A stretch of DNA of 64,000 nt from Nanobdellota archaeon. GTDB taxonomy: Archaea; Nanobdellota; Nanobdellia; SCGC-AAA011-G17; GW2011-AR17. The stretch spans positions 14,495 through 78,494 of the forward strand of contig JAHJRD010000093.1 of NCBI GenBank assembly GCA_018830945.1, written 5' to 3'. The notes beneath the pieces were generated by a model, which worked only from the letters and a program-made list of their open reading frames with translations, ran no database searches and had not been told where the DNA came from. This document shows positions 1 to 64,000 of the stretch, piece after piece (the stretch's first letter is position 1; each line of letters opens with the position of its first letter). The position numbers and the translations under genes were made by a program.

Positions 1-132
1 AAAGCCTTTTTCAAGGATTTCCGCGATATCATCCATGTCAAGCCCGCACTGCATAATCTCCGTTGCCGCTTCTTTTGTCGGGACTATCGGCTTGCCTTTA
101 CATTTCGGATAAACATTATCAATATTCATGTA
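1..132 (-). CDS. hypothetical protein, N-terminal part only (gene continues past window start)
   Basis: Minus-strand ORF beginning with ATG near 132 (MNIDNVYPKCKGKPIVPTKEAATEIMQCGLDMDDIAEILEKGF...) and running off the left edge. Absent from the supplied ORF list only because it is truncated. Confidence 0.25.
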
Positions 133-317
133 TATCCTTAAATATAGATGTGTTTATCTATATAAAGTTAACGGAGATTCACCTGCCAGCCTAAAAGAAG
201 GCGGCTTATAGAGAAGCTTTCTGCTTATTCTTAAGCGCTTTAAGTGATTTAAAGTATGGCGGAGCCCGGCCTTCTTTAGGATAAGCTTTATATTCTCTGC
301 AATATTCCTTTCTATCC

Positions 318-1265
318 ATGAGATACTCAAAGCAAACCCTTGTAAAGCAGATTGGGGCTGAAAACCAGAAAAAGATTGAGGCTGCAAGAGTTGTTATTGT
401 TGGGGTTGGAGCAACTGGCAGCTCTTCTGCTGAGATGCTTGCCCGCGCAGGCGTTGGAAACTTAGTTCTTATTGACAGGGATATTGTTGAATTGACTAAT
501 TTGCAAAGGCAGTCCTTGTTTACAGAAGCGGATATTGGAAAGCCCAAGGCAATAGCTGCAAAAGAGGCATTGCAAAAGATTAACAGCAGTGTAAACATAA
601 CAGCTTTTCCTAATGATTTGGATTATGACAATGTTAACCTGCTTGAAGCTGACTTGATACTTGACTGCACTGATAACTTATTTACAAGGTTTTTGATTAA
701 TGATTATTGCAAGAAGAATAAAAAGCCGTGGATTTATTCAGCTGTTGTCGGGGTTCAAGGCATGACAATGAATTTCCTGCCTTCTTCAAAAGTTTGCTTT
801 AACTGCATGTTCTCCCTTGTTGAAGGCATTGAGACATGCGAGACAGCAGGCATATTAAACACAGTTCCGACTGCTGTTACTGCGCTGCAAGTTACTGAAG
901 CATTCAAGATTCTCACAGCACAGAAAGCTAGGAAAAAGCTTTTGCACATTGACCTGTGGAAAGGCGCATTTGAAGAAATCACAGTAAAAGCAGACAGGAA
1001 GTGCAAAGCATGTAAAGGTGAATATGAGTATCTTGACGGGAAAAAACAGGAGATTATAAAGTTTTGCGGCTCAAGCACATTCCAAATGAAAGGCAAGTTT
1101 GATTATGAAGAATTAAAAAGAAAGCTTAATATGGTTGGCAAGGTTGTTGACATGGGAATCTGCTTCAAGTTCAGCTCAATGATAATATTCCCTGACAGGG
1201 TCCTGATAAAAGCCCAGAATGAGCAGGACGCCAAGGTATTGTATTCGCAGGTTGTTGGGAATTAG
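318..1265 (+). CDS. ThiF/MoeB/UbaA-family E1-like adenylyltransferase
   Basis: Rossmann motif VVIVGVGATGS, the DRD..NLQRQ adenylation region, and two CxxC pairs (CFNC..., CKACKG) typical of the E1-like zinc site. About 100 aa of C-terminal extension with no rhodanese domain. Confidence 0.75.
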   Translation: MRYSKQTLVKQIGAENQKKIEAARVVIVGVGATGSSSAEMLARAGVGNLVLIDRDIVELTNLQRQSLFTEADIGKPKAIAAKEALQKINSSVNITAFPNDLDYDNVNLLEADLILDCTDNLFTRFLINDYCKKNKKPWIYSAVVGVQGMTMNFLPSSKVCFNCMFSLVEGIETCETAGILNTVPTAVTALQVTEAFKILTAQKARKKLLHIDLWKGAFEEITVKADRKCKACKGEYEYLDGKKQEIIKFCGSSTFQMKGKFDYEELKRKLNMVGKVVDMGICFKFSSMIIFPDRVLIKAQNEQDAKVLYSQVVGN

Positions 1266-1309
1266 TTGTCTTCTGATAGTTACCATAAAAAGTATCTTCT
1301 TCCCTGCTT

Positions 1310-1897
1310 TCATTCATCAGGCACTATGAATTGCCCTGTCTTCCCGTCAATCCCGATTACAGGGGCAATATACGGATTTGTTATCTTTCCTGTTTCATCC
1401 TTTCTCAAAGGATTTTCGGCATCAACAAGATAAGGATTGCCATTCCTGTACACTATATTAAAAGCGTGGGCGCCTGCTCCGACAACATCTTCCTCTTCAA
1501 AAACCCCGTTGATAAGGAATGATGCTCCCCCTTTCTGGGCAGACAACTGCACAAGCACTGCTTTCTCAAGGCATTCTCCCAGCTTTGCATTAAATGCCTC
1601 TGAAAAAGGGATTCTTGCCCTTCCATTGAATAAATTAAAGACCTTGCCCATTGAAGATTCAAGAGCCCTGTGCGCAGGGCCGTAAGGCACTGTACCAACT
1701 GGATAATCCCCTAACTGCTTGTAAATATCAGGATCATCAATCTCATAGGAAAGCCCCATGCTTTTTTGTACAACAGAGCCTTTTTGCAATTTGCTTATCA
1801 CAACCCTTGGATGTGACTCGGCAAGCTCTTCAAGGCGCTGCCTGATTTCATTTGGATTTTGGTTATTTGCTTCCATTTTCATTAAACCGCTTTTCAA
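1310..1897 (-). CDS. hypothetical protein (last gene of minus-strand cluster 3516->1310)
   Basis: 195-aa ORF with no motif I recognise and a single Cys. Co-directional with the transglutaminase-like and JAB-like ORFs upstream. Confidence 0.35.
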   Translation of the reverse strand: MKSGLMKMEANNQNPNEIRQRLEELAESHPRVVISKLQKGSVVQKSMGLSYEIDDPDIYKQLGDYPVGTVPYGPAHRALESSMGKVFNLFNGRARIPFSEAFNAKLGECLEKAVLVQLSAQKGGASFLINGVFEEEDVVGAGAHAFNIVYRNGNPYLVDAENPLRKDETGKITNPYIAPVIGIDGKTGQFIVPDE

Positions 1898-1977
1898 GAA
1901 GCTCAGGCAGATTCTCAGCAGATGCTGCCATTCTTAATAAGGTAGCACTTTTTTCCACAAGCAATTTTTTCACGCTT

Positions 1978-2598
1978 TCACTGCTCATCAGGCCTCCTGT
2001 AATCCCAATTAACTGCTTTCTCCATTCTTCCCACGTAATTCTGCGCAACATCAAGAATATACACTTCTCCGCCTGAGTTTGTGTACCTGCACCACGCGTG
2101 CCCGCCTTTGTCAGTATTCCTGTCAATGCTTATATTTCCGCTTACAAAGCCGTCTTTCCTGAATAATTCCAAAAGAGCTCCGCAAGCCAAAGCCATGTGC
2201 CTGCACACGCCAACCTGATTCTCAATAAAAAGGTCCAAAGCAATTTTGCCGTCTTTTCCGCAGCGCGCAAGCCTTACAATCGCATCAACTGCTTTCTCAT
2301 CGCAGGCAGTCATTGTTTCTTTTACTGTTTCATATACAGCCCTAAGCACCATGCATTTTACTATATCCTTTTCAGCAAGCCCCACAAGGGCTTTTTCCTT
2401 TGCCTTTTCATAGAGTTTTCTTATTGCAGGATATTTATCAGAATCAACAACAATCGCTTCTCTTTCTCCTGCGCCAAGATAAACACCTTTATCTATTGGA
2501 GAATCCCTGTGAATTATCTTTCTTCCTAAGTAGGATTCGCCTTCAAGCACGTCTTCAAGGCGCTTTTCTGAAAACATAGTCCTGCTCCAGTCTGCCAT
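1978..2598 (-). CDS. transglutaminase-like (papain-fold) cysteine protease domain protein
   Basis: Cys-His-Asp triad in TGase-core spacing and context: GVCRHMALACG ... GGHAWCRY ... YILDVAQ. Confidence 0.45.
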   Translation of the reverse strand: MADWSRTMFSEKRLEDVLEGESYLGRKIIHRDSPIDKGVYLGAGEREAIVVDSDKYPAIRKLYEKAKEKALVGLAEKDIVKCMVLRAVYETVKETMTACDEKAVDAIVRLARCGKDGKIALDLFIENQVGVCRHMALACGALLELFRKDGFVSGNISIDRNTDKGGHAWCRYTNSGGEVYILDVAQNYVGRMEKAVNWDYRRPDEQ

Positions 2599-2599
2599 A

Positions 2600-3133
2600 T
2601 TATAGCCCTCCGCCAGTAGCTCGGAAATTTTCCAAATTGCATCCCAACTCTCTTGCTATTCTGTGCAATTCTGTGTTTACATTACTGCTCCCCCGCTGGT
2701 ATCCCGAAAGGCTTTCAACAGTAACCAGCGACGGGTTGTCAATGCCATACAAAAGCTTTGTTTCAGGAGTAACCAGCATTCCTATATAATTCGCATCAAA
2801 CCCTATCTGCCGCCTAAACTCATCAATATCCTGCTGAGAGAAATTCCTTGCAAAATAATTGCCATGCTTCCTTATCGTCCCTATAGTATGCGTGTGAAAC
2901 ATTACATAGCGGTAGTCCGGGTTTCTCTCAAAAAATTCATTTGCAACTTCTACCCTGTCTGTTTGAGGCCTGACATGCCCTTCACTTCCTATGCCTAACA
3001 TGAAAAGCGAATCTATCGGGCAGTATTCTCCCCTTTGCCTGTAGAATAAAACGCCGTCAACCTCTTCTGACAGCAATGCAAGGTTATCCAGCCTTTTTTC
3101 AATATCCCTTGGTAATACCACTGTTCTTGCCAT
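2600..3133 (-). CDS. putative metal-dependent hydrolase, possibly JAB/MPN-like
   Basis: An upstream Glu, then HTH (MFHTHT), then a downstream SQQD (SxxD-like). The spacing between HxH and SxxD is longer than canonical JAMM, so the call is tentative. Confidence 0.3.
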   Translation of the reverse strand: MARTVVLPRDIEKRLDNLALLSEEVDGVLFYRQRGEYCPIDSLFMLGIGSEGHVRPQTDRVEVANEFFERNPDYRYVMFHTHTIGTIRKHGNYFARNFSQQDIDEFRRQIGFDANYIGMLVTPETKLLYGIDNPSLVTVESLSGYQRGSSNVNTELHRIARELGCNLENFRATGGGL

Positions 3134-3135
3134 TT

Positions 3136-3516
3136 TTATTCCCTGAATTCCGGTCCTGCATACGACCTTGTCAAATCAAAAGGACGTACAGCAAGCTTAA
3201 GCCTTATACTGCCGTCAGGCCTGTACATTGCTTCATAATGATTTCCCTCTGCATCTTCACAAAGAGTCTCATACATTCCATTGCCGTTAATGTCTTCTGC
3301 CCTTGGGCTGCAGTTTTCTAATAGATGTTCAGCCTGATCCAGAGGCACATACCCTGGCTCTGTTGGCCTTGATTGATTCATATTGCATGTAATTGCTGCA
3401 AGAACAGCAACCACTAAAGCAGGAAGCCCTACAGCAACTCCTTTTGCAATTCTTGCATCTCTCCTTTCCTGCTCTGCTCTTAAATCATGGTTGTATATGT
3501 TTCTTTTTCTGAACAT
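3136..3516 (-). CDS. membrane-anchored hypothetical protein
   Basis: One N-terminal TM helix (VAVGLPALVVAVLAAI) followed by a Cys-containing extracytoplasmic region. Preceded by GGAGG 5 nt upstream of the ATG. Confidence 0.4.
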   Translation of the reverse strand: MFRKRNIYNHDLRAEQERRDARIAKGVAVGLPALVVAVLAAITCNMNQSRPTEPGYVPLDQAEHLLENCSPRAEDINGNGMYETLCEDAEGNHYEAMYRPDGSIRLKLAVRPFDLTRSYAGPEFRE

Positions 3517-3518
3517 TT

Positions 3519-3692
3519 TTATTCCTCCTTCAACTGCGTTGATAGTCCTGAAAAAGAGGCCACAATCCCCCGCTCTTTCAGCTCTTTAAGGAAATGCTCA
3601 ACATTGTTTGCAAGCTGCTCAGGATTTGTCTTGTCTGTAATGTTTACGTCAATGCTGATTCTGCTTGGCTTGAATTGTTTTGTTTGTTCCAT
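3519..3692 (-). CDS. small hypothetical protein (57 aa, not in ORF list)
   Basis: ATG near 3692, protein MEQTKQFKPSRISIDVNITDKTNPEQLANNVEHFLKELKERGIVASFSGLSTQLKEE. The stop lies 2 nt before the start of the next gene, so the two are tightly coupled. Confidence 0.3.
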   Translation of the reverse strand: MEQTKQFKPSRISIDVNITDKTNPEQLANNVEHFLKELKERGIVASFSGLSTQLKEE

Positions 3693-3694
3693 TT

Positions 3695-4030
3695 TTAGTC
3701 CCTTTTAGATCTCCCCATCTCAACTTGGCTTTTATATCCAATGCTTGAAGCGTAATCCCCCACTATCTGCTCTACCACGCTCTGCGGAGCTATGTTTTCC
3801 AAAAATGCATTGCTTGCGCTCGCCCTAATCTGCCTGCAGCCTGGATCTATTTTTATCTGCCCAAAACCAAGAGTTTCATCAAGTATAATTTTGTCAAGCA
3901 TCATTTGTTTCTGTATTCTGGAAAGAGTGTCTCCAGCCCTCAGCTGCAGTCTTCCTGTATTGTCTTTTATAACAACAAATGTATAAAGGCCATCAGGAGG
4001 CATTTCCTGTAGATATGGTTTAGTTTCCAT
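3695..4030 (-). CDS. hypothetical protein
   Basis: Start moved to the internal ATG (METKPYLQ...), which is preceded by AAGAGGA. No recognisable domain. Confidence 0.4.
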   Translation of the reverse strand: METKPYLQEMPPDGLYTFVVIKDNTGRLQLRAGDTLSRIQKQMMLDKIILDETLGFGQIKIDPGCRQIRASASNAFLENIAPQSVVEQIVGDYASSIGYKSQVEMGRSKRD

Positions 4031-4138
4031 TTTATTTTCCTCTTTATTGTTCCCAAAGCACAGGGTATCCCTGCGCATCGTATTTTAGCATGTAAATATG
4101 CCCGTCAAGTCCTTTCTGGTTTTTGTCTTTTGCCATTT

Positions 4139-4594
4139 TTATTTGCCTCCGACTGCATCTTCAACATCATCAACAAGCCTTCCAGCAAGATTATGTGTTT
4201 CTGCAAGCAGAGCCCTTCTTTCCTGGGGTGGATTGCCGCAGCCTCTTGAGCTTGGCTTCGGCGAATGGTTCCCGCCTTCAACAACCCTTCCGCTCGTAGT
4301 AATTCTAATCTGCCTTCCGTAATTCGGCTGCACAACTATGATGTACTGCACGCCCTGCGGACTTGTATAATTCCCGCTCTTCGGCGCAAGAACATGCTCA
4401 GGCTTGACAGAATGTTCCAGCGTTCTGTTTCTTGAACGCCTTCTGCCCGGGTTCCGCTGGCTTCCTGAATGATTCTGCCCTGCAGCATCCATTGGCGCAT
4501 TGTAATTGTTTTCGTCTTTTCCGCAGCCGTACTTGCATCCTGTAGAAAGTGCAAGCGCGACCACAATTGGTGTTATATATCTTTCGTAGCTCAT
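4139..4594 (-). CDS. putative lipoprotein
   Basis: Start at MSYERYITPIVVALALSTGC with a lipobox-like LSTGC. Strong SD (GGAGGGG) upstream. Confidence 0.4.
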   Translation of the reverse strand: MSYERYITPIVVALALSTGCKYGCGKDENNYNAPMDAAGQNHSGSQRNPGRRRSRNRTLEHSVKPEHVLAPKSGNYTSPQGVQYIIVVQPNYGRQIRITTSGRVVEGGNHSPKPSSRGCGNPPQERRALLAETHNLAGRLVDDVEDAVGGK

Positions 4595-4595
4595 T

Positions 4596-4940
4596 TTACA
4601 TCCCCTCCTGCGTTGCAGGAATTCCATATATTCCGTTTTCATCGCATGACAGCTTTTGAAGGCTTCCGTCAGGCAGCCTCACGCTTGGGCCTCTTTCAGC
4701 AAACCCCTCGCATGTCAGCTCAAGCTTGTTCAGCTCAGCAATTTGCCTGGATTGTTCTCTGGATTCTTGCCCAGATAGAAGAAGACCGCCTGCACCAAGC
4801 CCTGCTATGAGTATAGTATAAGCTGCTGCTTTTCTAAATGGCATATACAGTTTGCCGCCAATAGAATACAATCCGTCCCTCTCTGGTGTTGCTACCTCTG
4901 TCTTCACTTCCGGCTTATCGCCCTTCTTGTTGGATTCCAT
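4596..4940 (-). CDS. membrane hypothetical protein
   Basis: Central TM helix (AAAYTILIAGLGAGGLLL). SD AGGAGGGG upstream. Confidence 0.4.
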   Translation of the reverse strand: MESNKKGDKPEVKTEVATPERDGLYSIGGKLYMPFRKAAAYTILIAGLGAGGLLLSGQESREQSRQIAELNKLELTCEGFAERGPSVRLPDGSLQKLSCDENGIYGIPATQEGM

Positions 4941-5009
4941 TTTTTACCCCCTCCTGTGTTTTGAGAGTCAGGAAAACTCTTATTTGTTACTATTTAGTGA
5001 TACTAACTA

Positions 5010-5130
5010 GTATATAAAACTTTCTGTGAAAAGTTGCAAAAGTGCCCTCTAATCGCCGTATAAACCCTGAAAACAAAGTTTTATAGGCTAATAAATCTCC
5101 CCTCGTAAAAGCTCCCTTGAAGAATAGGCC
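5010..5130. promoter_or_regulatory. upstream element family 1, copy A (contains palindrome CTTTCTGTGAAAAG)
   Basis: Similar to sequences at ~5570-5700, ~7571-7700 and ~39275-39400. Lies 5' of minus-strand gene 4596..4940. Confidence 0.3.
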
Positions 5131-5132
5131 AT

Positions 5133-5558
5133 CTAGCTTTCCACAATCTCTTTCAGCTTTTGTATAATCCACTTGAATTCAAGCTCATTCTGCTTAAGGT
5201 AATTGCCGCTTACATTAAATCCCCTGTAGCCTATATCGTGCCTTACCCTTCTTAATTCGTCAATTTTCATTGTTTCATATTCAAAATCCGGCGCGTGTTC
5301 CACAAGGTAAGAAATGAGGCATATATGGTTTGAGCAGTCAAATCCTTTTTTGTAAAGCAGGGCAAACATAATCTCCTTCATTATTTCGTAATACGCTTCA
5401 ACTTTAAGCGCTGAAAATTTAGAATCAATCTGCCTGTCCCAGAATTCAAAGCGCAGCATTGCCATGCTAATAAGATGGCTGGCGCGCTCTGCATCAGGCA
5501 CAATGCGTGCAACAGCACCCTGCTCAATGCATTCTTTCCAATTCATCAGTTTTTCCAT
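5133..5558 (-). CDS. HEPN domain protein (toxin-like partner of upstream MNT)
   Basis: All-helical ~140 aa with an R..H-type motif (ELRRVRHDIGY), immediately downstream of a nucleotidyltransferase gene. Confidence 0.6.
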   Translation of the reverse strand: MEKLMNWKECIEQGAVARIVPDAERASHLISMAMLRFEFWDRQIDSKFSALKVEAYYEIMKEIMFALLYKKGFDCSNHICLISYLVEHAPDFEYETMKIDELRRVRHDIGYRGFNVSGNYLKQNELEFKWIIQKLKEIVES

Positions 5559-5569
5559 CGGGAAATTGC

Positions 5570-5700
5570 TTGTAAAAGCCCTTAATAAAGCTTTTCCATA
5601 AAATTCCGCAAATATTTCAGCAAAGCTGGAAAAGTTTCAGCATTGGCGGAAAATCAGCGCAAATATCTACTGCTTTCTGAAAGATTTACAGCCTGTCTAA
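5570..5700. promoter_or_regulatory. upstream element family 1, copy C
   Basis: TTCCGC...GGCGGAAAAT inverted repeat plus CTGCTTTCTGAAAG palindrome. About 70% identical to copy D. Confidence 0.3.
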
Positions 5701-6222
5701 TTTCACAAAACCATATAAGATTATTCCGTTAAGCACATTGTTTTGCAGCGGCGAGGCGAGATTCCCTATTTCAGGCTCAAAAATAACGTGGATTTCCCTG
5801 CCCAATGATTTTTCAAATTTTGCCAAATCCAGCTTTGCTTCATGCGCTTCAACAAAAAGGTCTATATCGCTCCCTTTCCGGTAATCGCCTTTTGCGCAGC
5901 TTCCGTAAAGGATTATGCAAGAGGGCAGCGCTTTTTCCCATACATATTGTATTAGCCCTGACTGGCTTATCTGAAATACAATCTCATTCTTCTTATAAAA
6001 GAGGTAATGCTTGTTTTCAGTGTTTGCGCGGTACGTAGGATAAAGGGTTGTCTTGTTGATTGTTACAAGTTCAAGTTTAACAAAAGGAGTTATATGGTTA
6101 AGCACAGTCGCATGGTTCTGCTTCAGCCTCCTTGCTATTTCCCTTATGGAAAAGCCTGCATCAGGCTCTTCTATAAACAGCTTCAGCATCCTGTAGTCCG
6201 TATTTTCAAAAATCTTATGCAT
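5686..6222 (-). CDS. wHTH-fused minimal nucleotidyltransferase (MNT, Pol-beta superfamily)
   Basis: GS-x9-13-DxD motif (GSCAKGDYRKGSDIDL) with an N-terminal winged-helix region. Confidence 0.7.
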   Translation of the reverse strand: MHKIFENTDYRMLKLFIEEPDAGFSIREIARRLKQNHATVLNHITPFVKLELVTINKTTLYPTYRANTENKHYLFYKKNEIVFQISQSGLIQYVWEKALPSCIILYGSCAKGDYRKGSDIDLFVEAHEAKLDLAKFEKSLGREIHVIFEPEIGNLASPLQNNVLNGIILYGFVKLDRL

Positions 6223-6319
6223 TTTAATTGGTTAATAAAATAACCACCTGGTTAGAATAATAACCATAAGTTAATAAGCTTTGCGGAAGCTGCTTTCCCT
6301 CGTAAAAGCCGCCTTCCAA

Positions 6320-6859
6320 TTACTGCAACAGCCCCTCAACCTTGGTTATAAACTCATCCGCATCTGCAAACGCAGACAAAGCATTCTGCCTTGCAATAGC
6401 AGGAGTCGCATCATACTGCGCAGATTCCCTGTTTGTTTTTGCCTGCGCGAGCTTTGTTATCATCGCCTCGCTTAATGAATAAGCATTTGAAAGGCTGTGC
6501 AGGTGCTTTGCATCAAGCTTCTTCTTAAGCACATAGGCATGTTCAAGCACTGCAAGCGTTGCTGCATGGCTTCTTGACTTGAATGAGATATTTGCGAGAG
6601 CAGCCAGTGCAGAAACATACATTGAATAATAAGCTATTATGACAACCCAGTCGTATGCCTCAAAATCCGAAGGCATGCTTAACATTTCCTTAAAATCATC
6701 TTTATTGGAAATATCCATAAGAAAGGCAGCAAGCGCAAAATTCTTTCTTGCTTTCTTAAGGAAAGGCTGTTTCAGCCTTATGAATGAAACATCTTTTTCC
6801 AGCTGTTCTTTCTTGAAATATATGCTGATTCTTCTCTTGAGCATATATTCCTTTTTCAT
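6320..6859 (-). CDS. HEPN-like domain protein
   Basis: Helical ~180 aa overlapping the upstream MNT by 4 nt. Conserved YY..Y and R-x-S-A-Q-Y region. Confidence 0.5.
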   Translation of the reverse strand: MKKEYMLKRRISIYFKKEQLEKDVSFIRLKQPFLKKARKNFALAAFLMDISNKDDFKEMLSMPSDFEAYDWVVIIAYYSMYVSALAALANISFKSRSHAATLAVLEHAYVLKKKLDAKHLHSLSNAYSLSEAMITKLAQAKTNRESAQYDATPAIARQNALSAFADADEFITKVEGLLQ

Positions 6860-7488
6860 GCAGCCATCTCCCAGAAAAGCTCAAGCCCGTACAGCGGAAG
6901 CCCATACCCCTTTGCCTCTTTTCCTATGTTAAGCCCTTTTGAAGCAAGCATTTTCCTGAATTCAGCAATATCCGCAATGACAGGGCTTACCTTGATGCTA
7001 TGAGAATAGCGGAAACCAGCGCACTGCCTTTCAATCTCTGCCCTTAATTGCTTGTTTTGAATGCTGTCTATTATGAAAAGCAAATCCACATCTGAATCTT
7101 TTGCCGCACCCCCCCTTGCATAGCTGCCAAAAAGTATTATTGAGCGGATGCCTGTTTGAAGATGGTTTTCCATGTTTAGCATCAAATTTTCAGATATTCC
7201 TTTCAGCTTTACATTGCTTTTGAATAACTCCTCTTTCCTTGCAATATCCGCTTCCTGCAGGAAATGCCTTGCCTTTTCGCTTTTTAAGTTAATGAAGCAC
7301 TGCTTTGCCCTGCCGACTTCATTTATTGTTATTATGCCTTCCTTGTGCATTGCTGTCAAATGGTTGTATGCAGGCCTGTACCCTATTTTCAGTGTTCTTG
7401 CAATTTCCAGCATTGTCATCCCCTTATCCAGATTTTTCCTGAACAGCCTGATTATTTTAATTAATGTCTCCCTTCTCATATTATTCAC
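6856..7488 (-). CDS. wHTH-fused minimal nucleotidyltransferase (MNT)
   Basis: GSYARGGAAKDSDVDL motif with an N-terminal wHTH (LEIARTLKIGYRPAYNHL). Confidence 0.7.
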   Translation of the reverse strand: MNNMRRETLIKIIRLFRKNLDKGMTMLEIARTLKIGYRPAYNHLTAMHKEGIITINEVGRAKQCFINLKSEKARHFLQEADIARKEELFKSNVKLKGISENLMLNMENHLQTGIRSIILFGSYARGGAAKDSDVDLLFIIDSIQNKQLRAEIERQCAGFRYSHSIKVSPVIADIAEFRKMLASKGLNIGKEAKGYGLPLYGLELFWEMAA

Positions 7489-7570
7489 TTAATGAATAAT
7501 GTTATTCACTTTTATAAATGTTTGCTTTTTCAGGCTGACTTTTTTAATAACAGATAGTTATTTCTTAACT

Positions 7571-7700
7571 GCTTAATAAGGGTTTTCCCTGAATTTCCGC
7601 AAAATTTCCACCAAAACCGGAAACTCTTATGGCTAAAGCGGAAAAGCATAAGCAGAAGCCATGTTTCAGGCAGTGATTTCCAAAGTTTCTGAAAGCGAAT
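7571..7700. promoter_or_regulatory. upstream element family 1, copy D
   Basis: TTTCCGC...GCGGAAAA inverted repeat plus GTTTCTGAAAGCG. Lies 5' of the MNT gene that starts at 7488. Confidence 0.3.
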
Positions 7701-7763
7701 TTTGCTTCCCCTCGGAAAAGCCGCCCTCGCTTCAATCAATAAAATGTTTTATTTGCAATAGAA

Positions 7764-9521
7764 TTACTTTCTGCCTTTTTTGGAAGCAATGTGGGCTCTT
7801 GTTTCTGTCCTTCTCACGCTTCTCGCCTCGCGCCTTGCCACTTTTTCTGCCATTTCTCTTTTCTTTTCCGCTTTCCTTGCCAGTTCCTCTGTATGCTGCG
7901 CAGCTTTTTCAGCAACCTCTCTCCTCATCCTCTCGCTCTCTTCTCTCTGTCTCAGTGCTTTTTGCTCAGCCCTTGCCCTTTCAGCTTGAACTCTTGCTTC
8001 CTGCGCAGCTAACTCTGTTCTGCGCTCAACTTCCTGCTCTCCCTTTTTAAGATGCTCTTCCAGTTCTTGCTTCTGCCTTGATTTTTCTTCTGCTGTTAAA
8101 ACTCTCTTTTCGCCAAACAAGCGCTTTACAATCCCTCTTCTTTCCTGGGTGCCCCTCTCCAATCTTGCCTTTGCTTCCTGCTCTTTCCTTAAGTATTCCT
8201 CGTGCGATTCCAATGCAGGCCTCTCCATTCCTTCTTTCCTCTGCCTCTCCAATTCCTGCCTTCTCTCATACTCAAGCTCGCTTCTTCTGAATTTCTCGCC
8301 GCGCAATCTTCCTTCTTCCCTTGCAAGATTATTTAATCTTCTTCTTTCTGCTCTTTCCTGCCTTGCCAGTCTTCGCCTTTCCCAGAAACCAGAAGCTTTT
8401 TCTCCAGGCTTTGGTTTTCCTTTCCCCTTTGCCTCGCGCCTTCTCTGCTTTGCCTCGCGTTTTTCCTGTTGCCTTTGCTGTTTGAGCCTTTCTTTTTGCA
8501 GTTTTGCCTTTTGTTTCTCCACTCTGATTCTTGCTCTTTCCAGCCTTCTTTCAGGGGCTGCCCAGTCTAAAATCCCCCTTCCTGCGCCCTTCACCTTGTC
8601 CTTTCCGGCTTCCCACCAGTTTCTTGTGCCATGCTTAAGCCAGTCTCCTGCCCTGCCAAGCCTGTCATGCCACCTTTGTCTCCTTGCAGCTATCCTCTCA
8701 GCCTTCCTGGCCAGCCTTGCCTGCCTTTTTTGAGCCTTTCTCTCCAGCCTTGCCTGCCTGTTTTCAGCCTTCCTTGCCTGCTTTGCTTCCAGCTTAAGCT
8801 TTACCTTCTCCTGCTTGCCTCCCAGCCTTGCCATCTTCTGCTCATGCCTTCTCTCTCTCCACCTGTCAAACAAGCCAGGCCCTTTCTCTGGCTTTGCGCC
8901 GCCTTCTCCGCCTTCCCCTCTCTTGCTCCCTGAGAGGAGATATATTATAAACAGCACAACAAGTGCAATAAGCAATAAAAGCCACCATCTCTGTGAAACC
9001 CAGTAAGTTGTGTCTTCCCACGCTTCAATATATCCGCCGCTCATTCCCATTGAGCGCAGCCAGTATGGGCTTTTCTTTACCTGCAAGACTGAAAATATAA
9101 GAACAGCATATGCAAGCAATGTGAATATCAGCTTTTTCTTTGACAATTTTCCTTCGGGGGTCACATCATCTTTTATGAATATTGTAACAATCGCATAAGG
9201 CAAAAGAGCCAGGGCAGCAATCCATATTACATTGCCCATGCCTGCAATCCACACCTCTGGCATGAACTTCATTGAAATCAGTGCAAGTATGAACGCGACA
9301 AGCATTGCAGCTGTCTGGTGCTCAGGCGGAAACGCCTTCTTAGCCCCAAGCATTAGGAATGAAAACAGTATTACAAACAATCCGATTTTTATGAAAATGC
9401 CGCTTTCTGTGCCTGCGCCAAAAAGCATCTCAGCGCCATCTTCTATAAATCCCTCACCAAGAACAGCTGGAATTGATGCAAGAACAGCGCTCCCTATTGT
9501 AATTGCTTTAATGGCTTTCAT
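7764..9521 (-). CDS. polytopic membrane protein with very long R/E/K/Q/A-rich charged helical tail
   Basis: The N-terminal ~250 aa hold several TM helices. The C-terminal ~330 aa is low-complexity charged (ERRRLNNLAREEGRLRGEKFRRSELEYERRQELERQRKE...). Start placed at the internal ATG (MKAIKAITIG) to avoid an 86-nt overlap with the 9550..10125 ORF. Confidence 0.5.
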   Translation of the reverse strand: MKAIKAITIGSAVLASIPAVLGEGFIEDGAEMLFGAGTESGIFIKIGLFVILFSFLMLGAKKAFPPEHQTAAMLVAFILALISMKFMPEVWIAGMGNVIWIAALALLPYAIVTIFIKDDVTPEGKLSKKKLIFTLLAYAVLIFSVLQVKKSPYWLRSMGMSGGYIEAWEDTTYWVSQRWWLLLLIALVVLFIIYLLSGSKRGEGGEGGAKPEKGPGLFDRWRERRHEQKMARLGGKQEKVKLKLEAKQARKAENRQARLERKAQKRQARLARKAERIAARRQRWHDRLGRAGDWLKHGTRNWWEAGKDKVKGAGRGILDWAAPERRLERARIRVEKQKAKLQKERLKQQRQQEKREAKQRRREAKGKGKPKPGEKASGFWERRRLARQERAERRRLNNLAREEGRLRGEKFRRSELEYERRQELERQRKEGMERPALESHEEYLRKEQEAKARLERGTQERRGIVKRLFGEKRVLTAEEKSRQKQELEEHLKKGEQEVERRTELAAQEARVQAERARAEQKALRQREESERMRREVAEKAAQHTEELARKAEKKREMAEKVARREARSVRRTETRAHIASKKGRK

Positions 9522-9549
9522 TTTGATGATATTGTTATATTGTTTGGAT

Positions 9550-10125
9550 TTAAAAACCTTCCGAGTAAATTCTCTTAAACCCGTAATCTGCTTTCCATGT
9601 GTCAAGGAAAGAGCGGGCTTTTTCAACAGACTCATTAGGGATAATCATTGCGCCCCTGCCGATTCTTTTTGCATTTATATCCTTAAGGAAACTTTCCCTG
9701 CCCCCTGTGCCGTTTAATGCATGAGAGAATATTTGCTTTTGTGATAAAGAAAGCCCCTTAAGGCTATATTCTGCAAGCACAAATGGCTCTAATCCCATCA
9801 GTTTTGCCACAAACCCCTTGTGCCTTATGCTGTAAGCTTCATGGAATATGCTTTTCCATAATTCCCTGTCTGCCAGCATAAGCGCAAACCGCGTGCGCGT
9901 GAAATGCGCGCTTAGGCCTGCCTCTTTTTTAAGAAAAGCCGCTATCTCTTCAGTAAGCGATCCATTGCTTCCTTCCATTGACAAGCAAATATCAATATCT
10001 CCCGGTGTATCTTTGCCCTTGACAAACGAGCCGAATATGAATATGTCTTCCACCCCAGGCCTTTTGAGGAAATGGCTCATTCCGTCAAAGAGCTTTTGCT
10101 TTTTCTTTAATTGCATTTGCTCCAT
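9550..10125 (-). CDS. nucleotidyltransferase (Pol-beta superfamily)
   Basis: GSFVKGKDTPGDIDI motif. Confidence 0.65.
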   Translation of the reverse strand: MEQMQLKKKQKLFDGMSHFLKRPGVEDIFIFGSFVKGKDTPGDIDICLSMEGSNGSLTEEIAAFLKKEAGLSAHFTRTRFALMLADRELWKSIFHEAYSIRHKGFVAKLMGLEPFVLAEYSLKGLSLSQKQIFSHALNGTGGRESFLKDINAKRIGRGAMIIPNESVEKARSFLDTWKADYGFKRIYSEGF

Positions 10126-10435
10126 CTTTTACCTTTTTCACATCCTCTTTAGTTACAACCTGCGAATAGCTTTTCCTGTAAACTGCAAACAAAGGGCTTG
10201 CAATTTTATATATGTCAGGGAAGAATCTTTGAAGCAGTTCATACCTTTCTGTATGGTTTGACGGCACTTTCAAAATTTTGTCATATAAAAGAAGATCGCA
10301 GCCTTCAACAAGCGCTTTGAAGTAAAGAGTAAGCGCCGCGCGAAGCCTCATCTTATCTTCATTTTCTTTTGCTGAAACAACATACTCCTCCAGCGCGTCT
10401 ATTATAACCTGCCTTCCCATGTCAATATATGACAA
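10085..10435 (-). CDS. HEPN-like helical protein paired with downstream NTase
   Basis: 116-aa helical protein overlapping the NTase start, in HEPN->NTase order. Confidence 0.45.
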   Translation of the reverse strand: MSYIDMGRQVIIDALEEYVVSAKENEDKMRLRAALTLYFKALVEGCDLLLYDKILKVPSNHTERYELLQRFFPDIYKIASPLFAVYRKSYSQVVTKEDVKKVKDGANAIKEKAKAL

Positions 10436-11159
10436 ACTAAGAGTATTTAAGCTTTTCCGTCAATTATTGATAAAACTCCCCTTTTAAGGCGATTTTGTCA
10501 ATAGATGACAAAAGAATAAAAACAAGCAAAAAGTTTGCATCCCATCAGCCATTGGAAGGGAATAAGACCTGAAGGCAAAGTTTTTATTTGTATTCTCGCG
10601 TATTTGCTAAGAAAAGTTATGAAAATCATACCCAATGAGAATCGCATTTAGGATTCAGTTTCTTAGGTTCTTGATGTGCTAAGTGAAGATGAAGAAGTGG
10701 AAATCTCTGCTGAAAACAGAAGTGTGCAAAAGCTTATACGATTTACCGCCGAAAAAGAGAATTTATTCAAAATATTTCAAATCAAGTCTGAAATTTAAGA
10801 TAAAAGAGCTTAAGGTATTCTCAAAAAAACCTTACTTCAGCGTGAGAAAAGAGCGGGAGATAGGCAGGAATTGCTGTCATTTATGGAAAAGTTTAATGTA
10901 AACATTGGCATTGTTGTCACAAAAGACATGCTGAAACAAGAGCGCATAAAAAACAGAAAAATTCTGTTTGTGCCTGCATGGCTGTTTGCCGCGGCAATGT
11001 AGCGGCTTTATGTAATGCCTGTTATCAAAAAACCCCTTGCTCTTCCTGACCTTTGCTGTAAGCCATGAAATGCATGCCGCAGGCTGGCTTTCTTTATTGC
11101 TGTTTTTAAAAATTCCTCGCAGAAAGGTTTATAAACCACCCCATTTTCACAAAGGAGAT

Positions 11160-11771
11160 ATGGGAATCAACAAGTACCTCGCCAAGATATGGGAACAGCC
11201 AAAGGCAACTTTAGGGGATGTATGGAGAGGCAGGCTTATACAATGGAGAAAGCAGCCTGCTGTTGTCAAGGTTGAGCACCCTTTAAGATTGGATAGGGCG
11301 CATGCCTTGGGATACAGGGCTAAGAAAGGATACACTGTATTAAGAGTAAGACTCGGCAGGGGCGGAAGAAAAAGAGAGCAGATAAAGAGCGGCAGAAAAA
11401 GCAAGAACCAGCGCACAATGAAGATTGTTGAAAAGAATTATCGTGTAATTGCAGAAGTAAGGGCGCAAAAACAATTCACAAACCTCGAGGTTTTAAATTC
11501 ATACTATGCAGGAGAAGACGGAAAGTTTTTCTGGTTTGAAGTAATAATGGTTGACCCTGAAATGCCCGAGATAAAGGCTGACAAGAGAATCAGCTGGATT
11601 GGCAGCCAGAAAGGAAGAGTCTATCGCGGATTGACAGGAGCTGGCAGAAAATCAAGAGGGCTTTTGAAGAAAGGCAAGGGCGCTGAGAAAGTCAGGCCAA
11701 GCAAAGCTTCAAACAAGGCAAGGCGCTTTAGAAGGGCTGGCCAAAGAAGGGACTTTATTCAAGGACTTTAA
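11160..11771 (+). CDS. rpl15e: ribosomal protein eL15 (L15e)
   Basis: MGINKYLAKIWEQPKA...RLIQWRKQPAVVKVEHPLRLDRAHALGYRAKKGYTVLRVRLGRGGRKR is a classic L15e sequence. Start moved to the internal ATG, preceded by AGGAG. Confidence 0.85.
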   Translation: MGINKYLAKIWEQPKATLGDVWRGRLIQWRKQPAVVKVEHPLRLDRAHALGYRAKKGYTVLRVRLGRGGRKREQIKSGRKSKNQRTMKIVEKNYRVIAEVRAQKQFTNLEVLNSYYAGEDGKFFWFEVIMVDPEMPEIKADKRISWIGSQKGRVYRGLTGAGRKSRGLLKKGKGAEKVRPSKASNKARRFRRAGQRRDFIQGL

Positions 11772-11789
11772 GAATGGGGTTAGTGCAAA

Positions 11790-12190
11790 TAAAATTTAGG
11801 GCATCGGATGTGTTCAAGGTAGATTTAGAAAGTACCCTGATATTAAATAACCAAAGCAGTAGATACAGCGACGGCATTGTTGCGCAGGATTTAAGGAATT
11901 TTCTTGAGGCTTATTGCATTTCCGTTCGCAATCCAAGTGGCGAGCCTTTACATGGAGCATGCGCTGACTGCCAAGACTGGAGGGGGAATAAGCATGTTCG
12001 GACGAGAAGCACCAGTATACGCCCGCCAACAAACGGACACATCTATCGTGTTGAGGCAAGGCAGGGTGCGGCAAGGGATGTATGCGAAGCTTATCATTTT
12101 AGCTTTGTCAATGATGCTGAAGCAAGGTTTGTATCAGAGAATGGAGAATATTATGTCTACATACGCCCGGACCTCCGGGGTGTAGTTTCT
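11790..12190 (+). ncRNA. candidate structured ncRNA, possibly SRP (7S) RNA; alternatively a 140-aa hypothetical CDS (11774..12196)
   Basis: Locally GC-rich compared with its surroundings. Three long ORFs in different frames and strands overlap here (11774..12196+, 11904..12185+, 11814..12074-). It contains CAAGGCAG ... GGGATGTA, which are the same 8-mers in the same order as SRP RNA domain IV (E. coli 4.5S CCAAGGCAGA...CCGGGAUGUAGC), plus a GAAGCA motif. Confidence 0.3.
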
Positions 12191-12199
12191 CAGTGAGAA

Positions 12200-12556
12200 T
12201 TAATTGATTATTTTAACTTTCGGCTTTTTTTTCGGATTTTTACTCTTCACTATGGACTCTTTTCCTGAAATCCTGTAAAACCTTGCCCTGCCGAAGATCC
12301 AGAGTATTGTAAAGATGATTATTGCAAATAAGATTATCCCCAAAAGCGCAAAGATTAATACAGAGCCTACAATAAATCCAATAATAATGATTCCAACAAA
12401 CAGCGCAATTGAGATTACTGCTGACACAACAGGAATCCTTCTCCATAAGCCTGACTTCAAAAGCAGGTAAAGAAAGAACACTGCAGATATAATCAATGCT
12501 ATTTTCAGCAAATCCATATTAATATAATTGCTTTGGTTGTTTTTAAGGGTTACCAA
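12200..12556 (-). CDS. small polytopic membrane protein
   Basis: Three hydrophobic helices and a K-rich C-terminus. Confidence 0.4.
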   Translation of the reverse strand: MVTLKNNQSNYINMDLLKIALIISAVFFLYLLLKSGLWRRIPVVSAVISIALFVGIIIIGFIVGSVLIFALLGIILFAIIIFTILWIFGRARFYRISGKESIVKSKNPKKKPKVKIIN

Positions 12557-13455
12557 TCAAAGTCAACCATTTTTTTATTGCCCTTATGGTACAATGCCTT
12601 TGCAACGCCTTGCTTTGCAATATAATCGCCAAGCAATAATGAGCGTTCAGCGGCATTTGAAGGATATCTCTTTCCATTTTTGGTTTTAATAACCTGCTTC
12701 CGCATCTTGCTCCAGAACTCAACAGCCTCTTCTGAAAACATTGGGAAAGGCACAGCCCATCTTGGCGTGTCCAATCCCCTCTTAAGTGATTCAGCAGCAA
12801 CTGCGTAATACGCGGCAATTATATGCTGGCAGCAAACCTTTTCCTTAATGTACCTGCTTGTTCTCCACCACCTTCTAAAATCGCAGTCGCATTCAGCGCC
12901 AATATCTGTCCACAGCCGTTTTTTGCTGTAGGCATCATATACAGGAATATTAGAAAAGCTGACCTTATGCCTTTTCAATTTCTCCTTTTCAGAAGGCACT
13001 GACACAACAAAATCAGAGCCATTCTCCGGGGCAGCGCTCTTGAAGCGTGACGGCCATTCAACATCTATCAGCGCATTATTGCATGCATAGGCATAAATCT
13101 TCATCCCTTCAATGCAGGTATCCAGCAAGGTCCTTGTTACAGTAACATTGTCTATTCTTGATGTTACCACAATGCTTCCGAAAGGTGTCTGCGCCTCATG
13201 CAGAGCCCTTGCAATTGCTTCCCTTGGAGATATCTGCAATGCTTTTCCCACTCTTGCCTCATTGCCGTATTTTAAGAAATGCCTTGCATCATTAAAGCGG
13301 TTAGGCAGCAGAGGAAACTCAACATGCACTGCAAAGCTTTGAGTCATGTTATTGATAATCGCAACAAGATCATCGCCCCTGTTTGGCTTAAGCAGGCTCC
13401 TGCCTTGTATTATCTCAGATACTCTTTGCTGCCTGAAAAAACTCTTCTTTGCCAT
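12550..13455 (-). CDS. SWIM zinc-finger domain protein
   Basis: CxCx(n)CxH pattern: AECDCDFRRWW...VCCQHI. Confidence 0.5.
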   Translation of the reverse strand: MAKKSFFRQQRVSEIIQGRSLLKPNRGDDLVAIINNMTQSFAVHVEFPLLPNRFNDARHFLKYGNEARVGKALQISPREAIARALHEAQTPFGSIVVTSRIDNVTVTRTLLDTCIEGMKIYAYACNNALIDVEWPSRFKSAAPENGSDFVVSVPSEKEKLKRHKVSFSNIPVYDAYSKKRLWTDIGAECDCDFRRWWRTSRYIKEKVCCQHIIAAYYAVAAESLKRGLDTPRWAVPFPMFSEEAVEFWSKMRKQVIKTKNGKRYPSNAAERSLLLGDYIAKQGVAKALYHKGNKKMVDFDW

Positions 13456-13488
13456 AGCCCTAAAAGCAAAATACCTTCTTTATATACC

Positions 13489-14391
13489 TTATGATTGCAA
13501 TGCATTAAACGCATTAAGAAAAGAAGCAGCTATTGTCTTATCCCTTATAATTACCATATTCTCGTCATTGTTCTCATTGCCGTTCTGAGTTGGGTTATAG
13601 CTTCCTGTAATGACAGTCTCATTGTCAATAATGAAAACCTTGTGGTGCAGTACGGCCTTTTCATAGACTTTAACATCAAGCCCTGCTTTTTCCAGTTTAT
13701 TATAAACACTCCACTTGCTGTTCTGCGCCTTGTCAAAAAAGCCCCTTACAATAACGCCTTCCTCTTTCTCCAGCAATTTATCAGCTATTTCATTGTCAGT
13801 AAAGCTGTACACCATGAAGTAAATGCTTTTTTCAGCCTTTTCTATTTCTTCAAGCAGATGCTTTTGGCAGTTGTCTTCAGGGCAGAAAAATACTATTTTG
13901 CTTTTCCCTTTTTTTCCAGCGCCAAATTCCCCTTCCCACAATTCCTCAAATTCATCAGCATATTCTTCAGCTAAACCAGTTGAATGCAATACAACAACAT
14001 TATTCAGGTATGATTTGCTCTTTTCATTAGGGTTAAAGCTGCCTGTAACCACAACTGAATCATCCAATACGCAAAACTTGTTGTGCATTAATCCTCTTTG
14101 ATAAGAAGGTTTTGATTGGCAGTTATCAACAGGGCATTTCTCATCAGCAACAACCCTTGCATTCACTGCTGTCAATGCATTTTGAATTTTATCAGAGTTC
14201 AAAGTGTAGAAAGCGCAATCTGCCTTTTGTGATGAAGCAATTAAAGATGCAATAATTGAAAAGCAGTCATCTGCAGGGCAGAAATATGCTTCTGTCTTGA
14301 TTTGCTCTTCATCTGCATTAAAAGAGCCATATGCAAAAAAGGCAGCTGCAATAAAAACCATAGCTGCAATTACAAACCATAAGAGTTTCAT
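13489..14391 (-). CDS. phospholipase D-superfamily protein with two HKD motifs, membrane anchored
   Basis: LMHNKFCVLDDSVVVTGSFN and LHHKVFIIDNETVITGSYN (HxK..D..GSxN, twice), with an N-terminal TM helix. Confidence 0.65.
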   Translation of the reverse strand: MKLLWFVIAAMVFIAAAFFAYGSFNADEEQIKTEAYFCPADDCFSIIASLIASSQKADCAFYTLNSDKIQNALTAVNARVVADEKCPVDNCQSKPSYQRGLMHNKFCVLDDSVVVTGSFNPNEKSKSYLNNVVVLHSTGLAEEYADEFEELWEGEFGAGKKGKSKIVFFCPEDNCQKHLLEEIEKAEKSIYFMVYSFTDNEIADKLLEKEEGVIVRGFFDKAQNSKWSVYNKLEKAGLDVKVYEKAVLHHKVFIIDNETVITGSYNPTQNGNENNDENMVIIRDKTIAASFLNAFNALQS

Positions 14392-14551
14392 GCAAACACA
14401 TACAGAACTGCTCTTTAAATGCATTTCCCAAAAATTCCATGTGTTTTTTCAGGAAACCAGTAAACTTTCCATAAAGATTGAAACATTTCCAACATCCCCG
14501 GAAAAACGCGTGTTTTTTTGCAGCAACCCATATAAAGCCAGGTTTCACATT

Positions 14552-15751
14552 ATGCGCATGCTCACAGAGATACTTATTGCAACAATCGCAGGATTCATAT
14601 TAGGTTTGACAGCAGCATTAATACCAGGCGTGCATTCAAACACAATCTCAGCAATGATGTTTGCAATATCCCCTTTGCTTTTGAATTATTTTCCTCCAAT
14701 AGCAATAGCAGTAATCATAATCTCAATGGGAATTAGCCAGAGCTTTCTTGACTGCATACCCTCTATATTTTTAGGCGCGCCAGAAGCAGACACTGCATTA
14801 TCAGTCCTTCCAGGGCATAAATTATTACTGGAAGGGAACGGCTGCGAAGCAATCCTATTGTCAGCGTCAGGCTGCTTTTTTGCATTAATCTTTTCAATAG
14901 CATTCACAGTCCCAACAATCGGGCTCTTCACATTTGTCTATCCTTTAATCAAGGATTATATCGGCTGGATGATACTTGCTGTTGTTGTTTACCTCATTGC
15001 AAAGGACAATAAGAAACTGCTTTCAATCACAATTTTCATTGCCTCAGGCGTTCTTGGCTGGTTTGTGCTTAACATGCATACATTGAAAGAGCCATTGATG
15101 CCTTTGCTTTCAGGATTGTTTGGAACAAGCATGCTTTTATTGAGCCTTGAGACAAACACAAAGATTCCAAAGCAGAATCCTCCCAAGCTTGAACTGAAAA
15201 AAGATTCAATAATGCACACAATAACAGCTTCAGTCACCGGCTGGCTCTGCGCATTCATGCCAGGGTTAGGGCCTTCGCAGGGAGCTATACTAACATCTCA
15301 GTTCACTAAGACAGACACTAAAAGCTTTCTTTTTCTTATGGGCGGAATCGGAGCTGCAAACTTTGTTGTCAGCCTGGTGACATTGTACGCAATTCAAAAG
15401 GCAAGGAACGGAGCTGTTGTTGTAATGGCAAAGATAATAGAAACAATAACAGCAAAAGAGCTTTTCTTGTTGATGAGTGTCTCTTTACTTGTTGGAGGAA
15501 TTTGCATACTGATTGCATCTCCATTGTCAAAGGCATTCGCAGGGCTTGTTGTCAGGGTTAAATACAGCATACTCTGCATTTCAGTGATAGGGATAATCCT
15601 GGCAGGTGTTTTTGCATTAAGCAGCTGGCTTGGATTATTAGTGCTGTTTGCATCGACATCTCTTGGAATAGTTGCCAACCTGAAAGGCGTGAGAAAGAGC
15701 AACATGATGGGGTGTTTGTTGGTTCCTGTCTTGATTTACTTTTTGCTTTAA
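14552..15751 (+). CDS. TctA/DUF112-family polytopic membrane transporter-like protein
   Basis: About 400 aa with >10 TM helices. Each half carries a PG(V/L)G motif (LIPGVHS ; MPGLGPSQGAIL). Start moved to the internal ATG to remove the overlap with the PLD gene. Confidence 0.5.
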   Translation: MRMLTEILIATIAGFILGLTAALIPGVHSNTISAMMFAISPLLLNYFPPIAIAVIIISMGISQSFLDCIPSIFLGAPEADTALSVLPGHKLLLEGNGCEAILLSASGCFFALIFSIAFTVPTIGLFTFVYPLIKDYIGWMILAVVVYLIAKDNKKLLSITIFIASGVLGWFVLNMHTLKEPLMPLLSGLFGTSMLLLSLETNTKIPKQNPPKLELKKDSIMHTITASVTGWLCAFMPGLGPSQGAILTSQFTKTDTKSFLFLMGGIGAANFVVSLVTLYAIQKARNGAVVVMAKIIETITAKELFLLMSVSLLVGGICILIASPLSKAFAGLVVRVKYSILCISVIGIILAGVFALSSWLGLLVLFASTSLGIVANLKGVRKSNMMGCLLVPVLIYFLL

Positions 15752-15790
15752 AGCACAAGATATTTAAGCAAATAAAGCCAATTTAAATTC

Positions 15791-16936
15791 ATGCACAAAG
15801 TCTCAATTGTCAAATGCAAAACTTATAATGAAAATGAGGTTTTCAAAGCAGTTGAGAAAGCAATAAAAGATATTGGCTTTAATATAAAACCAAACTCTAA
15901 GGTGCTTCTAAAGCCGAATGTTTTAATGGGTGCAAAGCCTGAAAAGGCAATAACAACTAATCCTGCAATTTTAGATGCAGTATGCAAAATCCTCAAGAAA
16001 AAGAAATGCAAAATCTTAATCGGCGAGAGCTGCGGCCTTGTTAAAGAAGGGGGTGTATTGGAAGCGTATGAAGAGGCAGGAATAACTAAAGTAGCAAACA
16101 AATACAATGCAAAGCTCTTAAGCTTCAGCAAGGAGAAATTAAGAAAAGTGCATAATAATGCAGCGGCTTTTGCAAAAGAAATGTATCTGCCTGAGATATT
16201 ATTCAATGTTGACTTGGTGATAAGCCTTCCAAAGATGAAGACACACACATTAATGCTTTACACAGGCGCTGTAAAAGTATTGTTTGGCTGCATACCAGGC
16301 GGGAAAAAGCAGGAATACCACGCGCTTGCAAAAAAGAAAGAGGATTTTGCCAATCTTTTGCTTGACATATGGCAGAATGTAAAGCCTGGATTGACAATAA
16401 TGGATGGAATAAAAGGCATGGATGGCAATGGTCCTTCAAACGGCAATATTGTAAAGCCGGGAATAATAATGGCTTCTGAATATGCAGTTGCAATGGACAT
16501 TGTTGCTGAGCGCATTATTGGATTTGAGGGAGAAGTGCTGACAAATTCAATGGCTTTAAAACGAGAACTGATAGACAAAAAAGACGTGAAAGTGATTGGA
16601 GATGAGCCGCGGTTCAAGTTCAGAAAGCCGTCTTCAGCAGCGTCAGGCCTGCCGCCATGGCTGACTGGATTTTTCCTGAAAAAAGCAATGGCTTACCCTT
16701 ATCCAAATCCGAAAAAATGCAAAAAATGCTGGAACTGCGTTAAGGTGTGCCCTGTAGCAGCAATGAAAAAAACAAGTGAGAAAGATGCGCCTTACTGCGA
16801 CAAAAAGCTGTGCATTGCCTGCTACTGCTGCCACGAAATGTGCCCGTTTGATGCAATTGAATTAAAGAGAAGCTTCTTGTTTGCATTGCCAATAAAAGCA
16901 TACAACAGAATTCTTAACCTGATTGGAAAGAAATAG
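15791..16936 (+). CDS. DUF362 domain protein with C-terminal 2x[4Fe-4S] ferredoxin domain
   Basis: N-terminal KVLLKPNVL motif and C-terminal CKKCWNCVKVCP plus CIACYCCHEMCP. Confidence 0.65.
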   Translation: MHKVSIVKCKTYNENEVFKAVEKAIKDIGFNIKPNSKVLLKPNVLMGAKPEKAITTNPAILDAVCKILKKKKCKILIGESCGLVKEGGVLEAYEEAGITKVANKYNAKLLSFSKEKLRKVHNNAAAFAKEMYLPEILFNVDLVISLPKMKTHTLMLYTGAVKVLFGCIPGGKKQEYHALAKKKEDFANLLLDIWQNVKPGLTIMDGIKGMDGNGPSNGNIVKPGIIMASEYAVAMDIVAERIIGFEGEVLTNSMALKRELIDKKDVKVIGDEPRFKFRKPSSAASGLPPWLTGFFLKKAMAYPYPNPKKCKKCWNCVKVCPVAAMKKTSEKDAPYCDKKLCIACYCCHEMCPFDAIELKRSFLFALPIKAYNRILNLIGKK

Positions 16937-17051
16937 AATCGTCTCTGTGGGCTAAGCGAAGCGCATGCCCGCACTGTTGATCAAACAATCGAAAATCACA
17001 GATTTTCGGTGTGCCGAGAACTGATGTTCTCGAGCACTGACTGCAGTTTGC

Positions 17052-17166
17052 ATCGGAATGTGCCCGTTTGATGCAATTGAGTTGAAGAGAAGCTTGTTGT
17101 TCTCTATTCCAATAAGCATTTATTATAAAGTTCTCAACTTGATTGGAAAAAAGAAGACACCATAAG
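17052..17166 (+). repeat. displaced duplicate of the last ~100 nt of the DUF362 gene
   Basis: About 80% identical to 16836..16936 and still in frame (..MCPFDAIELKRSLLFSIPISIYYKVLNLIGKKKTP*). Separated from the gene end by ~115 bp of unrelated sequence. Confidence 0.6.
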
Positions 17167-17175
17167 CTGCCTTTA

Positions 17176-17958
17176 TTACATCAGCCAAAGCTCATACACA
17201 AACATTGCAATCTCAACAGCAATAAGAATAATAATTATCCACTCAAGCATTGCGTCCCTTCTGCCGCGCAGCACTTCAAGCATTAGCTCTGAATTGTTCT
17301 GGACAAAGCCCAGCTTGTATTGAACGTGCTTGAAGCGTTCCTCAATCTCAAACATGTAATGGAGCCTGTTGAAAAGCCATTCCATCTCCTCGCTCTCCCA
17401 GGCAGAAGCCGGCTCCTCAAGCAGGGAAAGCTTTGATACAATAACCTCTATGATAGCGTTGTTGCTGCCGACTACTTTCAATATCTGCTTGTCCCTTGCA
17501 GAAAGCTTGCCTTTTTCGCTCAGCTGCCTGTTCAGCGGCGAAAACTGGGTAACCATTGAATCAACCTGATTTTCATAAAACTCAAGAGCAACAGACTGCG
17601 CAAGCACAAGCGCTACAAGACTTATGTGCTCAATGTCAGATGATTTCATCCTTATCAGGTTAAACTCAATAGAATTCTTAACATGGTCTATAACTTTATA
17701 CTCATCCCATATCTTTTCCTTTAATATCTCAACCTTTAATCCGCGCAGGTTCTTTATAGTGGCGCTTACCATAAGATCTTCAACATCATAAAACACAAGA
17801 GCGCCGAATGAATAAACAAAAACATATTTCTTGGGCGCAATCTCAAAAACAGCCCTGTCTCTTTTTTCAGAAACAAGCTTGTATTTCAAAACATCTTTTA
17901 TTTTAACTATTGGAAGTTCTTTAGCCAGAAATACTGCTTTAAACAAATGCTCTGCCAT
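17176..17958 (-). CDS. DUF155/RMD1-family protein with C-terminal TM helix
   Basis: YVFVYSFGALVFYDVED resembles the DUF155 core. C-terminal TM helix (IIIILIAVEIAMFVYELWL). Confidence 0.45.
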   Translation of the reverse strand: MAEHLFKAVFLAKELPIVKIKDVLKYKLVSEKRDRAVFEIAPKKYVFVYSFGALVFYDVEDLMVSATIKNLRGLKVEILKEKIWDEYKVIDHVKNSIEFNLIRMKSSDIEHISLVALVLAQSVALEFYENQVDSMVTQFSPLNRQLSEKGKLSARDKQILKVVGSNNAIIEVIVSKLSLLEEPASAWESEEMEWLFNRLHYMFEIEERFKHVQYKLGFVQNNSELMLEVLRGRRDAMLEWIIIILIAVEIAMFVYELWLM

Positions 17959-18100
17959 ATTCTCACTTCGTTCGATATGGCACTTCACTATCCGCTCGTG
18001 CCATATTATTCATATGCTTGGAGGGTATATAAGGGTTTTGAGTGCTTTTTAAATGACTGCTTAATAATCTATTTAAACCTTAATTTAATCACTTTAACGC

Positions 18101-19351
18101 ATGGCATACAAAGTAAAAGACATTTCTTTAAAAGACGCGGGCAAAAAGAAGATTGAATGGGCAGAGGCGCACATGCCTGTGCTTATAGCTTTGAAAGAAG
18201 AATATGAAAAAGAGCAGCCTTTGAAAGGCTTGAAGATAGCAGGCGCAATACATGTTACAAAAGAAGTGGCTGTTCTTTTGAGGACATTAACAGCATTAGG
18301 CGCTTCTGTTGCATGGGCTGGCTGCAATCCATTAAGCACCCAAGATGATGTTGCTGCTGCATTGGCTGACGAAGGCATTGAAGTTTATGCATGGAGAAAC
18401 AATCATGATGAATACTACTGGTGCATTGACCAGATTATTGCAACAAAGCCTAACTTGACAATGGATGACGGCGGAGATGTTGTTTTCAGATTGCACACTG
18501 ATTTTCCCCAGATGATGACAGATGTAATTGGAGGCACTGAAGAGACAACTACAGGCGTGCATAGATTGAAAGCAATGGCAAAAGACGGAAAATTAAAATA
18601 TCCAATAATTGCAGTTAACAATGCAGAGACAAAGTGGGACTTTGACAATATTTATGGAACAGGCCAGGGAACAATTGACGGCATTTTAAGAAGCACTTCT
18701 GTGTTATTGGCTGGAAAAAATTTTGTTATTGCCGGCTATGGCCACTGCGGCAAGGGGCTTGCAATGCGGGCAAAAGGAATGGGCTCGCATGTAATCGTGA
18801 CCGAGGTTGACCCTATACAGGCATTGAAGGCAAGGATGGAAGGATTTGATGTGATGCAGATGGATGAGGCAGTCAAGATTGGCGATATTTTTGTGACTGC
18901 AACAGGCTGCAAGGATGTTATTGTTGAAAAGCATTTCAAGCATTTAAAAGAAGGGGCTGTATTATCAAACACAGGGCACTTCAATGTTGAGGTTGATGTG
19001 AAAGCGCTTGAAAAGCATGCAAAGTCAAAAGAGGAAATAAGGGATAACTGCATGAAATATGTTTTGCCAAATGGCAAGAATGTTTACCTGCTTGCAGAGG
19101 GAAGGCTGGTTAATTTGTCAGCTGCAGAAGGCCACCCCAGCGAGGTTATGGACTTGAGCTTTGCAAACCAGGTATTGGCTTTATTGCAGATAGTGAAATT
19201 CCATAAGGACATGAAGCCTGAAGTGTATGAGATTCCTGCTGAGCAGGACCAGAGGATTGCAATGCTGAAATTAAAGTCAATGGATGTTAATCTTGATTCT
19301 TTGACAGAAGAGCAGAAAAAGTACCTTGGCTCTTATGCAGAAGGGACTTAA
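18101..19351 (+). CDS. ahcY: S-adenosyl-L-homocysteine hydrolase
   Basis: Full-length match to AdoHcyase hallmarks: HMPVL, GxGxxG NAD site (IAGYGHCGKG), and the C-terminal ...YLGSYAEGT. Confidence 0.9.
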   Translation: MAYKVKDISLKDAGKKKIEWAEAHMPVLIALKEEYEKEQPLKGLKIAGAIHVTKEVAVLLRTLTALGASVAWAGCNPLSTQDDVAAALADEGIEVYAWRNNHDEYYWCIDQIIATKPNLTMDDGGDVVFRLHTDFPQMMTDVIGGTEETTTGVHRLKAMAKDGKLKYPIIAVNNAETKWDFDNIYGTGQGTIDGILRSTSVLLAGKNFVIAGYGHCGKGLAMRAKGMGSHVIVTEVDPIQALKARMEGFDVMQMDEAVKIGDIFVTATGCKDVIVEKHFKHLKEGAVLSNTGHFNVEVDVKALEKHAKSKEEIRDNCMKYVLPNGKNVYLLAEGRLVNLSAAEGHPSEVMDLSFANQVLALLQIVKFHKDMKPEVYEIPAEQDQRIAMLKLKSMDVNLDSLTEEQKKYLGSYAEGT

Positions 19352-19359
19352 GAAGAGCA

Positions 19360-19881
19360 TTAACTTTCTGTGTATATCTCTTCTTTTGTAATATCTATTG
19401 CCTCTTTGCATATTTCCAGCAATTTCTTAATCTTATCTTTTTCTTCTATCTCTTTTTTAACGCCATACTGGTAATCTTCCCTTAAGTCTATGACATTATG
19501 CTCATGAATTTCCTTAAATTCCTCCTGATGCTGCAATGCCATAATGAACTTATTGCCCATTTTAACTTTCCCCTGCGCTTTCAGGTAAAGAATAGCAGAA
19601 ATAGTGCATTCCTGGTTCCTGCTTTCATAGCCTTGCTTGGCTAAAATAGCAAGGAAGCAATGGTAGATTGTATAAAATGCCGCGCTTGCAGACCAGTCGC
19701 TGAAGCCGCCTTTATGAAAATAAGAAATTGCCTTAAAATTATGCTCTGCTTTTCCCAAATGTGAAACTGCCAGTTCCAAATCAGGCTTAATCTCCACAAG
19801 ACCGCGGTGCTTTTTGCCTTCTGCTATTTCTTTCTTTGCCTTGTTTAAGCACCATCTTACATGATTATACGCCTGCGGCAT
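19360..19881 (-). CDS. HEPN domain protein
   Basis: Shares the YHCFLAILAKQGYESRNQ block with HEPN 41352..41831. Overlaps the upstream NTase by 17 nt. Confidence 0.6.
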   Translation of the reverse strand: MPQAYNHVRWCLNKAKKEIAEGKKHRGLVEIKPDLELAVSHLGKAEHNFKAISYFHKGGFSDWSASAAFYTIYHCFLAILAKQGYESRNQECTISAILYLKAQGKVKMGNKFIMALQHQEEFKEIHEHNVIDLREDYQYGVKKEIEEKDKIKKLLEICKEAIDITKEEIYTES

Positions 19882-20524
19882 CTGCTATTGCCTCCACTGC
19901 CTTATTTTGCCCTTTTAATACAATGCCTGTTTTAAGCGCATCAAATACAATCTTGTCCCTGGAAGCAAGATTTTCCTTTAAATCTTTCAAAGTCTGGAAT
20001 ACAGGGTGTACCATCTTAGGCAGTATTTCATTCTTTTGTTCTATCTTCTTCTTCAAAGAGCCATATTGCTCCTTGCTGACAACTATAAGCAAATCAATGT
20101 CATTATAAGGCTTATCTTTTTTAAGAGCTGAGCCGAACAGGATTATTATGTCTGCTTCATTGAACCCTTTAAATTCTTCAACCCACCGCTTATGCTTCAT
20201 TTCCGCCTCTTCCAGCAAAAGAAGCTCTATATTCTTTCGGGTTAGCGTATTGAAGTCGACCCTGAACAGTATAGCCCTGCCAAAAGCAGTTGCAGTTACA
20301 AAATGCTGCTTCTCAAGATTCTTCAATGATTTTAATGCTCCCCTTGGAGTCATGCCTACAAGCTTGCTTATCATCCTCGCATTATACCTGCTGCTGAAAT
20401 CCTTGAAAAGCAGTAGCAGTATGTTCTTTTCTTTTTCTGTTAATGCCATGGGAACCACTAGTTCATATATAGGAACTAATAGTTCTATATAAGCTTTGTG
20501 GTAGAGCAAAGGTCCATTTTGCAT
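19865..20524 (-). CDS. wHTH-fused nucleotidyltransferase (MNT)
   Basis: GSALKKDKPYNDIDL motif. Confidence 0.65.
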   Translation of the reverse strand: MQNGPLLYHKAYIELLVPIYELVVPMALTEKEKNILLLLFKDFSSRYNARMISKLVGMTPRGALKSLKNLEKQHFVTATAFGRAILFRVDFNTLTRKNIELLLLEEAEMKHKRWVEEFKGFNEADIIILFGSALKKDKPYNDIDLLIVVSKEQYGSLKKKIEQKNEILPKMVHPVFQTLKDLKENLASRDKIVFDALKTGIVLKGQNKAVEAIADAAGV

Positions 20525-20554
20525 TCCTTCTTGTCCTTAAGCCAAAGCCGCCAG

Positions 20555-21145
20555 TCAGGCTTCCTCATGCTCCATCTGCCTCCACCATTCTATCCCTGTT
20601 AGAATTATCTTTCCCTTCTTAAGGTTTTTGTAAAACTCTTTGGTAGAGTTGTGAAATGATTCCTTAAATGAAGCATAATCAAGGTAAACAGGGCTTATTT
20701 TTGTGATTGTTCTCATGCTAATCCTATTGGCTGTGTTTTCTATGCCCTTTGCATTTTCTATTTTTTGAAATACAAGCAGTATGTCAATATCCGAATCTTT
20801 TGTATAATCTCCCCTTGCATACGAGCCAAAAATCACTGCTATAACTGGCTTTTCCTCCAATTCCCGCAAAAAATCAATTATCGCTATCCTTGCTTTTGCA
20901 GGAAGCCCCTCAAGCCTTGAATATTCCACTGCATAAAGCATAGGCGTAAGGGCTTCTTTTGAATAATCTATAAAATATCTTATCTGATTGCCTGCTTTCT
21001 GCATTTTTAGCAGCTTGCTTATTTTTTTCAGGGCATAATCAACAGAGGGCATGCTTATCTTAAGCTGCTTGGACAGTTCCCTCTTGTGAATGCCTGGGTT
21101 CCTGTAAACCTGCTTCAATATCCTTATTTCTGTATTGTCATACAT
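20555..21145 (-). CDS. wHTH-fused nucleotidyltransferase (MNT), no HEPN partner
   Basis: GSYARGDYTKDSDIDI motif. Confidence 0.65.
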   Translation of the reverse strand: MYDNTEIRILKQVYRNPGIHKRELSKQLKISMPSVDYALKKISKLLKMQKAGNQIRYFIDYSKEALTPMLYAVEYSRLEGLPAKARIAIIDFLRELEEKPVIAVIFGSYARGDYTKDSDIDILLVFQKIENAKGIENTANRISMRTITKISPVYLDYASFKESFHNSTKEFYKNLKKGKIILTGIEWWRQMEHEEA

Positions 21146-21210
21146 TATATTTCAATTGGTATATAGTCTATTACAATTAGTATTTAAGCTTTTCTGTTGT
21201 TCAGGATAAT

Positions 21211-21250
21211 GCAGATGAAGTGCCTTGGCTCATATGCAGAAGGCACTTAA
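21211..21250 (+). repeat. displaced duplicate of ahcY 3' end
   Basis: CAGATGAAGTGCCTTGGCTCATATGCAGAAGGCACTTAA compared with CAGAAAAAGTACCTTGGCTCTTATGCAGAAGGGACTTAA at the ahcY terminus. It encodes ..LGSYAEGT* identically. Confidence 0.6.
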
Positions 21251-21322
21251 TCTGTAACCACCATTTAATAGAAACATTTATATAGGCAGGCATTACTGGA
21301 AAAGTAAGTATAGGGGGAAATT

Positions 21323-22339
21323 ATGTTAGATAAAGCAATTGAGATGGAAGAAGATTTTGAAGGTTTCTTTAAAGAGATAAAACCAAGAAAAAAGCCATGG
21401 TTTGGAAAAGGGCTTGCTGCGCTCGCTGCAGCTGCTTCATTGACAATGGCAGTGCCTGAAGAAGCCCGGGCTTACCATGATGACAGGATAGGCACATTGG
21501 TTGAAGTCGAAGAAGGAGAATATACCCAGATAAGAGATCCAAACCCTAATATTTTTCCTGACGAATACATGTTTATAACACTTGCAGGCACATTGATTCT
21601 TGACGGCCCTGTAAAATGCGGATTAGGCGCATTAATACTTGACACTGACTTTGAGGAATGCATAGGCCCTGCGTTATTGGGCGGGCTTTTGGATTTTACA
21701 GGCATGGCAATCGCAAGATATGATTATCCTTTTATGGGCGGCTTGGGAAAATTAACACATGACTGGGGTGTTTCAATATCAAACAATGTAATGATTGGAA
21801 TTCCAATGTTTGACAGGTTCCAGACAGATTTTGGCCCAGTGCTTTTCAGCATTGAGCACATGACAACAGACCCTGAACTGAATGTCTATGTCCAGCCAGG
21901 GGGCATTGCAGGAATTCTTGCAAATTTTGCATTAGGCAATAGGTTTGAGGTGCTTGAAACACTTTACAATCTTACTCCAACATTTACATTTCCAAACCAG
22001 AATGCATTCTTGTTTGGTTCTCGTGTAAGAGGCTTTACTCTTGGCAGCGTTATTGCATATGGAAGAGGAGAAGATACAGACGGGCTTTATTATGTGCCGC
22101 AAACAAGAGCACATGAATTAAACCATGCATTAATGTACCAGAGCATTGGAAGAATGGTTGATGACTTATTGTACCCTGAGGTTCTTATGGAAGCAGGGTT
22201 CAGCCTTGGGCCTGACCTTGCAATGATTTTGCTGCAGGCAGCTCCAACCTTAATGTATGCAATAGACAGCAGCACAACAGACATCCACAGGTATTTCCCA
22301 TTGGAGTTTGCAGCATACTCAATGGAGCAAGACCCTTAG
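21323..22339 (+). CDS. secreted/anchored HExxH (HELNH) putative zinc metallopeptidase, paralog 1
   Basis: N-terminal hydrophobic segment, HELNHAL motif, and long blocks shared with the next gene (LDRFQTDFGPVLFSIEHMTT). Confidence 0.5.
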   Translation: MLDKAIEMEEDFEGFFKEIKPRKKPWFGKGLAALAAAASLTMAVPEEARAYHDDRIGTLVEVEEGEYTQIRDPNPNIFPDEYMFITLAGTLILDGPVKCGLGALILDTDFEECIGPALLGGLLDFTGMAIARYDYPFMGGLGKLTHDWGVSISNNVMIGIPMFDRFQTDFGPVLFSIEHMTTDPELNVYVQPGGIAGILANFALGNRFEVLETLYNLTPTFTFPNQNAFLFGSRVRGFTLGSVIAYGRGEDTDGLYYVPQTRAHELNHALMYQSIGRMVDDLLYPEVLMEAGFSLGPDLAMILLQAAPTLMYAIDSSTTDIHRYFPLEFAAYSMEQDP

Positions 22340-22374
22340 GGAAAGCTATATTAATGTGTAGATAAAAAAGGCGA

Positions 22375-23274
22375 TTGATGAAATCAATAGCAGCGCTTGC
22401 AGCAGCAGCTTCTTTAGGCATTGCTTCTTATGCAGATGAAGCAAAAGCAGACTGGTATGACGAGCAGGTTGCTGAGCAGATGTCTGAAAATGTATACCCT
22501 GATGAATACCGCTTAATAACATTGGCAAGCACACTTGTAATGGACGGGTCTTTGAAATGCGGATTAGGCGCATGGATTAACGGCACTGATTTTGAAGAAT
22601 GCATAGGGCCTGCTCTTTTCGGCGGGCTTGTTGATTACATGGGCATGGAAATAGCGCGATATAATGATACTCCTTTTGTAGGAGCCGCTGGCAAGCTTGT
22701 TCATGACTTGGGTGTTTCAATGTCAGACAACGCAGCCCTCGGCATTCCTGCCTTAGACAGGTTTCAGACTGATTTCGGGCCAGTGCTTTTCAGCATTGAG
22801 CATATGACAACTAATCCAACATTTAACATGTATTTCCAGATAATGCCTGCTGTAGGCATAATAACAAACTTTGCAGAAGGAAACCGCTTTGAGTTTTTAG
22901 AAAGCATTTCAAACCTTACTCCTGTATTTTCATTTGAAAATGCAACAAGGGAGCATTTTGGAACAAGGTATGTAGGCTATACAATGGGAAATGTGATGGC
23001 TTATGGAAGAGGGGAAAATGTTGAGGGGTATGAACCAGGAGTTGTACGCTCGCATGAATTCAACCATACTTTAGCCTATGGCAATTTCAGGTTTATCAAT
23101 GACTTATTGCCTTCCTATCCAATGGAAAGATTGCATTTAAGCTTTGGGCCTGACTTGGCAACGCTGGTTCTTGCGCTGCCTTCAAATATCTGCTTCTGGG
23201 CAGAAGGCGACTGCTATGGCTTGTACATGTCAAACCCTCTTGAGTTCTTTGCATATAGTATGCAGAATGACTGA
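22375..23274 (+). CDS. secreted HExxH (HEFNH) putative zinc metallopeptidase, paralog 2
   Basis: Signal peptide AALAAAASLGIASYA, HEFNHTL motif, tandem paralog of 21323..22339. Confidence 0.5.
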   Translation: MMKSIAALAAAASLGIASYADEAKADWYDEQVAEQMSENVYPDEYRLITLASTLVMDGSLKCGLGAWINGTDFEECIGPALFGGLVDYMGMEIARYNDTPFVGAAGKLVHDLGVSMSDNAALGIPALDRFQTDFGPVLFSIEHMTTNPTFNMYFQIMPAVGIITNFAEGNRFEFLESISNLTPVFSFENATREHFGTRYVGYTMGNVMAYGRGENVEGYEPGVVRSHEFNHTLAYGNFRFINDLLPSYPMERLHLSFGPDLATLVLALPSNICFWAEGDCYGLYMSNPLEFFAYSMQND

Positions 23275-23286
23275 AAAAAGGCCCCT

Positions 23287-23916
23287 TTATATTCTTACCC
23301 CTAAGGTTTCTTTTCTGAGCTCTTCAATCTCCTTCTTCAAGCTTTCTTCATTCATTTGCTTCTTTCTTTGTCTCTTTTCCTTGGTGCAAGCATAATTGAT
23401 AAAGGGCAATATTCTGCTATACAAGGGATTGCTTGCAATAATACATAGCCCCCCAATCTGCAAAACCCCGTCTGCTTCTACAACAAGATTTAACCCCCCT
23501 ACCTGGAGCCCTGTTGCAGGTCCAGCAACATTAACAGCTCCTACCTGGAGTCCTTTAAAGTTCGTTGCGCCATTTATGAATCCTGCAATCTGCGCGCCGC
23601 ACATGCCATTTCCTGTAAAAGCTATATTCATAAAACCACTTAATTGCAAACCATATGCCTTATCATCCTCTGATATAGTGTCTAATCCATTACAAAATCC
23701 TGCAATCTGCGCTCCGTAAAGAGTCCTCTCAGCCATATTGATAAAACCAGACTGCAGATTTACATTCGGAAGTTCATACCTATCAGAGTGAGGATCAGGA
23801 GATCTCGGCCGAGCATAAGTTACAGGAAACATCTTGACACGGCAGACCAGCTCTCTCCCGCATCTTCCAACTTTATTAAAGCAATCTTCAAGTGTTAATT
23901 TTTCTTCTTTCTGCAT
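23287..23916 (-). CDS. Gly-rich repeat protein (GAQIAGFxNG / GLQVGG repeats)
   Basis: Internal repeats GAQIAGFCNG...GAQIAGFING, GLQVGAVNVAG, GLQVGGLNL. Shared leader motif upstream. Confidence 0.4.
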   Translation of the reverse strand: MQKEEKLTLEDCFNKVGRCGRELVCRVKMFPVTYARPRSPDPHSDRYELPNVNLQSGFINMAERTLYGAQIAGFCNGLDTISEDDKAYGLQLSGFMNIAFTGNGMCGAQIAGFINGATNFKGLQVGAVNVAGPATGLQVGGLNLVVEADGVLQIGGLCIIASNPLYSRILPFINYACTKEKRQRKKQMNEESLKKEIEELRKETLGVRI

Positions 23917-24049
23917 TTTTACCCCCTGCGCTTTAAGCCCGCTCGGCTTGTTACTATGATATAGAAGATACCAGCTATATTAAACTAATCTTTATATTTT
24001 TAATGAAAACCGATATATTTATATATAAAGTAAGGTATATATTAAAAAC

Positions 24050-25021
24050 ATGGAAAAGCTGGACAAAAAAGACAAACTAATCCTCTATGAGCTTGACAGG
24101 AACGCAAGGCAGCCGCTGTCAGCAATAGCAAAGAAAGCAAATCTCTCAAGGGAAAGCATCCTTTACAGGCTGAAAAGATATCTCTCAGCAGGCATCATAA
24201 GGAATTACCTCACTGTTGTTGACATGCCAAAACTAGGCTACAGCTATTATAAAGTATATGTCAAGCTGCATAACATAACTGAGAAAGAGGAAAAATCTTT
24301 TATCCAGTCGCTCTGCAAAAACTACTATATCTCATGGGTTGCAAGCTGCGACGGCGAGTATTCTTTGATTTTCGGAGCAAAGGCAAAAGACCTATTAGAG
24401 CTTAATTCAGTGCTTAAGGAAATAAGCGGCAAATACTGGAAGTTCATATTAAGGCAGGAAGTCTGCCCCATAATCTCAGCAAGGCACTTCTACAGGGATT
24501 ATCTCATAGGGGCAAAGGCGACAACAGAAAGAAAGATAATATGGGGTGGGAAACAGGAAACAGTGAAGCTTGACGAGAAGAACCTGTTGATACTTGATGC
24601 GCTGTGCGAGAATGCAAGGGCAAGCGCTGTTGAAATAAGCAGGAAAGTAAAGCTGTCTCCGGATTCTGTCCTGCAGCGGATAAAGCAGCTTGAGAAGTCA
24701 GGAATAATAGGGCATTACATGCTTTGGCCTGACGTTGCAAAGCTGAAAGGCATCTACTACAAGGTGCTTGTTTCATTGCATTCAGTTACAGAGGAGAAAG
24801 AAAAGGAGCTTGCCGCATACTGCCATGCAATCCCCAATATTGTTTACATGGTAAATACTTTAGAGCCCTGGCAGCTTGAGATGGACATTGAGGTTGAAAG
24901 CGTGGAAGAGTTCAGGAAGCTGATAAGGGAGTTCATGGCAAGGTTTGCGGATATTGTTTCTGATTACAAGCCCTTGAGCATCTACCGGGAATATAAGTTC
25001 AGGTTCTTTGAAAGGGTCTAA
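24050..25021 (+). CDS. tandem-duplicated Lrp/AsnC-family transcriptional regulator
   Basis: Two consecutive HTH+RAM-like modules (LDKKDKLILYELDRNARQPLSAIAKKANLSRESILYRLKRY... and LDEKNLLILDALCENARASAVEISRKVKLSPDSVLQRIKQLEKSG...). Confidence 0.7.
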   Translation: MEKLDKKDKLILYELDRNARQPLSAIAKKANLSRESILYRLKRYLSAGIIRNYLTVVDMPKLGYSYYKVYVKLHNITEKEEKSFIQSLCKNYYISWVASCDGEYSLIFGAKAKDLLELNSVLKEISGKYWKFILRQEVCPIISARHFYRDYLIGAKATTERKIIWGGKQETVKLDEKNLLILDALCENARASAVEISRKVKLSPDSVLQRIKQLEKSGIIGHYMLWPDVAKLKGIYYKVLVSLHSVTEEKEKELAAYCHAIPNIVYMVNTLEPWQLEMDIEVESVEEFRKLIREFMARFADIVSDYKPLSIYREYKFRFFERV

Positions 25022-25037
25022 AAAAGAAAAAAACCCT

Positions 25038-25421
25038 TTACTGCTCATACAGCACAAGATTCCGGTCCTTGTCGCACTGCAGCGTGTACTGTTTCCCGAG
25101 ATATCTTATTGTTAGCTTTTCCCTGTTCAGGTCATTGCACTTGTCTTCGAGAGCTTCTGCGCACTCCGCTTTTGCATCACTCTCTTTTGTCGTATTTTTA
25201 GGGGACATTTTCATTAAATTGTAGTCGAATAATGTATAGCTTACAACATGTGCACCGAGATAGCCCGGTGCGAGGGCGCCCCCTAACATCATAGAACCAC
25301 CCACTATAAGACCAATTATTTCTCCAACGCGTGTTTCCAGCAATGGATCGAACGGCCCTCCTGTCATAAAGCTTCCGCTCATTTTATTTACCCTCCTGTG
25401 GCTTAAAGCCCCACATCTCAT
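25038..25421 (-). CDS. hypothetical small protein (shared leader motif)
   Basis: ORF preceded by GGGGCTTTAAGCCACAGGAGGG. Gly-rich hydrophobic N-terminus. Confidence 0.35.
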   Translation of the reverse strand: MRCGALSHRRVNKMSGSFMTGGPFDPLLETRVGEIIGLIVGGSMMLGGALAPGYLGAHVVSYTLFDYNLMKMSPKNTTKESDAKAECAEALEDKCNDLNREKLTIRYLGKQYTLQCDKDRNLVLYEQ

Positions 25422-25674
25422 CAGCTCTTAAAGCCTCATTTACACTGCGTATTCCCTTCCGATACAGCCTTGCAGTAAGTTCGTCTGTTATGCTATACAG
25501 GTTTAATGCGTCACACCTGTCTCTTAGCTCCTCTGCCCTTGCACACTGTGGTTTATACGTACAATCCGGGCAATACCAAAGATATCCCGGAAGACCGGGC
25601 CCGCCGTTATTCATTCCAACTCCGGCAATTTCACATCTTTTTACCAATTTCTTTTCCAATGTTTTTGTTTCCAT
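25384..25674 (-). CDS. hypothetical Cys-containing small protein (shared leader motif)
   Basis: Start at METKTLEKK, preceded by GGGCTTTAAGCGCAGGGG. Contains CPDC...C...C. Confidence 0.35.
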   Translation of the reverse strand: METKTLEKKLVKRCEIAGVGMNNGGPGLPGYLWYCPDCTYKPQCARAEELRDRCDALNLYSITDELTARLYRKGIRSVNEALRADEMWGFKPQEGK

Positions 25675-25813
25675 TTTCAATACCCCTGCGCTTAAAGCCC
25701 GCACGGCTGTTTTGATATACTAGTAGTAACATAAAACCATTATATTAACATATATCCTCCCAAAAAGGACTATAAATAGAAACACTTAAATACCTGCTTT
25801 AACACTGCCTTTT

Positions 25814-26545
25814 ATGAACACTTCAATCCTTGAGGACCTGGGGCTTACGCAGGCTGAGATAAAGGTGTATATGTCGCTCCTTGAGCTTGGCGCAAGCACC
25901 GCAGGAAAAGTGCTGGAAAAGTCAGGCTTGCAGAACTCGGTTGTGCATCGCGCCTTGAACAGCCTCATAGAAAAAGGCTTGATTAGCTTTGTGCTTGAAG
26001 GCAAAAGAAAAGCTTACCATGCAGCAAACCCCGAAAACTTCCATGATTTCATTGAAAGCAAGAAAAAGCGGTTTGATGAAATATTGCCTGAGCTGAAAAA
26101 AAAGCAGATGCTTGCTAAAAAAGCAAATTTTGCAGAGGCTTTCAAGGGGAAAAGAGGCATAAGCCAAATGTACATGACATTGTTGAACTCAAAAGGAAAG
26201 GAGTACAACACCTTTGGCGGCGGCTCTGAAGTTACCTATGATGTTATGGGCGAAACATGGTGGAAAAACCTGCATGCAAAAAGGATTGCAATGAAAATCC
26301 CGTGCAGGCAGATATTTGACGAGACAATAAGGGGCTTTGGCAATGAGCTTAACAAGAAGCCGAAAACAAGCATCCGCTTCCTGCCAAAAGAATATGCCCA
26401 GCTGCAGGAAACAGTAATCACAGGCGATTATGTGGGCATAGCAATCTTCACCGGGAATCCCTACGGTGTATTAATAAAAGATAAGATTGTTGCTGACGGC
26501 TACAGAAAGCAGTTTGAAATTCTCTGGAAAAGGGCAAGGAAGTAG
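25814..26545 (+). CDS. TrmB-family transcriptional regulator
   Basis: N-terminal TrmB-type HTH (LGLTQAEIKVYMSLLELGASTAGKVLEKSGLQNSVVHRALNSLIEKGLIS). Confidence 0.65.
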   Translation: MNTSILEDLGLTQAEIKVYMSLLELGASTAGKVLEKSGLQNSVVHRALNSLIEKGLISFVLEGKRKAYHAANPENFHDFIESKKKRFDEILPELKKKQMLAKKANFAEAFKGKRGISQMYMTLLNSKGKEYNTFGGGSEVTYDVMGETWWKNLHAKRIAMKIPCRQIFDETIRGFGNELNKKPKTSIRFLPKEYAQLQETVITGDYVGIAIFTGNPYGVLIKDKIVADGYRKQFEILWKRARK

Positions 26546-26565
26546 CCGCTGAATCCGCTCTTTTA

Positions 26566-28323
26566 CTAATCCTTAAGCAATTTCTCAGCAATAGCCGCAA
26601 ACGCAGGCCTTGTTATGAAAACGCCTATTGTAATGCCTAATATTGTTGTAACTGCAAAGCCCCTTACCAATCCTGCGCCTGCATTCCACAACGGCACCAT
26701 TGCAGCAACATTTGTAGCGTAAGCTGCAAATATTATGAAGAAAGCCCGTTTCATCCTCAGCTTCCAGTTTGAGTACATCTCTTTCTTGCCCTTCATGACT
26801 TCATCAATAATAACTATCTGGTCATCCACTCCAGTGCCTACAGCAGCTATGATGCCTGCAATTGCAGCCATGTCAAGGTTCCACTGTATCAACGCTGCAA
26901 ATCCCAATAATATGATAATCTCGCTTGCGCTTGTAATCATCATAGGCACAAGAATCTTCAATGACCTATACCTTACCAAGATAACAGCAGCAACGCCAAG
27001 CAAGGCAACAAGCACAACACTAAATGAATTTCTTACGAATTGTTTCCCAAGCACAGGGGATATTGTGTCAAGCTTCATTATCTCCAAATCAAAAGGCAAA
27101 GAGCCTGTAATCAATACTGTCTGCAGCTTGTTCATGTTATTAACAGCAGCTTCAATCGCGGCATTCCTGTTCGCGCCTGTTCCAGGCCCTGATATTGCAA
27201 TTGCAGTTGTCTCGCTTCCCTTTAAGTCAGTGCCAATCTGCAGGCTGTCAACCATCTTGTCATCAAGATAAAAGTCAATATGCTCGCTAAGTATTTCCTT
27301 GCCTTCCTCTGATGCAATCACATCAAGCTTATTTGTTATCTCAGCGTGCCTTTTTGCAGCCTCAGGAGTGATATGTATTACAAACTCAAACCTGCAGTAC
27401 TCTCCGCCTGATATTGTGCTGCAGCTTCTTATGCCTGAGCAGCTGCCGTCATCCCTGCATACAAATGTAATATCCCTCTCTCCTCCGATAAACACAGTCT
27501 CGTTTCCAATCCTTGCCTCAAACCTTCCCTGCTTTGCAATCAGGTCCTTTACTTCTTCCTTTGAAACGCCTGCAATCTCAATAAGTATGAATGTCTCGCC
27601 CATCCAGTCAGCAGCAGACCTTATCCTCATGTCACTAAGCCCGTACACATTCAGCCTGTTGCTCAACACGCTTATCAAATCAGAAATATCCTTGTCAGAC
27701 ACAGTGCCGTTCTCTGCTATTGGCTTAAGCAAAACCCTTGTTCCGCCTTCCAAATCAAGCCCTTTCTTAAGATTGCTTTTTGCAGCAACCCCCACTGTAA
27801 TCTTTGGCGCGCCCCTTGCTAAAAAAGCCGCCTGCGCCTTGTCTGTTGTGATTTTTATTATTTTCTTTGGGAGTATCCTGTTAAGCTCATCATCAAGCCC
27901 TGTCTTGTTTGAAACATTCAGATTATTCACAGAAAGCACAATATCATCATTCTGCAGCATTGAAACCATTTCAGATGAAATTACAGTAAGATTCTCATCA
28001 ACTGCAAACCCAAAGCTGTCAGTGATATTATATTCAAGCAAGATAGTTTCATTGCGCCTGCTTACTTCTGCTGAAAAAACCTGCTGCTCATTTTCAAACT
28101 GCAGCATGGCATTCTTGAAATCCATTACAGATGTTATAGGCTGCTCATTCACGCTTTGCACAATCTGCCCCACTGCAATTCCTGCAAGCGCAGCATCAGA
28201 GCCCGGCTCAACAGTTTTTACCTGCACGCCCACTGCATAAGGTGAAGGCTTTATTGCCATTACTGCAAATAAAAGAAAAGCTATTAATATCCACACTCTG
28301 ATGGGCATCTTCCATTTTCCCAC
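26566..28323 (-). CDS. secD: protein-export membrane protein SecD (with N-terminal PDZ-like extension)
   Basis: C-terminal 6-TM SecD/SecF core (GVDDQIVIIDEV..., AAYATNVAAMVPLW). Start overlaps the secF stop. Confidence 0.8.
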   Translation of the reverse strand: MGKWKMPIRVWILIAFLLFAVMAIKPSPYAVGVQVKTVEPGSDAALAGIAVGQIVQSVNEQPITSVMDFKNAMLQFENEQQVFSAEVSRRNETILLEYNITDSFGFAVDENLTVISSEMVSMLQNDDIVLSVNNLNVSNKTGLDDELNRILPKKIIKITTDKAQAAFLARGAPKITVGVAAKSNLKKGLDLEGGTRVLLKPIAENGTVSDKDISDLISVLSNRLNVYGLSDMRIRSAADWMGETFILIEIAGVSKEEVKDLIAKQGRFEARIGNETVFIGGERDITFVCRDDGSCSGIRSCSTISGGEYCRFEFVIHITPEAAKRHAEITNKLDVIASEEGKEILSEHIDFYLDDKMVDSLQIGTDLKGSETTAIAISGPGTGANRNAAIEAAVNNMNKLQTVLITGSLPFDLEIMKLDTISPVLGKQFVRNSFSVVLVALLGVAAVILVRYRSLKILVPMMITSASEIIILLGFAALIQWNLDMAAIAGIIAAVGTGVDDQIVIIDEVMKGKKEMYSNWKLRMKRAFFIIFAAYATNVAAMVPLWNAGAGLVRGFAVTTILGITIGVFITRPAFAAIAEKLLKD

Positions 28324-29222
28324 TAATTCTCACCTGCCTTTCGCTTTACCCACCAGACAAGAACCCCTGTGTTAAACAGGTAAGTCACAACCATGTCATA
28401 CAAAAGCCCCAATATTAATATAAGGAATATTTCCTTGATAACATAGCTCTGGGATATGAAATATCCTGCAGTAAGCGCAACAATGGTTGTCGTTGTCATT
28501 GTCAGCCCTGTTTTCATGCCGTCAAACATCCTTTCAAAGATATTTCCCTCTTCCCTTCTTTTCAGCGCCTTTGTTGTTATGAGAATGTCAGTGTCAATTG
28601 AATAGCCAATAAGCATTAGCAAGGCAGCTATGCCTGCTGTTGAAAGCCTCAGCCCCAATATGTTCAGCATTGCCACTGCAAATGCCATGTCGCAGAATGC
28701 GCAGAACACTACAGTAAGCGAAGGGATTAATGAGCGAAATGTAATCAGGACAACAATGCCCATGAAGACAAAGGCAAGCATTATCGCAGTAAGCATCTGC
28801 CTGTAAAACGATTCTCCAAGGCTGCTTCCAACCTGCTCTGATGAATAATTGTCAGAGGTAAGCAAAAACCCGCTTTGTTTTTCCTGCATGTTTTCCTCAA
28901 CAGCTTTTTTCAAAACTTCTTCTTCCAAATCAGAAGCTTCCACTAATATTCCTGTCTGCTCTTCAGTGCCGAACTCAGTAAGCGTCCTTACAAGAATATC
29001 AGAGGCAGGGAATTGCTGCGCAAGCGAGTCCTGCATACTGGGAACCTTAATATTAGTGGAAATTGTTATTGTGATGCCGCCTTTCAGCGTAACATCCCTG
29101 TCAACAAAATCCCCTGTCCTCGCGTAATGCATGCCGATTATTGCCAATGAGAACACTAGCACGATAAGCGGAACAAAAAACAGTTTTTTGTAATGATTTG
29201 CATACCACTCTTTAACATCCAT
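28323..29222 (-). CDS. secF: protein-export membrane protein SecF
   Basis: SecF topology and motifs (LIGYSIDTDILITTKAL). Translationally coupled to secD. Confidence 0.8.
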   Translation of the reverse strand: MDVKEWYANHYKKLFFVPLIVLVFSLAIIGMHYARTGDFVDRDVTLKGGITITISTNIKVPSMQDSLAQQFPASDILVRTLTEFGTEEQTGILVEASDLEEEVLKKAVEENMQEKQSGFLLTSDNYSSEQVGSSLGESFYRQMLTAIMLAFVFMGIVVLITFRSLIPSLTVVFCAFCDMAFAVAMLNILGLRLSTAGIAALLMLIGYSIDTDILITTKALKRREEGNIFERMFDGMKTGLTMTTTTIVALTAGYFISQSYVIKEIFLILILGLLYDMVVTYLFNTGVLVWWVKRKAGEN

Positions 29223-29402
29223 CTGGAAAAGAAATAAGGTTAAGATTTATATATGTTTGCATAAAAGCCGAAATCTGTATTACCCAAAATAAGAGCTGCC
29301 TTTCTCTGCTAATTCCCTGCATCCAGTTTGTTCAGCGCTTTCGGAAAGCACCTTCACTTCGTTCGGAAAGCTTTATTAATCCAATTGCCATTAGTTTTGT
29401 TG

Positions 29403-30335
29403 ATGGAAGAAGAGGCGATTATCAAATTTGAAAATATATCCAAATCTTTTGGCAGGAAAAAAGTGCTTAACAATGTCAGCATTTCAATTCCAAGAGGAAG
29501 CTATTTCGGAATTATAGGACTGAGCGGCTCTGGAAAGACAACCCTGCTTAACATTCTTTTAGGATACTGGAAGCAGAGCAGCGGAAAGGTTTTTTTCAAT
29601 GGCAAGCAGATAAAGCACAACAAGTCAGCAATACACACAAACATCGGCTTTGCAACGCAGGGCATTTCAGTCTACCCATTGCTGACAGTAAAAGAGAACC
29701 TTGCGTATTTTGGAAGGCTGTACGGAATGAAGGAAGAGAGCATAAATAAAAGGTCAAAGGCGCTTCTTGATCTCATAGACCTTACAGATGATGAGGATCT
29801 TCTTGCAAAAGAGCTTTCAACAGGGATGTTAAGGCGGCTTGACATTGCATGCTCTTTAATACACAACCCTATGGTTCTTGTGCTTGACGAGCCGACAGAG
29901 GACCTTGACCCTGTATTAAGAAAAGAAATGCTTGCATTAATCAAGAAAATAAATGACTCTGGAAAGACAATCATGATGACATCGCACATGCTAGATGAAG
30001 TTGAGGTTGTGTGCTCTAAGATAGCGATAATCCATAACGGCGAAATAATAGAAACAGGCAGCCCTGAAGAGCTGAAAAACAGGTATTCAAAGAATGATGA
30101 GATACACCTTTCAACAAAGCCGGGCAATTACGAGGAAATGCTGAAAAAGCTCGGCAAGCTCAACCTTTCCAATATTGTCCTGAAAAGGAATAAGATTGTG
30201 CTTTACACGCCGTCTGCGGAAAAAGTTCTCAAGCACCTGCTCGCCATTATTAATACCGGCAGGGAAAAGATTATCAGCCTGAAAGTGCACAGGCCAACAA
30301 TGGAGGAAGTGTTTGAATACATAACAAAAAGATGA
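29403..30335 (+). CDS. ABC transporter ATP-binding protein
   Basis: Walker A GLSGSGKTT, signature LSTGMLRRL, Walker B LVLDEPT. ATGA overlap with the permease gene. Confidence 0.8.
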   Translation: MEEEAIIKFENISKSFGRKKVLNNVSISIPRGSYFGIIGLSGSGKTTLLNILLGYWKQSSGKVFFNGKQIKHNKSAIHTNIGFATQGISVYPLLTVKENLAYFGRLYGMKEESINKRSKALLDLIDLTDDEDLLAKELSTGMLRRLDIACSLIHNPMVLVLDEPTEDLDPVLRKEMLALIKKINDSGKTIMMTSHMLDEVEVVCSKIAIIHNGEIIETGSPEELKNRYSKNDEIHLSTKPGNYEEMLKKLGKLNLSNIVLKRNKIVLYTPSAEKVLKHLLAIINTGREKIISLKVHRPTMEEVFEYITKR

Positions 30336-32017
30336 AAGCAAGCGAACTCTACAGCAAAAGTGAAGATGATGAAGGAAGGAATGTCAAGAAATTGATGGAC
30401 GCCAAACGGCAGGGCGGCAGAAGGGATTATTCAGCGCTTATGGACAATGTGCAGATGCGCGGCAGGCTCAACCCATTATCAAAGCTGTTTCGCATCATTA
30501 TAAAAAATTACAAGATTCTTATAAGGACCAGAACCTCTGCTCTTATCTTCCTGCTTGGGCCGCTTCTCATCATGGCGCTTGTGAGCATAGGATTTAACAC
30601 ATCCACATTGTATGGGGTTAACATAGCATCATACTCAGAATCATACTCGCCGCTTGCAGAGGCGCTTATCTCAAATTTGAGCAGCGGAGAATACATAATA
30701 CAGAAGGTTGAAACCCAGGATAAATGTATGAATGCTGTCAAGCTTGGAGAATACCCTGTATGCATCCTGTTTCCAAATGACATGGCTGTTGACAACAGCG
30801 CAAGGAATGTCATCACGCTTTACATTGATGAATCAAGGCTGAACATTGCAAATGCAATAACTGAGAAATTAAGCAGCAAGGTTGCTGTGCAGGCTGATGC
30901 GCTAAGCATGGGCGCAGTAAGCCAGATACTTAACGCGCTTGACAATATTAACAGGGAAGCAGAAGCTGCAAAAAGCGGAAGCGCAATACTTTCATCAAAC
31001 AATGCTGAAGAAGCAAGCACGCTGGCAACCGCGCTTTCAAGCATTGAGGATTTTGACTTGACAGCCAGCGCTATTGACACATCAGGGCCTGCAAGTGAAA
31101 TCAGCAGCATCCAGAGCAGGCTGAACCTAAGCTCAAGCGAATTCACTGCGCTGACTGCCAGCGTTAACACAGTCATCAATGAGTATAACAGCATCCGCGG
31201 AAAGCTTGACACTGCAAAAACAAACGCAGGCGCTGTGCAGGAGAACACAGTATCTGCAAAAAACAAGGTTAATGCTGACACAGCAATAATCAGGGATGTG
31301 AATGCAAAAATTGATACCATCAAGACAAATGTAGGCTCAGTCAAGATTACCAATGTTGAATCAATTGTAAGCCCGATAAAGATTTCAGTTCAGCCGCTTA
31401 CAAAAACAAAGAATTATTTCATATACATACTTCCTGCGCTCCTCATACTGCTTATAATGCTTGTCAGCCTGCTTATCAGCTCAACAGGCGTTATCCGCGA
31501 GAAAGAATCATCTGCATCATTAAGGAACTTTATCACCCCGACAAGCCCGGGCACATTCCTGCTCGCGCATTACCTTACTTACATAAGCATAATAGGGCTG
31601 CAGTCAGCAATAATGCTCGGAGTGACAAGGATTTTCATTAAAGATGTTCCTTTCACGACTTACCTGCTTGCCTTGGCTTTGTTAGTTATATTCGCAACAC
31701 TCTTTATATTCATAGGAATGTTCATAGGCACAATCTTCAATACAGGCGAAAGCGCAACAGTTGCTTCTGTGTCAATAGCAATAATCACCCTTGTGTTCTC
31801 AAACAGCATACTGCCTCTTGAGACACTTTCAGGGTTCCTCAGGCTTGTGGTTGAGTATAATCCGTTTGTGATGATGGAGAAGATGCTGAAAGGGCTGTTC
31901 CTGTTTGAAGCATCTATTGCAAGCATGACAAACCTTTATCTTATTCTCGGGTTCATAGGCGGAGCTGCGCTGATTACAATAGTTCTGCAGATAATGAGAG
32001 AAAAATTGATGAGGTAA
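30332..32017 (+). CDS. ABC-2-type permease with large extracytoplasmic loop
   Basis: N-terminal TM helix, ~300-aa loop, then five C-terminal TM helices. Coupled to the ATPase gene. Confidence 0.55.
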   Translation: MKASELYSKSEDDEGRNVKKLMDAKRQGGRRDYSALMDNVQMRGRLNPLSKLFRIIIKNYKILIRTRTSALIFLLGPLLIMALVSIGFNTSTLYGVNIASYSESYSPLAEALISNLSSGEYIIQKVETQDKCMNAVKLGEYPVCILFPNDMAVDNSARNVITLYIDESRLNIANAITEKLSSKVAVQADALSMGAVSQILNALDNINREAEAAKSGSAILSSNNAEEASTLATALSSIEDFDLTASAIDTSGPASEISSIQSRLNLSSSEFTALTASVNTVINEYNSIRGKLDTAKTNAGAVQENTVSAKNKVNADTAIIRDVNAKIDTIKTNVGSVKITNVESIVSPIKISVQPLTKTKNYFIYILPALLILLIMLVSLLISSTGVIREKESSASLRNFITPTSPGTFLLAHYLTYISIIGLQSAIMLGVTRIFIKDVPFTTYLLALALLVIFATLFIFIGMFIGTIFNTGESATVASVSIAIITLVFSNSILPLETLSGFLRLVVEYNPFVMMEKMLKGLFLFEASIASMTNLYLILGFIGGAALITIVLQIMREKLMR

Positions 32018-32100
32018 AGGCCTGCCTCTGGCGCACATTGATTAATTTTATTTTTTCAAAACATTAAAAGCAGTTGAATTCCAGCGAAGCTCAGCTTTTC
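32018..32100. repeat. intergenic repeat family 2, copy R1
   Basis: AGGCCTGCCTCTGGCGCACATTGATTAATTTTATT...CCAGCGAAGCTCAGC is ~80% identical to 35738..35825. Confidence 0.45.
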
Positions 32101-32864
32101 TACTTAGTCAATGTCCGCCACAAATACACAAGGAAGAAAACGCCGGACATGGCAAGAGCCATTATCAATGCAGGCAGCGCGCCAAGGAAATACAAAAGTA
32201 TTGCTGTTCCCAAGATAAAAACAAAACTGAACGCGTAAAGAGGAGTTGAGCCAATCATTACCTTCAACCCGTCAAGCCCCAACAAAGGAAGCATGTCAAA
32301 CACAGGCATTATTGAATTTATCAATACAAGCTCTGCAAACATTCCGGAGGGGCTTATCAATTTGAAGAATATTGCAAGCAGGATGTTTGCCATTGGCCCT
32401 GCCAAAGCAATCTTTGCCTCTTCAAAATCAGTAACCTCTATTATCTTGTGCCCGAACCTGTGCTCTTTTTTTATGACAAGCCCGTATGAACTCACTGCTG
32501 TAAAAAACAGTCTTCCGTTTGACAAAAGCATTACAAGCAGGCACAATACTATTCCAATTGGAAATGAATGAATTGTAATGTCCCTGCCGAATATATGAAC
32601 TTTTTTTGGGAATCTCTCTCTCAAGAAAAATCTCTTTATGCCCCATATCCTGTATTCGCTTATGAAGCCGTACTTCTTTGCCATTAAGTCATGCGCAAAG
32701 TCATGCACAAAAACACTTATTGTGACAAACACCAGCATTTTAACGAAATTCAAAAGCCAGTTTGCCAGGACAAACTCCTGGCTCTTGTCATTGAATGCAA
32801 ATGCAAGCCCAAGCGTAAGTATGATTACTGCAAAATACTTTAATTCGTTTTTTGTGTATTCCAT
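32100..32864 (-). CDS. site-2-protease (M50)-like membrane protein with HDxxH variant motif
   Basis: VHDFAHDL where S2P has HExxH. FDMLPLLGLDG matches the S2P NxxPxxxLDG motif. Polytopic. Confidence 0.5.
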   Translation of the reverse strand: MEYTKNELKYFAVIILTLGLAFAFNDKSQEFVLANWLLNFVKMLVFVTISVFVHDFAHDLMAKKYGFISEYRIWGIKRFFLRERFPKKVHIFGRDITIHSFPIGIVLCLLVMLLSNGRLFFTAVSSYGLVIKKEHRFGHKIIEVTDFEEAKIALAGPMANILLAIFFKLISPSGMFAELVLINSIMPVFDMLPLLGLDGLKVMIGSTPLYAFSFVFILGTAILLYFLGALPALIMALAMSGVFFLVYLWRTLTK

Positions 32865-33577
32865 GTTTTTTCCATAGATTTTATCTCTTTTATTATCCCT
32901 GCTTCGTGACCCGCGCCAACAACAGCAACAATACAATCATATTTCACCATAAGGTTATATAAATGTTTTGCCATGACAGTGTTCCGCTCTGCAATCAATG
33001 CATTGTACACAGAAGGGTACCTTTTTCTTACATGGCTTATCATTTTGGTTATAATCCCTGCATCAGGCACTTTCCTTAAATCAAACGCCATCCTGTTGCT
33101 GTTTGAAAAAACTCCGAATAGCAAATCCCACAGGAACCTGAATTTCTCTTTCCATGTAATCTGCCTGAAAAGGCTTTTCAGTGTATCCCTTATATCACGG
33201 TCAATCAAGGCAATCTCTGCATTGCACTCTTTTGCCACTTTAGCAGCTGCTTTCATCTCATCTCCAGGAGAAGTGCCAACCACCTTTCCCAGCTTGTTCT
33301 CAACCCATGCCCCTATTAAAGTGAATATGAATGCTTTAACCCCCAATGCATAAATATCCTTTAATGAAGGCTTTTTCCGCTTTTTGTGCATCAGACCATA
33401 AAACCTACCCTCATCAAGCTCCAGGGCAACTATTTGCGGCTTGTGCACTGTAATGGCCTTTACAACCTCCTTTATGCTTTCAACAGCAATGTGCGAAGTG
33501 CCGATGAGATAAAGCCCTTTATATTTAAGCATAGTATCCGGAATGGCGGAAACTATATAAATATGTTTTAACTTCAC
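32840..33577 (-). CDS. TraB/PrgY-family protein
   Basis: LIGTSHIAVESI ... ALELD ... AVVGAGH blocks typical of the TraB family. Confidence 0.5.
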   Translation of the reverse strand: MKLKHIYIVSAIPDTMLKYKGLYLIGTSHIAVESIKEVVKAITVHKPQIVALELDEGRFYGLMHKKRKKPSLKDIYALGVKAFIFTLIGAWVENKLGKVVGTSPGDEMKAAAKVAKECNAEIALIDRDIRDTLKSLFRQITWKEKFRFLWDLLFGVFSNSNRMAFDLRKVPDAGIITKMISHVRKRYPSVYNALIAERNTVMAKHLYNLMVKYDCIVAVVGAGHEAGIIKEIKSMEKTWNTQKTN

Positions 33578-33621
33578 CAGTAATATATAGTATTCATGTT
33601 ACATGAAAAGGAGGAATTGAT

Positions 33622-33906
33622 ATGTTAAAGATAAAGCAGATAACAGACGTTTTCGACATGCAAGTCTTCACAGACACCGGGGACTATTTCGGCGATGTGG
33701 AAGAGGCGATACTCCAGGCAAACAAGATTTACGGCTGGAGAATAAGGGCTACAAGGAACTCTTTCCTTACAAAGCTGCTCGGCGGGGCAAAGGGCGTTGT
33801 CGTGCCCCACAACCTTGTCAAGGCAATCGGCGATGTAATGGTGGTTTCAAAATCAGCTGTACCCTCATATGAAGAGGAAGAAACAGCGCAGGGTTCTGAG
33901 TATTAA
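33622..33906 (+). CDS. PRC-barrel domain protein
   Basis: About 90 aa with a PRC-barrel-like pattern (VFTDTGDYFGDVEEAIL...GWRI). SD GGAGG upstream. Confidence 0.5.
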   Translation: MLKIKQITDVFDMQVFTDTGDYFGDVEEAILQANKIYGWRIRATRNSFLTKLLGGAKGVVVPHNLVKAIGDVMVVSKSAVPSYEEEETAQGSEY

Positions 33907-33989
33907 GCATTTTTCTATTTTTATTTTCTTCTCGAAAAGTTTATATATTGAAGTGTTCTCTTCATTAGTAGTCTTAACAAGGTAGAACA

Positions 33990-34541
33990 ATGGCAGACAC
34001 AGCATTTGGAGTTGTAATTGAATTTCTTGAGAAACTTGGATTTTTTGATGTAATCCTTCCGTTCCTGCTTGTATTCACAATTGTATTCGGCATACTTGAA
34101 AAAACAAGGATATTCGGCGTTGAAAAGATTGGGGACAAGGATTACCCAAAGAAAAGCATAAACTCAATGGTTGCATTTGCAATAGCCTTTTTCACAGTGG
34201 CTGCAAAGCAGGTGGTAACATCACTGCAAGTCTCTTTGCCTAATGTAGCATTAGTGCTTATCATAGTTGTCTGCTTTTTAATGCTGGCAGGCTCATTCAT
34301 GGGAGACAAGGAGTTCAGCCTTGAGGGAAGGAAAGGATGGGTTGCATTCCTCACAATTGTGATGTTCATAGCAGTCATCTTGATTTTCCTTAATTCATTC
34401 GGCTGGCTTGAGCCGATTACAGGCTATATAATGCAGCATACAGATACAGTCCTTATTCCGTTTGTATTAATCGCAGTAATTGTGGGGGCAATGTTCTATG
34501 TTATAGGAAGAGGCCCGAAGGAGAAGAAGGAGGAGAAGTAA
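33990..34541 (+). CDS. 4-TM membrane protein, tandem paralog 1 of 3
   Basis: Shares the ILPFLLVFTIVFGILEK block with the next two genes. Confidence 0.45.
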   Translation: MADTAFGVVIEFLEKLGFFDVILPFLLVFTIVFGILEKTRIFGVEKIGDKDYPKKSINSMVAFAIAFFTVAAKQVVTSLQVSLPNVALVLIIVVCFLMLAGSFMGDKEFSLEGRKGWVAFLTIVMFIAVILIFLNSFGWLEPITGYIMQHTDTVLIPFVLIAVIVGAMFYVIGRGPKEKKEEK

Positions 34542-35138
34542 ATGGTATTTGAAAATGTTGATTTCACTGACATGATAACTACATTGGAGGACATGGGGTT
34601 TTACCAGGTAATACTTCCTTTCATGCTTGTCTTCACAATAATGTTTGCAATTCTTCAAAAGGTAAAGCTGTTTGGCGCAGAAACTAAAAATATTAATGTG
34701 GTTGTTGCTGTAATCATAGCATTCTTTTTCGTCAGGGTTACGTCAATTGTTGCAATCATCAACCAGTTTCTGCCTAAAGTTTCAATGATAGTGCTTGTAT
34801 TATTGATGTTCATGCTGGTATTGGGCATATTCGGCTCAGGCGAGTCAACAGGATGGAGTGGATGGCCTTTCTTTGTAGGCATGGTTGGAGCTGTGTTAGG
34901 AATTGTATGGGCTCTTGTCTCATCATTCCCAGGAATGGGCGGCTCTGGCGGAAGCCTTCTTCCAAGCTGGCTGGTTATCAGCTCGCAGGACAAGGCAATA
35001 CTTTTGGCAGTCGGCATTTTCGTGCTGCTTCTGTGGGTATTCAAGGACAAGAAAGATAACGAGCCTTCATTTATGGGAAAGTTTAAAGAAGGCACAAAAC
35101 CTGAATTCTTTGGGTTTGGCGGGGGAGGCAAGAAGTAG
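34542..35138 (+). CDS. 4-TM membrane protein, tandem paralog 2 of 3
   Basis: VILPFMLVFTIMFAILQKVKLFG, with a Gly-rich C-terminus. Confidence 0.45.
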   Translation: MVFENVDFTDMITTLEDMGFYQVILPFMLVFTIMFAILQKVKLFGAETKNINVVVAVIIAFFFVRVTSIVAIINQFLPKVSMIVLVLLMFMLVLGIFGSGESTGWSGWPFFVGMVGAVLGIVWALVSSFPGMGGSGGSLLPSWLVISSQDKAILLAVGIFVLLLWVFKDKKDNEPSFMGKFKEGTKPEFFGFGGGGKK

Positions 35139-35193
35139 AAATGGTCTGCAAGCGAAGTGAGTGGACCCTCGAACGAAGGGGGACTGAGTAAGA

Positions 35194-35739
35194 ATGGCTT
35201 CAATCATGGATATTGGGCTTTTGGATTATTTTGTGCCTGTGTTCATATTCATCTTCATATTTGCAATACTTTTTGCCCTGCTTGAGAAAGTCAAGGTATT
35301 TGGGGAGAACAAGGGGCTTAATGCACTGATTTCATTTGCAATAGCCTTTCTTTTTGTATTGACTCCTGACTTGCTGGGCGTTGTCAAGATAATGACTCCC
35401 TGGTTTACAATACTGTTTGTGTTTGTCATAATGATTGTTCTATTATTCATGTTTGTCGGCGTTAAAGAAGGTGATATCACAGAGGCATTTACTGAAAAAG
35501 GCATGGTATGGATTATTGTAATCGTATGCCTGATAATCATGATTTATGCCCTGACACAGGTTTACGGCGCGCAGATACAGAACATAACTGTTGACGGGAA
35601 TACGACTGCTGATGCTTCTTCTCCGACAATGACATCGCAGGTTGGAAAGATTCTGTTCCATCCAAGGGTTTTGGGCATGTTGCTACTGCTTCTGATTGCA
35701 GCCCAGGCAGTCAGGTTTCTTGCAGGGCATGCGAAATAG
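35194..35739 (+). CDS. 4-TM membrane protein, tandem paralog 3 of 3
   Basis: FIFIFAILFALLEKVKVFGENKG. Preceded by a family-2 spacer element. Confidence 0.45.
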   Translation: MASIMDIGLLDYFVPVFIFIFIFAILFALLEKVKVFGENKGLNALISFAIAFLFVLTPDLLGVVKIMTPWFTILFVFVIMIVLLFMFVGVKEGDITEAFTEKGMVWIIVIVCLIIMIYALTQVYGAQIQNITVDGNTTADASSPTMTSQVGKILFHPRVLGMLLLLLIAAQAVRFLAGHAK

Positions 35740-35825
35740 GCAGACCTCCGGCGCACGTTAATTAATTTTATTCTTTCAAAATATTAAAAACAATAGAATT
35801 CACAGCGAAGCTCGGCTTATTTCAT
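35738..35825. repeat. intergenic repeat family 2, copy R2
   Basis: AGGCAGACCTCCGGCGCACGTTAATTAATTTTATT...CACAGCGAAGCTCGGC, lying between convergent genes. Confidence 0.45.
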
Positions 35826-38108
35826 CGCCTGCTTTCTAACTTCTTTCTTCAGCCAGTCTTCCCACTCAAACAGAATCCTTTTTGTATCAATATGCCCTTC
35901 ATCCTCCAAAACACTTTCAGAAATCCTGTGGAACATGTCATTTGCCTGTATTACAAATGCTGCCTCAAGCATCCTCGGATTTTTTGATCTTGCAGCATAC
36001 TCAACAACCAGCTTTTTGGTGTCAGCCCTGAGCATTATGTTGTCCCAGATGCCGTCCCAGTTTCCTGTCCACTCCTTTACATTCGCGCCAACTGCTTTCA
36101 AAATCTCTGACTCGCCGTTAATCAATTCAGGAGTCGGCTCAAGCTGGTCTGTCTGCGAATTATATCTCATTAAGTCAACAAAACCGCCTTCTGTCAATGG
36201 ATCATTCTCCCACTCTTTCCTTACTTCAGTAATCTGCGTAACCCTTCTCCATGTATGCAAGCCGTCAGGGCTTTTCAATGGGTTTGCCACAATTATCACG
36301 TCAGTTGCCTTGAATGATGTCTTTGGAACGCCCAAGTCATTCACAACCCTGTCGTATACGCCGTAAGGGGAATCGCCGTGTATTGTTCCTGCAACAGTAT
36401 TTGCCATTGCGCCTATTCTCATTGCCTCATACAATGCAAGCGCTTCCTTGCTTCTTACTTCTCCAATAATCAATGCGCTGTTCCCCAATCTTAATGATGT
36501 CCTTATGCCTTCTGTGGCTGACATCTCAGTGCCGCCTTCCATCAATGCAGACCTTACTTTCAAGGGCTGGATGTCATAGTTAAGTTTTCTTAGAGCATTA
36601 GTGGGTAATTCTAACGTGTCCTCTACCGTTATAATGCGGGAATTTCTCATTATGTCAATCATGCATGCGCCCAATAATGATGTCTTACCGCTTGACCTTG
36701 TTCCTGCAACAAGCATTGTCCTTGTGCCGTCAATCAGGAAGCTTATCAATCCCGCTGCCAATGGATTAATCATCCTGTTCTTAACAAACAATGGAAGTGT
36801 CCACGGCTCATCCCTGTGCCTTCTGAAAGAGAACGCAAGCCCGAATGGGTTTAACGGCCTTGAGACTATTGAAACCCTTGATGTTGAATCAGGGAGGTGC
36901 AGTTCAGTGTCAAGTATCGGGTTTGCCTCATCCAGCGGCCTTCCGCTTAATAATCTGAACTTTGTTGCCCAGCTGTCAGTGTCAGTTCTTGCAGGTATTA
37001 AGTTTGATGTGCAGTTGCCGTAGTTTGCATGCAAGACAAATATTGGCACTTCTCCGTTTGGCGAGTTAATCTGCGCATCCTGCACTTTGGTATCCTTAAG
37101 CACAAGCTCCATGAACCCAAACCCTATTGTGTGCCTTATGAGGATTTCAGTCAGAAGCTTTATGTCTTTCATATTGATTTCAATGCCCTGCTCCTCCGCA
37201 AGCTCCCTTAAAAGATCCTTTCCAATGTTTGAGAATGTGTTTCTTAATTTATGCGGGTCAAGAAAATGCTCTTCCTTTGGCTGGTGCTCAGCCAGCACTG
37301 TCTTTGCTAAATCAACAAGCGTATACTTGTCCTCGCTTATCTTGAACTCAGGAGGAGTCATGTGGTACATGAATTTAATGTCATCTGTCACCCTGAATAT
37401 TGTCACTTCAGTGTCCTTGTCAACTGTGTAAACCTCCATCTCTTCGCCTTCAAGAGGCGGGCTTGCCATCACTCTTGTGAACATGAAGTCAGGCGCAATC
37501 ACAGGCCTGAAGAATAACCTGTAAACACCCCTGTCGCCAAGAGTGTATCCTGCAAGGTATTCTTTTGCAGCCTTTATCAGCTTAAGCTCTGCAAGCATGT
37601 TAAAGATTGCAGTTAAAAGCGAGATGAATATCCTTCTTGAATCAGCCATTCTCGGGTCTGCTGTTGATTCCAGCTTTGCCTCTTCAGCCCTTAACATTCT
37701 TTTTAGCTCAACATATGCTCCCAAAGGGTCTGAGCGCAATAAGTTAAATACAATTGAATGCACAATAGCATATCTCTCTGCCAAAATCCCCTGCGCCTCG
37801 TAAGAAGCGCCCAAAGAGTCAGGGCTTAATACCTTCTTTGACTTGATTAAATAGCTGTAAAGATTTGCAACCTCAACAAGCATCTGCGTCTGGTCATAGG
37901 GGTACTCGTAAAACCTTCTTTGTATGAAAATGATTCTTGCAACAGAAGGGTTCTCAGCAAGCTTGTCAATGGCATCCATCATCACAATGGCTTCTCCCTC
38001 CACTGAAGGCGAGTAAGGGGCCTGCTCATAGTTTACTCTTATTACTTCTTCATTGCCCTCTTTTATAATTTCATATCCCCCTGGCGGGACTTTGTGTGAT
38101 TCTGCCAT
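35817..38108 (-). CDS. FlaI/VirB11/GspE-family secretion/pilus-assembly ATPase with long N-terminal extension
   Basis: Walker A GTRSSGKTS, RIITVEDTLEL, and the His-box region of type II/IV secretion ATPases. About 350 aa of extra N-terminal sequence. Confidence 0.75.
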   Translation of the reverse strand: MAESHKVPPGGYEIIKEGNEEVIRVNYEQAPYSPSVEGEAIVMMDAIDKLAENPSVARIIFIQRRFYEYPYDQTQMLVEVANLYSYLIKSKKVLSPDSLGASYEAQGILAERYAIVHSIVFNLLRSDPLGAYVELKRMLRAEEAKLESTADPRMADSRRIFISLLTAIFNMLAELKLIKAAKEYLAGYTLGDRGVYRLFFRPVIAPDFMFTRVMASPPLEGEEMEVYTVDKDTEVTIFRVTDDIKFMYHMTPPEFKISEDKYTLVDLAKTVLAEHQPKEEHFLDPHKLRNTFSNIGKDLLRELAEEQGIEINMKDIKLLTEILIRHTIGFGFMELVLKDTKVQDAQINSPNGEVPIFVLHANYGNCTSNLIPARTDTDSWATKFRLLSGRPLDEANPILDTELHLPDSTSRVSIVSRPLNPFGLAFSFRRHRDEPWTLPLFVKNRMINPLAAGLISFLIDGTRTMLVAGTRSSGKTSLLGACMIDIMRNSRIITVEDTLELPTNALRKLNYDIQPLKVRSALMEGGTEMSATEGIRTSLRLGNSALIIGEVRSKEALALYEAMRIGAMANTVAGTIHGDSPYGVYDRVVNDLGVPKTSFKATDVIIVANPLKSPDGLHTWRRVTQITEVRKEWENDPLTEGGFVDLMRYNSQTDQLEPTPELINGESEILKAVGANVKEWTGNWDGIWDNIMLRADTKKLVVEYAARSKNPRMLEAAFVIQANDMFHRISESVLEDEGHIDTKRILFEWEDWLKKEVRKQAMK

Positions 38109-38231
38109 ACACCCTCTTTTGTTAATCATAGAAAAGGGATTAAGGTATATAAAGATTGTTAGTGGAAAGTTGCTTATTGCTTATTAGTTGGAAAGCAAAG
38201 AAAGGCAGGCCTCCGGCATTATTATTTTGTT

Positions 38232-39248
38232 TTATTTAGGTTTATATGATATTCCTTTTTTCGTTTCTTCAACCACTTTTTTCAGGTCTTCCTTGGAAGG
38301 CAGATTAAGCTGGTATTTTGAAGCAAAAATCCTGCTGCTCATACCGCCAAGCGCGTATTTTACAAATGTATTGTCCTTTTCAGTGCAAAGCACAATGCCT
38401 ATCGGATCATTTTCCCCTTTCAGTGTTTCATTCTCCCTGAAATAGTTAACGTAAAAGTTCATCTGCCCTGCATCAGCATGCGTAAATTTCCCGCTTTTGA
38501 CATCAATCAGGACAAGGCAATTCAAAAACCTGTTGTAAAAGACAAGGTCAACATGATAATGCTCATTATTTATTGAGATTCTTTTCTGCCTTGCAACAAA
38601 TGCATATCCTTTCCCAAGCTCCAATAAAAACTCCTGCAAATGGTCAATCAATGCCTGCTCTATCTGGCTTTCTGTGTATTGGCTTTCTTGCTTGAGATTA
38701 AGGAATTCAAGCACATAAGGGTCTTTTATTTGCTCATCGGGACTTGTTTGGCTGACTTTTGTTTTTGCAAGCAAGGGCTTTTTATTTTTGCTTAAAGCAA
38801 GCCGTTCATATAGCAATGAATGAATCTGCCTTTCGAGTTCCCTGGAATTCCATCCTTGTTTTTCTGCTTCGTTTAGGTAAAATCCTATTGCTTCTTTATT
38901 TTTAATGTAGAGAACGCTGCGATAATGCGTCCATGACAATTTCCTCCGCACTGCGGAGGAATTCCGGAACAGGCAATAAAAGCGCCTCATTCTTTCAAGG
39001 TTTTCCACGCCAAATCCCCTCCCATATTTCAAAGTTAAATCTACTGATAGCTTTTCCAGCAACCTGCTTCCATAGTCAGCCTTTATCTTTCCTTTCTGCT
39101 CAAACTCTATGATTCTTCTCCCTATTTGCCAGTAAGTGCGGGTTATGGCTGTGTTAACAGCAGATGCAGCCTGCCTTCTTCCTTGTTCAAGCAGTTTTCC
39201 TATGTCTGATATGAGCCTGTTATATCCTGCTTTTTGCATTATTTTCAT
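38232..39248 (-). CDS. DUF1016/YhcG-family PD-(D/E)xK nuclease
   Basis: C-terminal HVDLVFYNRFLNCLVLIDVK(SGKF) PD-ExK core, and an N-terminal DUF1016-like helical region. Confidence 0.6.
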   Translation of the reverse strand: MKIMQKAGYNRLISDIGKLLEQGRRQAASAVNTAITRTYWQIGRRIIEFEQKGKIKADYGSRLLEKLSVDLTLKYGRGFGVENLERMRRFYCLFRNSSAVRRKLSWTHYRSVLYIKNKEAIGFYLNEAEKQGWNSRELERQIHSLLYERLALSKNKKPLLAKTKVSQTSPDEQIKDPYVLEFLNLKQESQYTESQIEQALIDHLQEFLLELGKGYAFVARQKRISINNEHYHVDLVFYNRFLNCLVLIDVKSGKFTHADAGQMNFYVNYFRENETLKGENDPIGIVLCTEKDNTFVKYALGGMSSRIFASKYQLNLPSKEDLKKVVEETKKGISYKPK

Positions 39249-39274
39249 TGCTGAAACTGGCTATCAGCTGCTAT

Positions 39275-39400
39275 TCATAAAGCTTTCTGTGAAAAAACGT
39301 GCCTTTTTTCCTAAAAGTTGTAAAAGTGAATGTGTTTGGCGGAAAATCAATAGGAAAAGTGATGAAAAGCAATGAAATTTTCCGCCTTGCCGAAATAGGT
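39275..39400. promoter_or_regulatory. upstream element family 1, copy B
   Basis: GCTTTCTGTGAAAAAAC plus GGCGGAAAAT...ATTTTCCGCC inverted repeat. Lies 5' of the YhcG gene. Confidence 0.3.
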
Positions 39401-39496
39401 TTTTGGCTTTCCGTCGTCAAAGCTGGCATATATACATTAAATGCCACCAACAAAACAGTGAATAGATTTATATCATATTACTTCCTTATTTAGAAT

Positions 39497-40093
39497 ATGA
39501 TTAAGGCAATACTTTTTGATGCAGGCGGAGTAATAATAAAATCAGGGAACCAAATAAATATATTTGCCAAAATTTTCAGGGCAAAAAACAAGCATAAGCT
39601 ATGGGAGAAGATTAACCATTACGTCGGCCCGCTATGCGCCGGGAAAATGTCTGAGAAAGAATACTGGAAAATTATAGCCAAATCAGAAGGAATTGATCCT
39701 AAAAACATACCTGATAATCTTTGGGCCAAAAACTATGGAAAAACAACCAAGATAGACCATAAGATGATGGCATTGATAAAAAGCCTAAGAAAGCAATACA
39801 AAACCATCCTCATCTCCAACACAATCAGGCCCCATGTAATTATCAATAAAAAGAGAGGGCTGTTTGATAATTTTGATGATGTCATAAACTCAAATGAAGT
39901 GCATCTTTCAAAGGATACAAAATCAATTTTTCAGCTTGCCCTGAAAAGAAACCATCTTAAAGCCGAAGAATGCATTTTTATTGATGATATCCAAAAATTT
40001 GTGGATATCGCAAAGTCTGCCGGAATACCTGGAATTTGTTTTAGGAATGTAAGTCAATTAAAAAAAGAGCTTTCCCGTTTGGGAATGTTATAA
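39497..40093 (+). CDS. HAD-superfamily hydrolase
   Basis: Motif I ILFDAGGVI, with a downstream S/T and K, D..D motifs in HAD order. Confidence 0.6.
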   Translation: MIKAILFDAGGVIIKSGNQINIFAKIFRAKNKHKLWEKINHYVGPLCAGKMSEKEYWKIIAKSEGIDPKNIPDNLWAKNYGKTTKIDHKMMALIKSLRKQYKTILISNTIRPHVIINKKRGLFDNFDDVINSNEVHLSKDTKSIFQLALKRNHLKAEECIFIDDIQKFVDIAKSAGIPGICFRNVSQLKKELSRLGML

Positions 40094-40233
40094 ACCTTAA
40101 TGCAGCTTGCTAAAATGGCATTAAATAATGCCGGAGGCCGCTCCTTTCCCTATACCATTAACCAACAACTCACTACAATAAACACCAACCATTAACCATT
40201 AGATATATAAAGATATTTGCCATAAGATAACAT

Positions 40234-40755
40234 ATGCCAGAGGAACAAGAACAGCAGGGGCAGGACATTGTTGTTGAGCTTGTCAACAGGGTGAGGATTC
40301 TTGAGAGCAAGTACAGCCTGATGAGCGAGAGGCTTCTTATAGTAAACCAGAACATGATTGAGCATCATAAAAAGCTGATGAAGGATTTCAGGGCAGGCGA
40401 GATGGAGATAAAAGACATCAAGAATGACCTTGAGAAGGTGAAGAATATCCTAAAGCATTTGTCAGAGGAAGCTGCTAATTTCGCAAGAAAAGACGAGATA
40501 AAGCTATTGGAAAAGTATATTAAGATGTGGAACCCTATTAATTTTATTACTGAAACTGATGTTAAAAACCTGCTTCAGAGGGAGCTGCGCAGGATTGAAG
40601 AGGGGAAACCCGAGCCTGTTGAAGTTAAAAAAGAGGCAGCAGTTCCTAAGCAGTTAAAAAAGGAGAAGAGCAAGAATGGTTTCCGAGCTAAAGGCGAAGG
40701 TGCTCGAAACTATGTTTCGGCACACCGGGATGAGAATCCCGATTGGAACCCTTGA
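40234..40755 (+). CDS. coiled-coil protein, paralog 1
   Basis: Heptad-rich. The N-terminal MPEEQEQQ resembles the start of the next gene. The 3' end runs into a family-2 spacer element. Confidence 0.4.
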   Translation: MPEEQEQQGQDIVVELVNRVRILESKYSLMSERLLIVNQNMIEHHKKLMKDFRAGEMEIKDIKNDLEKVKNILKHLSEEAANFARKDEIKLLEKYIKMWNPINFITETDVKNLLQRELRRIEEGKPEPVEVKKEAAVPKQLKKEKSKNGFRAKGEGARNYVSAHRDENPDWNP

Positions 40756-40770
40756 ACGAAACGGAGTGAA

Positions 40771-41262
40771 GTGAAAATGCCTGAAGAAGAAACACCGCAG
40801 GAGGATATGCAAGTTTCTGCCCTTAGCAGGGCTGAAGAAGAGATACCAGTGCCGTCTCCTGTTTCAGCGCCACAAATGTCAATGACGCCTTCTGCTGAGA
40901 TGCCTTCAATGCCAACTCCTCCTTCAATGGGATATGATGAGATGCAGTCAATTGTTGAGGAAATCATTGAGGAGAAATGGAAAGAGATGCTTACAAGCAT
41001 GGGTGACTTGACAACATGGAAAGTGCAGGTTGAGGATGACATGGAAGCTTCAAAGCAGGAGATTCTGAGATTGCAGTCAAGGTTTGACACAATGCAGGCA
41101 GCTATTGTCGGCAAGGTTGGGGAATATGAAGGCTCAATGAGGGACTTGTCAACTGAGATGAAGGCTTTGGAGCAGGTAATGCAGAAGATACTGGAGCCGC
41201 TGACTTCTAATATTAAGGAATTGGGAAGGATAACAGAAGATTTAAGAGGCAGGAAGAAGTAA
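40771..41262 (+). CDS. coiled-coil protein, paralog 2
   Basis: MKMPEEETPQ..., a Pro/Ser/Met-rich linker, then coiled coil. Confidence 0.4.
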   Translation: MKMPEEETPQEDMQVSALSRAEEEIPVPSPVSAPQMSMTPSAEMPSMPTPPSMGYDEMQSIVEEIIEEKWKEMLTSMGDLTTWKVQVEDDMEASKQEILRLQSRFDTMQAAIVGKVGEYEGSMRDLSTEMKALEQVMQKILEPLTSNIKELGRITEDLRGRKK

Positions 41263-41345
41263 AAGCCGGCCTCTGTCACTCCGCAAGCTGCGTTCCGAGG
41301 TCCACTTCATTGCATTCGCAGACCTCCGGCATAATTCTATTGAGA
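41263..41345. repeat. intergenic repeat family 2, copy R5 (inverse orientation)
   Basis: The reverse complement (GGTCTGCGAATGCAATGAAGTGGACCTCGGAACGCAG) matches the 35140..35193 spacer. Shares the GCAGACCTCCGGC core. Confidence 0.45.
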
Positions 41346-41351
41346 TACGGA

Positions 41352-41831
41352 CTATCCTAACACCCTTATCGTTTCCCTCTGAACCTTGAGTATCAGTTCT
41401 TTTACCCTCTTCAGCTGCTGCAAATCAATGCTTGTTTCCACGCCGTATGTGGAAATCTCCCTGGTTTCCCTTATAGTCAGGCTGGTAAGGCTGTTCTCAA
41501 CATCAAGAGTGTCAAATTGGGCAATCAAGTCCTTATCCAAATCCAGCTTATGTTCTTTTATCAAAGCAAGCATGGCGGTGATTGTGCAGGACTGATTTCT
41601 GGATTCATAGCCGTATTTGGCAAGTATTGCCAGAAAGCAGTGATAAATGGCATAAAACCCCACATTTAAAGCCCAGTCATATATCTTCAGCCTTTCAAGG
41701 GTTAATACAACACCATAATTATATTCAGACTTTTTAAGGTGCTTTTGCGCTAAATCCATGTCAGCTTTTGCCTTTACCAGCCTTTTTGCATCTTTCAGGT
41801 GCCATTTCAAATGATTGTCTATTTGCGGCAT
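41352..41831 (-). CDS. HEPN domain protein
   Basis: YAIYHCFLAILAKYGYESRNQSCT block shared with 19360..19881. Confidence 0.6.
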   Translation of the reverse strand: MPQIDNHLKWHLKDAKRLVKAKADMDLAQKHLKKSEYNYGVVLTLERLKIYDWALNVGFYAIYHCFLAILAKYGYESRNQSCTITAMLALIKEHKLDLDKDLIAQFDTLDVENSLTSLTIRETREISTYGVETSIDLQQLKRVKELILKVQRETIRVLG

Positions 41832-42421
41832 TTTTTTATTACCTCCACATATTTCTCAGGGTTATGAAATACAAGATTATCTGACATAATGCTATAAAAT
41901 GCCTTATCTTCCTTGTTTTTTAAAATATCTTTTTCAGTTATATCAACATACCTTATTGGCTGTTCAACCAGCCCTGATTTTCTTATTTCATCTTTTATGC
42001 TTTTAACCCCTGCGGATTTCCCAGCAGGGTACATAAGTAAAATGTCTATGTCATTAAAATGCCTGCTTTTTATGGACGAGCCGAATACCAACCCAAGCTC
42101 TATGCTCTCTTTAAATTTTTTCAAGCTGTGCATCAGGACAGACAGCCATTTGGGAAACTCTTCCTGGCTCAGCATGTATTCCATAAACTTTATTGCCAGC
42201 TTGCTATTGTAAGCATAAGAAAAGAAAGCGGAATTTCCTATTTCCTCTTTTACGAGCAGATTTTTGCCTGCCAAAAGGTTGCAGAGCTTATTGGCGTGGG
42301 CATGGTTGATGCCTAATATTCTTGCTAATTGCCGCGGGTTATGCCTCTCTTTGTAGCGCTTAAAAAGAAATTTGGCTATCTGGATTTCGGTCTTTGTGAA
42401 TTGTATGTTATTAACATCCAT
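41819..42421 (-). CDS. wHTH-fused nucleotidyltransferase (MNT)
   Basis: GSSIKSRHFNDIDIL motif. Start moved to MDVNNIQF because the upstream part of the listed ORF is the R6 repeat. Confidence 0.65.
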   Translation of the reverse strand: MDVNNIQFTKTEIQIAKFLFKRYKERHNPRQLARILGINHAHANKLCNLLAGKNLLVKEEIGNSAFFSYAYNSKLAIKFMEYMLSQEEFPKWLSVLMHSLKKFKESIELGLVFGSSIKSRHFNDIDILLMYPAGKSAGVKSIKDEIRKSGLVEQPIRYVDITEKDILKNKEDKAFYSIMSDNLVFHNPEKYVEVIKKCRK

Positions 42422-42467
42422 GTGTATTCTGATAGCATACAGCATATATAAGCTTTGCGTTTTGGAA

Positions 42468-42552
42468 AAGCCAGCCTCTGTCACTCCGCAAGCTGCGTTC
42501 CGAGCCCCACTTCTCTCCGCTCGCAGGACTCCGGCGCACTTCACTCAATTCC
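42468..42552. repeat. intergenic repeat family 2, copy R6
   Basis: AAGCCAGCCTCTGTCACTCCGCAAGCTGCGTTCCGAG...GCAGGACTCCGGCGCAC is ~80% identical to R5. Confidence 0.45.
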
Positions 42553-42580
42553 ATGCATTAATTACCTTTTGCATGCGTTG

Positions 42581-42790
42581 CTAGAATTTAGGGTTCAGCT
42601 TTTTGAACCAGGGGCAATCACTGCAGCTTTCAAATTCGTTTTTAACCTTAGGGCAGCCCGGCTCCCTGAAAGAGCTCGCAGCCAGCCAGCAGTCCCTGCC
42701 TGAATTATAGTTGTATGCCGGGCATTTTTTCTTTATATCTTCGGCGCAATTCCAGAATTCCCAGCAATTCTTCGGCTCTACTTTAGGCAT
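42581..42790 (-). CDS. small Cys-rich protein (69 aa, 7 Cys), probably leaderless
   Basis: MPKVEPKNCWEFWNCAEDIKKKCPAYNYNSGRDCWLAASSFREPGCPKVKNEFESCSDCPWF. TATATA lies ~25-30 nt upstream of the ATG with no SD. Confidence 0.4.
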   Translation of the reverse strand: MPKVEPKNCWEFWNCAEDIKKKCPAYNYNSGRDCWLAASSFREPGCPKVKNEFESCSDCPWFKKLNPKF

Positions 42791-42887
42791 TATAAAAGAG
42801 ACGCATAAACAGCATATATAGCTTATTTGCAATTTGGGATAAACCTGTGCCTGAAACCTTTAAAAGGCTGAATGAATTCCCCTGATT

Positions 42888-43373
42888 ATGGAGCAGTACT
42901 GGATGCCAAGAAGGCTTGACTTCAAAAATTTAAGAATGTGCCTTGACAATTACACTGCAGAAAGATTGTTAATAAGGGATGCCGGCTCAAGAGGCGGCAA
43001 AATCCATGTTGATGAAAATCTTGAAGGAAGAACTTTAGATTTCAGGAAAGATAAGTCAGGATTGTATTTTCTTATTGATTCAAATGAAGCATTTCATTTC
43101 CCGCTGAAACAGCGCGGCACAAGAAAAGGAGACGGCTTTTCACTTGCATACGAAAGAATAGGAATTATTAACGGCGTCGAAAGGCAGGTAATGCTCGGCA
43201 CAGGCATTGACCCTTATGATGAAAAGCTTCCAGAGCCGAGAAGGTCAATATTAGTTCATGACATTGATAATTATTTTGTCCAGATATTTTTCAAAGGAAG
43301 AATCCACCTGAAGTTCCATTCATGGTACCAGAAGCCGCACTGGAAATACTGGACAATCGCAAAAGAGCGTTAG
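42888..43373 (+). CDS. hypothetical protein
   Basis: 161-aa ORF with no recognisable motif. Confidence 0.4.
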   Translation: MEQYWMPRRLDFKNLRMCLDNYTAERLLIRDAGSRGGKIHVDENLEGRTLDFRKDKSGLYFLIDSNEAFHFPLKQRGTRKGDGFSLAYERIGIINGVERQVMLGTGIDPYDEKLPEPRRSILVHDIDNYFVQIFFKGRIHLKFHSWYQKPHWKYWTIAKER

Positions 43374-43496
43374 AATTCCAGCGGCCTTTTTAGTTCATAT
43401 CACACAGCACTACCCATAATCCAACACCACTAACTAACTTTATAAATCATAAAACCCTATAAAATCATATATTTAGAACTATAAAAGAGGGAATAA

Positions 43497-45728
43497 ATGG
43501 TTATAGGCTTCGGCCCTACAAAGGGCGCAAAAAACATCATGGGCAAGTATGGCCTTAAGATGGGAGAAAGGTTCAAGCCAAGCATGATGGACCTTCCAGG
43601 CCCTGAAAAGGTTTTCTCAAAGGATTACAGCATATTCAGGGAAGAAACATTAAGGGCAAGCACCGGATTCTATGAAGAAGCCTGCAGGTTTGCTGAAAAA
43701 ATAATCAAAGTAGACCCTAAAGAGGAAGACAGGAAAAAGCTGGAGGTTGCAATAGAAAGAGCCCACATCAGCGTTACGCCGACAGGAGCATATTCATTAG
43801 GCGTTATTGCAATGATTTTATTCATCGCATTAGGAGGGCTGATACTTCTTATCTCATATTTCCTTTCAGAGGCAGGGCTTATAGCAGGCACGCAGTTCAT
43901 GCTTCCCATAATCCTTATTCTTGGAGGAATAATTGTGTTAAAGCCAATCAGCAAATACCCTGTCCATCTTGCAATGAAATGGAGGCTGCAGGCATCAAAC
44001 CAGATGGTTTTGTGCATTCTCTACATTGTGATGTACATGAGGCATACATCAAACCTTGAGCATGCAATAAAGTTCGCAGGCGAACACATTGGCAACCCAT
44101 TGGCTCTTGACTTAAGAAAAATCATGTGGGATGTTGAAACAAGAAAATACTCAACAATAAAGGAAGCAATAGACATCTATCTTGAGCAGTGGAAGGATTA
44201 CAACCTTGAGTTTGTCGAATCATTCCACCTTATTGAATCATCATTGTTTGAAAGCAGCGAGCAAAGAAGGGTTGAGCTTTTGGAAAAAGCTTTGGAAGTA
44301 ATGCTTGAAGGCACTTACAACAACATGATGCACTATGCGCAGGAAACAAAAAGCCCAATCACAACGCTTCACATGCTTGGAGTCATACTTCCTGTATTGG
44401 GCTTAATCATACTTCCATTAATGGGAGCTTTTCTCGGGGTAAAATGGTACCAGCTTGCCATAATCTATAACATAGCTTTGCCAATAGGAGTGTATTTCAT
44501 GGGATACAGGATAATGGCAAAAAGGCCTGTTGGATATGCGCAGTCAAACATCTATGAGACAAGCGCAAAATATAGGAGCATGCGAATGTTCTCTTTTGGA
44601 GGAAAAGATATTGAGCCAAAGAATGCAGCTTTAATGATTGGCACGGCAATAGTTCTTATCGGGCTTCTTCCTCTTCTGCTGCACCTTATAGTCCCGGGCC
44701 AGGACATACCGATTGGAAGCGCTGCCCAGCCGCTTGGCATGCTGCTTGACTACAAGCTTGCTGACTTTGAAGTTGGAGGTAAAATAGTGGAGAAATCCAT
44801 AGGCCCCTTTGGAATCGGCGCTTCATTGTTAAGCTTGTTCATAACATTGGGAATCGCAATAGGGATTGGATTTTATTTCAAGACAAGGTCAACCAAGCTC
44901 ATGAAAGTAAGGGATGAAACAAAAAAGCTTGAGGCAGAGTTTCAGGGCGCATTGTTCCAGCTTGGCAACAGGCTTGGTTCTGGAATACCAACTGAAATGG
45001 CTTTCAGCTCTGTTGCTGAAACACTGCATGGCACGCCAACAGGAAACTTCTTCACATTGGTTGACAGCAACATAAGAAGAGGGGGAATGAGCTTAAGGGA
45101 TGCAATATTTGATGAAAAGCACGGCGCAATAAACTCATACCCAAGCTCATTGATTGACAGCTCAATGAGGGTTCTTGTTGAGACATCAGAGAAAGGGCCG
45201 TCTGTTGTGTCAAAAGCAATGATTAACATCTCAACATACCTTGACAGGATAAACAAGGTAAATGAAAGGTTAAAGGATTTGCTTTCTGAAACAGTCAGCT
45301 CAATGAAAGCGCAGGTTTCATTTTTATCGCCTGTTATTTCAGGCATTGTTGTCGGCATTGGCACGATGATAACAACAATCATAGGCGGGCTGACAACTGC
45401 GTTTGCCCTTGCAGGAGACGAAGGAGGCGGGGAAGCAATGGGGATTGCAGGCGGGCCTGCTTCAATGCTTGAATTTTTTGACATAAAAACACTTATGCCA
45501 CCTTATTTTTTCCAGATAGTTGTCGGGATATACCTTATAGAGGTTGTTTACATACTTACTGTGCTGGGAAACGGCATTGAAAACGGGGTTGACACGCTTA
45601 ATGAGGAAGACAAGCTTGGCAAAAACTTATATAAAAGCGCTGTCTTTTACATAATAGTCGCGGCAATAACAATGATAGTGTTTAACATGCTTGCTACAAT
45701 GATTTCATCAAGAGTGGCAGGCGTTTAA
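43497..45728 (+). CDS. FlaJ/TadC/GspF-like polytopic platform protein (two T2SS-F-like repeats)
   Basis: Twofold architecture of a TM pair followed by a cytoplasmic helical domain (…HAIKFAGEHIGNPLALDLRKIMWDVE… and …LGNRLGSGIPTEMAFSSVAETLHGTPTGNFFTLVDSNIRRG…). SD AAGAGGGA upstream. Confidence 0.55.
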   Translation: MVIGFGPTKGAKNIMGKYGLKMGERFKPSMMDLPGPEKVFSKDYSIFREETLRASTGFYEEACRFAEKIIKVDPKEEDRKKLEVAIERAHISVTPTGAYSLGVIAMILFIALGGLILLISYFLSEAGLIAGTQFMLPIILILGGIIVLKPISKYPVHLAMKWRLQASNQMVLCILYIVMYMRHTSNLEHAIKFAGEHIGNPLALDLRKIMWDVETRKYSTIKEAIDIYLEQWKDYNLEFVESFHLIESSLFESSEQRRVELLEKALEVMLEGTYNNMMHYAQETKSPITTLHMLGVILPVLGLIILPLMGAFLGVKWYQLAIIYNIALPIGVYFMGYRIMAKRPVGYAQSNIYETSAKYRSMRMFSFGGKDIEPKNAALMIGTAIVLIGLLPLLLHLIVPGQDIPIGSAAQPLGMLLDYKLADFEVGGKIVEKSIGPFGIGASLLSLFITLGIAIGIGFYFKTRSTKLMKVRDETKKLEAEFQGALFQLGNRLGSGIPTEMAFSSVAETLHGTPTGNFFTLVDSNIRRGGMSLRDAIFDEKHGAINSYPSSLIDSSMRVLVETSEKGPSVVSKAMINISTYLDRINKVNERLKDLLSETVSSMKAQVSFLSPVISGIVVGIGTMITTIIGGLTTAFALAGDEGGGEAMGIAGGPASMLEFFDIKTLMPPYFFQIVVGIYLIEVVYILTVLGNGIENGVDTLNEEDKLGKNLYKSAVFYIIVAAITMIVFNMLATMISSRVAGV

Positions 45729-45744
45729 AAAAAGAGGAAAACAT

Positions 45745-45843
45745 ATGGCAATGAAAAGTCTTGTGCTGGTTATCCTGGCATTAATGCTTGGAGTAATTAT
45801 TATAATCGCAATAATGGGAATGAAAAAAGGTATAGGAATATGA
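45745..45843 (+). CDS. 32-aa single-TM peptide (not in ORF list)
   Basis: MAMKSLVLVILALMLGVIIIIAIMGMKKGIGI. AAGAGGAAA SD, and ATGA overlap with the next gene. Confidence 0.3.
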   Translation: MAMKSLVLVILALMLGVIIIIAIMGMKKGIGI

Positions 45844-46568
45844 TTTCAAAAAAAGGCTCAATTGACATACAGGTTGTTGTCGGAGTGATACTGCTGCTTG
45901 CAGCGCTTATAGTAATAGGCATTATCATAGCAAGCGCTGTGTTTGGTGTATCATCCACAGACATGAAAAAATTCTCCTGCTGGGCTTCAAACGGAATGAA
46001 GTCAAGCAATTTTGTGTTCAAGAGCCAGCTGCCTTCAACCTGTGAAATCAATAATATTGAAGAGCCTGCTGATGTTGAAGCCATTGCAAAGATGATGACA
46101 GAAACCTGGTGGATGTACGGCAAGGGAACATGGGACTTTGGAAAAGAGGACCATGAAATTGCCGTGTTTTATTTTGAAGCTGCCAAAGACATAAAGTTTG
46201 ATGAAGTTCTTAACTTTCTTACAGCGACAAAAGACGGCAAGCGCGTCAGCGATATAGCTGACTCTGATTATAATTATCTTGCAAAAGGCTCAAATGATCC
46301 AACAATATGCACTGGCAAAACACTTGGGGACCAAGGCATGACTCCGACAATGAAAAAAGGAGAAAGGTATTTCATAATGTTCTGGGATGATGCAAGCATT
46401 TTGGGCCAGGGCAGGGAATATGGGGACAAGGTGGCTATTGCAGGAAAGCCGCAGCTTGGGCAGGAAGGAGCGTATTACTGCTTTTCAAAGCCAAGAGGGG
46501 AATGGCTCAGCATCTCAAATGACAACAGGCGGATATGGATGCCTGTTATAGGAGATGTGTCATTATGA
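45840..46568 (+). CDS. pilin-like protein with putative class-III (prepilin-type) signal peptide
   Basis: MISKKG|SIDIQVVVGVILLLAALIVIGIII: a KG-type cleavage context followed by a hydrophobic helix. Confidence 0.45.
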   Translation: MISKKGSIDIQVVVGVILLLAALIVIGIIIASAVFGVSSTDMKKFSCWASNGMKSSNFVFKSQLPSTCEINNIEEPADVEAIAKMMTETWWMYGKGTWDFGKEDHEIAVFYFEAAKDIKFDEVLNFLTATKDGKRVSDIADSDYNYLAKGSNDPTICTGKTLGDQGMTPTMKKGERYFIMFWDDASILGQGREYGDKVAIAGKPQLGQEGAYYCFSKPRGEWLSISNDNRRIWMPVIGDVSL

Positions 46569-46810
46569 TGAAAAACTTAAACAAAGGTATAATGACAGGT
46601 GTTAAGTTTCTCAAATATGCCTGCTGTAAAGATGAAAAGACTTATGCCCGCAGGCATATGAGCCGGAAAGGAAAGCTTGCTCTTGAGTATCTTGCAGTAA
46701 TAGCTCTTGCGCTGATTGTGCTTATTGTGGTGCTCATATTCAGCAGCAAGATAAGGGAAAAGGCGTTTGACGCAGGAAGAAGTTTCCTGGGGATAATAGG
46801 GAGAAGATAA
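46565..46810 (+). CDS. small protein with class-III signal-peptide-like motif
   Basis: Internal RKGKLALEYLAVIALALIVLIVVLI resembles PF04021-like KGxxxLEYLL. The preferred start is 46565 (AGGAG upstream), with 46658 as an alternative. Confidence 0.4.
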   Translation: MMKNLNKGIMTGVKFLKYACCKDEKTYARRHMSRKGKLALEYLAVIALALIVLIVVLIFSSKIREKAFDAGRSFLGIIGRR

Positions 46811-46960
46811 ATGACAGGCGATATAGCAAAAGAGATACTGCTGAAAGCAGCTTGTGAAGAAGTGCAAGTCCCGGAAAAGTGTCTAGAAGGATGCGGGCTG
46901 AAACAGAGTGAAATGCCCGCACGGGTTGATAAGGGCGAAGCCCTTATAGGTAGAAGGTAA
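46811..46960 (+). CDS. small hypothetical protein (49 aa, not in ORF list)
   Basis: GGGAG SD. It sits tightly between flanking genes (MTGDIAKEILLKAACEEVQVPEKCLEGCGLKQSEMPARVDKGEALIGRR). Confidence 0.25.
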   Translation: MTGDIAKEILLKAACEEVQVPEKCLEGCGLKQSEMPARVDKGEALIGRR

Positions 46961-46961
46961 A

Positions 46962-48734
46962 ATGGAAGTACCAGAGTGGCTGACAAATGCAATCATCGTG
47001 CTTGTTGTGATATTCATCATAGGCGCCATTATATACCTCATTGCTCCTGAAACCTATAAGGACATATTCAGCATTGCAGAGGAAACATTTGAGATAGGAG
47101 AAGAGCAAAAAAAAGCAGAGGCTGCGCAGGAAATAATAGGCACAACAGTAGAGGCATTTAACCTGTGCATTGAAAATGCTGTTGAGGGATGCAGCTGCGC
47201 GCTTGATGAAAGCAGCCTGCCAAACGGCTATATAATCTGGCTCAAAAATACTAAAGATGATGAAGGCAAAAAAATACTCAAGATGCAGGCATTTACCCCT
47301 CAAGGCGCTGCAATAAGCAATGCAAGAGACTTCTCAAACATTAATGTGAGGCTTGCGGTTGCAGGCACTGCAAAAACAAAAAATGATATTGAAAAAGAAG
47401 GGGTAATCTGCGCAGAAAGCGACATGCGCATATGGAACAATAACGGCAAAATCAGGATTGGCGCAGAAACAGGCGGCGCAGGTGAAGTGCAGTGGTTTGA
47501 CTTTTACCATGAAACACATTCTAACCAGATACTGAAGCAGGGAAGCAATGTATGCTTCCTTACAAATACTGTTGAATCAGGCATAGTGGGAATGGCAGGA
47601 ACAATAGAAGACACAGAGAGATTTAACTTTATTGCAGAGGTTGACTTACCAAGCAATCCTACTGAAGCAGGAAGAATCGCTGCAGAAGCATTGAGAAGCC
47701 TGCCTGCCTGCACAGGCACTGACAGGTCAAACTATCTGGTTTTATGGCCTGTTTTGCCGCAAAACATAATCTCAGTCGACTCATGCAAGGACAGGCCGCG
47801 CGAGCTGGCTTCAAGCATGGGCACAAACATCCCGCTTACTGCAACTGAAGACAGCGATGTTATAGTGCCTGTCAATAAAGGGGCTGTAACTGATTATTGC
47901 CTGGAAAACTGCGGTGATGAAGGCAAGAGCGTGACAATGTATGAAGTATATGATACAGGAATAAACTGGCCCACAAGCAGGCGCATAAAGATTGCAGGAT
48001 TAAAGGAGATTGATGAAAAATACCAGGTTAAGGGCGTTATAGAATCAACAAAAATAACAAAAGGCGCTAATGTATCTGCAGGCGATATTCTCGGGAAGGC
48101 AACAGCAAAGATCAGCTATATCCAGGACTTCCCAATGCAGGTAAGCAGGCCTGCAAATCCCGGGGCATTATTGCCGTTTGGAATTATTGAGGAAGAAGGC
48201 ATATTAGATACCTTGTCAAGAAATGCATTGGAAGAAAGGTTCTGCTCACTTCCAAGATTATCAGCTGAAAAATACAAAGGAGAAGGATGCGAAAGAATCA
48301 CATCAATCAACGGATGCAGCAGGGCCTTAACAAGAGGCTCGCTGCAGGAGATAGCAGACAAGATATCCCAGCTTAAGAACGGAGAAAGCGATAAAACAGT
48401 TCTTTCATTTATCCAGGGCGGAAGGCATTATGGATATCTTTTTGTGTTCGCAAGAGGGGCTAATGCTTATACAGACGAATGGATTGGAATAGATGTACTT
48501 GCAGAAGACACTCCAAGGCCTGCAATATGCAACATGGACAAGCACTGCATCTGCCTTTGTATGAATGAAAATTCCTGCAGCAGCGGGCTGTGCCAAGAAC
48601 TGCCTGAATACGGATTTAACCCGACAACAGTTAATACTGCAATGATTGGAAGCGATAACGCAAGAGAAAAGACAATACATTTCCAGAGGCTTGGGGAAAG
48701 GCTGGGCATATGCACAAGCACGCCCTGCATATAA
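46962..48734 (+). CDS. N-terminally anchored, Cys-rich extracytoplasmic protein
   Basis: N-terminal hydrophobic helix (EWLTNAIIVLVVIFIIGAIIYLIA) followed by a 560-aa Cys-rich domain. Confidence 0.45.
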   Translation: MEVPEWLTNAIIVLVVIFIIGAIIYLIAPETYKDIFSIAEETFEIGEEQKKAEAAQEIIGTTVEAFNLCIENAVEGCSCALDESSLPNGYIIWLKNTKDDEGKKILKMQAFTPQGAAISNARDFSNINVRLAVAGTAKTKNDIEKEGVICAESDMRIWNNNGKIRIGAETGGAGEVQWFDFYHETHSNQILKQGSNVCFLTNTVESGIVGMAGTIEDTERFNFIAEVDLPSNPTEAGRIAAEALRSLPACTGTDRSNYLVLWPVLPQNIISVDSCKDRPRELASSMGTNIPLTATEDSDVIVPVNKGAVTDYCLENCGDEGKSVTMYEVYDTGINWPTSRRIKIAGLKEIDEKYQVKGVIESTKITKGANVSAGDILGKATAKISYIQDFPMQVSRPANPGALLPFGIIEEEGILDTLSRNALEERFCSLPRLSAEKYKGEGCERITSINGCSRALTRGSLQEIADKISQLKNGESDKTVLSFIQGGRHYGYLFVFARGANAYTDEWIGIDVLAEDTPRPAICNMDKHCICLCMNENSCSSGLCQELPEYGFNPTTVNTAMIGSDNAREKTIHFQRLGERLGICTSTPCI

Positions 48735-48735
48735 A

Positions 48736-51099
48736 ATGGACGAATATCCCACTGCTTCAATTGTTTTTGTTGTTCTGACAATATTAGGGCTGGGACTTGC
48801 CATGTTTCTTGCAATAGAACTCATGTACAACACTGAAAAGCCCGCGCCTGAGAAAAGCGCAGATTTCTACAAGGGAAAGCAGGATGTTGCAAACGCGTTC
48901 CACAACCTTGCAAAGGCATACCAGGACTGTGTTGCTGAAACCAACTGCATGTGCGACATCTACAGTGTTTATTTTCCTGCGAAGTATTCAATCAGGATGG
49001 AAAATGCAGGAAGAAGCCTCAAGCTGACGCTTATGGAGCGCGGAAACCCCCTACTTTCTGAAACAATAAATAATATCAATACAGGGATTATGAAAAGCAG
49101 GAATGACAGGGCCTGCGGCATGGATGAGCCCATTGAAATCAATGCAGAAAAAAAAGGATGGTATGCTTCTCAGGGGGAAAGCATAGACAGGCACTACTTC
49201 TTAGATTCAATTGAAGAAATCTACAAGCCATCGCAGGGAGTTTCCTGCATTATCACTGAATCAATGATTATTGACAGCAATGAAACATTAAGAAGCATTG
49301 AAGACTATTTTGGCAACCTGCCAAGATGCACATTCAAGCGCAAGAAAAAAGAAGAGCTTGCCTTAACAGCATTCCGCACTTTTGTTGAAGAGTTCAACAA
49401 GTGCGGTGAAAAGGAAGAAACATGCATGTGCGAGTTCAGCAGGCTTTCAATGCCTGATGAATACTTCATAAAAGCTGAAACAGGGGATGAAAATACAATC
49501 TTTACTCTTGCAAAATCAAAGCAGGGGTTTGAGGCTGAGAAAGAAATCCTGAAGCTGGAAGGAGAGGCAGGGCTTATGGTTGAAGACAAAAGCATACCAG
49601 AGTTCAGGCAAGAGCCAGGATGCATCTACACAAAAGATAATGAAGCAGGATTTTATGCAGGATGCGATATTGCAAAAAAGCCTGCCAAGATACAGGCTGT
49701 TTTTTATGATGCAAAAGCAGGGTTTGTCATAAGCAACGGCGGAATACTCAGGCTTGGCGCTGAAAGAGTGAACAGGGCAAACATTGAACTCTGCAGCATA
49801 TCAAGGAAAAAGGCCTATGAATACATCTGGCCTGCTGATAAAATGAACAATGTGTATTATGCAGGTGAATGCTTTGGATCTGGGGAAGAGCAGTGCAGCA
49901 AGGGCATATTTATCCCGCAGAACCCGGGCTCAGGCGTGTATGCTGCAGAAGAAGGCATTGTTGAATATGTCGGCTCTGGAATAATCAGGCTCAGGCACAA
50001 GAATGGCGTAAGAACGCAGTATGAAAATGTTGAAGCAGATGAATCACTAAAAGCAAGAAACGCAGTCACAAGAGGGCAGAAGATTGGCAAGGCAAGCGGA
50101 AAGAAAGGATTGTTATTTTCTCTTTCTGATAATACAGCGCACGCAGAGCTGTTTGAAGACAAGGAGATATGCAGGGAACGCGAGAACAAGGCAGAAGCAA
50201 TCAGCGTGCTTAAGTATGGAATGCATTACCTTAATCCTGCCTGCTATTTCAGCGAGAATATACGCAATTCAATTGTTTATCCAAAGAAATGCGAAACAAT
50301 TTTCAAGGGCTGTGATGTTTACGGCAATGAAGAGCAGCCAAGGTATGATATACGGCTTAAGGTGCTTGTAATGCCAGTGAATTGGGAAAGGCAGCTGTCG
50401 TATCTTTTATATGCCAATAATGCGCTTGACAAATTCCTAAAGGCAACGCCTCTTGCTGACTGCCCGCAAAGGTTTGAAAAAGCTTTTGTTGACGGTGTTA
50501 CTGATTTCGGGGATAAATGGAAAGGCGGAAGCTGCATGATAGAAGGCAACAAGAACTGCCTTGCTGATGCACTGCAGGGTGTAAAGCAGTGCGCAGAACA
50601 GTACAAGGAAAGAACAGGCGAGAGCTTTGACTTTGTTGTGGGTGTTGAGGACTCTGACATTGCCAATTACCCTGAATGCAACTTTGCTGACAGGGGCTGG
50701 ACATCTGAGAATTCCGACTCAGCCATAGTGGAAGCGCAGTATGCAGCCGATGTACTGCACGAGCTCGGGCACAAGTTCGGGCTGAAGGACCAGTACTGCG
50801 ACTGCTCAGGAACTGATGCAGAAGATGTATGCGGGTTTAATGCAAATCCAAACCCTTTGAGAAAAGAGCTGGGGTGCGGAGACAAGTGCTGTGTCTTGTC
50901 AGAAGGATATTCGCCTTACACAGAAGGGTGCATGTGGTGCTCAGGAAATTTAGACATAAAGGCAAAGGATACAAATGATGATAAGATGCTTGACTCTGGA
51001 AAAAGGACAGTAATGTCAAACCTTATAGACTCTGAAAGCTACAGCATAGATGAATACCTGTTATTAAAAGCAAGCACAAAATTGCAGTGCACACGATGA
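48736..51099 (+). CDS. anchored HExxH..D-x-Y zincin-like metallopeptidase (M64-like motif)
   Basis: HELGHKFGLKDQYCDC followed by several Cys pairs, with an N-terminal TM anchor. taaaATG coupling to the upstream gene. Confidence 0.5.
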   Translation: MDEYPTASIVFVVLTILGLGLAMFLAIELMYNTEKPAPEKSADFYKGKQDVANAFHNLAKAYQDCVAETNCMCDIYSVYFPAKYSIRMENAGRSLKLTLMERGNPLLSETINNINTGIMKSRNDRACGMDEPIEINAEKKGWYASQGESIDRHYFLDSIEEIYKPSQGVSCIITESMIIDSNETLRSIEDYFGNLPRCTFKRKKKEELALTAFRTFVEEFNKCGEKEETCMCEFSRLSMPDEYFIKAETGDENTIFTLAKSKQGFEAEKEILKLEGEAGLMVEDKSIPEFRQEPGCIYTKDNEAGFYAGCDIAKKPAKIQAVFYDAKAGFVISNGGILRLGAERVNRANIELCSISRKKAYEYIWPADKMNNVYYAGECFGSGEEQCSKGIFIPQNPGSGVYAAEEGIVEYVGSGIIRLRHKNGVRTQYENVEADESLKARNAVTRGQKIGKASGKKGLLFSLSDNTAHAELFEDKEICRERENKAEAISVLKYGMHYLNPACYFSENIRNSIVYPKKCETIFKGCDVYGNEEQPRYDIRLKVLVMPVNWERQLSYLLYANNALDKFLKATPLADCPQRFEKAFVDGVTDFGDKWKGGSCMIEGNKNCLADALQGVKQCAEQYKERTGESFDFVVGVEDSDIANYPECNFADRGWTSENSDSAIVEAQYAADVLHELGHKFGLKDQYCDCSGTDAEDVCGFNANPNPLRKELGCGDKCCVLSEGYSPYTEGCMWCSGNLDIKAKDTNDDKMLDSGKRTVMSNLIDSESYSIDEYLLLKASTKLQCTR

Positions 51100-51779
51100 A
51101 ATCAATAAAAATCACAATGTTGGTTATCCTGCTAGTTATGATGCTGCAGTTTGTTTCAGCTGCAGTGCTTGAGGCTGACATTATTATTGGAAGGGAAAAG
51201 ACAGCTGCTTCTTTGAAAGTTGATGAAGGCAGGGCTTCTGATTACTCAAATGAAAGCGGGAACTACAGGCTTGAGATAAAGGATGCCGCAGGCGCTGCAT
51301 TATGGGCAAGAAACTATGATGTTAAGTTTGTTATACTGACAAACCCGCCGCAAATTACTGATTATGAGATTATCACTGAGAAAATAGAATATGATTCTAA
51401 GATGTATGAAATGTACTTCTACAGGGATTCAGATGTTTTGCTGCACAGGTATCTTGATTTCTGTGATGCAAATGGCTTCTGTGACAGGAAAGAGAATGCA
51501 GTATCATGCCCTGCTGACTGTTCTGTCGCTGACTATGATGGTATATGTATTGCAAAAGATGATGGAATCTGCGACCCTGACTGCATTGCTGATAATGATT
51601 GTATGCGGCTTGAGCAGAAAAGAAAAAAGCTTTGGGTATCTGCCCTTATTGCATTTGCTGTTTCTGTGATTGGAGGCATATGCTTTGTGCATTTTGAAAA
51701 GAAGAAGGTAAAGACAGCAATAGGGAAGGTCTTGTCTGCATGGAAGCGCTTTCAAAAGCAATGGAAAGGAAAGCAATAA
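51096..51779 (+). CDS. secreted Cys-rich protein with C-terminal TM anchor
   Basis: Sec-type signal peptide, CDANGFCD...CPADC...CDPDC, and a C-terminal helix WVSALIAFAVSVIGGICFV. Confidence 0.45.
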   Translation: MKSIKITMLVILLVMMLQFVSAAVLEADIIIGREKTAASLKVDEGRASDYSNESGNYRLEIKDAAGAALWARNYDVKFVILTNPPQITDYEIITEKIEYDSKMYEMYFYRDSDVLLHRYLDFCDANGFCDRKENAVSCPADCSVADYDGICIAKDDGICDPDCIADNDCMRLEQKRKKLWVSALIAFAVSVIGGICFVHFEKKKVKTAIGKVLSAWKRFQKQWKGKQ

Positions 51780-51811
51780 GCTTTTAATACCTCTTATACA
51801 ATATATAGCAT

Positions 51812-54079
51812 ATGAAGAAAAAAGCCCCTATGGCGCTGCTCTTTATTTTATCTATTCTGCTGTTTGCATTAAGCAGCCTTGCCATAACTGAAGAAGCGGG
51901 GCCTGCAGGATTCACTATGTATTACAATGATGCAGGAAACCTGCTTTTGGGGATCAACCCTGATGATTTAAATGCAGTGTTTGGAGCTGATTATTGGGAG
52001 GCTGCAAACGGGTTTCTTAATGTTTATTATGATGAACTGGGCGCAAGAAGAAATTTTGGGCAGCTTTCAGGGCTTGTTGTTGTTGACAGAGACAGGAAAG
52101 CCATCGAAGTCAGCAACGGGGCCTATAATGCACCAACAAGCCAATCCAACCCAATAAGAATTGAAGGTAAAGAGTTTGCATTTCAATTCCTTGCTCCTGA
52201 TCGCGGGACAATATTCAGCATAACCGGCGGGATTTACGTGCAGGGAAAATATTTTATTGGATGCATGCCAACAACCAGCAATGACCCTGAATGCGCAATG
52301 AAGGTTTTTGTTGTATCATATGATTCGCTTATGTCTATTGAAGGCAATGGGTTTATAACGCATTCTGACAACCGGGGCTTGTTCCTTAATGAGGGATATG
52401 AAGCATTAAAAGCATCCATTGAAGAAAAGAAAGCAGAGGGGGAGGATGTAAGCGAAGAGGATGTTTATCCCATAAGCAATATGCAAAGCGTGCAGATTCT
52501 TGATTCGGAAATATTTTCAATGATTGCAACGCCGAAAGAAAATGCGGTTTTGGGGGAATGGGCTATTGCGTCAGAAGAGGTTGTGCATATTTTTGCAGTA
52601 AAAATGGGGGAATTTGCATTTACCAGCGATGATTTATATGCTTCTGCAAATTCTGCACAGCCAGTGCCATCTATTTTAGCTAAAACAAAAACAAGGAACG
52701 CTAATGTGCTCATCGAAACCCCTGGCTATGACGCAACAATTGAGCTTGAAAGCGGCTTTATAATGGTTACAGGGGAAGAAGAAAAATATAACAGGTGCGA
52801 GCAGGGCATTGCGTGCTTTTTGTTTAAAGGAGATACATTAAGGATAAAGCCGCAGGCTTTCAGAGGCGAGGAATATGAGCCTTTATGGGTTACTGTGACA
52901 ATACCAGAAAGGATTACAAATGTTGAGCTAGATGCATTTGACACAGCCGGCTCTGAATCATGGATTAACCATGTCAAAATAAGGAGAGCAGGTGTGTCAG
53001 AGCTATTGGCTTTTTATAATGGTGAGATTATTGTCAGCCCAGGCGGCAACTGGTTCAACTTAAGAACTGATTTCAAGGCCCACATTGAGGGGCAAAGAGA
53101 GCTTTATGAAGGAGAATTATCATTCACTGAAACAGTTCGCTCAGGCTTTTATGATGTTTTTGAATGCACTTACCGCGACCAGAAATGCTATTTGAATGGC
53201 GTGCAGGTGCAGGGATTTACTGAGCAGCATGCTATTCATTTCTGCAAAAGAGATTCTGAGTGCGATGCAGAAAGGAGATGCATTAAGGAAGAGGGAAATA
53301 CAATCGGATTCTGCGTCAGAAGAGCAATATGCACTGACACAGCATATGCTTTCCCTTTAATGGAGATTCCAGGATTACCAGAAGCTGTAAAAAGGAACAT
53401 ACGTTCTGCTTCAAAGCTGGATATTGTTTTTATTGCTGATGAATATGGTTCAGAAACTGAATTTGACAGAGACTTAAAAAAGGCAGTAGACAGCGGCCTG
53501 TTTGCTGTTTCGCCTTTTAAGGAGAATGTTCAGAAGTTTCTGATATACAAGATGAACGGCGGGTCAATGCCATTTCTCATTACCAATATAGGATTGTCTT
53601 TTTTATATGAAGCAAGAGAAATGAAAAAGCAGTGTGCAGGCGCAGAATATGCAATTGTAATTTCAAAGAAAAATTTTGGTTCATTTGAAACGGACGGATT
53701 TGTATCAATATCACAAAGAGATTTATATAATGAAAAAGAAGGCGGGGCGTTGGTTGTTCCGCACGAGTTCGGGCACGCCTTTGGAAATCTGTATGATGAG
53801 TATTATCTCTATGACAGCACTGATCCTTCCTGCCTGACAGGCTTCCCTAACTGCCTTGAATATGATGATGCAAAAACCTCGTGGGGGGAGGATTTGGCTA
53901 ACCAGGCAAGAAGAAACGTATGGAAAGGATGCGGTGGATACTGCAATGACCGCAGCTATGCAGAATACCTGAAGCCTGCCGCAAACTCAATAATGGGTAT
54001 CTTAAGCAAGCCAGGTCATACTGAATTCAGCCCGCCTGGAAAGCAGTGGCTGGCAAACTTGCTTTTGCGATATACATGA
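51812..54079 (+). CDS. secreted HExxHxFGxLxDEY zincin (peptidase M64-like motif)
   Basis: Signal peptide MKKKAPMALLFILSILLFALSSLA, and HEFGHAFGNLYDEYY near the C-terminus. Confidence 0.55.
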   Translation: MKKKAPMALLFILSILLFALSSLAITEEAGPAGFTMYYNDAGNLLLGINPDDLNAVFGADYWEAANGFLNVYYDELGARRNFGQLSGLVVVDRDRKAIEVSNGAYNAPTSQSNPIRIEGKEFAFQFLAPDRGTIFSITGGIYVQGKYFIGCMPTTSNDPECAMKVFVVSYDSLMSIEGNGFITHSDNRGLFLNEGYEALKASIEEKKAEGEDVSEEDVYPISNMQSVQILDSEIFSMIATPKENAVLGEWAIASEEVVHIFAVKMGEFAFTSDDLYASANSAQPVPSILAKTKTRNANVLIETPGYDATIELESGFIMVTGEEEKYNRCEQGIACFLFKGDTLRIKPQAFRGEEYEPLWVTVTIPERITNVELDAFDTAGSESWINHVKIRRAGVSELLAFYNGEIIVSPGGNWFNLRTDFKAHIEGQRELYEGELSFTETVRSGFYDVFECTYRDQKCYLNGVQVQGFTEQHAIHFCKRDSECDAERRCIKEEGNTIGFCVRRAICTDTAYAFPLMEIPGLPEAVKRNIRSASKLDIVFIADEYGSETEFDRDLKKAVDSGLFAVSPFKENVQKFLIYKMNGGSMPFLITNIGLSFLYEAREMKKQCAGAEYAIVISKKNFGSFETDGFVSISQRDLYNEKEGGALVVPHEFGHAFGNLYDEYYLYDSTDPSCLTGFPNCLEYDDAKTSWGEDLANQARRNVWKGCGGYCNDRSYAEYLKPAANSIMGILSKPGHTEFSPPGKQWLANLLLRYT

Positions 54080-54209
54080 ACAGCCCGAAACCTTTAGCCA
54101 CTCTTGTTCCTGACCTCACGCAAAGCGTAAGGTTTATAAATAACCCCAGTCTACCATTATCCAATCGAAAACCCGTCAGACTCCACCATTGGGTGCAGAA
54201 GGGGATATT

Positions 54210-54872
54210 ATGGACAAGAAAACAATATTATCCGCAATAGAAGCATTACGCAAAGAAAGCCCTAAGCGCGGCTTTAACCAAAGCGTTGACATGATTCTTA
54301 ACTTAAAAGGGCTTAACCTTAAAGATCCTACACACAAGGTAGAGGTTTTTCTGCCACTGCCCCACCCGCGAAGCAGGAAAGTGGAGGTATGCGCAATTGT
54401 TGATGATTCTTTAGTGCTTGAGGCAAAAAAGGCCTGCGATGTTGTAATAGCATTGGACAGGCTGCAGGAAGAGGCAAAGAAAAAGAGAGAAATGAAAAAG
54501 CTTGCAAGAAGGATGGAGTTTTTCATTACCCAGCCCCACCTTATGAAAGAGGTTGCAGGAGCATTAGGTAAGATTCTCGGAGTAAAAGGCAAGATGCCAA
54601 ACCCAAAGTCAGGCTGCATCATACCGCCAAAAGCTCCTTTAGCGCCGATTGTTGAGAGACTAAGAAAAACAGTAAGGCTGATAACAAAGAATGACGCAAT
54701 CATAAAATGCTCTGTCGGCGATGAAAACATGAAAGATGATGCGCTGGCAGACAACATAAGCGCTGTTTACAATGCAGTTCTTAATGCGCTTCCGCAAAAG
54801 GAGAACAACCTTAAGTCAGTGCTGCTCAAGCTTACAATGAGCGCTCCTGTCAAAGTGAGGGATAAGCAATGA
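54210..54872 (+). CDS. rpl1: ribosomal protein uL1
   Basis: Typical archaeal L1 length and sequence (NQSVDMILNLKG..., KVEVCAIVDD). Start at the internal ATG (MDKKTIL). Confidence 0.85.
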   Translation: MDKKTILSAIEALRKESPKRGFNQSVDMILNLKGLNLKDPTHKVEVFLPLPHPRSRKVEVCAIVDDSLVLEAKKACDVVIALDRLQEEAKKKREMKKLARRMEFFITQPHLMKEVAGALGKILGVKGKMPNPKSGCIIPPKAPLAPIVERLRKTVRLITKNDAIIKCSVGDENMKDDALADNISAVYNAVLNALPQKENNLKSVLLKLTMSAPVKVRDKQ

Positions 54873-55738
54873 CAGCTGAAAAAAAGCACAAGGCTCATAT
54901 TGCTGATGACAAGAAAACAGAAGTCAAGGAGCTTGTAAAGCTTTTGAAAGAATATCCAATCATAGGCATTGTTGACCTTGAGAACCTGCCTTCTGCGCAG
55001 TTCCAGAAAATTAAGAAACAGTTAAGCAGCATGATGCTCGTAAGGATGAGCAAGCTAAGGCTTATCAAAATCGCATTTGAGCAGGTCAAGGATAACTTTC
55101 CAGGCATAGAAGAATTGTCTGCCAAGATAAAAGGCATGCCTGCAGTCATATTCACAAAGGAAAATCCGTTCAGGCTTGCAAAAGCAATGAACAAGAGCAA
55201 GTCAACAGTGCCAATCAAGGCAGGCCAGAAAGCCCCTTATGATTTAATCATACCAGCAGGCCCTACTCCTTTTGCGCCAGGCCCTATCTTAAGCGAGCTT
55301 GGGGCAGCAGGAATCAAGGCAGGCATTGAAGGCGGCAAGGTTGCTGTCAAGGCAGAAAAGGTTGTTGCAAAGGAAGGAGTCCTTGTTGACAATAAAACAG
55401 CAGGCCTGCTTGCAAAATTCGGCATTGAGCCCATGGAAATAGGGCTGAACCTTGTTGCAGTGCTTGAAAACGGAATTGTGCTGACAAATAAAGTGCTGTT
55501 CATTGATGAAGCAAAGACAAAGGCAGACATTGCGCAGCTTGCTGCAGAAGCAATGAACCTTGCTGTCTACATCGCATATCCCTCAGAAGGGACAATTAAG
55601 CTGCTTGTTGCAAAAGCCCACAGGGAAGCAAGGGCAATTGCATCTTCACAGGACATACTCACAGATGACAACTTAAAGGAGATTCTTGCCAAGGCAGAGT
55701 CCCAGGCATCGTCTGTGAAAAGCAAAGCAGGATTATAA
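54869..55738 (+). CDS. rplP0: ribosomal protein uL10 (acidic P0)
   Basis: ATGA-coupled to L1. [23 protein letters not shown] is characteristic of archaeal P0. Confidence 0.85.
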
Positions 55739-55799
55739 AGTATTGGAGGTATCGGAACTGATGTTCCGGACCTCCCGGAAAACTAGGGAGGAGCTAAAA

Positions 55800-56096
55800 A
55801 TGGAGTACATATACGCAGGAATGTTGCTGCACAGGGCAGGCAAGCCAGTCACTGAAGAAGCAGTGAAAAAGGTTTTGGAAGCTGCAGGAGTCAAAGTTGA
55901 CGATGGCAGGGTAAAGGCGCTTGTCGCAGCTCTTGAGGGAGTTGACATTGACGCAGCCATAAAGGAAGCAGCTGTGTCAGCAGCGCCAGTAGCAGCAGCG
56001 CCGGCAGCAGAAGCAAAGAAGGAAGAAAAGAAGCCAGAAGAGAAAAAGGTTTCAGAAGAGCAGGCTGCGGCAGGGCTCGGAGCATTATTCGGATAA
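55800..56096 (+). CDS. rpl12: ribosomal stalk protein P1 (L12)
   Basis: [30 protein letters not shown]..., an Ala/Pro hinge, and C-terminal GLGALFG. Confidence 0.8.
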
Positions 56097-56183
56097 AATA
56101 GCTTATGATTAGCAAGCGGTTTGCGGCTTTACGCCGCGAACTTGCTTTCTATCAAGGCTATTAAAAACGAGGTACGCTGCTTA

Positions 56184-57068
56184 ATGGCAGAAAAAACGCT
56201 AAACAAGGAAGAGCTTAAATCCAGCATAAGAGAGCTAAGGGAAAAGCTTAATGACTTAAACCAGAAGAAAGAAGAATGGTTTAAGAAGAAGGAAGAGCTG
56301 AAAGCCCAGATTGGGCAGACTATTTCTAAGATTAAGGAAGCAAAAGGACAGAACGACACCCTTAACAAGGACATTTCCGGGTTTAAGAAAAACAGGGATG
56401 AATTTAATACAAAAGTAAAAGAGCTTATTGCAAGGATTAAAGAGCTTAACAAGCAGAAGGAAGACATGCTTGCCAAGGCAAAGTTCCAGGGAAACCCTGC
56501 TGAACTCAAGTTAAGGATGGACAGGCTTGAGGAATCGCTTGAAACACAGGCATATTCTTTTGACAAAGAGAAAAAAATCATGAAGGAGATTAATGGCTTG
56601 AAAAAGCAGTATGATTCAGTTAAGGGTGTTGATGGAATCTTTAAGGAAATAAATGATGTGTCAAGGCAGATAACAGATGCTAAAAAGAAAGGTGATGAGT
56701 TTCATAAAAAATTGCGTGATAATACATCCTCAAACAGGGAAAGCTATGAGCAGTTCATGAAGCTTTCAAAGGACATTGCCAAGTTAAAGAAAACCCAGGA
56801 AGAGGCTTTTAACACATTTATTAAATTTAAACAGGAATACGCAGATGTCAGCAGGGAGCTAAAGGAAAAGCTTGAGGCAATGAGCGGCGTGCATGAGACA
56901 GAGGGCAATGAGCGAAAGGAGCATAGGCGCGATAAAAAAGCAGAGATGTCAAGGCAGCTCAAGAAGAAAGCGCAGGAAGTTGAGGAAAAGTTCAAGAAGA
57001 GCAGGGTTCTTACAACAGAAGACTTGATTACACTGCAGGGCGAGATAGAGGATACTGAGGAGTTCTAA
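56184..57068 (+). CDS. archaeal coiled-coil protein
   Basis: Almost entirely K/E heptad sequence. Start at MAEKTL with GAGGT upstream. Confidence 0.4.
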   Translation: MAEKTLNKEELKSSIRELREKLNDLNQKKEEWFKKKEELKAQIGQTISKIKEAKGQNDTLNKDISGFKKNRDEFNTKVKELIARIKELNKQKEDMLAKAKFQGNPAELKLRMDRLEESLETQAYSFDKEKKIMKEINGLKKQYDSVKGVDGIFKEINDVSRQITDAKKKGDEFHKKLRDNTSSNRESYEQFMKLSKDIAKLKKTQEEAFNTFIKFKQEYADVSRELKEKLEAMSGVHETEGNERKEHRRDKKAEMSRQLKKKAQEVEEKFKKSRVLTTEDLITLQGEIEDTEEF

Positions 57069-57094
57069 GATTGTCTAGCATAAAAAAAGGCGGC

Positions 57095-57109
57095 AAGGGG
57101 ACACCCCTT
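57095..57109. terminator. palindrome AAGGGGACACCCCTT
   Basis: Perfect 6-bp stem just after a plus-strand stop codon. The same GGGG-ACA-CCCC core recurs at ~58969. Confidence 0.35.
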
Positions 57110-57175
57110 GAAACCCCACGTTGATGCATATCTTTAACAGCAACATTTAAGAATACATTATTCATTACAAGCATC

Positions 57176-58072
57176 ATGGATAAATTGGATAATTTTTTGC
57201 AGACATTAAAGCAATTGCCTGAGGATGAACAAAAAATCATTCAATCCAAAAATATTGAAGAATTGGATGCTGCAGAAAGGGAACACCAAGAATTTCAAAA
57301 CTCATTTGTTCGGGGTAATTGTTATCTATGCCATTTGCCTCTTACAGCTTTTGACATTTCTAAATCTTGTTTACATTGGCTACTTAACCCAGAAGGATTT
57401 AAAAAGAGATATTTTGAGTTTATTTATGCGCATTATAGCTATTTTCAGATAGAATCATATCTTCGATGGGTTGCCAATCAAGAAATACCACTCCAAAATA
57501 TAAATGCTTTATCACAAGAAGACACTAAAAACAAGCCCATTGAATTAACAATATGCTATAAGTCTCTTGAATGGTCATTCTCTTGTTCAGAGTCTGATTT
57601 GCAAGGTCATAAGGCATCTAGATATGGGCAGTTTTCGCACTATCATTTTCAAATGAGAATAGCAGAAAAACCATTTATTAATTATACTGATTTTCATATA
57701 CCTTTCACAGAGGGGGATCTTTTCAAACTAGGAATTATCCGCAAGAATTACCCTGCACTGCGGCATGTATTCCCTTTTGGTGATGGTATGAAAGAAGCTC
57801 TTAATGCGGAACCGGATAAATTATTAGAAAATATGCAGCTTACAACAGATGAGAATAAATCCTCTTTTCATCTTCAAACTGTAGTTACTACAGAACCGGG
57901 TAAACCTATATCTATTGATAAAATTGAAGCAATGATAAAAGAAAGTCAAAAGACGAGAAAGCCTCTTGCTGCATTAGCACATAAGTACATTAATGACGCT
58001 TCCGTTAAGGTAATGATTTCTCCAGGAGAAAGTGTACCTGAAATTGCAAAAAGAACCATTAGGCATCGTTAA
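57176..58072 (+). CDS. hypothetical protein in low-GC islet
   Basis: Noticeably more AT-rich than its flanks. Contains a CYLCH..C..H motif. Confidence 0.45.
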   Translation: MDKLDNFLQTLKQLPEDEQKIIQSKNIEELDAAEREHQEFQNSFVRGNCYLCHLPLTAFDISKSCLHWLLNPEGFKKRYFEFIYAHYSYFQIESYLRWVANQEIPLQNINALSQEDTKNKPIELTICYKSLEWSFSCSESDLQGHKASRYGQFSHYHFQMRIAEKPFINYTDFHIPFTEGDLFKLGIIRKNYPALRHVFPFGDGMKEALNAEPDKLLENMQLTTDENKSSFHLQTVVTTEPGKPISIDKIEAMIKESQKTRKPLAALAHKYINDASVKVMISPGESVPEIAKRTIRHR

Positions 58073-58091
58073 TACTTATTCTTATCTTATT

Positions 58092-58925
58092 TTAGGGACA
58101 CTCGGGTCCGACACATATCTTACAATGTGCACAATTAGCAGTATGTGAATTAAACCAATCATTTGTGCTAGAATCTCCGTCATCACACTTAGGAATATGT
58201 TCACAAGTTTGATTCTCTGCATCATATCTATCATAGGTTGTAATATCGCCATCGTCACATGTTGAAGGACAATCTGTATTTATTTCTCCAGGATTCTTAT
58301 TTGGGAAATTACATTCCCCTACACCAGCGCTACCCGCACTTACTGAAGAACCTCCACAGATTAATTCTCCGGTTGAAGGAATTTCTATAGAACTATATTC
58401 TGTTGGCATGCCCTGATTTAAATCCAAACAGTCTGCTTCGTTGTCATCACAATATCCATCATTTTGACAGGGTTTTATTGGGCGATTAGAACATGAAAAT
58501 TCTAAGCCCTCTATCATTTCCTGTCCGCCCCATCCTTCACAGTTATCAGAAGTACAAATGTTATTATCATTACATGAGATAAAGGTGCCATCTTTACATG
58601 TAGATGTTTTATTTAAACAATTATTTTGTACTGGCTCATGAGTACATTTATAGTCTGTTTTTTTTGAGCATATATCTTGTGTGCAAGGATCACCATCATC
58701 TTCACATGTTTGATTGCAAGTGCCACACTTAATCGGACAACAATAGGATTCTATCACATCTAAGTAAGGAACCGCACAATCGTCGGGAGCTGAACACAAA
58801 TATCCGTTAAATGCTGAGCACCTATTTTCTTTTACCATCTCTCTTGCTCGTGCTTCCTGTTCAGGTGTGCAGCCGACTACTGCAAGAAGTAAAATACCTA
58901 AGATTATTGCGATATATGCTTTCAT
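58092..58925 (-). CDS. Cys-rich repeat lipoprotein (bacterial-type lipobox LLAVVGC)
   Basis: Start at MKAYIAIILGILLLAVVGC. Repeated D-x-C-T-x-D-x-C ... C-x-H units (DGDPCTQDICS, DNNICTSDNCEG, etc.). Confidence 0.5.
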   Translation of the reverse strand: MKAYIAIILGILLLAVVGCTPEQEARAREMVKENRCSAFNGYLCSAPDDCAVPYLDVIESYCCPIKCGTCNQTCEDDGDPCTQDICSKKTDYKCTHEPVQNNCLNKTSTCKDGTFISCNDNNICTSDNCEGWGGQEMIEGLEFSCSNRPIKPCQNDGYCDDNEADCLDLNQGMPTEYSSIEIPSTGELICGGSSVSAGSAGVGECNFPNKNPGEINTDCPSTCDDGDITTYDRYDAENQTCEHIPKCDDGDSSTNDWFNSHTANCAHCKICVGPECP

Positions 58926-58968
58926 ATAGCTTCTAAGAGGGTATTGGATTATAAGCTTTTCGTGGGGT

Positions 58969-58984
58969 TTGGGGTACACCCCAA
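58969..58984. terminator. palindrome TTGGGGTACACCCCAA
   Basis: Lies ~18 nt downstream of the lspA stop on the minus strand. Same core as ~57095. Confidence 0.35.
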
Positions 58985-59000
58985 CTGCCTTCTTTGCTGC

Positions 59001-59417
59001 TTACTTTCCCTTAACAAGCGCATACACAATCAAAGCAGCGCCAACCACATTAAAAGAATCAGCGAGATTAAAGTTAGGCCATATCCATACTGCAATAAAA
59101 TCCCTTACATAGCCGTAGAATATCCTGTCTATTAAGTTTCCAAAAGTGCCTGCAAGGATTAAAGTGAAAGCCGCCTTTATTAATTTGTTTTTTTCTCTTG
59201 CATAGAAATAAGCCACCCCTATCAAAACAATTACGCTTAAAGCTATGAAAAGCCAGCCAAAGCCCTGCATTATCCCGAATGCAGCTCCCCTGTTTTCAGC
59301 GTATTGAACGCCTATAGAACCTAACATGTATATTTTCCCTGTAAATAAAAGCTTTGAAACCTGGTCAAGAATGATTAATGCAATAACCACAAATACAGCT
59401 TTAATGGCTTTTTTCAT
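59001..59417 (-). CDS. lspA: lipoprotein signal peptidase (signal peptidase II)
   Basis: Four TM helices with the LspA boxes ENRGAAFG, GNLIDR and FNLADS. Confidence 0.75.
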   Translation of the reverse strand: MKKAIKAVFVVIALIILDQVSKLLFTGKIYMLGSIGVQYAENRGAAFGIMQGFGWLFIALSVIVLIGVAYFYAREKNKLIKAAFTLILAGTFGNLIDRIFYGYVRDFIAVWIWPNFNLADSFNVVGAALIVYALVKGK

Positions 59418-59510
59418 GATAAAATAAAGCATAAAGATACTTAAATAACTTATCAGGCAAAAGCCATAGTTGCCAATACATTTTTATATCCAGAAATCCC
59501 TTTTAAACAT

Positions 59511-62165
59511 ATGAAAAAAAGAGTGATTTGGCTATTTGGATTAATGCTAATTCTCTTTGCAGCTAATGCTTTTGCGCTTGAAATTAATTTTAGAGATAAA
59601 AGCTACCCAGGATACTTGTTTATCCCTCTTTTGCTTATTGCAGTAATCTGGGTTGTAATAGTTACAATGTGGCTGTTCAGGCATTTCAAGGGATTGTCGC
59701 TTTTCTTTTTTAATGTAGGCAAGTTTGTCTCGCAATTTGGGATAGGAGCAGGATTAAAAAAGCTAAAGGAAAAAATAAAGGAAAGCGGCAAAAAAGATGG
59801 AGAGGAAACTGTTGTCAAGAAGGCTGAAATAAAGGAGGAAGAGGCAAAGCGCGATTTGACAGGATTTGTTGCAAAAGTTGATGCACTTGAAAAAAAGCTT
59901 GAGAAAACAAAAGATACCAATGAAGTTCTTAAGGAATTTGGCCCCATGGTCAAGGATTTCCTTACCGCATTATTAAATATCCACTATGAGTTCACTGACG
60001 CTGAGATTGCCGAGGTGCTTGAGAAAAAGAAAAAGCATCTTGTTGATTTTGCGCAGAAGATTTCTGACATGAAGTTCAGCGGCAAAAAAGTGTCCAGGAA
60101 GGAAATTGAAACAAGTGTAAAGGAGTTCAAGAGCATTGTCCACAAATATGTTGAAACAGGATGGAAGCCAAAAAAGGTTGCAAGGGGCATTATTGAACGC
60201 CTGGCTGAGCAGGACAAGAGAATACTCACGAATGTAAAACAGTATGTTGATTTCCTCAAGCACGAAAACAGGAAAAAGCAGATTGAATCCCTGCTTGCTG
60301 ATGAAGAGGAGATACTTAAGAGAAACGTCCGCTCAATGAAGCATACATACAACAGGATACTGAAGATGTATGTCCAGCTTACGCCTAATGACAAGGCTGT
60401 TGTCTATCCGCAGCTTGTTGAGTTTTACAACAATGCAAACAAGGCAATATTCTCAAGCGTTTACGGCAAGAAAAGCAAGAAAGAGCTTGAATATTTTGTA
60501 AGGGAATTGAAAAGGCTTAAAGAGATGCCGAAAAGAGAGCCGTGGCTGCTGAGGATGAAGCACAGGATTTCAATGCCTTCAAAAGAGCTCAAGATCAAGG
60601 CGCCAAAAGCGCCTGCTGTGAAAGCTAATAAGAAAGTAAGGGAAAAAGTAAAGCTTCCATCAATAAAGCCGCTGTTTGTAAAGCTTGTCAAGGTGTTCAG
60701 GCCGTCGGAAATAAGCGAAAAAAGAGCAAAGAGAATGTTCAAGCCAAAGAAGGCTGAGAAAATAAAGCTTAAAGAGCCTACATTAAAGCCATTGCTTGAA
60801 AAGATAAGCAGTGTCAAGGAGATTGGAGAATCATTCAAGGCATCGTTCAGGGAAAGGTTTGGCAAGAAAATACCAACAATCACAGAAAAGCTCATCGCGC
60901 CAAAGCCGCCAGAGAGCAGCGAAAAAGTATTTGAAAAGCAAGTTCCAAAGCCAGGCAAAACAATGCCTGAAGCAGGGGCAATAGCAGAAATAGGCAGGCT
61001 GCTTGAGCAGACTCAGACAATAGAAAAAGTGAATTATGCAGAAAAGCTCAGGCAGAAGATGTCAGAGGGATGGAACCTGATTGCTGTTTCCAACTTCAAG
61101 GCATTTGACGAGCTGTATGAAAAAATAAAGATTGATTATGTAAACCTTAGCAAGGAAGAGCAAACAGTGCTTGGACCGAAGATAATAACATTGCATGACG
61201 CTTCAATCAATGCAAGGACGCAGAATACAAGGAATGCGCTTTTGGAAAAAGAAAAGGCAGTGGAGGGCGCTTTAATAAAGCGCGCAGAAGCAAAGGAAAA
61301 AAGAAAAACACAGACAGAAGCCCATAAAATCCTTTCTGCCATAGAAGCAGAGTTTGACGAGGAAGCGGAGCTGAGAAAGGAGGAAGATGAGCTGCTAAGG
61401 CTTAAGGAGGAGAGAAATAGAAGGCATGAGTATGATTTAAGGAAAAAAGAGCAGCATAAGGTGCAGGCAGGGCTTAAGAAAATTGACTGGCTCTTCAGGG
61501 AAAGGGCAAGGCTTGACAGGCAGCAGGAGAAAAAGAGAAAAGAGGAAGAGGAAGTAAGATTCCAGGAAGAGCGCAGAAGAATCCGGCTTGAGGCTGAAAA
61601 AAAGAAAAAAGAGCAGGCTGCTGCAAAGCAGGAGATTGCATATATTGACAGGATGTTCATGGAGAAGGCTGAGGCTGAAAGAAAAGCAGAAAGGCAAAGG
61701 AGAGATGAGGAAAAGCTGAGGCTTGAGGCGCTGCAGCAGGTTAAGCAAGAGAACACTGCAAGGCAGCGCAGCGAATGGCTTATCAAGAGGGAAGAGGAAA
61801 GAAAAAGAAAAGATATTGAAAGCAGAAAGAAAGAGACTGAAAAGTTCAGGCTTCAAAAGGAAAGAGAGATAAAGGCTGCAATGCGCGAGACGAGCCTTCC
61901 GGCGCTTGAATCCCTTGAGGATGAATTGCGCAGGCGGATAAGTGAAATAAGCAAATCTTCTGCGCCTGGCGAGAACATGAAAGAAAGGGTTATGAAGGAA
62001 GCTGAGATTGTCAGGAGAGAGGCTGAGATTAAAAGGAGCATTGAGGAAAGGAAGAGAAAGCTGCTTGCGCAGAAAAAGAGAAAGAAAGAGGATGTTGTTT
62101 CTCCATTAGAGCAGGAGCAGCTGAAATTATTATTGGAATTGGAAAGGATAAAAGAAGGATTATAA
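59511..62165 (+). CDS. signal-peptide/TM-anchored protein with ~750-aa K/E/R-rich charged helical region
   Basis: Signal peptide plus one TM helix, then extreme charged low-complexity sequence (…RKKEQHKVQAGLKK…EKKRKEEEEVRFQEERRRIRLEAEKKKKEQ…). Confidence 0.5.
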   Translation: MKKRVIWLFGLMLILFAANAFALEINFRDKSYPGYLFIPLLLIAVIWVVIVTMWLFRHFKGLSLFFFNVGKFVSQFGIGAGLKKLKEKIKESGKKDGEETVVKKAEIKEEEAKRDLTGFVAKVDALEKKLEKTKDTNEVLKEFGPMVKDFLTALLNIHYEFTDAEIAEVLEKKKKHLVDFAQKISDMKFSGKKVSRKEIETSVKEFKSIVHKYVETGWKPKKVARGIIERLAEQDKRILTNVKQYVDFLKHENRKKQIESLLADEEEILKRNVRSMKHTYNRILKMYVQLTPNDKAVVYPQLVEFYNNANKAIFSSVYGKKSKKELEYFVRELKRLKEMPKREPWLLRMKHRISMPSKELKIKAPKAPAVKANKKVREKVKLPSIKPLFVKLVKVFRPSEISEKRAKRMFKPKKAEKIKLKEPTLKPLLEKISSVKEIGESFKASFRERFGKKIPTITEKLIAPKPPESSEKVFEKQVPKPGKTMPEAGAIAEIGRLLEQTQTIEKVNYAEKLRQKMSEGWNLIAVSNFKAFDELYEKIKIDYVNLSKEEQTVLGPKIITLHDASINARTQNTRNALLEKEKAVEGALIKRAEAKEKRKTQTEAHKILSAIEAEFDEEAELRKEEDELLRLKEERNRRHEYDLRKKEQHKVQAGLKKIDWLFRERARLDRQQEKKRKEEEEVRFQEERRRIRLEAEKKKKEQAAAKQEIAYIDRMFMEKAEAERKAERQRRDEEKLRLEALQQVKQENTARQRSEWLIKREEERKRKDIESRKKETEKFRLQKEREIKAAMRETSLPALESLEDELRRRISEISKSSAPGENMKERVMKEAEIVRREAEIKRSIEERKRKLLAQKKRKKEDVVSPLEQEQLKLLLELERIKEGL

Positions 62166-62188
62166 TCAACCTGCAGATTGGTTGGTAA

Positions 62189-63208
62189 TTATTCTGATTT
62201 CTTAGGGCTTCTTGGCGCCCTTTTTGCTCTTTTGGCGCGGCGTTCGTCTTTTTCCTTTTCGCGCTGCTGGTTTGCCTCTATTGAAGCCCAGCGTTTTGCA
62301 TTAATCTTTGCAAAGTTCACAGGATTTCTTATCTTTGAGCATAAAGGCAATGGGCTGCAGAATTGTAATTCTTTATAATATTCAACCTTGTCGCAGTTTG
62401 GCGGCAAAACAATTATTTTCTGCTTCTTGTGCCAGTTTATCTGCTCCAGCACATAGTTTTCCCTCAACGGCTCAGAATGGTTATTGTTCCACTCATAAAG
62501 CTTTTTCTCAATATCTTCCCAGCTCCATCCGCAGTGTATGAGGAATTTCAACAAAAGGAACAACGCCCTCTTTTTGCCGTCATCAAGCTTTGAGCTTAGA
62601 ATCTTTTTCATGCACGGCGGGAAGCACTCTTCTTTTACAACAATCTTTTCATCCTCAATGCCTGATGATTTCTTTCTCTCAGCAGCTAAGTTTAATTTAT
62701 CCTCTGCCCTGCCGTCCCTTTTTGCTTTTTTATCCCAGTCAAATGCCTGTATTATTAATGAAGATGCCTCATTCTGCTTTGCAGCTTCCCTGTCAATGAA
62801 TTTTAATACTGGCTTTACTGCAAACGGCTTTGCCTTTTCTTTTTCAAATGTTAAAATCTCATCCTGCTTTATGGGCAAAGAAACCAGTCCTGCCTTTTCA
62901 TGCAATGAGTATGGCGCCCTGAACATGTGCCTGCTTGAAATCAAGACAGTGTCAATGTCAACTATCTTGAAAGGGTCAAAGGAACCGTCCAATATAAGTT
63001 CATCAATTCTTTTCCCTGCTTTTTCCGCTATCTGCGATATATGCTCCTTGCTTAATATTGCTTCTGACAAGTGCCCTTTTATCATGTTTTGGAGGTAAGC
63101 AGCAATCACTCTCAGGCTTTCAGGGAACAGGTCTTTTGTTTTTATGCCGTTGACTTCGTCAGGGAATGCCTCAAAAGGCACTGCAATATGAAACCCCTTG
63201 TTTCCTGA
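62189..63208 (-). CDS. C-extein downstream of an intein junction; provisionally archaeo-eukaryotic primase small subunit (two short PriS-like motifs only) with a Cys-rich C-terminal domain
   Basis: The intein ends at ...LLLHN and the host sequence resumes at S230 (SGNKGFHI). SGNKGFHI resembles PriS motif II and VDIDTVLISSRHMFRAPYSLHEKAGL resembles motif III; these two short stretches are the whole basis for the primase call. The C-terminal Cys-rich stretch (CFPPC...HCGWSWED...NCD...C..C) is unassigned, a PriL-like Fe-S domain being one guess. The protein N-terminus lies beyond the window. Confidence 0.35.
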   Translation of the reverse strand, partial: SGNKGFHIAVPFEAFPDEVNGIKTKDLFPESLRVIAAYLQNMIKGHLSEAILSKEHISQIAEKAGKRIDELILDGSFDPFKIVDIDTVLISSRHMFRAPYSLHEKAGLVSLPIKQDEILTFEKEKAKPFAVKPVLKFIDREAAKQNEASSLIIQAFDWDKKAKRDGRAEDKLNLAAERKKSSGIEDEKIVVKEECFPPCMKKILSSKLDDGKKRALFLLLKFLIHCGWSWEDIEKKLYEWNNNHSEPLRENYVLEQINWHKKQKIIVLPPNCDKVEYYKELQFCSPLPLCSKIRNPVNFAKINAKRWASIEANQQREKEKDERRAKRAKRAPRSPKKSE

Positions 63209-64000
63209 ATTATGCAGGAGAAGAGGATAATAATTCCCAAAAAAAGCCTCTGTTCCTTTAACAGAAATGTCATAAACTTTAGCAGAACTTTTTTTGGTTA
63301 TGGATTTTACTTGTAAAATACCCACATCAGAATCTAATAATAACTCATAATTTGCAATAATCTCCTTTGAATGAGCATCAAATTCATTAGAATTAAATCT
63401 CTTGAACCATTTTATTACATTCCATATTCTTTCTGCATTGGCTCTTTTCTTGCGTAATGTCACCTGTTCAAGGCGATGATAATTAAAAAATTTAGGTTTA
63501 ATTTGCAAATAGACTCTTTTAAGCCCGTCAACTGGAAAGGTCCTATCTCTTGGGAATGGAGAAAATTTATTCCTACCCCTGAAAAATTCCTGTAAATTAA
63601 GCTCAGATTTCGGTATATTGAGTATATAAACAAAACTTCCTTTGAATATATTACCCTGCGGCAGTTTATGGGGCTTATTTTGTTCACAAGAAAGGGAGCA
63701 AGAAATCCCGTTTAATTTACAAAGCCAGAGCAGTTCAGTAATGAGCTTATGCGCAACAGATTTAATAGCGATATGGTATTTGCCCAGCTTATAACCATCG
63801 CCCCTTATATAGCCCTTTAAAAGTTCCATAAAAAGGGGTTTAGGAAGATTCCAAGCAAATTCAGGTATATGCTTATTCTTTTTTTTACCGCACAAATTCT
63901 CAAAAAAAGAAGCCCATTCTTTGGAATGGATTAATATTTGTGTAGAACCAGCATTAGGGTGCCTTATTGAGATATGCCTTTTCGTTACGCTTAAAAGAAG
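63209..64000 (-). mobile_element. intein (LAGLIDADG homing-endonuclease type), C-terminal part; continues past window end
   Basis: Block F/G VYDISV...FGNYYPLLLHN|S, LAGLIDADG-like LLKGYIRGDGY. The reading frame stays open through 64000. Confidence 0.6.

Follow-up and report, generated by a model that had tools for sequence, protein, structure and literature searches.

A family of promoter-upstream modules shared by toxin-like and nuclease genes in a nanoarchaeal genome

Several toxin-like and nuclease genes in a DPANN (Nanoarchaeota) MAG are preceded by similar stretches of non-coding DNA, which raises the question of what these stretches have in common and what they might do for the genes below them. 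The 64-kb stretch of archaeal DNA analyzed here, referred to as the window, has L15e nearby. On its minus strand, Pfam identifies MNT1 (5686-6222; wHTH plus nucleotidyltransferase), the MNT2-HEPN2 cassette (6320-7488, with MNT2 at 6856-7488 and HEPN2 at 6320-6859), and the gene of a YhcG/DUF1016 PD-(D/E)XK nuclease (38232-39248). Both MNT1 and MNT2 carry their wHTH domains N-terminally. The initial annotation had made the same assignments, and had also called the minus-strand gene at 5133-5558 (ATG at 5558) a HEPN; its 141-aa product, however, has no match in Pfam, NCBIfam, or PDB and is only HEPN-like, being all-helical with an invariant Rx4Y, and we refer to it as HEPN1-like. The MNT2-HEPN2 cassette is an insertion relative to the related loci L002, L003, L004, and L007, and copies A and B of a short motif (M1, see below) lie on either side of it.

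Colinear modules upstream of ordinary promoters

According to profile searches with nhmmer, in which the window sequences were left out of HMM building, the regions 5566-5688 (module C), 7562-7726 (module A), and 39261-39427 (module Y) form a single family, with their upstream elements arranged colinearly. The C-type HMM, trained exclusively on the orthologous loci of other genomes, retrieved 5565-5688 (E 1e-23) and 7564-7659 (E 5e-12). The Y-type HMM, trained exclusively on the sequences preceding YhcG in L084 and L085, retrieved 39261-39425 (E 9e-9), and also 7569-7721 (E 3e-7) and 5567-5653 (E 8e-3), so that the two types of HMM cross-match each other's copies. In other genomes, too, the relatives' profiles pick up copies in front of HEPN1-type and YhcG genes, among them one in L084 (E 2e-12) that was new and had not been used for training. 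The boxes keep the same order in an alignment of twelve copies, which come from at least seven genomes or assemblies; in three genomes, the module precedes a YhcG nuclease gene that has no MNT gene nearby.

The initial annotation had described four regions as mutually alignable at about 70%, a figure that is overstated: the global pairwise identity of its four intervals is 37-60%, compared with 45 ± 6% (maximum 63%) for 60 pairs of other upstream regions of the window. Local-alignment z scores against dinucleotide shuffles are 11.9 for 5570/7571, 5.6 for 5010/39275, 3.7 for 5570/39275, and 0.4-2.8 for the remaining three pairs. What stands is the relatedness of the regions at 5570, 7571, and 39275. 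The fourth region, 5010-5130 (region D), was not retrieved by the independent HMMs (E 0.9) and shares with the 39275 region just the M1 motif and two short blocks, suggesting that its membership is marginal.

Each region finishes in an ordinary archaeal promoter. Archaeal core promoters consist of an A/T-rich TATA element preceded by a purine-rich BRE, with about 26-27 nt between their center and the transcription start, and in leaderless promoters the TATA center lies at a similar distance from the ATG. Reverse-complemented, the TTAATAAAGCTTT end of each region reads as the generic BRE/TATA consensus of this genome, RAAAGCTTTATWAA, and many unrelated genes also have this consensus about 25-40 nt upstream. 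Upstream of the HEPN1-like gene, the BRE/TATA (GGAAAAGC-TTTATTAA) lies at 5581-5597, its center 28 nt before the ATG at 5558. Analogous sites are found at 39271-39291, 6270-6288 (MNT1), 7509-7531 (MNT2), and 5010-5028. The predicted sites have an A/T-rich TATA preceded by a BRE, on the strand of the gene and at the archaeal spacing, and the TATA center is about 28-30 nt from the ATG of the HEPN1-like gene and of YhcG. Thus, the "shared promoter" of the initial annotation is the generic BRE/TATA of the genome in all four regions, and three of them carry in addition a homologous stretch of 120-170 bp just upstream.

In gene orientation, the elements of the module are M1 (GSCRGCTTTKMCGASGGRAAGC), a TTCCGGAA-like box (box2), TTTTCCGSC (box3), a short palindrome of the GTTGAA..TTCAAC-like form (box4), TGAAAWWTTTGCGGAAWTT (box5), and, about 10 nt past the latter, the BRE/TATA; the family description gives the box before the BRE/TATA as TTTGCGGAAWTT. 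All the copies in the window are on the minus strand. Module C fills the spacer between the MNT1 stop and the HEPN1-like start and contains the box2 palindrome (5673-5683), box3 (GATTTTCCGCCAA, 5643-5655), box4 (GCTGAAACTTTTCCAGC, 5625-5641), box5 (TGAAATATTTGCGGAATTTT, 5600-5619), and the BRE/TATA (GGAAAAGCTTTATTAAG, 5581-5597). Module A is full length, with M1 at 7704-7726, box2 at 7685-7695, box3 at 7635-7647, box4 at 7611-7626, box5 at 7591-7610, and a BRE/TATA-like sequence at 7572-7588. Next comes a HEPN1-type start that has decayed from ATG to ATT, and beyond it the MNT2 promoter. Over its full extent, the module can be aligned with the spacer that separates MNT1 from MNT2 in L073, decayed start codon included, suggesting that module A is a relic of the promoter of a displaced gene. 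Module Y, upstream of YhcG, comprises an M1-like box (GCCAGCTTTGACGACGGAAAGCC, 39405-39427), an inverted pair GGCGGAAAAT/ATTTTCCGCC (39338-39347 and 39377-39386), box3 (39336-39348), a box4-like block (39313-39328), and the BRE/TATA (39271-39291). In region D, the membrane-gene promoter (5010-5044) combines a BRE/TATA (CACAGAAAGTTTTATATAC, 5010-5028) with a box4-like block (5029-5044); by BLAST these blocks match 39277-39295 and 39313-39328 of module Y, and orthologs diverge here. The C-type HMM, free of window sequences, also matches 14405-14510 (E 6e-5), in front of a PLD/NucT-like gene, where a weak, partial module-like sequence has box3, box4-like, and BRE/TATA-like elements.

The CTTTC-N-GAAAG palindrome that the initial annotation took to be common to the regions is perfect at 5673-5683 only. 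Its GCGGAAA/TTTCCGC repeat, on the other hand, is truly enriched: TTTCCG/CGGAAA occurs 8 times in the 467 nt of the three modules (17 per kb) versus 1.2 per kb in other intergenic DNA, with p about 2e-10 in a post hoc test. The shorter half-site TTCCG/CGGAA is present 2-5 times per module in both orientations, and 1-5 times in each non-window copy. The distance from box5 to the BRE is constant in 10 of the 12 copies, as is typical of archaeal factor sites adjoining the BRE. No box is universal, since box3 is lost in L002, L003, and L004 and box5 is missing in module Y and region D of the window.

The M1 motif and the separate palindromes of the MNT genes

The 3' motif GGCGGCTTTTMCGAGGG, noticed by the initial annotation next to three minus-strand stop codons, is non-random: TTCCCTCGTAAAAGCCGCC, with up to 3 mismatches, occurs on the plus strand at 5098-5116, 6295-6313, and 7707-7725, compared with none expected from 100 shuffles, and each copy is located 10-40 nt 3' of a minus-strand stop. 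Copy D (5096-5118, minus strand), between the HEPN1-like stop and the membrane-gene promoter region, is absent at the orthologous position in relatives. Copy B (AAGGCGGCTTTTACGAGGGAAAGC, 6292-6315, minus strand) separates the HEPN2 stop from the BRE/TATA of MNT1, and L002 and L007 have an orthologous motif. A fourth, diverged copy at 39405-39427, absent from the initial annotation, is identical at 18/22 positions to the copy at 6292-6315. In the aligned sequences, M1 takes the distal position among the boxes of the full-length module.

Archaeal terminators are oligo-T tracts, usually of at least 5 T, shortly after the stop on the coding strand. M1 carries only a T4 tract (GCTTTT), and no run of five or more T was found within 80 nt of the three stops that precede it. 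Moreover, no co-directional gene ends before the M1 at 39405-39427, nor before those of L085 and L084, and yet the diverged copy is conserved there. The proposal of a shared terminator is thus not supported, although a side-role of M1 as terminator or insulator at the three tandem sites is still conceivable.

The initial annotation had further proposed that the repeats upstream are an operator used by the wHTH-MNT proteins. In TA autoregulation, the HTH of the antitoxin binds a palindrome that overlaps or adjoins the core promoter of its own gene and is conserved together with it. Palindromes at this position do exist in the locus, and they are not the module boxes, which are upstream of TATA. 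Two tandem copies of GGTTA-N6-TAACC, 20 nt apart, lie at 6230-6265 between the TATA and the start of MNT1, outside the module; they are the two exact copies of the whole window, and the palindrome is found upstream of every MNT1-family gene examined in relatives, mostly as both exact copies (one exact match each in L002 and L003). For MNT2, the palindrome TGAATAA-NN-TTATTCA plus a third GTGAATAA half-site occupies 7480-7509, between its TATA and start codon; it is conserved in L073, L075-L080, L081, and L082, and 0.04 copies would be expected by chance in the window. These sequences are the better operator candidates, 6230-6265 for the wHTH protein MNT1 and 7480-7509 for MNT2. In addition, the module occurs without MNT genes (L084, L085, and module Y) and is absent from the MNT genes at 19865-21145. 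Judged by the refuting condition that the initial annotation itself had set, the module is no general HEPN/MNT motif: the other HEPN/MNT genes of the window, at 19360-21145 and at 9550-10125 (no upstream profile match), lack the module.

A shared set of putative regulator-binding sites and its alternatives

The reading that we favor, with a confidence that is about even, is that these regions represent a single homologous module, non-coding, about 120-170 bp long, and located upstream of promoters, which belongs to a Nanoarchaeota (DPANN) lineage and carries shared regulator-binding sites. Homology, conservation, placement with respect to promoters, and enrichment of motifs are what the analysis shows, whereas binding of a protein and co-regulation are inferred. 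For the toxin and nuclease genes that share it, the sequence makes a common set of putative regulator-binding sites the most likely explanation; it would be a modest lineage-specific feature rather than the operator-plus-terminator pair proposed before. The 2-5 half-sites per module, in both orientations, suggest cooperative binding by one putative transcription factor just upstream of TFB/TBP. Such a factor could co-regulate a small set of genes, i.e., the HEPN1-type partner of the wHTH-MNT, YhcG, and possibly the PLD/NucT-like gene, and the BRE/TATA below the module would direct a leaderless or short-leader mRNA. The MNT genes would be controlled separately, from their different palindromic operators, and module A would be an orphaned HEPN1-type module whose gene was replaced by the MNT2-HEPN2 cassette. 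Against this reading count the small gene set, the post hoc enrichment statistics, the likeness that copies within one genome may owe to duplication, given the documented insertion and rearrangement, and the box3/box5 inverted repeat with its central palindrome, which would also fit a hairpin.

Passive paralogy is the alternative that fares best, although we consider it unlikely: the similar stretches would be leftovers of the duplication and rearrangement of TA cassettes in a variable island, with the BRE/TATA alone being functional. The insertion of MNT2-HEPN2, the alignment of module A throughout the L073 spacer, and the marginal similarity of region D agree with it, as does the presence of YhcG with its module in different contexts in three genomes, suggesting that promoter and gene move together. 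Neutral intergenic DNA, however, should be scrambled between orthologs with 59-69% protein identity, and the boxes are kept: they persist between loci whose MNT1 proteins are just 59% identical (L007), and over the first 20 nt of the M1-like box, module Y and L085 agree at 20/20 positions, amid diverged flanks, while the YhcG proteins are 69% identical. The C-type and Y-type modules also serve unrelated genes with an unchanged box order, and the strong half-site enrichment is likewise unexpected for leftovers. These observations argue for the shared binding sites.

A structural element is improbable. In this case the box3/box5 repeat with the box4 palindrome, and the M1 stem-loop, would act as RNA or DNA hairpins, as a terminator, insulator, stabilizer, or processing signal, the RNA being in a 3' UTR or antisense. 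A two-tier hairpin can indeed be drawn in most copies (-11 to -17 kcal/mol, z -1.4 to -3.5), 70% of the alignment cells are paired versus 65.5% in shuffled alignments (0/500 reach 70%) and 24-61% when slid, and 9 cells have changes on both sides versus 4.8 expected (11/500), with inner-stem variants such as GCTG/CAGC, ATTG/CAAT, GTTGAA/TTCAAC, and GTTGCA/TGCAAC. M1 comes after three stop codons, and its copies A and B have fold energies of -18 and -19 kcal/mol and differ in their outer stems. Nevertheless, the consensus fold reaches only -1.5 to -3.3 kcal/mol, and 3/10 copies (L002, L003, and L004, the closest relative among them) no longer have the outer stem. Copy D of M1 and those of L002 and L007 fold differently (z > 0), and in L085 the M1 loop is conserved with its stem broken. 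Rfam 15 gave no match at gathering thresholds in the whole window, and none even at E ≤1 in 4900-7800 and 39200-39520. Besides the missing T5+ run and the Y-type copies with no co-directional gene ending upstream, a module located upstream of its own promoter would be transcribed by read-through only.

The model of the initial annotation, in which CTTTC-N-GAAAG and GCGGAAAA form the operator of the MNT wHTH and CCCTCGKAAAAGC is a common terminator, appears slightly less probable still. It draws on the wHTH domains of MNT1 and MNT2, on the location of module C directly after MNT1 and of module A upstream of MNT2, and on M1, with its internal T4 tract, following three stops. Nonetheless, each MNT family has its own conserved palindromes at the canonical operator position between TATA and ATG, the module adjoins no MNT at YhcG in three genomes and is missing at 19865-21145, and M1 also stands where nothing needs terminating. 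The locus does resemble type II/VII TA operons (HepT/MntA-type HEPN-MNT) in its pairs of wHTH-MNT and HEPN genes, and TA autoregulatory operators in the MNT1 and MNT2 palindromes; the module differs from such operators in being upstream of TATA, in giving the toxin-like HEPN1 a separate promoter, and in serving also the non-TA YhcG.

The least probable alternative is recombination or mobility, with M1 or the whole module marking the edge of a cassette or serving as a platform (attC/attI-like, MITE-like, or a hot spot) for the insertion of TA cassettes. In attC/CALIN arrays, the core sites R'' (RYYYAAC) and R' (GTTRRRY) flank an imperfect palindrome of 55-140 nt and the cassettes are promoterless, complete integrons having an IntI tyrosine recombinase as well, and MITE/REP repeats have terminal inverted repeats, target-site duplications, and many near-identical copies. 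M1 does bracket cassettes (M1-[MNT2-HEPN2]-M1-[MNT1-HEPN1]-M1), and there is just one M1 in L002, where the insertion is missing. Twice, independently, foreign cassettes have been inserted into a module-driven gene, a few codons past its ATG: L073 and the window retain the HEPN1 start remnant, and in L084 a YhcG remnant (ATGCAAAAA) is followed by DUF4258-MazE and a 643-aa gene and YhcG is truncated. In L075 and L082, an inverted MNT-HEPN cassette lies between two copies of a different palindrome, GGTGACA-N4-TGTCACC. Like attC/CALIN arrays, the locus has a short repeat after each cassette and cassettes that encode TA systems, and integrons and attC sites or CALIN arrays with TA cassettes have been reported in archaeal MAGs, Nanoarchaeota included (PMC9668308). 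However, no attC core sites were found on either strand of the five intergenic regions, nor any integrase (IntI) or transposase among the 56 window proteins scanned, and the cassettes of the window have their own BRE/TATA and candidate operators. M1 spans only about 22 nt, L073 has the same cassette without it, and its pattern gives 63 singleton matches in 596 Gb, versus roughly 69 by chance as hand-estimated from pattern degeneracy and collection size, and none in a related genome. The dispersal of several non-coding, intergenic copies of 120-170 nt in one genome and its relatives recalls REP/MITE repeats, but these copies are only 37-60% identical, their orientation and distance to the downstream start codon are fixed, and no consistent terminal inverted repeats or target-site duplications were found, just a 9-nt BRE/M1 inverted match in copy A.

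The shared binding sites favored above find their closest parallel in archaeal promoters with upstream factor sites. At its end the module has a canonical BRE/TATA, with a leaderless start about 27 nt further on, and its boxes, several of them dyad-symmetric in each promoter, lie directly upstream of the BRE like archaeal activator sites. Regulators of the Lrp/FFRP type (Ptr2, Ss-LrpB, FL11) bind 13-15-bp palindromic sites of the form abcdeWWWedcba (PMC2715240). The box4 of L003, TTGAAA-GTT-TTTCAA, is palindromic in a 6+3+6 form, but most box4 copies have 5-nt or irregular centers, and none of the four published FFRP optima (TvFL3, FL10, FL11, and Ss-LrpB) corresponds to the dominant half-site, TTCCG/CGGAA. 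As a separate observation, an Lrp/AsnC-type protein is encoded within the window at 24050-25021.

Genes and promoters of the island

The island encodes, on the minus strand, a small membrane protein (4596-4940), a HEPN-like protein of 141 aa (HEPN1; 5133-5558), a wHTH nucleotidyltransferase (MNT1; 5686-6222), a HEPN protein (HEPN2; 6320-6859) and its wHTH nucleotidyltransferase partner (MNT2; 6856-7488), and a coiled-coil membrane protein of 623 aa (7764-9635). A YhcG/DUF1016 nuclease gene, also on the minus strand (38232-39248), is distant from all of them. Other HEPN/MNT-type genes encode a HEPN (19360-19881), an MNT (19865-20524), a wHTH-MNT (20555-21145) and a DUF6932/NTase (9550-10125). 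The source names of the locus proteins ("Nanoarchaeota" or "Candidatus Nanoarchaeia archaeon"), together with a ribosomal L15e gene close by, indicate that the window is archaeal.

HEPN1 had no Pfam, NCBIfam or PDB match, its comparison with the HEPN2 family by hhalign gave a probability of 8.8%, and its single-sequence AlphaFold model (pLDDT 49.6) was too poor for a fold search. We call it HEPN-like solely for its place after an MNT gene, its all-helical prediction and an invariant Rx4Y motif, which is also present in HEPN2.

The 5' UTR of the small membrane protein gene (4941-5009) contains a leader of ~55 nt (tagtaacaaRtaagagttttcctgactctYWaaacacaggagggggtaa) that is strongly conserved in five related loci from other genomes (L002, L003, L004, L007, and L075). 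It carries a GAGT..ACTC hairpin and a strong GGAGGGGG Shine-Dalgarno sequence, which is unusual here, the genes being mostly leaderless.

The initial annotation, which assigned a common operator or promoter to four upstream regions (5010, 5570, 7571, and 39275) and a common terminator to a motif 3' of three genes, was partly right both in what it observed and in how it interpreted it. The mutual identity of roughly 70% was overstated, since the measured pairwise identity of those intervals is 37-60%, the background among other upstream regions of the window being 45 ± 6%. Only three pairs exceed shuffled sequences, i.e., 5570/7571 (z 11.9), 5010/39275 (z 5.6) and, marginally, 5570/39275 (z 3.7). 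The 'CTTAATAAAGCTTTTCC' end listed among the shared elements is the reverse complement of GGAAAAGC-TTTATTAAG, that is, the BRE and TATA box on the gene strand, and this consensus lies ~25-40 nt upstream of many unrelated genes (e.g., 29364-29380, 21181, 51778, and 58092). Thus, part of the similarity is trivial. Reading the TATA box on the plus strand as the promoter of an antisense small RNA was discarded, given that the BRE is on the gene side and that orthologs do not preserve the palindromic flank at 5570-5600.

The module upstream of the promoters

Orthologous loci were gathered via homologs of MNT1, MNT2 and YhcG. The aligned module copies (n = 12) have a common box order: M1, a TTCCGGAA-like box, TTTTCCGSC (box3), a small palindrome (box4), TGAAAWWTTTGCGGAAWTT and finally the BRE/TATA. 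All orthologs retain module C (5566-5688), the MNT1-HEPN1 spacer, even where MNT1 identity falls to 59%. Since it holds a promoter whose TATA centre is 28 nt ahead of the HEPN1 ATG, HEPN1 is probably transcribed separately and, by archaeal promoter geometry, probably as a leaderless mRNA. Module A (7562-7726), upstream of MNT2, is colinear with module C, and over its full length it aligns with the spacer that separates MNT1 from MNT2 in the related locus L073. The alignment includes what is left of the HEPN1 start codon, ATG in L073 and ATT in the window. Module A is an orphaned promoter region of the HEPN1 type. The third copy, module Y (39261-39427), precedes YhcG, and the region upstream of the YhcG gene of locus L085 (YhcG proteins 69% identical) has the same architecture.

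Profile searches connect these copies. An HMM of the C-type spacers from outside the window recovered module C (E 1e-23), module A (E 5e-12) and the YhcG-type copies of L085 (E 5e-9) and L084 (E 2e-6), the last of which had initially been detected by a profile trained without it. Reciprocally, an HMM built from the L084 and L085 YhcG-type copies, and no others, recovered module Y (E 9e-9), module A (E 3e-7) and the C-type spacers (E 2e-6 to 8e-3). The C-type profile also pointed to a weak, partial module-like site at 14405-14510 (TTTTTCCGGGG, TTTCAA, GGAAAGTTTAC; nhmmer E 6e-5), upstream of a PLD/NucT-like gene (13489-14424). Region D (5010-5130) was not recovered by the independent HMMs (E 0.9); what it shares with module Y is a copy of M1 and two short blocks, and the orthologous regions of relatives differ there. 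In a post hoc count, the three window modules have TTTCCG/CGGAAA at 14 times its frequency in the remaining intergenic DNA, and every copy from outside the window carries 1-5 TTCCG/CGGAA half-sites.

We give an even chance to the proposal that these copies constitute a homologous, lineage-specific cis-regulatory module, sitting upstream of the ordinary promoters of a few toxin and nuclease genes. From this arrangement we infer that a regulator binds the module and that its genes are co-regulated. Archaeal regulators such as those of the Lrp/FFRP family use multiple dyad boxes adjoining the BRE (PMC2715240). The module likewise has several dyad boxes adjoining the BRE, and the window encodes an Lrp/AsnC-like protein, although the dominant half-site of the module fits none of four published optima (TvFL3, FL10, FL11, and Ss-LrpB). 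This 323-aa protein (24050-25021), which has two AsnC-type HTH domains (Lrp/AsnC or NirDL-like), and a TrmB-family regulator (25814-26545) are among the few transcription factors of the window and are candidate binders. A small wHTH protein encoded beside a weak module-like match in L004 and L007 has no ortholog in the window.

An alternative to protein binding is that the module acts as a hairpin: box3 is repeated in inverted form by box5, ~36-40 nt away, on the other side of the box4 palindrome. Most module copies can be folded into a hairpin (z -1.4 to -3.5), with pair counts slightly above controls and some compensatory changes. However, RNAalifold found on both strands only a hairpin of 4-6 bp with negligible consensus energy, three orthologs, the closest one among them, no longer have the outer stem, and the module lies upstream of its own promoter. 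A search of the module regions against Rfam, which also counts against a structured RNA, gave no match at gathering thresholds nor at E values up to 1. A micro-ORF inside the module is not conserved, and the sequence does not match ORB-like origin boxes of replication. Scans of viral contigs for box5 plus TATA and for an M1-like box returned nothing or a chance match in GC-rich coding sequence.

The DPANN archaea encode very few regulators, and to our knowledge the control of transcription in them is almost entirely uncharted. If the module is shared by the HEPN-like toxin, YhcG and possibly PLD/NucT-like genes, these would make up a small regulon whose members are potentially self-harming or defensive, and the conserved module would serve as a concrete DNA bait to find its regulator. 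If it is a mere relic of rearrangement, the finding is an ordinary one.

The M1 box and the candidate MNT operators

The 3' motif reported initially is real: M1 (GGCGGCTTTTMCGAGGGRAAGC in gene orientation) is found with at most 3 mismatches at 5098-5116 (copy D), 6295-6313 (copy B) and 7707-7725 (copy A), with 0 copies expected by chance, each of them following a stop codon and preceding the next promoter in this tandem island. Its interpretation as a shared terminator is not supported. The tract is only T4, without T5 or longer after these genes; the Y-type copies of the window, L085 and L084 have no preceding co-directional gene end; and L085 keeps the supposed loop but not an intact stem. 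For copies A and B, two-tier hairpins can be drawn whose outer stems differ; neither copy D nor the L002 and L007 copies have such a fold. The box upstream of YhcG at 39405-39427 is identical to the motif in 18 of 22 positions, and its first 20 nt (39408-39427) are 20/20 identical to the distal box of L085 (GCCAGCTTTGACGACGGAAA), with different flanks. In L084 the core TTTGACGA is present in three copies, of which two make up a perfect 13+13 inverted repeat; this core looks like a protein half-site. Given this appearance and the points against a terminator, we take M1 to be the module's distal box, and it may have a secondary insulating role.

The MNT genes have palindromes of their own. Between the TATA box and ATG of MNT1 there are two GGTTA-N6-TAACC palindromes (6230-6265), 20 nt apart from centre to centre, that are the sole exact matches in the window. 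They occur upstream of every MNT1-family gene examined (L002-L009 and both copies in L073/L074), both being exact at most of them and one each in L002 and L003. MNT2 has, between its TATA box and start codon, TGAATAA-NN-TTATTCA and a third GTGAATAA half-site (7480-7509). Palindrome and half-site are conserved at all MNT2 homolog loci (L073, L075-L082); L081 reads GTGAATAGTATTATTCAC, with changed letters and the symmetry kept. Both palindromes are natural candidates for the operators of wHTH autoregulation of MNT1 and MNT2, and the 6230-6265 pair is likely the true operator of wHTH-MNT1.

The proposal that the shared upstream element is itself the wHTH-MNT operator is not supported, because the module is upstream of the TATA box, accompanies YhcG at sites with no MNT and, together with M1, is missing from the HEPN/MNT-type genes at 19360-21145, which also argues against a general HEPN/MNT element; both are likewise absent at 9550-10125. 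The MNT operators and the module are separate elements, so that three look-alike things are now told apart: a generic promoter, family-specific MNT operators and the shared module.

Cassette insertion and other repeats

Four relatives (L002, L003, L004, and L007) have MNT1 immediately after the large membrane gene; hence MNT2-HEPN2 and the orphan HEPN1-type promoter region (6320-7726) are an insertion in the lineage of the window. M1 copies A and B bracket this cassette, and the undisrupted site of L002 has one copy. In L073, the same unit lies between two MNT1 copies and the ATG remnant of the displaced HEPN1 is kept; a search of metagenome contigs with the MNT2 protein returned a single locus, identical to L073. 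The insertion and displacement of MNT-HEPN cassettes in this island are now documented. L084 presents an independent case, in which a YhcG-type module and the first codons of YhcG (ATGCAAAAA; 150-440) are followed by a DUF4258-MazE pair of foreign origin, then by a 643-aa gene and by a YhcG (3001-3828) lacking about its first 50-65 codons.

In both cases (L073/window and L084), the insertion is at about +10 nt of a module-driven ATG. This coincidence, and the M1 copies that bracket each window cassette, would suit an integron-like DPANN platform for expression and insertion, in which the module and an outer M1 are the fixed part and TA/defence cassettes are captured a few codons after the module-driven start, with M1-type boundary repeats between them and a recombination system unrelated to IntI/attC. 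Integrons that carry TA cassettes are known in archaea, Nanoarchaeota included (PMC9668308). Nevertheless, we consider such a platform highly improbable. There are no attC core sites at the locus, no recombinase among the 56 window proteins scanned and no terminal inverted repeats at the modules, and, in contrast to integrons, the cassettes here carry their own promoters. Mobility is also disfavoured by a scan of 596 Gb of contigs, which apparently do not include the source genome, with the M1 pattern GGSRGCTTTTMCGAGGGRA: 63 singleton matches in unrelated bacteria and a coding match in an archaeon were returned, about as many as chance would give. The post-start insertions may equally reflect selection for inactivation of the toxin gene.

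In two other loci, an inverted MNT-HEPN cassette is flanked by a pair of GGTGACA-N4-TGTCACC palindromes (L075, 2002-2018 and 3236-3252; L082, 4106-4122 and 5337-5353). They differ from M1, suggesting that cassette-flanking hairpin repeats recur with genome-specific sequences.

The window contains further repeats. The dispersed motif WWTGCCGGAGGYCYGC (intergenic at 35743, 38208, 40131, and 41321; also at 12170 and 42526) is present in the 3' flanks of several genes and forms a separate family, unrelated to the module. An intergenic repeat of 77 nt on the minus strand (GCCGGAGGTCTGCG...GGAACGCAGCTTGCGGAGTGACAGAGGCYGGCTTTT) has two copies ~83% identical (41261-41337 and 42466-42542), with unremarkable fold z-scores and no Rfam match; its GGCYGGCTTTT end is similar to the first half of M1. 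Finally, the motif CGAACGAAGTGAG / GAAGTGAG lies just 5' of several start codons (17962, 29353, 35154-35171, and 40768), and its reverse complement is found in three near-tandem 31-nt copies upstream of the large membrane gene of L004 (3280-3395).

Follow-up and report, generated by a model that had tools for sequence, protein, structure and literature searches.

The window analyzed here, a stretch of 64,000 nucleotides, carries an intact gene for a protein with a DUF362 domain and two [4Fe-4S] ferredoxin domains (positions 15,791–16,936, forward strand), as seen from its open reading frame and from Pfam matches to DUF362 (8e-53) and Fer4. The product is 100% identical to P0001, a protein annotated as 'Nanoarchaeota archaeon', and its length (381 residues) and terminal residues (IGKK) equal those of the closest orthologues (P0002–P0005, each of 381 residues). 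Convergent with this gene, on the reverse strand at 17,176–17,988, lies a gene of the DUF155 (RMND1/Sif2) type, identified by Pfam. In five relative lineages the stop codons of the two genes are separated by 0 (L001), 0 (L002), 21 (L004), 20 (L063) and 0 nt (L067), and the loci fall into a group with no spacer (L001, L002, L067–69) and a group with 20–21 nt (L004, L063–65); in the window the gap is 239 nt. Because the stop codons abut or lie 20–21 nt apart in relatives, the window junction carries an insertion, and the comparison with orthologous loci that an earlier first-pass annotation had suggested comes out in its favor. Unrelated insertions occupy the same junction in L005 and L006–8.

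A direct repeat frames the insertion. In an ungapped repeat search, positions 16,829–16,937 recur at 17,049–17,157 over 109 nt, of which 83 are identical (binomial P ~3e-28 per comparison at the local base composition), and gapped local alignment pairs 16,833–16,932 with 17,053–17,152 without extension on either side. The first-pass annotation was thus right that the gene end is duplicated and that a self-comparison of the region would show it, with no homology past the repeat, but its coordinates were a few bases off and the identity is 76% rather than about 80%. Copy 1 (16,829–16,937, forward strand) is the working 3' end of the DUF362 gene as judged by the repeat search and tail comparison, and comprises its last 35 codons, CHEMCPFDAIELKRSFLFALPIKAYNRILNLIGKK, and stop. 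Copy 2 (17,049–17,165, forward strand) is a displaced 3'-end fragment, made up of a core at 17,057–17,080, a diverged tail and its own stop codon at 17,163–17,165. It reads in frame as CIGMCPFDAIELKRSLLFSIPISIYYKVLNLIGKKKTP, in agreement with the earlier description of a C-terminal peptide. It has no upstream gene body, and neither a stop nor a frameshift interrupts its 38 codons. The conserved C-x3-CP / MCPFDAIE ferredoxin motif forms the start of copy 2, which diverges afterwards; its C-terminus resembles those of the orthologues P0003 and P0004, and none of 60 homologue sequences has a C-terminus nearer to it than these two. The tails of copies 1 and 2 are orthologous (25/35 residues identical) with no gene between them.

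Within the repeat, a run of 24 nt is identical in both copies: the core, AATGTGCCCGTTTGATGCAATTGA, at 16,837–16,860 and 17,057–17,080 on the forward strand. Both cores hold a Phe codon (TTT) at a position that is Tyr in 21/21 full-length orthologous proteins (P0002–P0022); all relatives carry a Tyr motif there, MCPYDAI or one like it. The window core has no exact counterpart among the orthologues, nine of which depart from it by 2–6 positions. The insert is flanked by direct repeats with identical cores, in the manner of attL and attR sites, and the same is seen at a second locus, L053, with an identical run of 29 nt. The arm on the left restores the target reading frame, giving a product of 381 residues with a C-terminus normal for the family.

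Beyond the core the copies differ mainly at synonymous sites (pS 0.73 and pN 0.18 in the window; pS 0.68 and pN 0.13 in L053), and replacement divergence is low relative to a conservative neutral expectation of 0.40 (P ~3e-4 and ~2e-4, respectively). Each window copy has diverged from real orthologues to a comparable extent, and copy 2 is no nearer to copy 1 than to the orthologues of other lineages. The boundary between identity and divergence is sharp in both loci. The stretch directly after the insert is identical over 24 nt in the window (after an intervening ATCGG) and 29 nt in L053; third-codon-position differences number 0/7 in the core against 13/25 in the tail in the window (Fisher P = 0.025), and 0/8 against 8/18 in L053 (Fisher P = 0.031); and longest-run shuffles give P = 0.016 and 0.021, respectively, for the identical core. 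Since the differences are mostly synonymous, both tails evolved as working gene ends, and synonymous saturation with little replacement change after the core shows that the tails are of orthologue grade and suggests that they derive from different lineages and were joined by a crossover in the core. On this pattern of substitutions, the two tails do not look like the products of a decaying local duplication, and the end replacement put forward in the first-pass annotation gains support.

The 111-nt insert between the two tails (16,941–17,051, forward strand), delimited by homologous copies, alignment A1, covariation, folding and nhmmer, is a member of a Nanoarchaeota family of mobile elements, here called E, that are small, code for no protein and form hairpins. 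In the window, E forms hairpin 1 (16,946–16,952 paired with 16,967–16,973) and hairpin 2, whose closing stem pairs 16,982–16,986 (CAAAC) with 17,046–17,050 (GTTTG), and two optional hairpins are nested within hairpin 2 (16,990–17,008 and 17,011–17,037). The inverted repeat already noticed in the insert is the one at 17,011–17,037, GTGCCGAGAAC-TGAT-GTTCTCGAGCAC, and it is accompanied by the hairpins at 16,946–16,973 and 16,990–17,008. A stretch of 127 nt folds at -46.6 kcal/mol, with z = -3.8 relative to 200 shuffles. Small CGAAAAT..ATTTTCG hairpins are also found alone, once within an ORF. Across copies, the scaffold of E is about 60 nt long with two hairpins and additional hairpins nested in the loops; its approximate sequence is ..YGYYTnT-GTGGGC-[loop]-GCCCGCACTGnTGnTCAAsC-[0 to 5 optional hairpins]-TGnCTGCAGsTTG. 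At the paired 's' position, the only variable one in the closing stem, five copies have C:G, the window copy has A:T and L062 has G:C, amounting to two compensatory double changes (C-G in five, A-U in one, G-C in one). In alignment A1, 94% of cells pair, compared with 33–47% when the partners are slid. All eight copies end on the right at the same terminal nucleotides of E, and their left boundary does not vary either. E has no conserved coding capacity, as copies vary between 60 and 200 nt and loop indels break any common frame; a protein search with a 55-residue minus-strand ORF that crosses the insert returned nothing. Between the end of E and core 2 lie five bases, ATCGG (17,052–17,056, forward strand), which, by comparison with E right ends in alignment A1, have no match in the other E copies or in the gene, where the corresponding bases are CACGA; they probably represent either filler at the junction or the start of the arm after divergence.

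We compared E with known structured RNAs and recombination sites. The whole window gave no Rfam match at gathering score, permissive Rfam scans of the window and L003 copies gave chance-level matches only (at most 19 bits, E >= 1), and ARAGORN found no tRNA or tmRNA in the window. A scan for bacterial-type terminators and promoters returned one terminator-like hairpin, on the minus strand, at chance level. A C/D-box sRNA was dropped on inspection by eye, since TGATGA (in some copies) and CTGA (in others) are never conserved together. An omega-RNA of TnpB with its guide came into question, given the position of the core right behind a structured scaffold and the presence of a TnpB-like ORF in L005, but was rejected in this form: such a guide would target the intact gene of its own genome, and no common adjacent motif precedes the three cores. 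An integron attC site is likewise rejected, as both RYYYAAC (R'') and GTTRRRY (R') are missing from 16,937–17,060. The repeat does not fit a diversity-generating retroelement: its 26 mismatches are of 10 kinds, with A in 11 (copy 1) and 6 (copy 2), and Pfam found no reverse transcriptase domain in the scanned window ORFs.

Seven further loci in Nanoarchaeota assemblies carry E. The copy in L003 lies at the same DUF362 junction, with 200 nt, six hairpins and no duplicate; that in L066 lies there too, on a contig that ends inside E; and that in L006–8 adjoins DUF155, past 3.4 kb of other genes. Elsewhere, E is found upstream of tRNA-Leu (L033, on a second contig of the MAG UBA9640, GCA_013329215.1), at an unrelated protein gene (L053, on a second contig of the MAG Yes70-37, GCA_030018575.1), next to tRNA-Pro (L060) and, in L062, in the interval that separates thermosome and YdjC genes. 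The four scored sources (L003, L006–8, L060 and L062) gave nhmmer E-values of 6e-21 to 2e-12, and the window copy 1.4e-10. Most copies lie just 3' of stop codons, between convergent genes. Copy number is apparently low: BLAST with the insert detected no second E in the 64-kb window and nhmmer with a seven-copy profile no second significant one, UBA9640 carries E in two contigs (L033 and L048), thus at least two in one MAG, and in Yes70-37 E is present in one further contig while its own DUF362 junction is empty. The arrangement of an intact end, E, an identical core and a diverged old end recurs in L053, at a protein gene, and in L060, at tRNA-Pro, where the identical stretch is 13 nt. In a small sample of eight E copies, three of them with duplicates, at least four lack a flanking duplicate (L003, L006–8, L033 and L062), so E must also be able to insert or be transferred alone. 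In L003 and L066 the tail, a stop codon, a few nucleotides and then E are present on their own. A protein-database search for more copies with the 44-residue C-terminus of the L053 gene returned nothing.

Pfam found no integrase, transposase or HUH gene among the 40 window ORFs scanned, and none was found beside the other E copies. E has no match among 50,697 phage and 72,556 plasmid records, pattern scans of IMG/VR gave chance matches only, and an autonomous relative with the ends of E was seen neither in these far from exhaustive collections and scans nor in the window or the E-copy flanks.

A second gene-end duplication in the window resembles the first in layout, with a different cargo. 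The S-adenosylhomocysteine hydrolase gene ahcY (18,101–19,351) ends in a 40-nt stretch (19,312–19,351, forward strand) that recurs 1.86 kb away as a displaced 3' end (21,211–21,250, forward strand), 35/40 identical and in frame to a TAA stop; the first-pass annotation had referred to this case. In L067, 19 nt separate the ahcY stop codon from that of SecD. In place of E, the design behind ahcY holds a HEPN/MNT cassette on the reverse strand (19,360–21,145, Pfam), with a HEPN gene at 19,360–19,881 and two MNT-type nucleotidyltransferase genes at 19,865–20,524 and 20,555–21,145; the cargo contains neither an E copy nor a recombinase gene. Together with the same architecture around E in two other assemblies, the ahcY case supports the earlier suggestion that such events happened repeatedly.

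An E-type element thus sits in the 3' end of the DUF362 gene, with a complete working tail to its left and an orphaned tail to its right. To account for this arrangement we lean towards a tail swap, in which an incoming unit of DUF362 tail and E crossed over with the resident gene within the core and displaced the old tail. The unit, with the stop codon between the DUF362 tail and E, would come from a diverged relative; L003 and L066 each have this arrangement alone, so a suitable donor exists. The crossover would fall inside the 24-nt core (16,837–16,860 = 17,057–17,080), as a Campbell-type or att-like exchange, perhaps by way of a hypothetical circular or permuted intermediate of about 220 bp. 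The resident gene body would thereby acquire the incoming tail and E, and its own tail would be pushed 3' of E, where it would survive as copy 2 and abut DUF155 as it does in relatives. As the gene stays intact, the insertion is tolerated. The exchange could be carried out either by a trans-acting recombinase that recognizes the E hairpins or by host homologous recombination alone. A simple crossover with a diverged partner does not predict ATCGG or the exact identity of the cores, including the genome-unique codon, so that further steps would be needed: correction of mismatches, conversion, or repeated cycles within a single host. Against the tail swap also count that the scans found no integrase, transposase or HUH gene, that at least four E copies have no flanking duplicate, that the intermediate of about 220 bp is hypothetical and that the sample is small.

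The polarity of the event could also be the reverse, with copy 1 native, E placed after the native stop codon, and copy 2 a foreign tail later set between E and DUF155, for instance by one-ended homology-facilitated illegitimate recombination from a relative without E. Copy 1 is nearer to the two closest relatives L001 and L002 (84% nt identity) than copy 2 is (70–75%), which is as expected of a native tail and counts against the polarity that we favor; for comparison, the whole DUF362 gene is 80–81% identical to L001/L002 and DUF155 84% identical to L001. The E copies directly 3' of the DUF362 stop codon in L003 and L066 also suit this order of events. We nevertheless judge it unlikely, as it leaves unexplained why the foreign piece, right where E ends, opens with 24 nt identical to the resident gene, down to the unique Phe codon, and why identity gives way to divergence in the same fashion in L053 and L060; moreover, a donor homologous on both sides would normally delete E, not add a tail. 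Given the same low probability is a passive role of E, as a nuclease-resistant hairpin block at the ends of incoming fragments, with conserved gene ends being duplicated together with any cargo by homology-facilitated illegitimate recombination, a process that has been put forward to explain displaced 3' ends in other systems (PMC5361080). The ahcY locus, with the same architecture around a cassette that lacks E, and the unrelated insertions at the DUF362|DUF155 junction in L005 and L006–8 are in keeping with such a role; the constancy of the right junction and left boundary in all eight copies, and the compensatory change maintained in the closing stem, argue against it, and the identical cores would be left without explanation.

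The classic att signature, namely direct repeats with identical cores and an arm that restores the reading frame, would also be produced if the 220 nt were the stump (attL ... attR) of a larger virus or plasmid that had carried an integrase, inserted itself into the 3' end of DUF362 and since lost its genes by deletion, a situation similar to that of a cis-mobilizable element. This origin appears quite improbable, because E occurs with the same boundaries next to three different cores and next to none, and independent deletions would not leave identical stumps; nor is there a match in the 50,697 phage and 72,556 plasmid records, or a true match in two IMG/VR pattern scans. A duplication in situ, with copy 2 decaying and its first 24 nt held identical by gene conversion, would account for the Phe codon that is common to both copies and unique among orthologues. 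It has very little to recommend it otherwise: (i) saturation at synonymous sites goes with conservation at replacement sites (pS 0.73 vs pN 0.18, P ~3e-4), (ii) the 38 codons contain no stop or frameshift, (iii) copy 2 is as far from copy 1 as from the orthologues of other lineages, or farther, and (iv) L053 shows the same pattern independently. For copy 2 as the end of a separate, degraded paralogue, which the first-pass annotation had named as the finding that would overturn its reading, we found no point in favor and see almost no likelihood: homology stops at 17,049, upstream of which lies E and not a gene body, and in relatives DUF155 directly follows the DUF362 stop codon exactly as it follows copy 2.

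The tail swap that we favor has counterparts among known systems, none of which matches it in full. At Rhs, CDI and T6SS effector loci, as at the E locus, a new 3' end and its cargo recombine at a conserved stretch of a gene, and the old 3' end is displaced downstream as an orphan with a short conserved piece; in the window, too, the downstream old end keeps a conserved upstream piece. The E locus differs from these in its target, which is a DUF362/ferredoxin gene of housekeeping type (a tRNA at another locus), in its new tail, which is an orthologous replacement and not a new function, and in its cargo, which is a 111-nt non-coding hairpin element in place of a toxin/immunity pair; neither a new toxin domain nor a cognate immunity gene is present. 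Integrative elements that target the 3' ends of genes and tRNAs carry a replacement end and are bordered by attL/attR direct repeats. They share with the E locus the direct repeats, the identical core and the similar but diverged arm that restores the frame. Unlike them, the E locus has no integrase and no genes in the 220 nt between repeat starts, where no ORF reaches the size of a recombinase, and E is associated with three unrelated cores or none.

Small structured repeats are known from bacteria, among them REP/BIME, pneumococcal BOX, Rickettsia palindromic elements and the IS200/IS605-derived PATEs. E is similar to these in being short, non-coding, hairpin-forming and modular, with 0–5 internal hairpin units, and differs in its occurrence in DPANN archaea and its low copy number. 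No RAYT or TnpA partner for E was identified, and we know of no REP/BIME, BOX, Rickettsia palindromic or PATE family that travels with a replacement gene end. The idea in the first-pass annotation that recurrence of the insert would mark it as MITE-like holds in part: E is present at other loci in related Nanoarchaeota assemblies, and like MITEs it is small, non-autonomous, dispersed among related genomes and short without conserved coding capacity. It fails as a MITE in the strict sense, for it lacks terminal inverted repeats (CGTCTCTGTGGGCTAC against the reverse complement CGCAACCTGCAGACAG matches at 5/16 or fewer positions at any offset) and a fixed target-site duplication (0, 13, 24 or 29 nt, followed by diverged homology where duplicated).

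DPANN genomes are tiny and tightly packed, and their convergent genes often have no spacer; to our knowledge, how foreign DNA enters them without breaking genes is poorly understood. The DUF362 locus offers one concrete entry route, by insertion in a gene end with functional orthologous replacement, the old end remaining as a datable fossil. If the pattern is general, (i) an intact end, cargo, an identical core and a synonymously saturated tail would together form a signature for recent recombination between lineages in MAGs, (ii) E would be a new family of structured repeats that breaks assemblies and (iii) the targeting of genes by a non-coding element via a captured gene end would become a testable possibility. 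A further-reaching and, in our estimate, doubtful proposal is that E serves as the cis-acting module of a miniature integrative element of DPANN archaea, of a kind not yet described, which locates its target through homology. Such an element would be built on the two-hairpin scaffold of about 60 nt with expandable loops, capture a neighboring gene or tRNA end as both targeting arm and spare part, and integrate by crossover in a core of 13–29 nt, replacing the end of the host gene with a xenologous one. If so, E would program its own target without encoding a protein, be mobilized by host recombination or a trans-acting enzyme with affinity for its hairpins, and act as a steady source of mosaic gene ends in reduced genomes. 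Gene annotation should leave out copy 2 and the small ORFs that cross E.

We analyzed the end of the gene encoding a DUF362 protein with a 4Fe-4S ferredoxin domain (15791–16936; 381 aa; assigned by ORF and Pfam), whose product matches database protein P0001, annotated 'Nanoarchaeota archaeon', at 100% identity, which places the window in a DPANN archaeon. Comparison of the region with itself yields a single direct repeat, 16829–16937 (copy 1) against 17049–17157 (copy 2), ungapped over 109 nt and 76% identical (83/109 matches; binomial P ~3e-28 at the local base composition), and gapped local alignment finds no homology past it on either side. The first-pass annotation had proposed such a gene-end duplication at ~80% identity, and also that the second copy still reads as a C-terminal peptide; both claims hold, with the identity slightly lower. 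Copy 1 comprises the final 35 codons and stop of the 381-aa gene, and copy 2 continues in the same frame as CIGMCPFDAIELKRSLLFSIPISIYYKVLNLIGKKKTP to a stop codon ending at 17165. The 111-nt non-coding insert between the copies, here called E (16941–17051), contains the inverted repeat noticed earlier (17011–17037) together with two further hairpins (16946–16973 and 16990–17008), and the stretch folds much better than its shuffles (z = -3.8).

Comparison with eleven orthologous loci (L-numbers denote loci of related assemblies and metagenomes) shows that the additional sequence was inserted. The near-identical L006–8, L063–65 and L067–69 were each counted once, for a total of nine lineages. 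All share a conserved order of PLD, TctA, DUF362 and convergent DUF155. The DUF362 and DUF155 stops abut (0 nt) in L001, L002 and L067–69, and lie 20–21 nt apart in L063–65 and L004, 200 nt in L003, 239 nt in the window, 503 nt in L005 (with an unrelated 132-aa ORF within) and 3,570 nt in L006–8 (with two unrelated genes within). From these distances, abutting stops are the ancestral state and the junction is a hotspot for insertions. In the window, the neighbor of DUF155 is copy 2 (10 nt off) and not copy 1, which matches the position of the gene end in the relatives.

The insert, which the first-pass annotation had proposed to look for elsewhere in the genome, recurs in related assemblies: E is a dispersed element family. 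The conserved E motif was scanned against genome and metagenome collections, where many chance bacterial matches accompanied the true copies; a profile built from seven copies detects the ones in its search set at E-values of 6e-21 to 1e-10. Within the 64 kb of the window, neither this profile nor local alignment finds another significant copy. E adjoins DUF155 in L006–8/L048, and on a second contig of the MAG that holds L048 (UBA9640; L033) it directly abuts the 5' end of tRNA-Leu(CAG). MAG Yes70-37, in which the DUF362 junction (L001) is empty, has a copy on a second contig (L053), and others are located beside tRNA-Pro(GGG) on a metagenome contig (L060) and between thermosome and YdjC-like genes (L062). 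The 200-nt spacer of L003 is homologous to the window insert, with three extra hairpins. In L066 (3647–3714), at the orthologue P0011, E starts 5 nt past the DUF362 stop and the contig ends inside it, 68 nt past the stop; E may therefore break short-read assemblies, and its true abundance is probably underestimated.

The aligned copies share a scaffold of ~60 nt in three parts: a conserved lead-in (YGYYTnT), hairpin 1 (TGTGGGC/GCCCGCA), whose loop bears two CGAG-type half-repeats, and hairpin 2 (CAACCTG/CAGGTTG), which forms the right terminus. Optional hairpins (CGAAAAT..ATTTTCG, CAAAAGC..GCTTTTG and GTGCCGAGAAC..GTTCTCGAGCAC) are nested within the hairpin 2 loop of the window, L053 and L003 copies, and within the hairpin 1 loop in L006–8. 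Standard pairs occupy 94% of the cells of the alignment, against 33–47% with partners slid, and the sole variable position of the closing stem has undergone two independent double-sided changes (C-G in five copies, A-U in the window, G-C in L062). From seven sequences, the pairing data are modest support, consistent with the fold being under selection, whether as DNA or as RNA. E has no match among Rfam families, nor in phage, plasmid or IMG/VR collections. A tRNA scan was negative, attC core sites are absent, the lack of terminal inverted repeats and of a fixed TSD rejects a strict MITE, and a DGR pair was rejected by test. E has no integrase and so does not qualify as an integrative element, and no recombinase gene was found among the 40 window ORFs or beside the other copies; nothing links a TnpB-like ORF in L005 to E. 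Physically, E resembles REP/BIME, BOX and Rickettsia palindromic elements, which are modular hairpin repeats, and functionally the window locus resembles an att-flanked mini integrative element or an event of 3'-end displacement. CGAAAAT-loop-ATTTTCG hairpins also occur without E, in tandem in an intergenic spacer (L007, 8090–8145) and as a pair inside the ORF resembling a TnpB C-terminus (L005, 5925–5975; YECDCGNVIDRDKNSAINI), and may be an independent mini-palindrome inserting anywhere, E loops included. A possible distant relative of hairpin 1 lies in an intergenic part of the window (46892–46950; GCGGGCT-N13-ATGCCCGCAC, then a second hairpin, GGGC-gaa-GCCC), without reaching significance (nhmmer E = 0.65).

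A duplicated gene end is also seen at two further copies of E. In L053, a gene ending in FFDGFNVVAVLLVLSIYYAIVIVRKKK lies to the left, and a second copy of the same end, FFDGFNVVAVLLILSIYYGIVIIRKKN and stop, starts on the last base of E. In L060, a complete tRNA-Pro on the opposite strand has its 5' end 21 nt from E, and to the right stand a 13-nt duplicate of the tRNA-Pro end and, judged by eye, what appears to be its original TATA-type promoter region. All three loci have the intact gene on the GTGGGC side and an orphan starting at, or no more than 5 nt from, the right end of E. For the two protein genes, the orphan opens with perfect identity, over 24 nt in the window (the core, 16837–16860 and 17057–17080) and 29 nt in L053, and then drops to ~70%; the shuffle P values for the longest identical run are 0.016 and 0.021, respectively. 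Third-codon differences in the core versus the rest are 0/7 vs 13/25 in the window (Fisher P = 0.025) and 0/8 vs 8/18 in L053 (P = 0.031).

Past the core, synonymous sites are near saturation and replacement sites conserved (pS 0.73 and pN 0.18 in the window; 0.68 and 0.13 in L053), the low pN having P ~3e-4 and ~2e-4, respectively, against a conservative neutral expectation of 0.40. Either copy compared with orthologues of other lineages falls in a similar range (pS 0.49–0.87, pN 0.05–0.21). This pattern rejects decay of a local duplicate as the source of the divergence, and implies that each tail evolved in a separate lineage, as a working gene end, and that recombination joined the two. The tails are thus xenologous, with the breakpoint at the core, the end of which is the recombination junction. 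The window core is identical in both copies and differs from that of all nine orthologues (9/9) at 2–6 of 24 positions, with a Phe codon in both copies where every relative has Tyr. What emerges is a recurrent, statistically clean mosaic signature around E in a little-studied lineage. On the small basis of eight copies, three of them with duplicates, E can be classed as a structured short repeat of archaea that moves together with replacement gene ends; at least 4/8 copies lack a duplicate beside them, which means that E can also be inserted or transferred alone.

The simplest single event giving the window layout, and the most likely, is a crossover with a tail-E unit. A DUF362 tail, stop, few nucleotides and E occur by themselves in L003 and L066; such a unit from a diverged relative would recombine with the resident gene within the core, in a Campbell-like or att-like topology, to leave the resident body, core, incoming tail, stop, E, a 5-nt filler (ATCGG, 17052–17056), core, resident tail and DUF155. 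Such an event would explain why the gene end is duplicated, why the tails diverge at orthologue grade beyond a sharp boundary, why the 381-aa gene is intact and why the orphan lies beside DUF155. In this scheme the polarity, the intermediate's form and the enzyme are all inferred. Identity to L001 and L002 is 84% for copy 1 and 70–75% for copy 2, where gene-wide DUF362 identity to these loci is 80–81% and that of DUF155 to L001 is 84%. Because copy 1 is thus nearer to the closest relatives, the reverse polarity of tail exchange is kept as a rival, although under it the identical core bordering E goes unexplained in three independent cases. Exact core identity and the filler are unexpected from a plain crossover of diverged partners; they would fit mismatch correction, conversion, or a single host in which integration and excision took place repeatedly. 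Ordinary one-ended recombination, with E as a hairpin passenger, is another reading, and homology-based targeting by E is a testable possibility.

The earlier proposal that integration into gene ends has happened repeatedly in this genome is supported by ahcY, where an intact end, cargo and orphan end recur with other cargo and without E. The last 40 nt of ahcY (19312–19351) reappear at 21211–21250 (35/40 identical, in frame to TAA), and the minus-strand genes between them encode one HEPN protein and two MNT-type nucleotidyltransferases; in the relative L067, only 19 nt separate the stop of ahcY from that of convergent SecD. This leaves two readings: (i) a general host route of recombination generates the layout, E being one passenger among several, or (ii) E exploits such a route. 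Among described systems, the nearest analogue is the 3'-end (C-terminal) displacement known from Rhs and T6SS effector loci. Another gene end in the clade is severed by inserted cargo: the threonine synthase/homoserine kinase fusion, full length in L002 (2265–4544; 759 aa), is cut to a 70-aa N-terminal fragment beside DUF155 in L001 (7981–8193; MAG Yes70-37), with MNT-type nucleotidyltransferase and AAA_14 genes beyond.

The window also holds a second family of GC-rich small repeats. A 77-nt direct repeat pair (41261–41337 and 42466–42542; 83% identical) brackets a second HEPN gene (41352–41831, minus strand) and its upstream ORF, the left copy beginning at the stop codon of ORF 40771–41262. 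A separate 73-nt pair (32009–32081 and 35729–35801; 79% identical) starts with the final codons and stop codon of two genes and occupies the spacer to the convergent neighbor; its GC-rich part (AGGCAGACCTCCGGCGCAC in the second copy and a looser version in the first) resembles the 3' part of the 77-nt repeat. Both HEPN cassettes (19360–21145 and 41352–42544) thus lie between direct repeats, the partners being the two MNT-type genes behind ahcY and, in the second, an ORF without Pfam match, which suggests that toxin-antitoxin-type cassettes are a recurrent mobile cargo of the source genome. Adjacent tandem paralogues without Pfam match (21323–22339 and 22375–23274; ~72–73% nucleotide identity over ~350 nt) also directly follow DUF155 in L004. 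Finally, a primase-like ORF (62189–63895, minus strand) combines small- and large-subunit domains with a weak match to an intein-splicing domain, and may encode an intein-containing fused primase.

Follow-up and report, generated by a model that had tools for sequence, protein, structure and literature searches.

We found that the 3′ end of ahcY, the gene for S-adenosyl-L-homocysteine hydrolase, is duplicated in the 64-kb stretch of DNA from a Nanobdellota archaeon analyzed here (the window), and that the two copies form a sharp-edged direct repeat around a composite toxin-antitoxin cassette without an integrase. The architecture recurs in a second species, and related genomes carry ahcY with neither cassette nor repeat. 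This arrangement of the ahcY end in two species resembles what a minimal integrating element would leave behind.

A direct repeat of the ahcY end around a composite cassette

The ahcY gene (18101–19351, forward strand) is intact. Its product has the full length of 416 amino acids, matches Pfam AdoHcyase (2.8e-81) and AdoHcyase_NAD (6.4e-59), ends in the conserved YLGSYAEGT, and is 86 to 90% identical to the orthologs in the related genomes L001, L023, and L114. A repeat finder detected a 40-nt direct repeat on the forward strand. Copy 1 (19312–19351, attL-like) is the functional gene end with the last 12 codons and the TAA stop, and copy 2 (21211–21250, attR-like) is a noncoding orphan. The two copies are identical at 35 of 40 positions (87.5%) and in frame; the recurrence of about 39 nt described in the initial annotation is thus real, with its identity corrected from ~85%. 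In translation, copy 1 reads QKKYLGSYAEGT and copy 2 reads QMKCLGSYAEGT; the frame and the TAA stop are shared, in agreement with the common LGSYAEGT terminus noted earlier. The homology begins abruptly just before GCAG and ends at TAA. Within the window, the orphan is the sole further copy of the ahcY end at 65% identity or more. Because the best of 200 shuffles reached 27 of 40 matches, none of 300 shuffles equaled the real local-alignment score, and the stretch is not of low complexity, we ruled out chance and low complexity, the latter having been raised in the initial annotation as a possible source of the similarity.

Two further readings of the repeat were rejected. The differences between the copies (A/T, A/G, A/G, T/A, and G/C) are not adenine specific and no reverse transcriptase was present among the scanned ORFs, which rules out the variable and template repeats of a diversity-generating retroelement. 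The window orphan, together with nucleotides 21210 and 21251–21256, folds into an imperfect hairpin of 16 to 18 bp (−25 kcal/mol, z −4.8). No such fold was found in the L125 orphan of the second species or in the real ahcY ends of four relatives. Since the fold is confined to the window orphan among the sequences compared, a conserved function for it was ruled out.

The segment between the repeats spans 1,859 nt and is composed of MNT2, a 17-codon stump of HEPN′, and a second MNT-HEPN module. Pfam gave only HEPN and MNT (minimal nucleotidyltransferase) domains, which bears out the earlier reading of one HEPN and two nucleotidyltransferase genes on the reverse strand and of an insert lacking an integrase. 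The cassette and ~60 of the window's 69 ORFs of at least 80 amino acids yielded no integrase, transposase, or recombinase. The conserved core of the cassette is MNT2 (20555–21145, 196 amino acids), which combines a winged helix-turn-helix (wHTH) with a nucleotidyltransferase domain (PF01909, PF18765, and HTH_24). Its 120 homologs among the matches listed are spread across DPANN lineages, and all have 195 to 198 amino acids (nearly all 196) and 67 to 92% identity. Upstream of MNT2 lies its promoter region (21146–21210, reverse strand), with the BRE/TATA element AGAAAAGCTTAAATA and a short spacer to the orphan repeat. This region shows ~90% nucleotide identity to L125 and L126, two assemblies of the second species, as far as window position 21197, and 87% to L124.

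Downstream, MNT2 overlaps by 14 nt the stump of its original partner HEPN′ (20518–20568, reverse strand), as it does in L125 (7447–7460). By tblastn, all 17 codons of the stump match the N terminus of the 181–amino acid HEPN protein of L125, whose own Pfam HEPN match is modest (3.5e-05). The stump was truncated by the later MNT1-HEPN module, which took the place of the rest of HEPN′. In that module, MNT1 (19865–20449, reverse strand, 194 amino acids, PF18765/PF01909, Polbeta/NTP_transf_2), whose start codon was set by alignment to 194–amino acid homologs, overlaps by 17 nt (19865–19881) the gene of its toxin-type partner HEPN (19360–19881, reverse strand, 173 amino acids, PF05168 at a modest 8e-06). 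The latter gene converges on ahcY with a stop-to-stop distance of 8 nt. The 815 homologs of this HEPN protein are mostly from DPANN, each with an MNT gene of ~194 amino acids before it. In an alignment of 12 homologs, R-E-x3-Y was invariant, and there was no conserved histidine where Rx4-6H expects one. The left edge of the module is the MNT1 promoter/operator (20450–20497, reverse strand), in which AAAGCTTATATA precedes two GAAC-N5-GTTC palindromes. This region is conserved in L117, L111, and L112, and homology to these loci begins at the BRE/TATA element. The nucleotidyltransferase motif GS-x(9-10)-DxD, as read off the translations, is FGSYARGDYTKDSDIDIL in MNT2 and FGSALKKDKPYNDIDLL in MNT1.

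The second species and the empty sites

L125 and L126, which were assembled independently, represent a species whose SecD is 78% identical to that of the window. The order in both is ahcY, 10 nt, HEPN′, MNT2, promoter, and orphan ahcY end. The repeat is 44 nt long, and the orphan matches its own ahcY end at 40 of 44 positions. The left limit of the repeat within ahcY coincides to within 1 nt in the two species (GCAG/GCAA, Glu-Gln codons), and in both the orphan is placed immediately upstream of the MNT2 promoter, 13 to 22 nt away. Such agreement would not be expected from independent illegitimate joins.

The orphans differ from their own genes by five (window) and four (L125) mismatches and from each other by 11. 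They carry host-specific substitutions, so that each is nearer to the ahcY end of its own genome than to the other orphan. In L125, all four mismatches lie at positions 4 to 14 and the other 29 nt are identical, including 3 nt beyond the stop, a pattern that looks like a diverged arm next to an identical core. On their left sides, the orphans have just one derived base in common (G at position 12), which falls short of demonstrating an element-borne arm. MNT2 is 90 to 91% identical at the protein level to its counterparts in L124, L125, and L126. The fraction of identical codons at conserved residues between the window and L125 was 0.78 for MNT2, as compared to 0.52 to 0.66 for SecD, SecF, AhcY, DUF155, and DUF362. 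This lower synonymous divergence hints at a more recent exchange of MNT2, although it could reflect constraint instead of transfer.

The p299-like gene, SecD, and SecF are syntenic around the cassette in the window and in L125 and L126. In L124, MNT2 is present in the same neighborhood, ahcY has been lost, the orphan is unrecognizable, and a search for an ahcY remnant found none. The window DUF155 and DUF362 proteins are 88 and 83% identical to those of L124 but only 65 to 74% to those of L023 and L114, while SecD shows 75 to 78% identity to all three alike. No recombination breakpoint was visible along ahcY in sliding windows against five orthologs. The 3′ end of the neighboring DUF362 gene is likewise duplicated, and its orphan resembles a different, coding-constrained allele. 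The first host gene past the cassette slot (21323–22339, forward strand, 338 amino acids) is a paralog of the gene at 22375–23274, and L114 has a single ortholog of it directly 3′ of ahcY.

A comparison with related genomes, proposed in the initial annotation, did reveal empty ahcY sites. In L023, ahcY is followed by SecD, and in L114, L115, and L043 only a gene for a 305–amino acid protein lies between them. None of these loci has the cassette or the repeat, and all share the DUF362-DUF155-ahcY...SecD-SecF synteny of the window. The closest of these relatives are at genus level, so that none of the empty sites is truly isogenic. No relative nearer to the window organism turned up in genome, metagenome, or protein collections (best AhcY identity, 90%). 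The gap 3′ of ahcY is a hot spot, since 0, 1, or about 9 genes separate ahcY from secD in related genomes. Rfam and tRNA scans of the 64-kb window gave no matches.

We found no duplicated ahcY end, at a threshold of at least 28 of 40 matches, in 100 other bacterial and archaeal ahcY loci, and so rejected the idea that integration generally targets this gene end. Searches for a free or elsewhere-placed copy of the element and for a parent virus or plasmid were negative, with no MNT2 relative in viral contigs. Two viral matches to the ahcY-end pattern were dismissed as chance, as both lie inside a 568–amino acid ORF on the other strand. In L127 to L136, more distant MNT2-HEPN′ pairs adjoin a convergent isochorismatase gene whose end is not duplicated, and the repeat footprint is absent from the MNT1-HEPN module of L117 and from the window's two other HEPN/MNT cassettes. 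Thus, the footprint is not general to these toxin-antitoxin families.

Origin of the arrangement

We give a probability of roughly one half to the reading that the repeats are attL/attR-like and enclose a very small toxin-antitoxin element that has no integrase and bears a replacement ahcY end. The element would comprise the MNT2-HEPN′ pair with its promoter, along with an ahcY terminus of its own, and it would integrate within the last 13 ahcY codons by recombination inside the shared stretch. Integration would join ahcY to the replacement end, which would account for the intact AhcY, and push the other copy downstream by 1.9 kb, where it would lie as the orphan. Because the element has no recombinase, the exchange would depend on an integrase supplied in trans or on host homologous recombination over 30 to 45 nt. 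Recombination between the copies would then excise the cassette precisely and restore an empty site like those of the relatives. We infer the recombination step, its enzyme, and a circular intermediate from these arrangements. The lengths involved are in keeping with the 29 to 69 bp reported for archaeal att sites, and in Thaumarchaeota, 14 of 68 integrated elements lie in the 3′-distal part of protein-coding genes, with the new stop provided by the element (PMC6563490). The window element underwent later remodeling, when the MNT1-HEPN module took the place of most of HEPN′, and it is probably fixed now, because its repeats have drifted to 5 mismatches in 40. Of the mobile-element footprint originally proposed, insertion into the ahcY 3′ end with the gene left intact is supported by the empty sites and by L125 and L126, while the view of the three genes as one inserted unit gives way to an HEPN′ stump and a later MNT1-HEPN module.

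The initial annotation left a choice between decay of a larger element and a cassette that is itself the cargo. As the unit shared by the two species is only MNT2 (with its HEPN partner) and the orphan end, our data favor a minimal cassette whose mechanism of movement would be encoded elsewhere. A stronger version, which we consider unlikely, is that the module is itself the minimal integrating element: It would carry a ~40-nt mimic of a highly conserved essential-gene end, with host homologous recombination alone inserting it, excising it, and moving it between related DPANN species, and with addiction retaining it.

The main alternative, possible but doubtful, is one ancient insertion of MNT2-HEPN′ at the ahcY end of a common ancestor, which would have duplicated ~40 to 45 nt and descended vertically, with some losses by repeat recombination and with gene conversion keeping the orphan similar. 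The locus and boundaries shared by both species and the syntenic p299-like gene, SecD, and SecF agree with it, and L124, with neither ahcY nor a recognizable orphan, fits decay once the conversion template was gone. Conversion would nevertheless have had to act repeatedly over just 40 nt, while host third codon positions are near saturation (0.45 to 0.67 identity), and at least two precise losses would be required (L023, L114, and possibly L001). The lower synonymous divergence of MNT2 and the clustering of L125 mismatches in the left 14 nt are also left unexplained. Homology-facilitated illegitimate recombination, or in situ gene displacement, is known from naturally transformable bacteria. 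Here, DNA from a related strain, anchored in ahcY, would have brought an ahcY end plus cassette, with its far end joined ~40 nt upstream of the resident stop, so that the resident end became the orphan. The mosaic locus, with DUF155 and DUF362 near L124 and SecD equidistant, and the duplicated end of the adjacent DUF362 speak for such an event, but two independent joins would not share both the ahcY nucleotide and the distance to the MNT2 promoter, and ahcY lacks a visible breakpoint. Reduced to a single ancestral event, it collapses into the ancient insertion, and we regard it as quite improbable.

Still slimmer are the chances of a transposon-like insertion in which site-specific staggered cuts ~40 to 44 nt apart in the ahcY end produced a very long target-site duplication. 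In its favor, both copies track the sequence of their host, and the repeat has constant boundaries; however, we know of no target-site duplication of such length, the cassette ends, as read from the sequence, have no terminal inverted repeats, no transposase or casposase is present, and the L125 mismatch clustering is again unaccounted for. Duplications by casposons are described as arising from staggered cleavage (PMC6563490). We attach next to no credence to an integron-type gene cassette with the orphan as a folded, attC-like site. The strong hairpin of the window orphan and the toxin-antitoxin arrays of related DPANN contigs, with repeated elements between cassettes, speak for it, but the structure is not conserved in L125, which effectively refutes the attC reading. 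Moreover, inspection of the boundaries showed no RYYYAAC/GTTRRRY boxes, there is no IntI-like gene, and the orphan is plainly a derivative of ahcY coding sequence.

Toxin-antitoxin modules have been described as mobile, selfish two-gene units (PMC2701414). The movement of a bare two-gene cassette is rarely visible, and here it would be marked by clean att-like edges in an essential gene of two species, with empty sites elsewhere. Provided that the integrase-less element is active, it would rank with the smallest known integrating units of archaea and also be a DPANN example. To our knowledge, mobile elements of DPANN are little studied. Should host recombination alone suffice, the locus would show in concrete terms how toxin-antitoxin cassettes can move without an integrase.

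Comparison with known systems

The cassette genes resemble HEPN-MNT type VII toxin-antitoxin modules: MNT precedes HEPN, and the stop of the first gene overlaps the start of the second (by 17 nt in MNT1-HEPN and by 14 nt in MNT2-HEPN′ of L125). The Pfam domains agree, and the modules are multicopy and occur in arrays. In contrast to such modules, the MNTs of the cassette have an N-terminal wHTH, the HEPN proteins seem to lack an obvious Rx4-6H, and MNT2 is unusually conserved (67 to 92% identity among the matches listed). At the level of the locus, homology-facilitated illegitimate recombination similarly leaves behind part of the resident gene's end beside the incoming allele and is a good fit to the DUF362 duplication, but identical junctions in two species are not among its predictions.

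Closer in structure are the cis-mobilizable elements (CIMEs) of Firmicutes, remnants of ICEs or IMEs in which attL and attR persist but the genes for integration and transfer are lost (Guedon et al. 2017, PMC5704250). CIMEs and the ahcY cassette are both bounded by att-like repeats containing the target's 3′ end and have no integration or transfer genes; because neither has an integrase, any mobility depends on the functions of another element. CIMEs differ in being bacterial and in being defined by descent from a known ICE or IME with a known integrase, while no parent element was found for the ahcY cassette among 100 other ahcY loci and viral contigs. Origin by two parallel decays is argued against by the shared unit of the two species, which is already minimal.

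Integrated mobile elements are also known from the 3′-distal regions of archaeal protein genes, an example being NitEve-E2 of Nitrososphaera (Krupovic et al. 2019, PMC6563490). As a rule, they far exceed the present insert in size and encode a tyrosine integrase or casposase, whereas the ahcY cassette measures 1.2 to 1.9 kb, holds only toxin-antitoxin genes without a recombinase, and resides in a DPANN host. Both have attL/attR repeats of tens of nucleotides, a host reading frame completed by the element, and empty sites in relatives.

The duplicated ahcY end and its empty sites

The window comes from the chromosome of a DPANN archaeon. The best relatives of its AhcY are found in Nanoarchaeia MAGs, and no genome in the collections searched encodes an AhcY more than ~90% identical to it. 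The initial annotation reported that the 3′ end of ahcY (18101-19351) recurs in frame downstream, and our analysis bore this out. The last 40 nt of the gene (19312-19351) have a second, noncoding copy at 21211-21250, hereafter the orphan, with 35/40 identical positions, the same frame, and the same TAA. The similarity has a sharp left edge before GCAG and a sharp right edge directly after the stop codon. The best match among 200 shuffles was 27/40, and in a Smith-Waterman control, none of 300 shuffles matched as well. No further copy at ≥65% identity was present elsewhere in the 64 kb.

We compared orthologous ahcY loci of relatives, as had been proposed, and found empty sites. Contig L023 carries the order DUF362-DUF155-ahcY-SecD-SecF, while in L114, L115, and L043, DUF155 and a NUDIX gene precede ahcY, which is followed by a 305-aa gene, SecD, and SecF. 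Neither the second ahcY end nor the HEPN/nucleotidyltransferase cassette is present at any of these loci. In the window, ahcY is followed by the cassette, the orphan, genes of 338 and 299 aa, five more genes, SecD, and SecF. The 338-aa (21323-22339) and 299-aa (22375-23274) genes are tandem paralogs of unknown function (74% nucleotide identity over 314 nt). The latter is orthologous to the 305-aa gene, and L114 and L125 each have a single copy of the paralog gene. Between ahcY and secD there are 0 genes in L023, 1 in L114, and ~9 in the window, which makes this gap a hot spot.

Composition of the cassette

Pfam assigned the three cassette genes, all on the minus strand, to a HEPN protein (19360-19881), a minimal nucleotidyltransferase, MNT1 (19865-20449), and a wHTH-nucleotidyltransferase, MNT2 (20555-21145). 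The initial annotation noted the lack of an integrase here, and we found no recombinase in the cassette. The view of the three genes as one inserted unit did not hold, as MNT1-HEPN is a self-contained module and MNT2 had a partner of its own, HEPN′. The promoter/operator of MNT1-HEPN, AAAGCTTATATA followed by two GAAC-N5-GTTC palindromes, is kept in unrelated contexts in contigs L117, L111, and L112. Elsewhere, MNT2 is followed by a HEPN′ of 179-181 aa with a 14-nt overlap. Of HEPN′, the window retains no more than the 17 initial codons (20518-20568; 17/17 identical to L125), after which MNT1-HEPN begins, so a module swap took place inside the slot.

Among the 120 MNT2 homologs listed (P0241-P0360), the length is 195-198 aa, nearly always 196, and identity is 67-92% across Woese-, Pace-, Nano-, and Aenigmarchaeota. 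The conservation of this family is well above the usual for an antitoxin. In the HEPN alignment (A12), both families lack a clear Rx4-6H motif; invariance is seen at R-E-x3-Y and at D-W and Y..YH motifs.

Distant MNT2-HEPN′ pairs adjoin an isochorismatase gene whose end is not duplicated, MNT1-HEPN in L117 lacks gene-end repeats, and the two other HEPN/MNT cassettes of the window lack a duplicated host gene end. Thus, these toxin-antitoxin families do not leave the gene-end footprint as a rule. The two other cassettes (5686-7488 and 40710-42544, both minus strand) have a similar three-gene layout; Pfam detected wHTH-MNT, HEPN, and wHTH-MNT in the former and HEPN only in the latter. The former is flanked by a direct repeat of 75 nt (5581-5655 and 7572-7650) that resembles a promoter/operator. 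Repeated elements of 45-130 nt (86-97% identity) also separate successive toxin-antitoxin cassettes in the DPANN contigs L111 (2767-7716), L112 (4334-5600), and L127 (515-7185), the L111 element carrying a BRE/TATA-like box and a TTTTCC...GGAAAA palindrome.

The junction in a second species and other rearrangements

Through MNT2 homologs we located L125 and L126, two independent assemblies of one species whose SecD is 78% identical (amino acids) to that of the window. Their order is SecF-SecD-p299-like-MarC-MNT2-HEPN′-ahcY, with ahcY convergent with HEPN′ and 10 nt from its stop. An orphan ahcY end lies directly upstream of the MNT2 promoter and matches their own ahcY end at 40/44 positions. 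Both species share the ahcY position at which the repeat starts (GCAG/GCAA, ±1 nt) and the placement of the orphan relative to the MNT2 promoter. Each orphan is closer to its own gene end (5 mismatches in the window, 4 in L125) than the orphans are to each other (11). All four L125 mismatches fall within positions 4-14, and the remaining 29 nt, 3 of them past the stop, are identical; this repeat looks like an identical core beside a diverged arm.

In L124, MNT2 (90% identity) and 40 codons of HEPN′ occupy the same neighborhood, and no orphan is recognizable. The absence of ahcY and most of HEPN′, gone from between MNT2 and DUF155 (8578-8930), indicates that the locus also underwent deletions. 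Upstream of MNT2, this contig has a TrmB-like gene fragment encoding the C terminus.

The window orphan with 7 flanking nt (21210-21256) folds into a 16-18-bp near-perfect hairpin (-25 kcal/mol, z -4.8), which ranks with the most stable local structures in the 64 kb. No such fold was found in the live ahcY end, four orthologous ends, or the L125 orphan, and as it is confined to one lineage, the hairpin does not belong to the integration mechanism. Three of the five orphan substitutions each mend a mismatch in an older quasi-palindrome, and none breaks a pair. Template switching may have perfected the quasi-palindrome in a copy free of constraint, or the hairpin may have been selected as a terminator or insulator.

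The DUF362 gene (15791-16936) likewise has a duplicated end: its final ~102 nt (16835-16936) have a second copy 220 nt downstream (17055-17166), in frame and with 76% identity; differences number 7/4/13 at codon positions 1/2/3. The live copy is of the L124 type and the orphan copy of the L114 type; the latter lies 10 nt from the stop codon of DUF155, a convergent gene. The two stops abut in L124 and L023, which are empty here, and the window DUF362 and DUF155 are far nearer L124 than the flanking genes are. This end looks as if a diverged allele had replaced the original and been joined imprecisely, and the locus thus recombines with related genomes by more than one route. The 120-nt spacer between the copies (16937-17056) has no Rfam match and contains three strong hairpins, its MFE being -46.6 kcal/mol (z -3.95). 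At both ends it matches the region between DUF6932 and DUF155 in L114 (6465-6590). Candidate identities are a small structured RNA and a miniature element.

Elsewhere, a 74-nt direct repeat (86% identity; 32025-32097 and 35745-35818) fills two gaps between convergent genes and brackets 3.6 kb with six small genes; the copies could serve as a common terminator or mark the ends of a further insert. A minus-strand primase-like ORF with large- and small-subunit domains (62189-63895) has a weak intein-splicing domain match.

Origin of the repeat and known systems

The identical junction in both species excludes independent illegitimate joins. We favor, with a probability of about one half, an att-type system in which the element brings its own ahcY-like segment and recombines with the ahcY end. 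This is suggested by the core/arm pattern of L125, by the patchy distribution among relatives, and by orphans that track their hosts although synonymous divergence of host genes is near-saturated. Synonymous divergence of MNT2 is also lower than that of its neighbors (identical codons among conserved residues, 0.78 versus 0.52-0.66). The remaining possibility is a single ancestral insertion, with the shared junction inherited, the repeats kept alike by gene conversion, and the cassette precisely lost in some lineages. The initial interpretation of an integration footprint is upheld in part: the second species with the same junction and the empty sites strengthen it, whereas the three genes are not a single unit.

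Beyond the cassette, no recombinase was detected in ~60 of the 69 window ORFs of ≥80 aa, and a search for a parent element turned up none. For the att-type reading, the 40-44-nt repeat falls inside the range reported for att sites of archaea (29-69 bp), where documented integrations include some into the 3′-distal part of protein genes (PMC6563490). Among known concepts, the bacterial CIME comes closest, a remnant that has flanking att sites but lacks integration genes (PMC5704250); the cassette is likewise flanked by att-like repeats and devoid of a recombinase. It may be CIME-like, or else host homologous recombination could act on the short shared segment.
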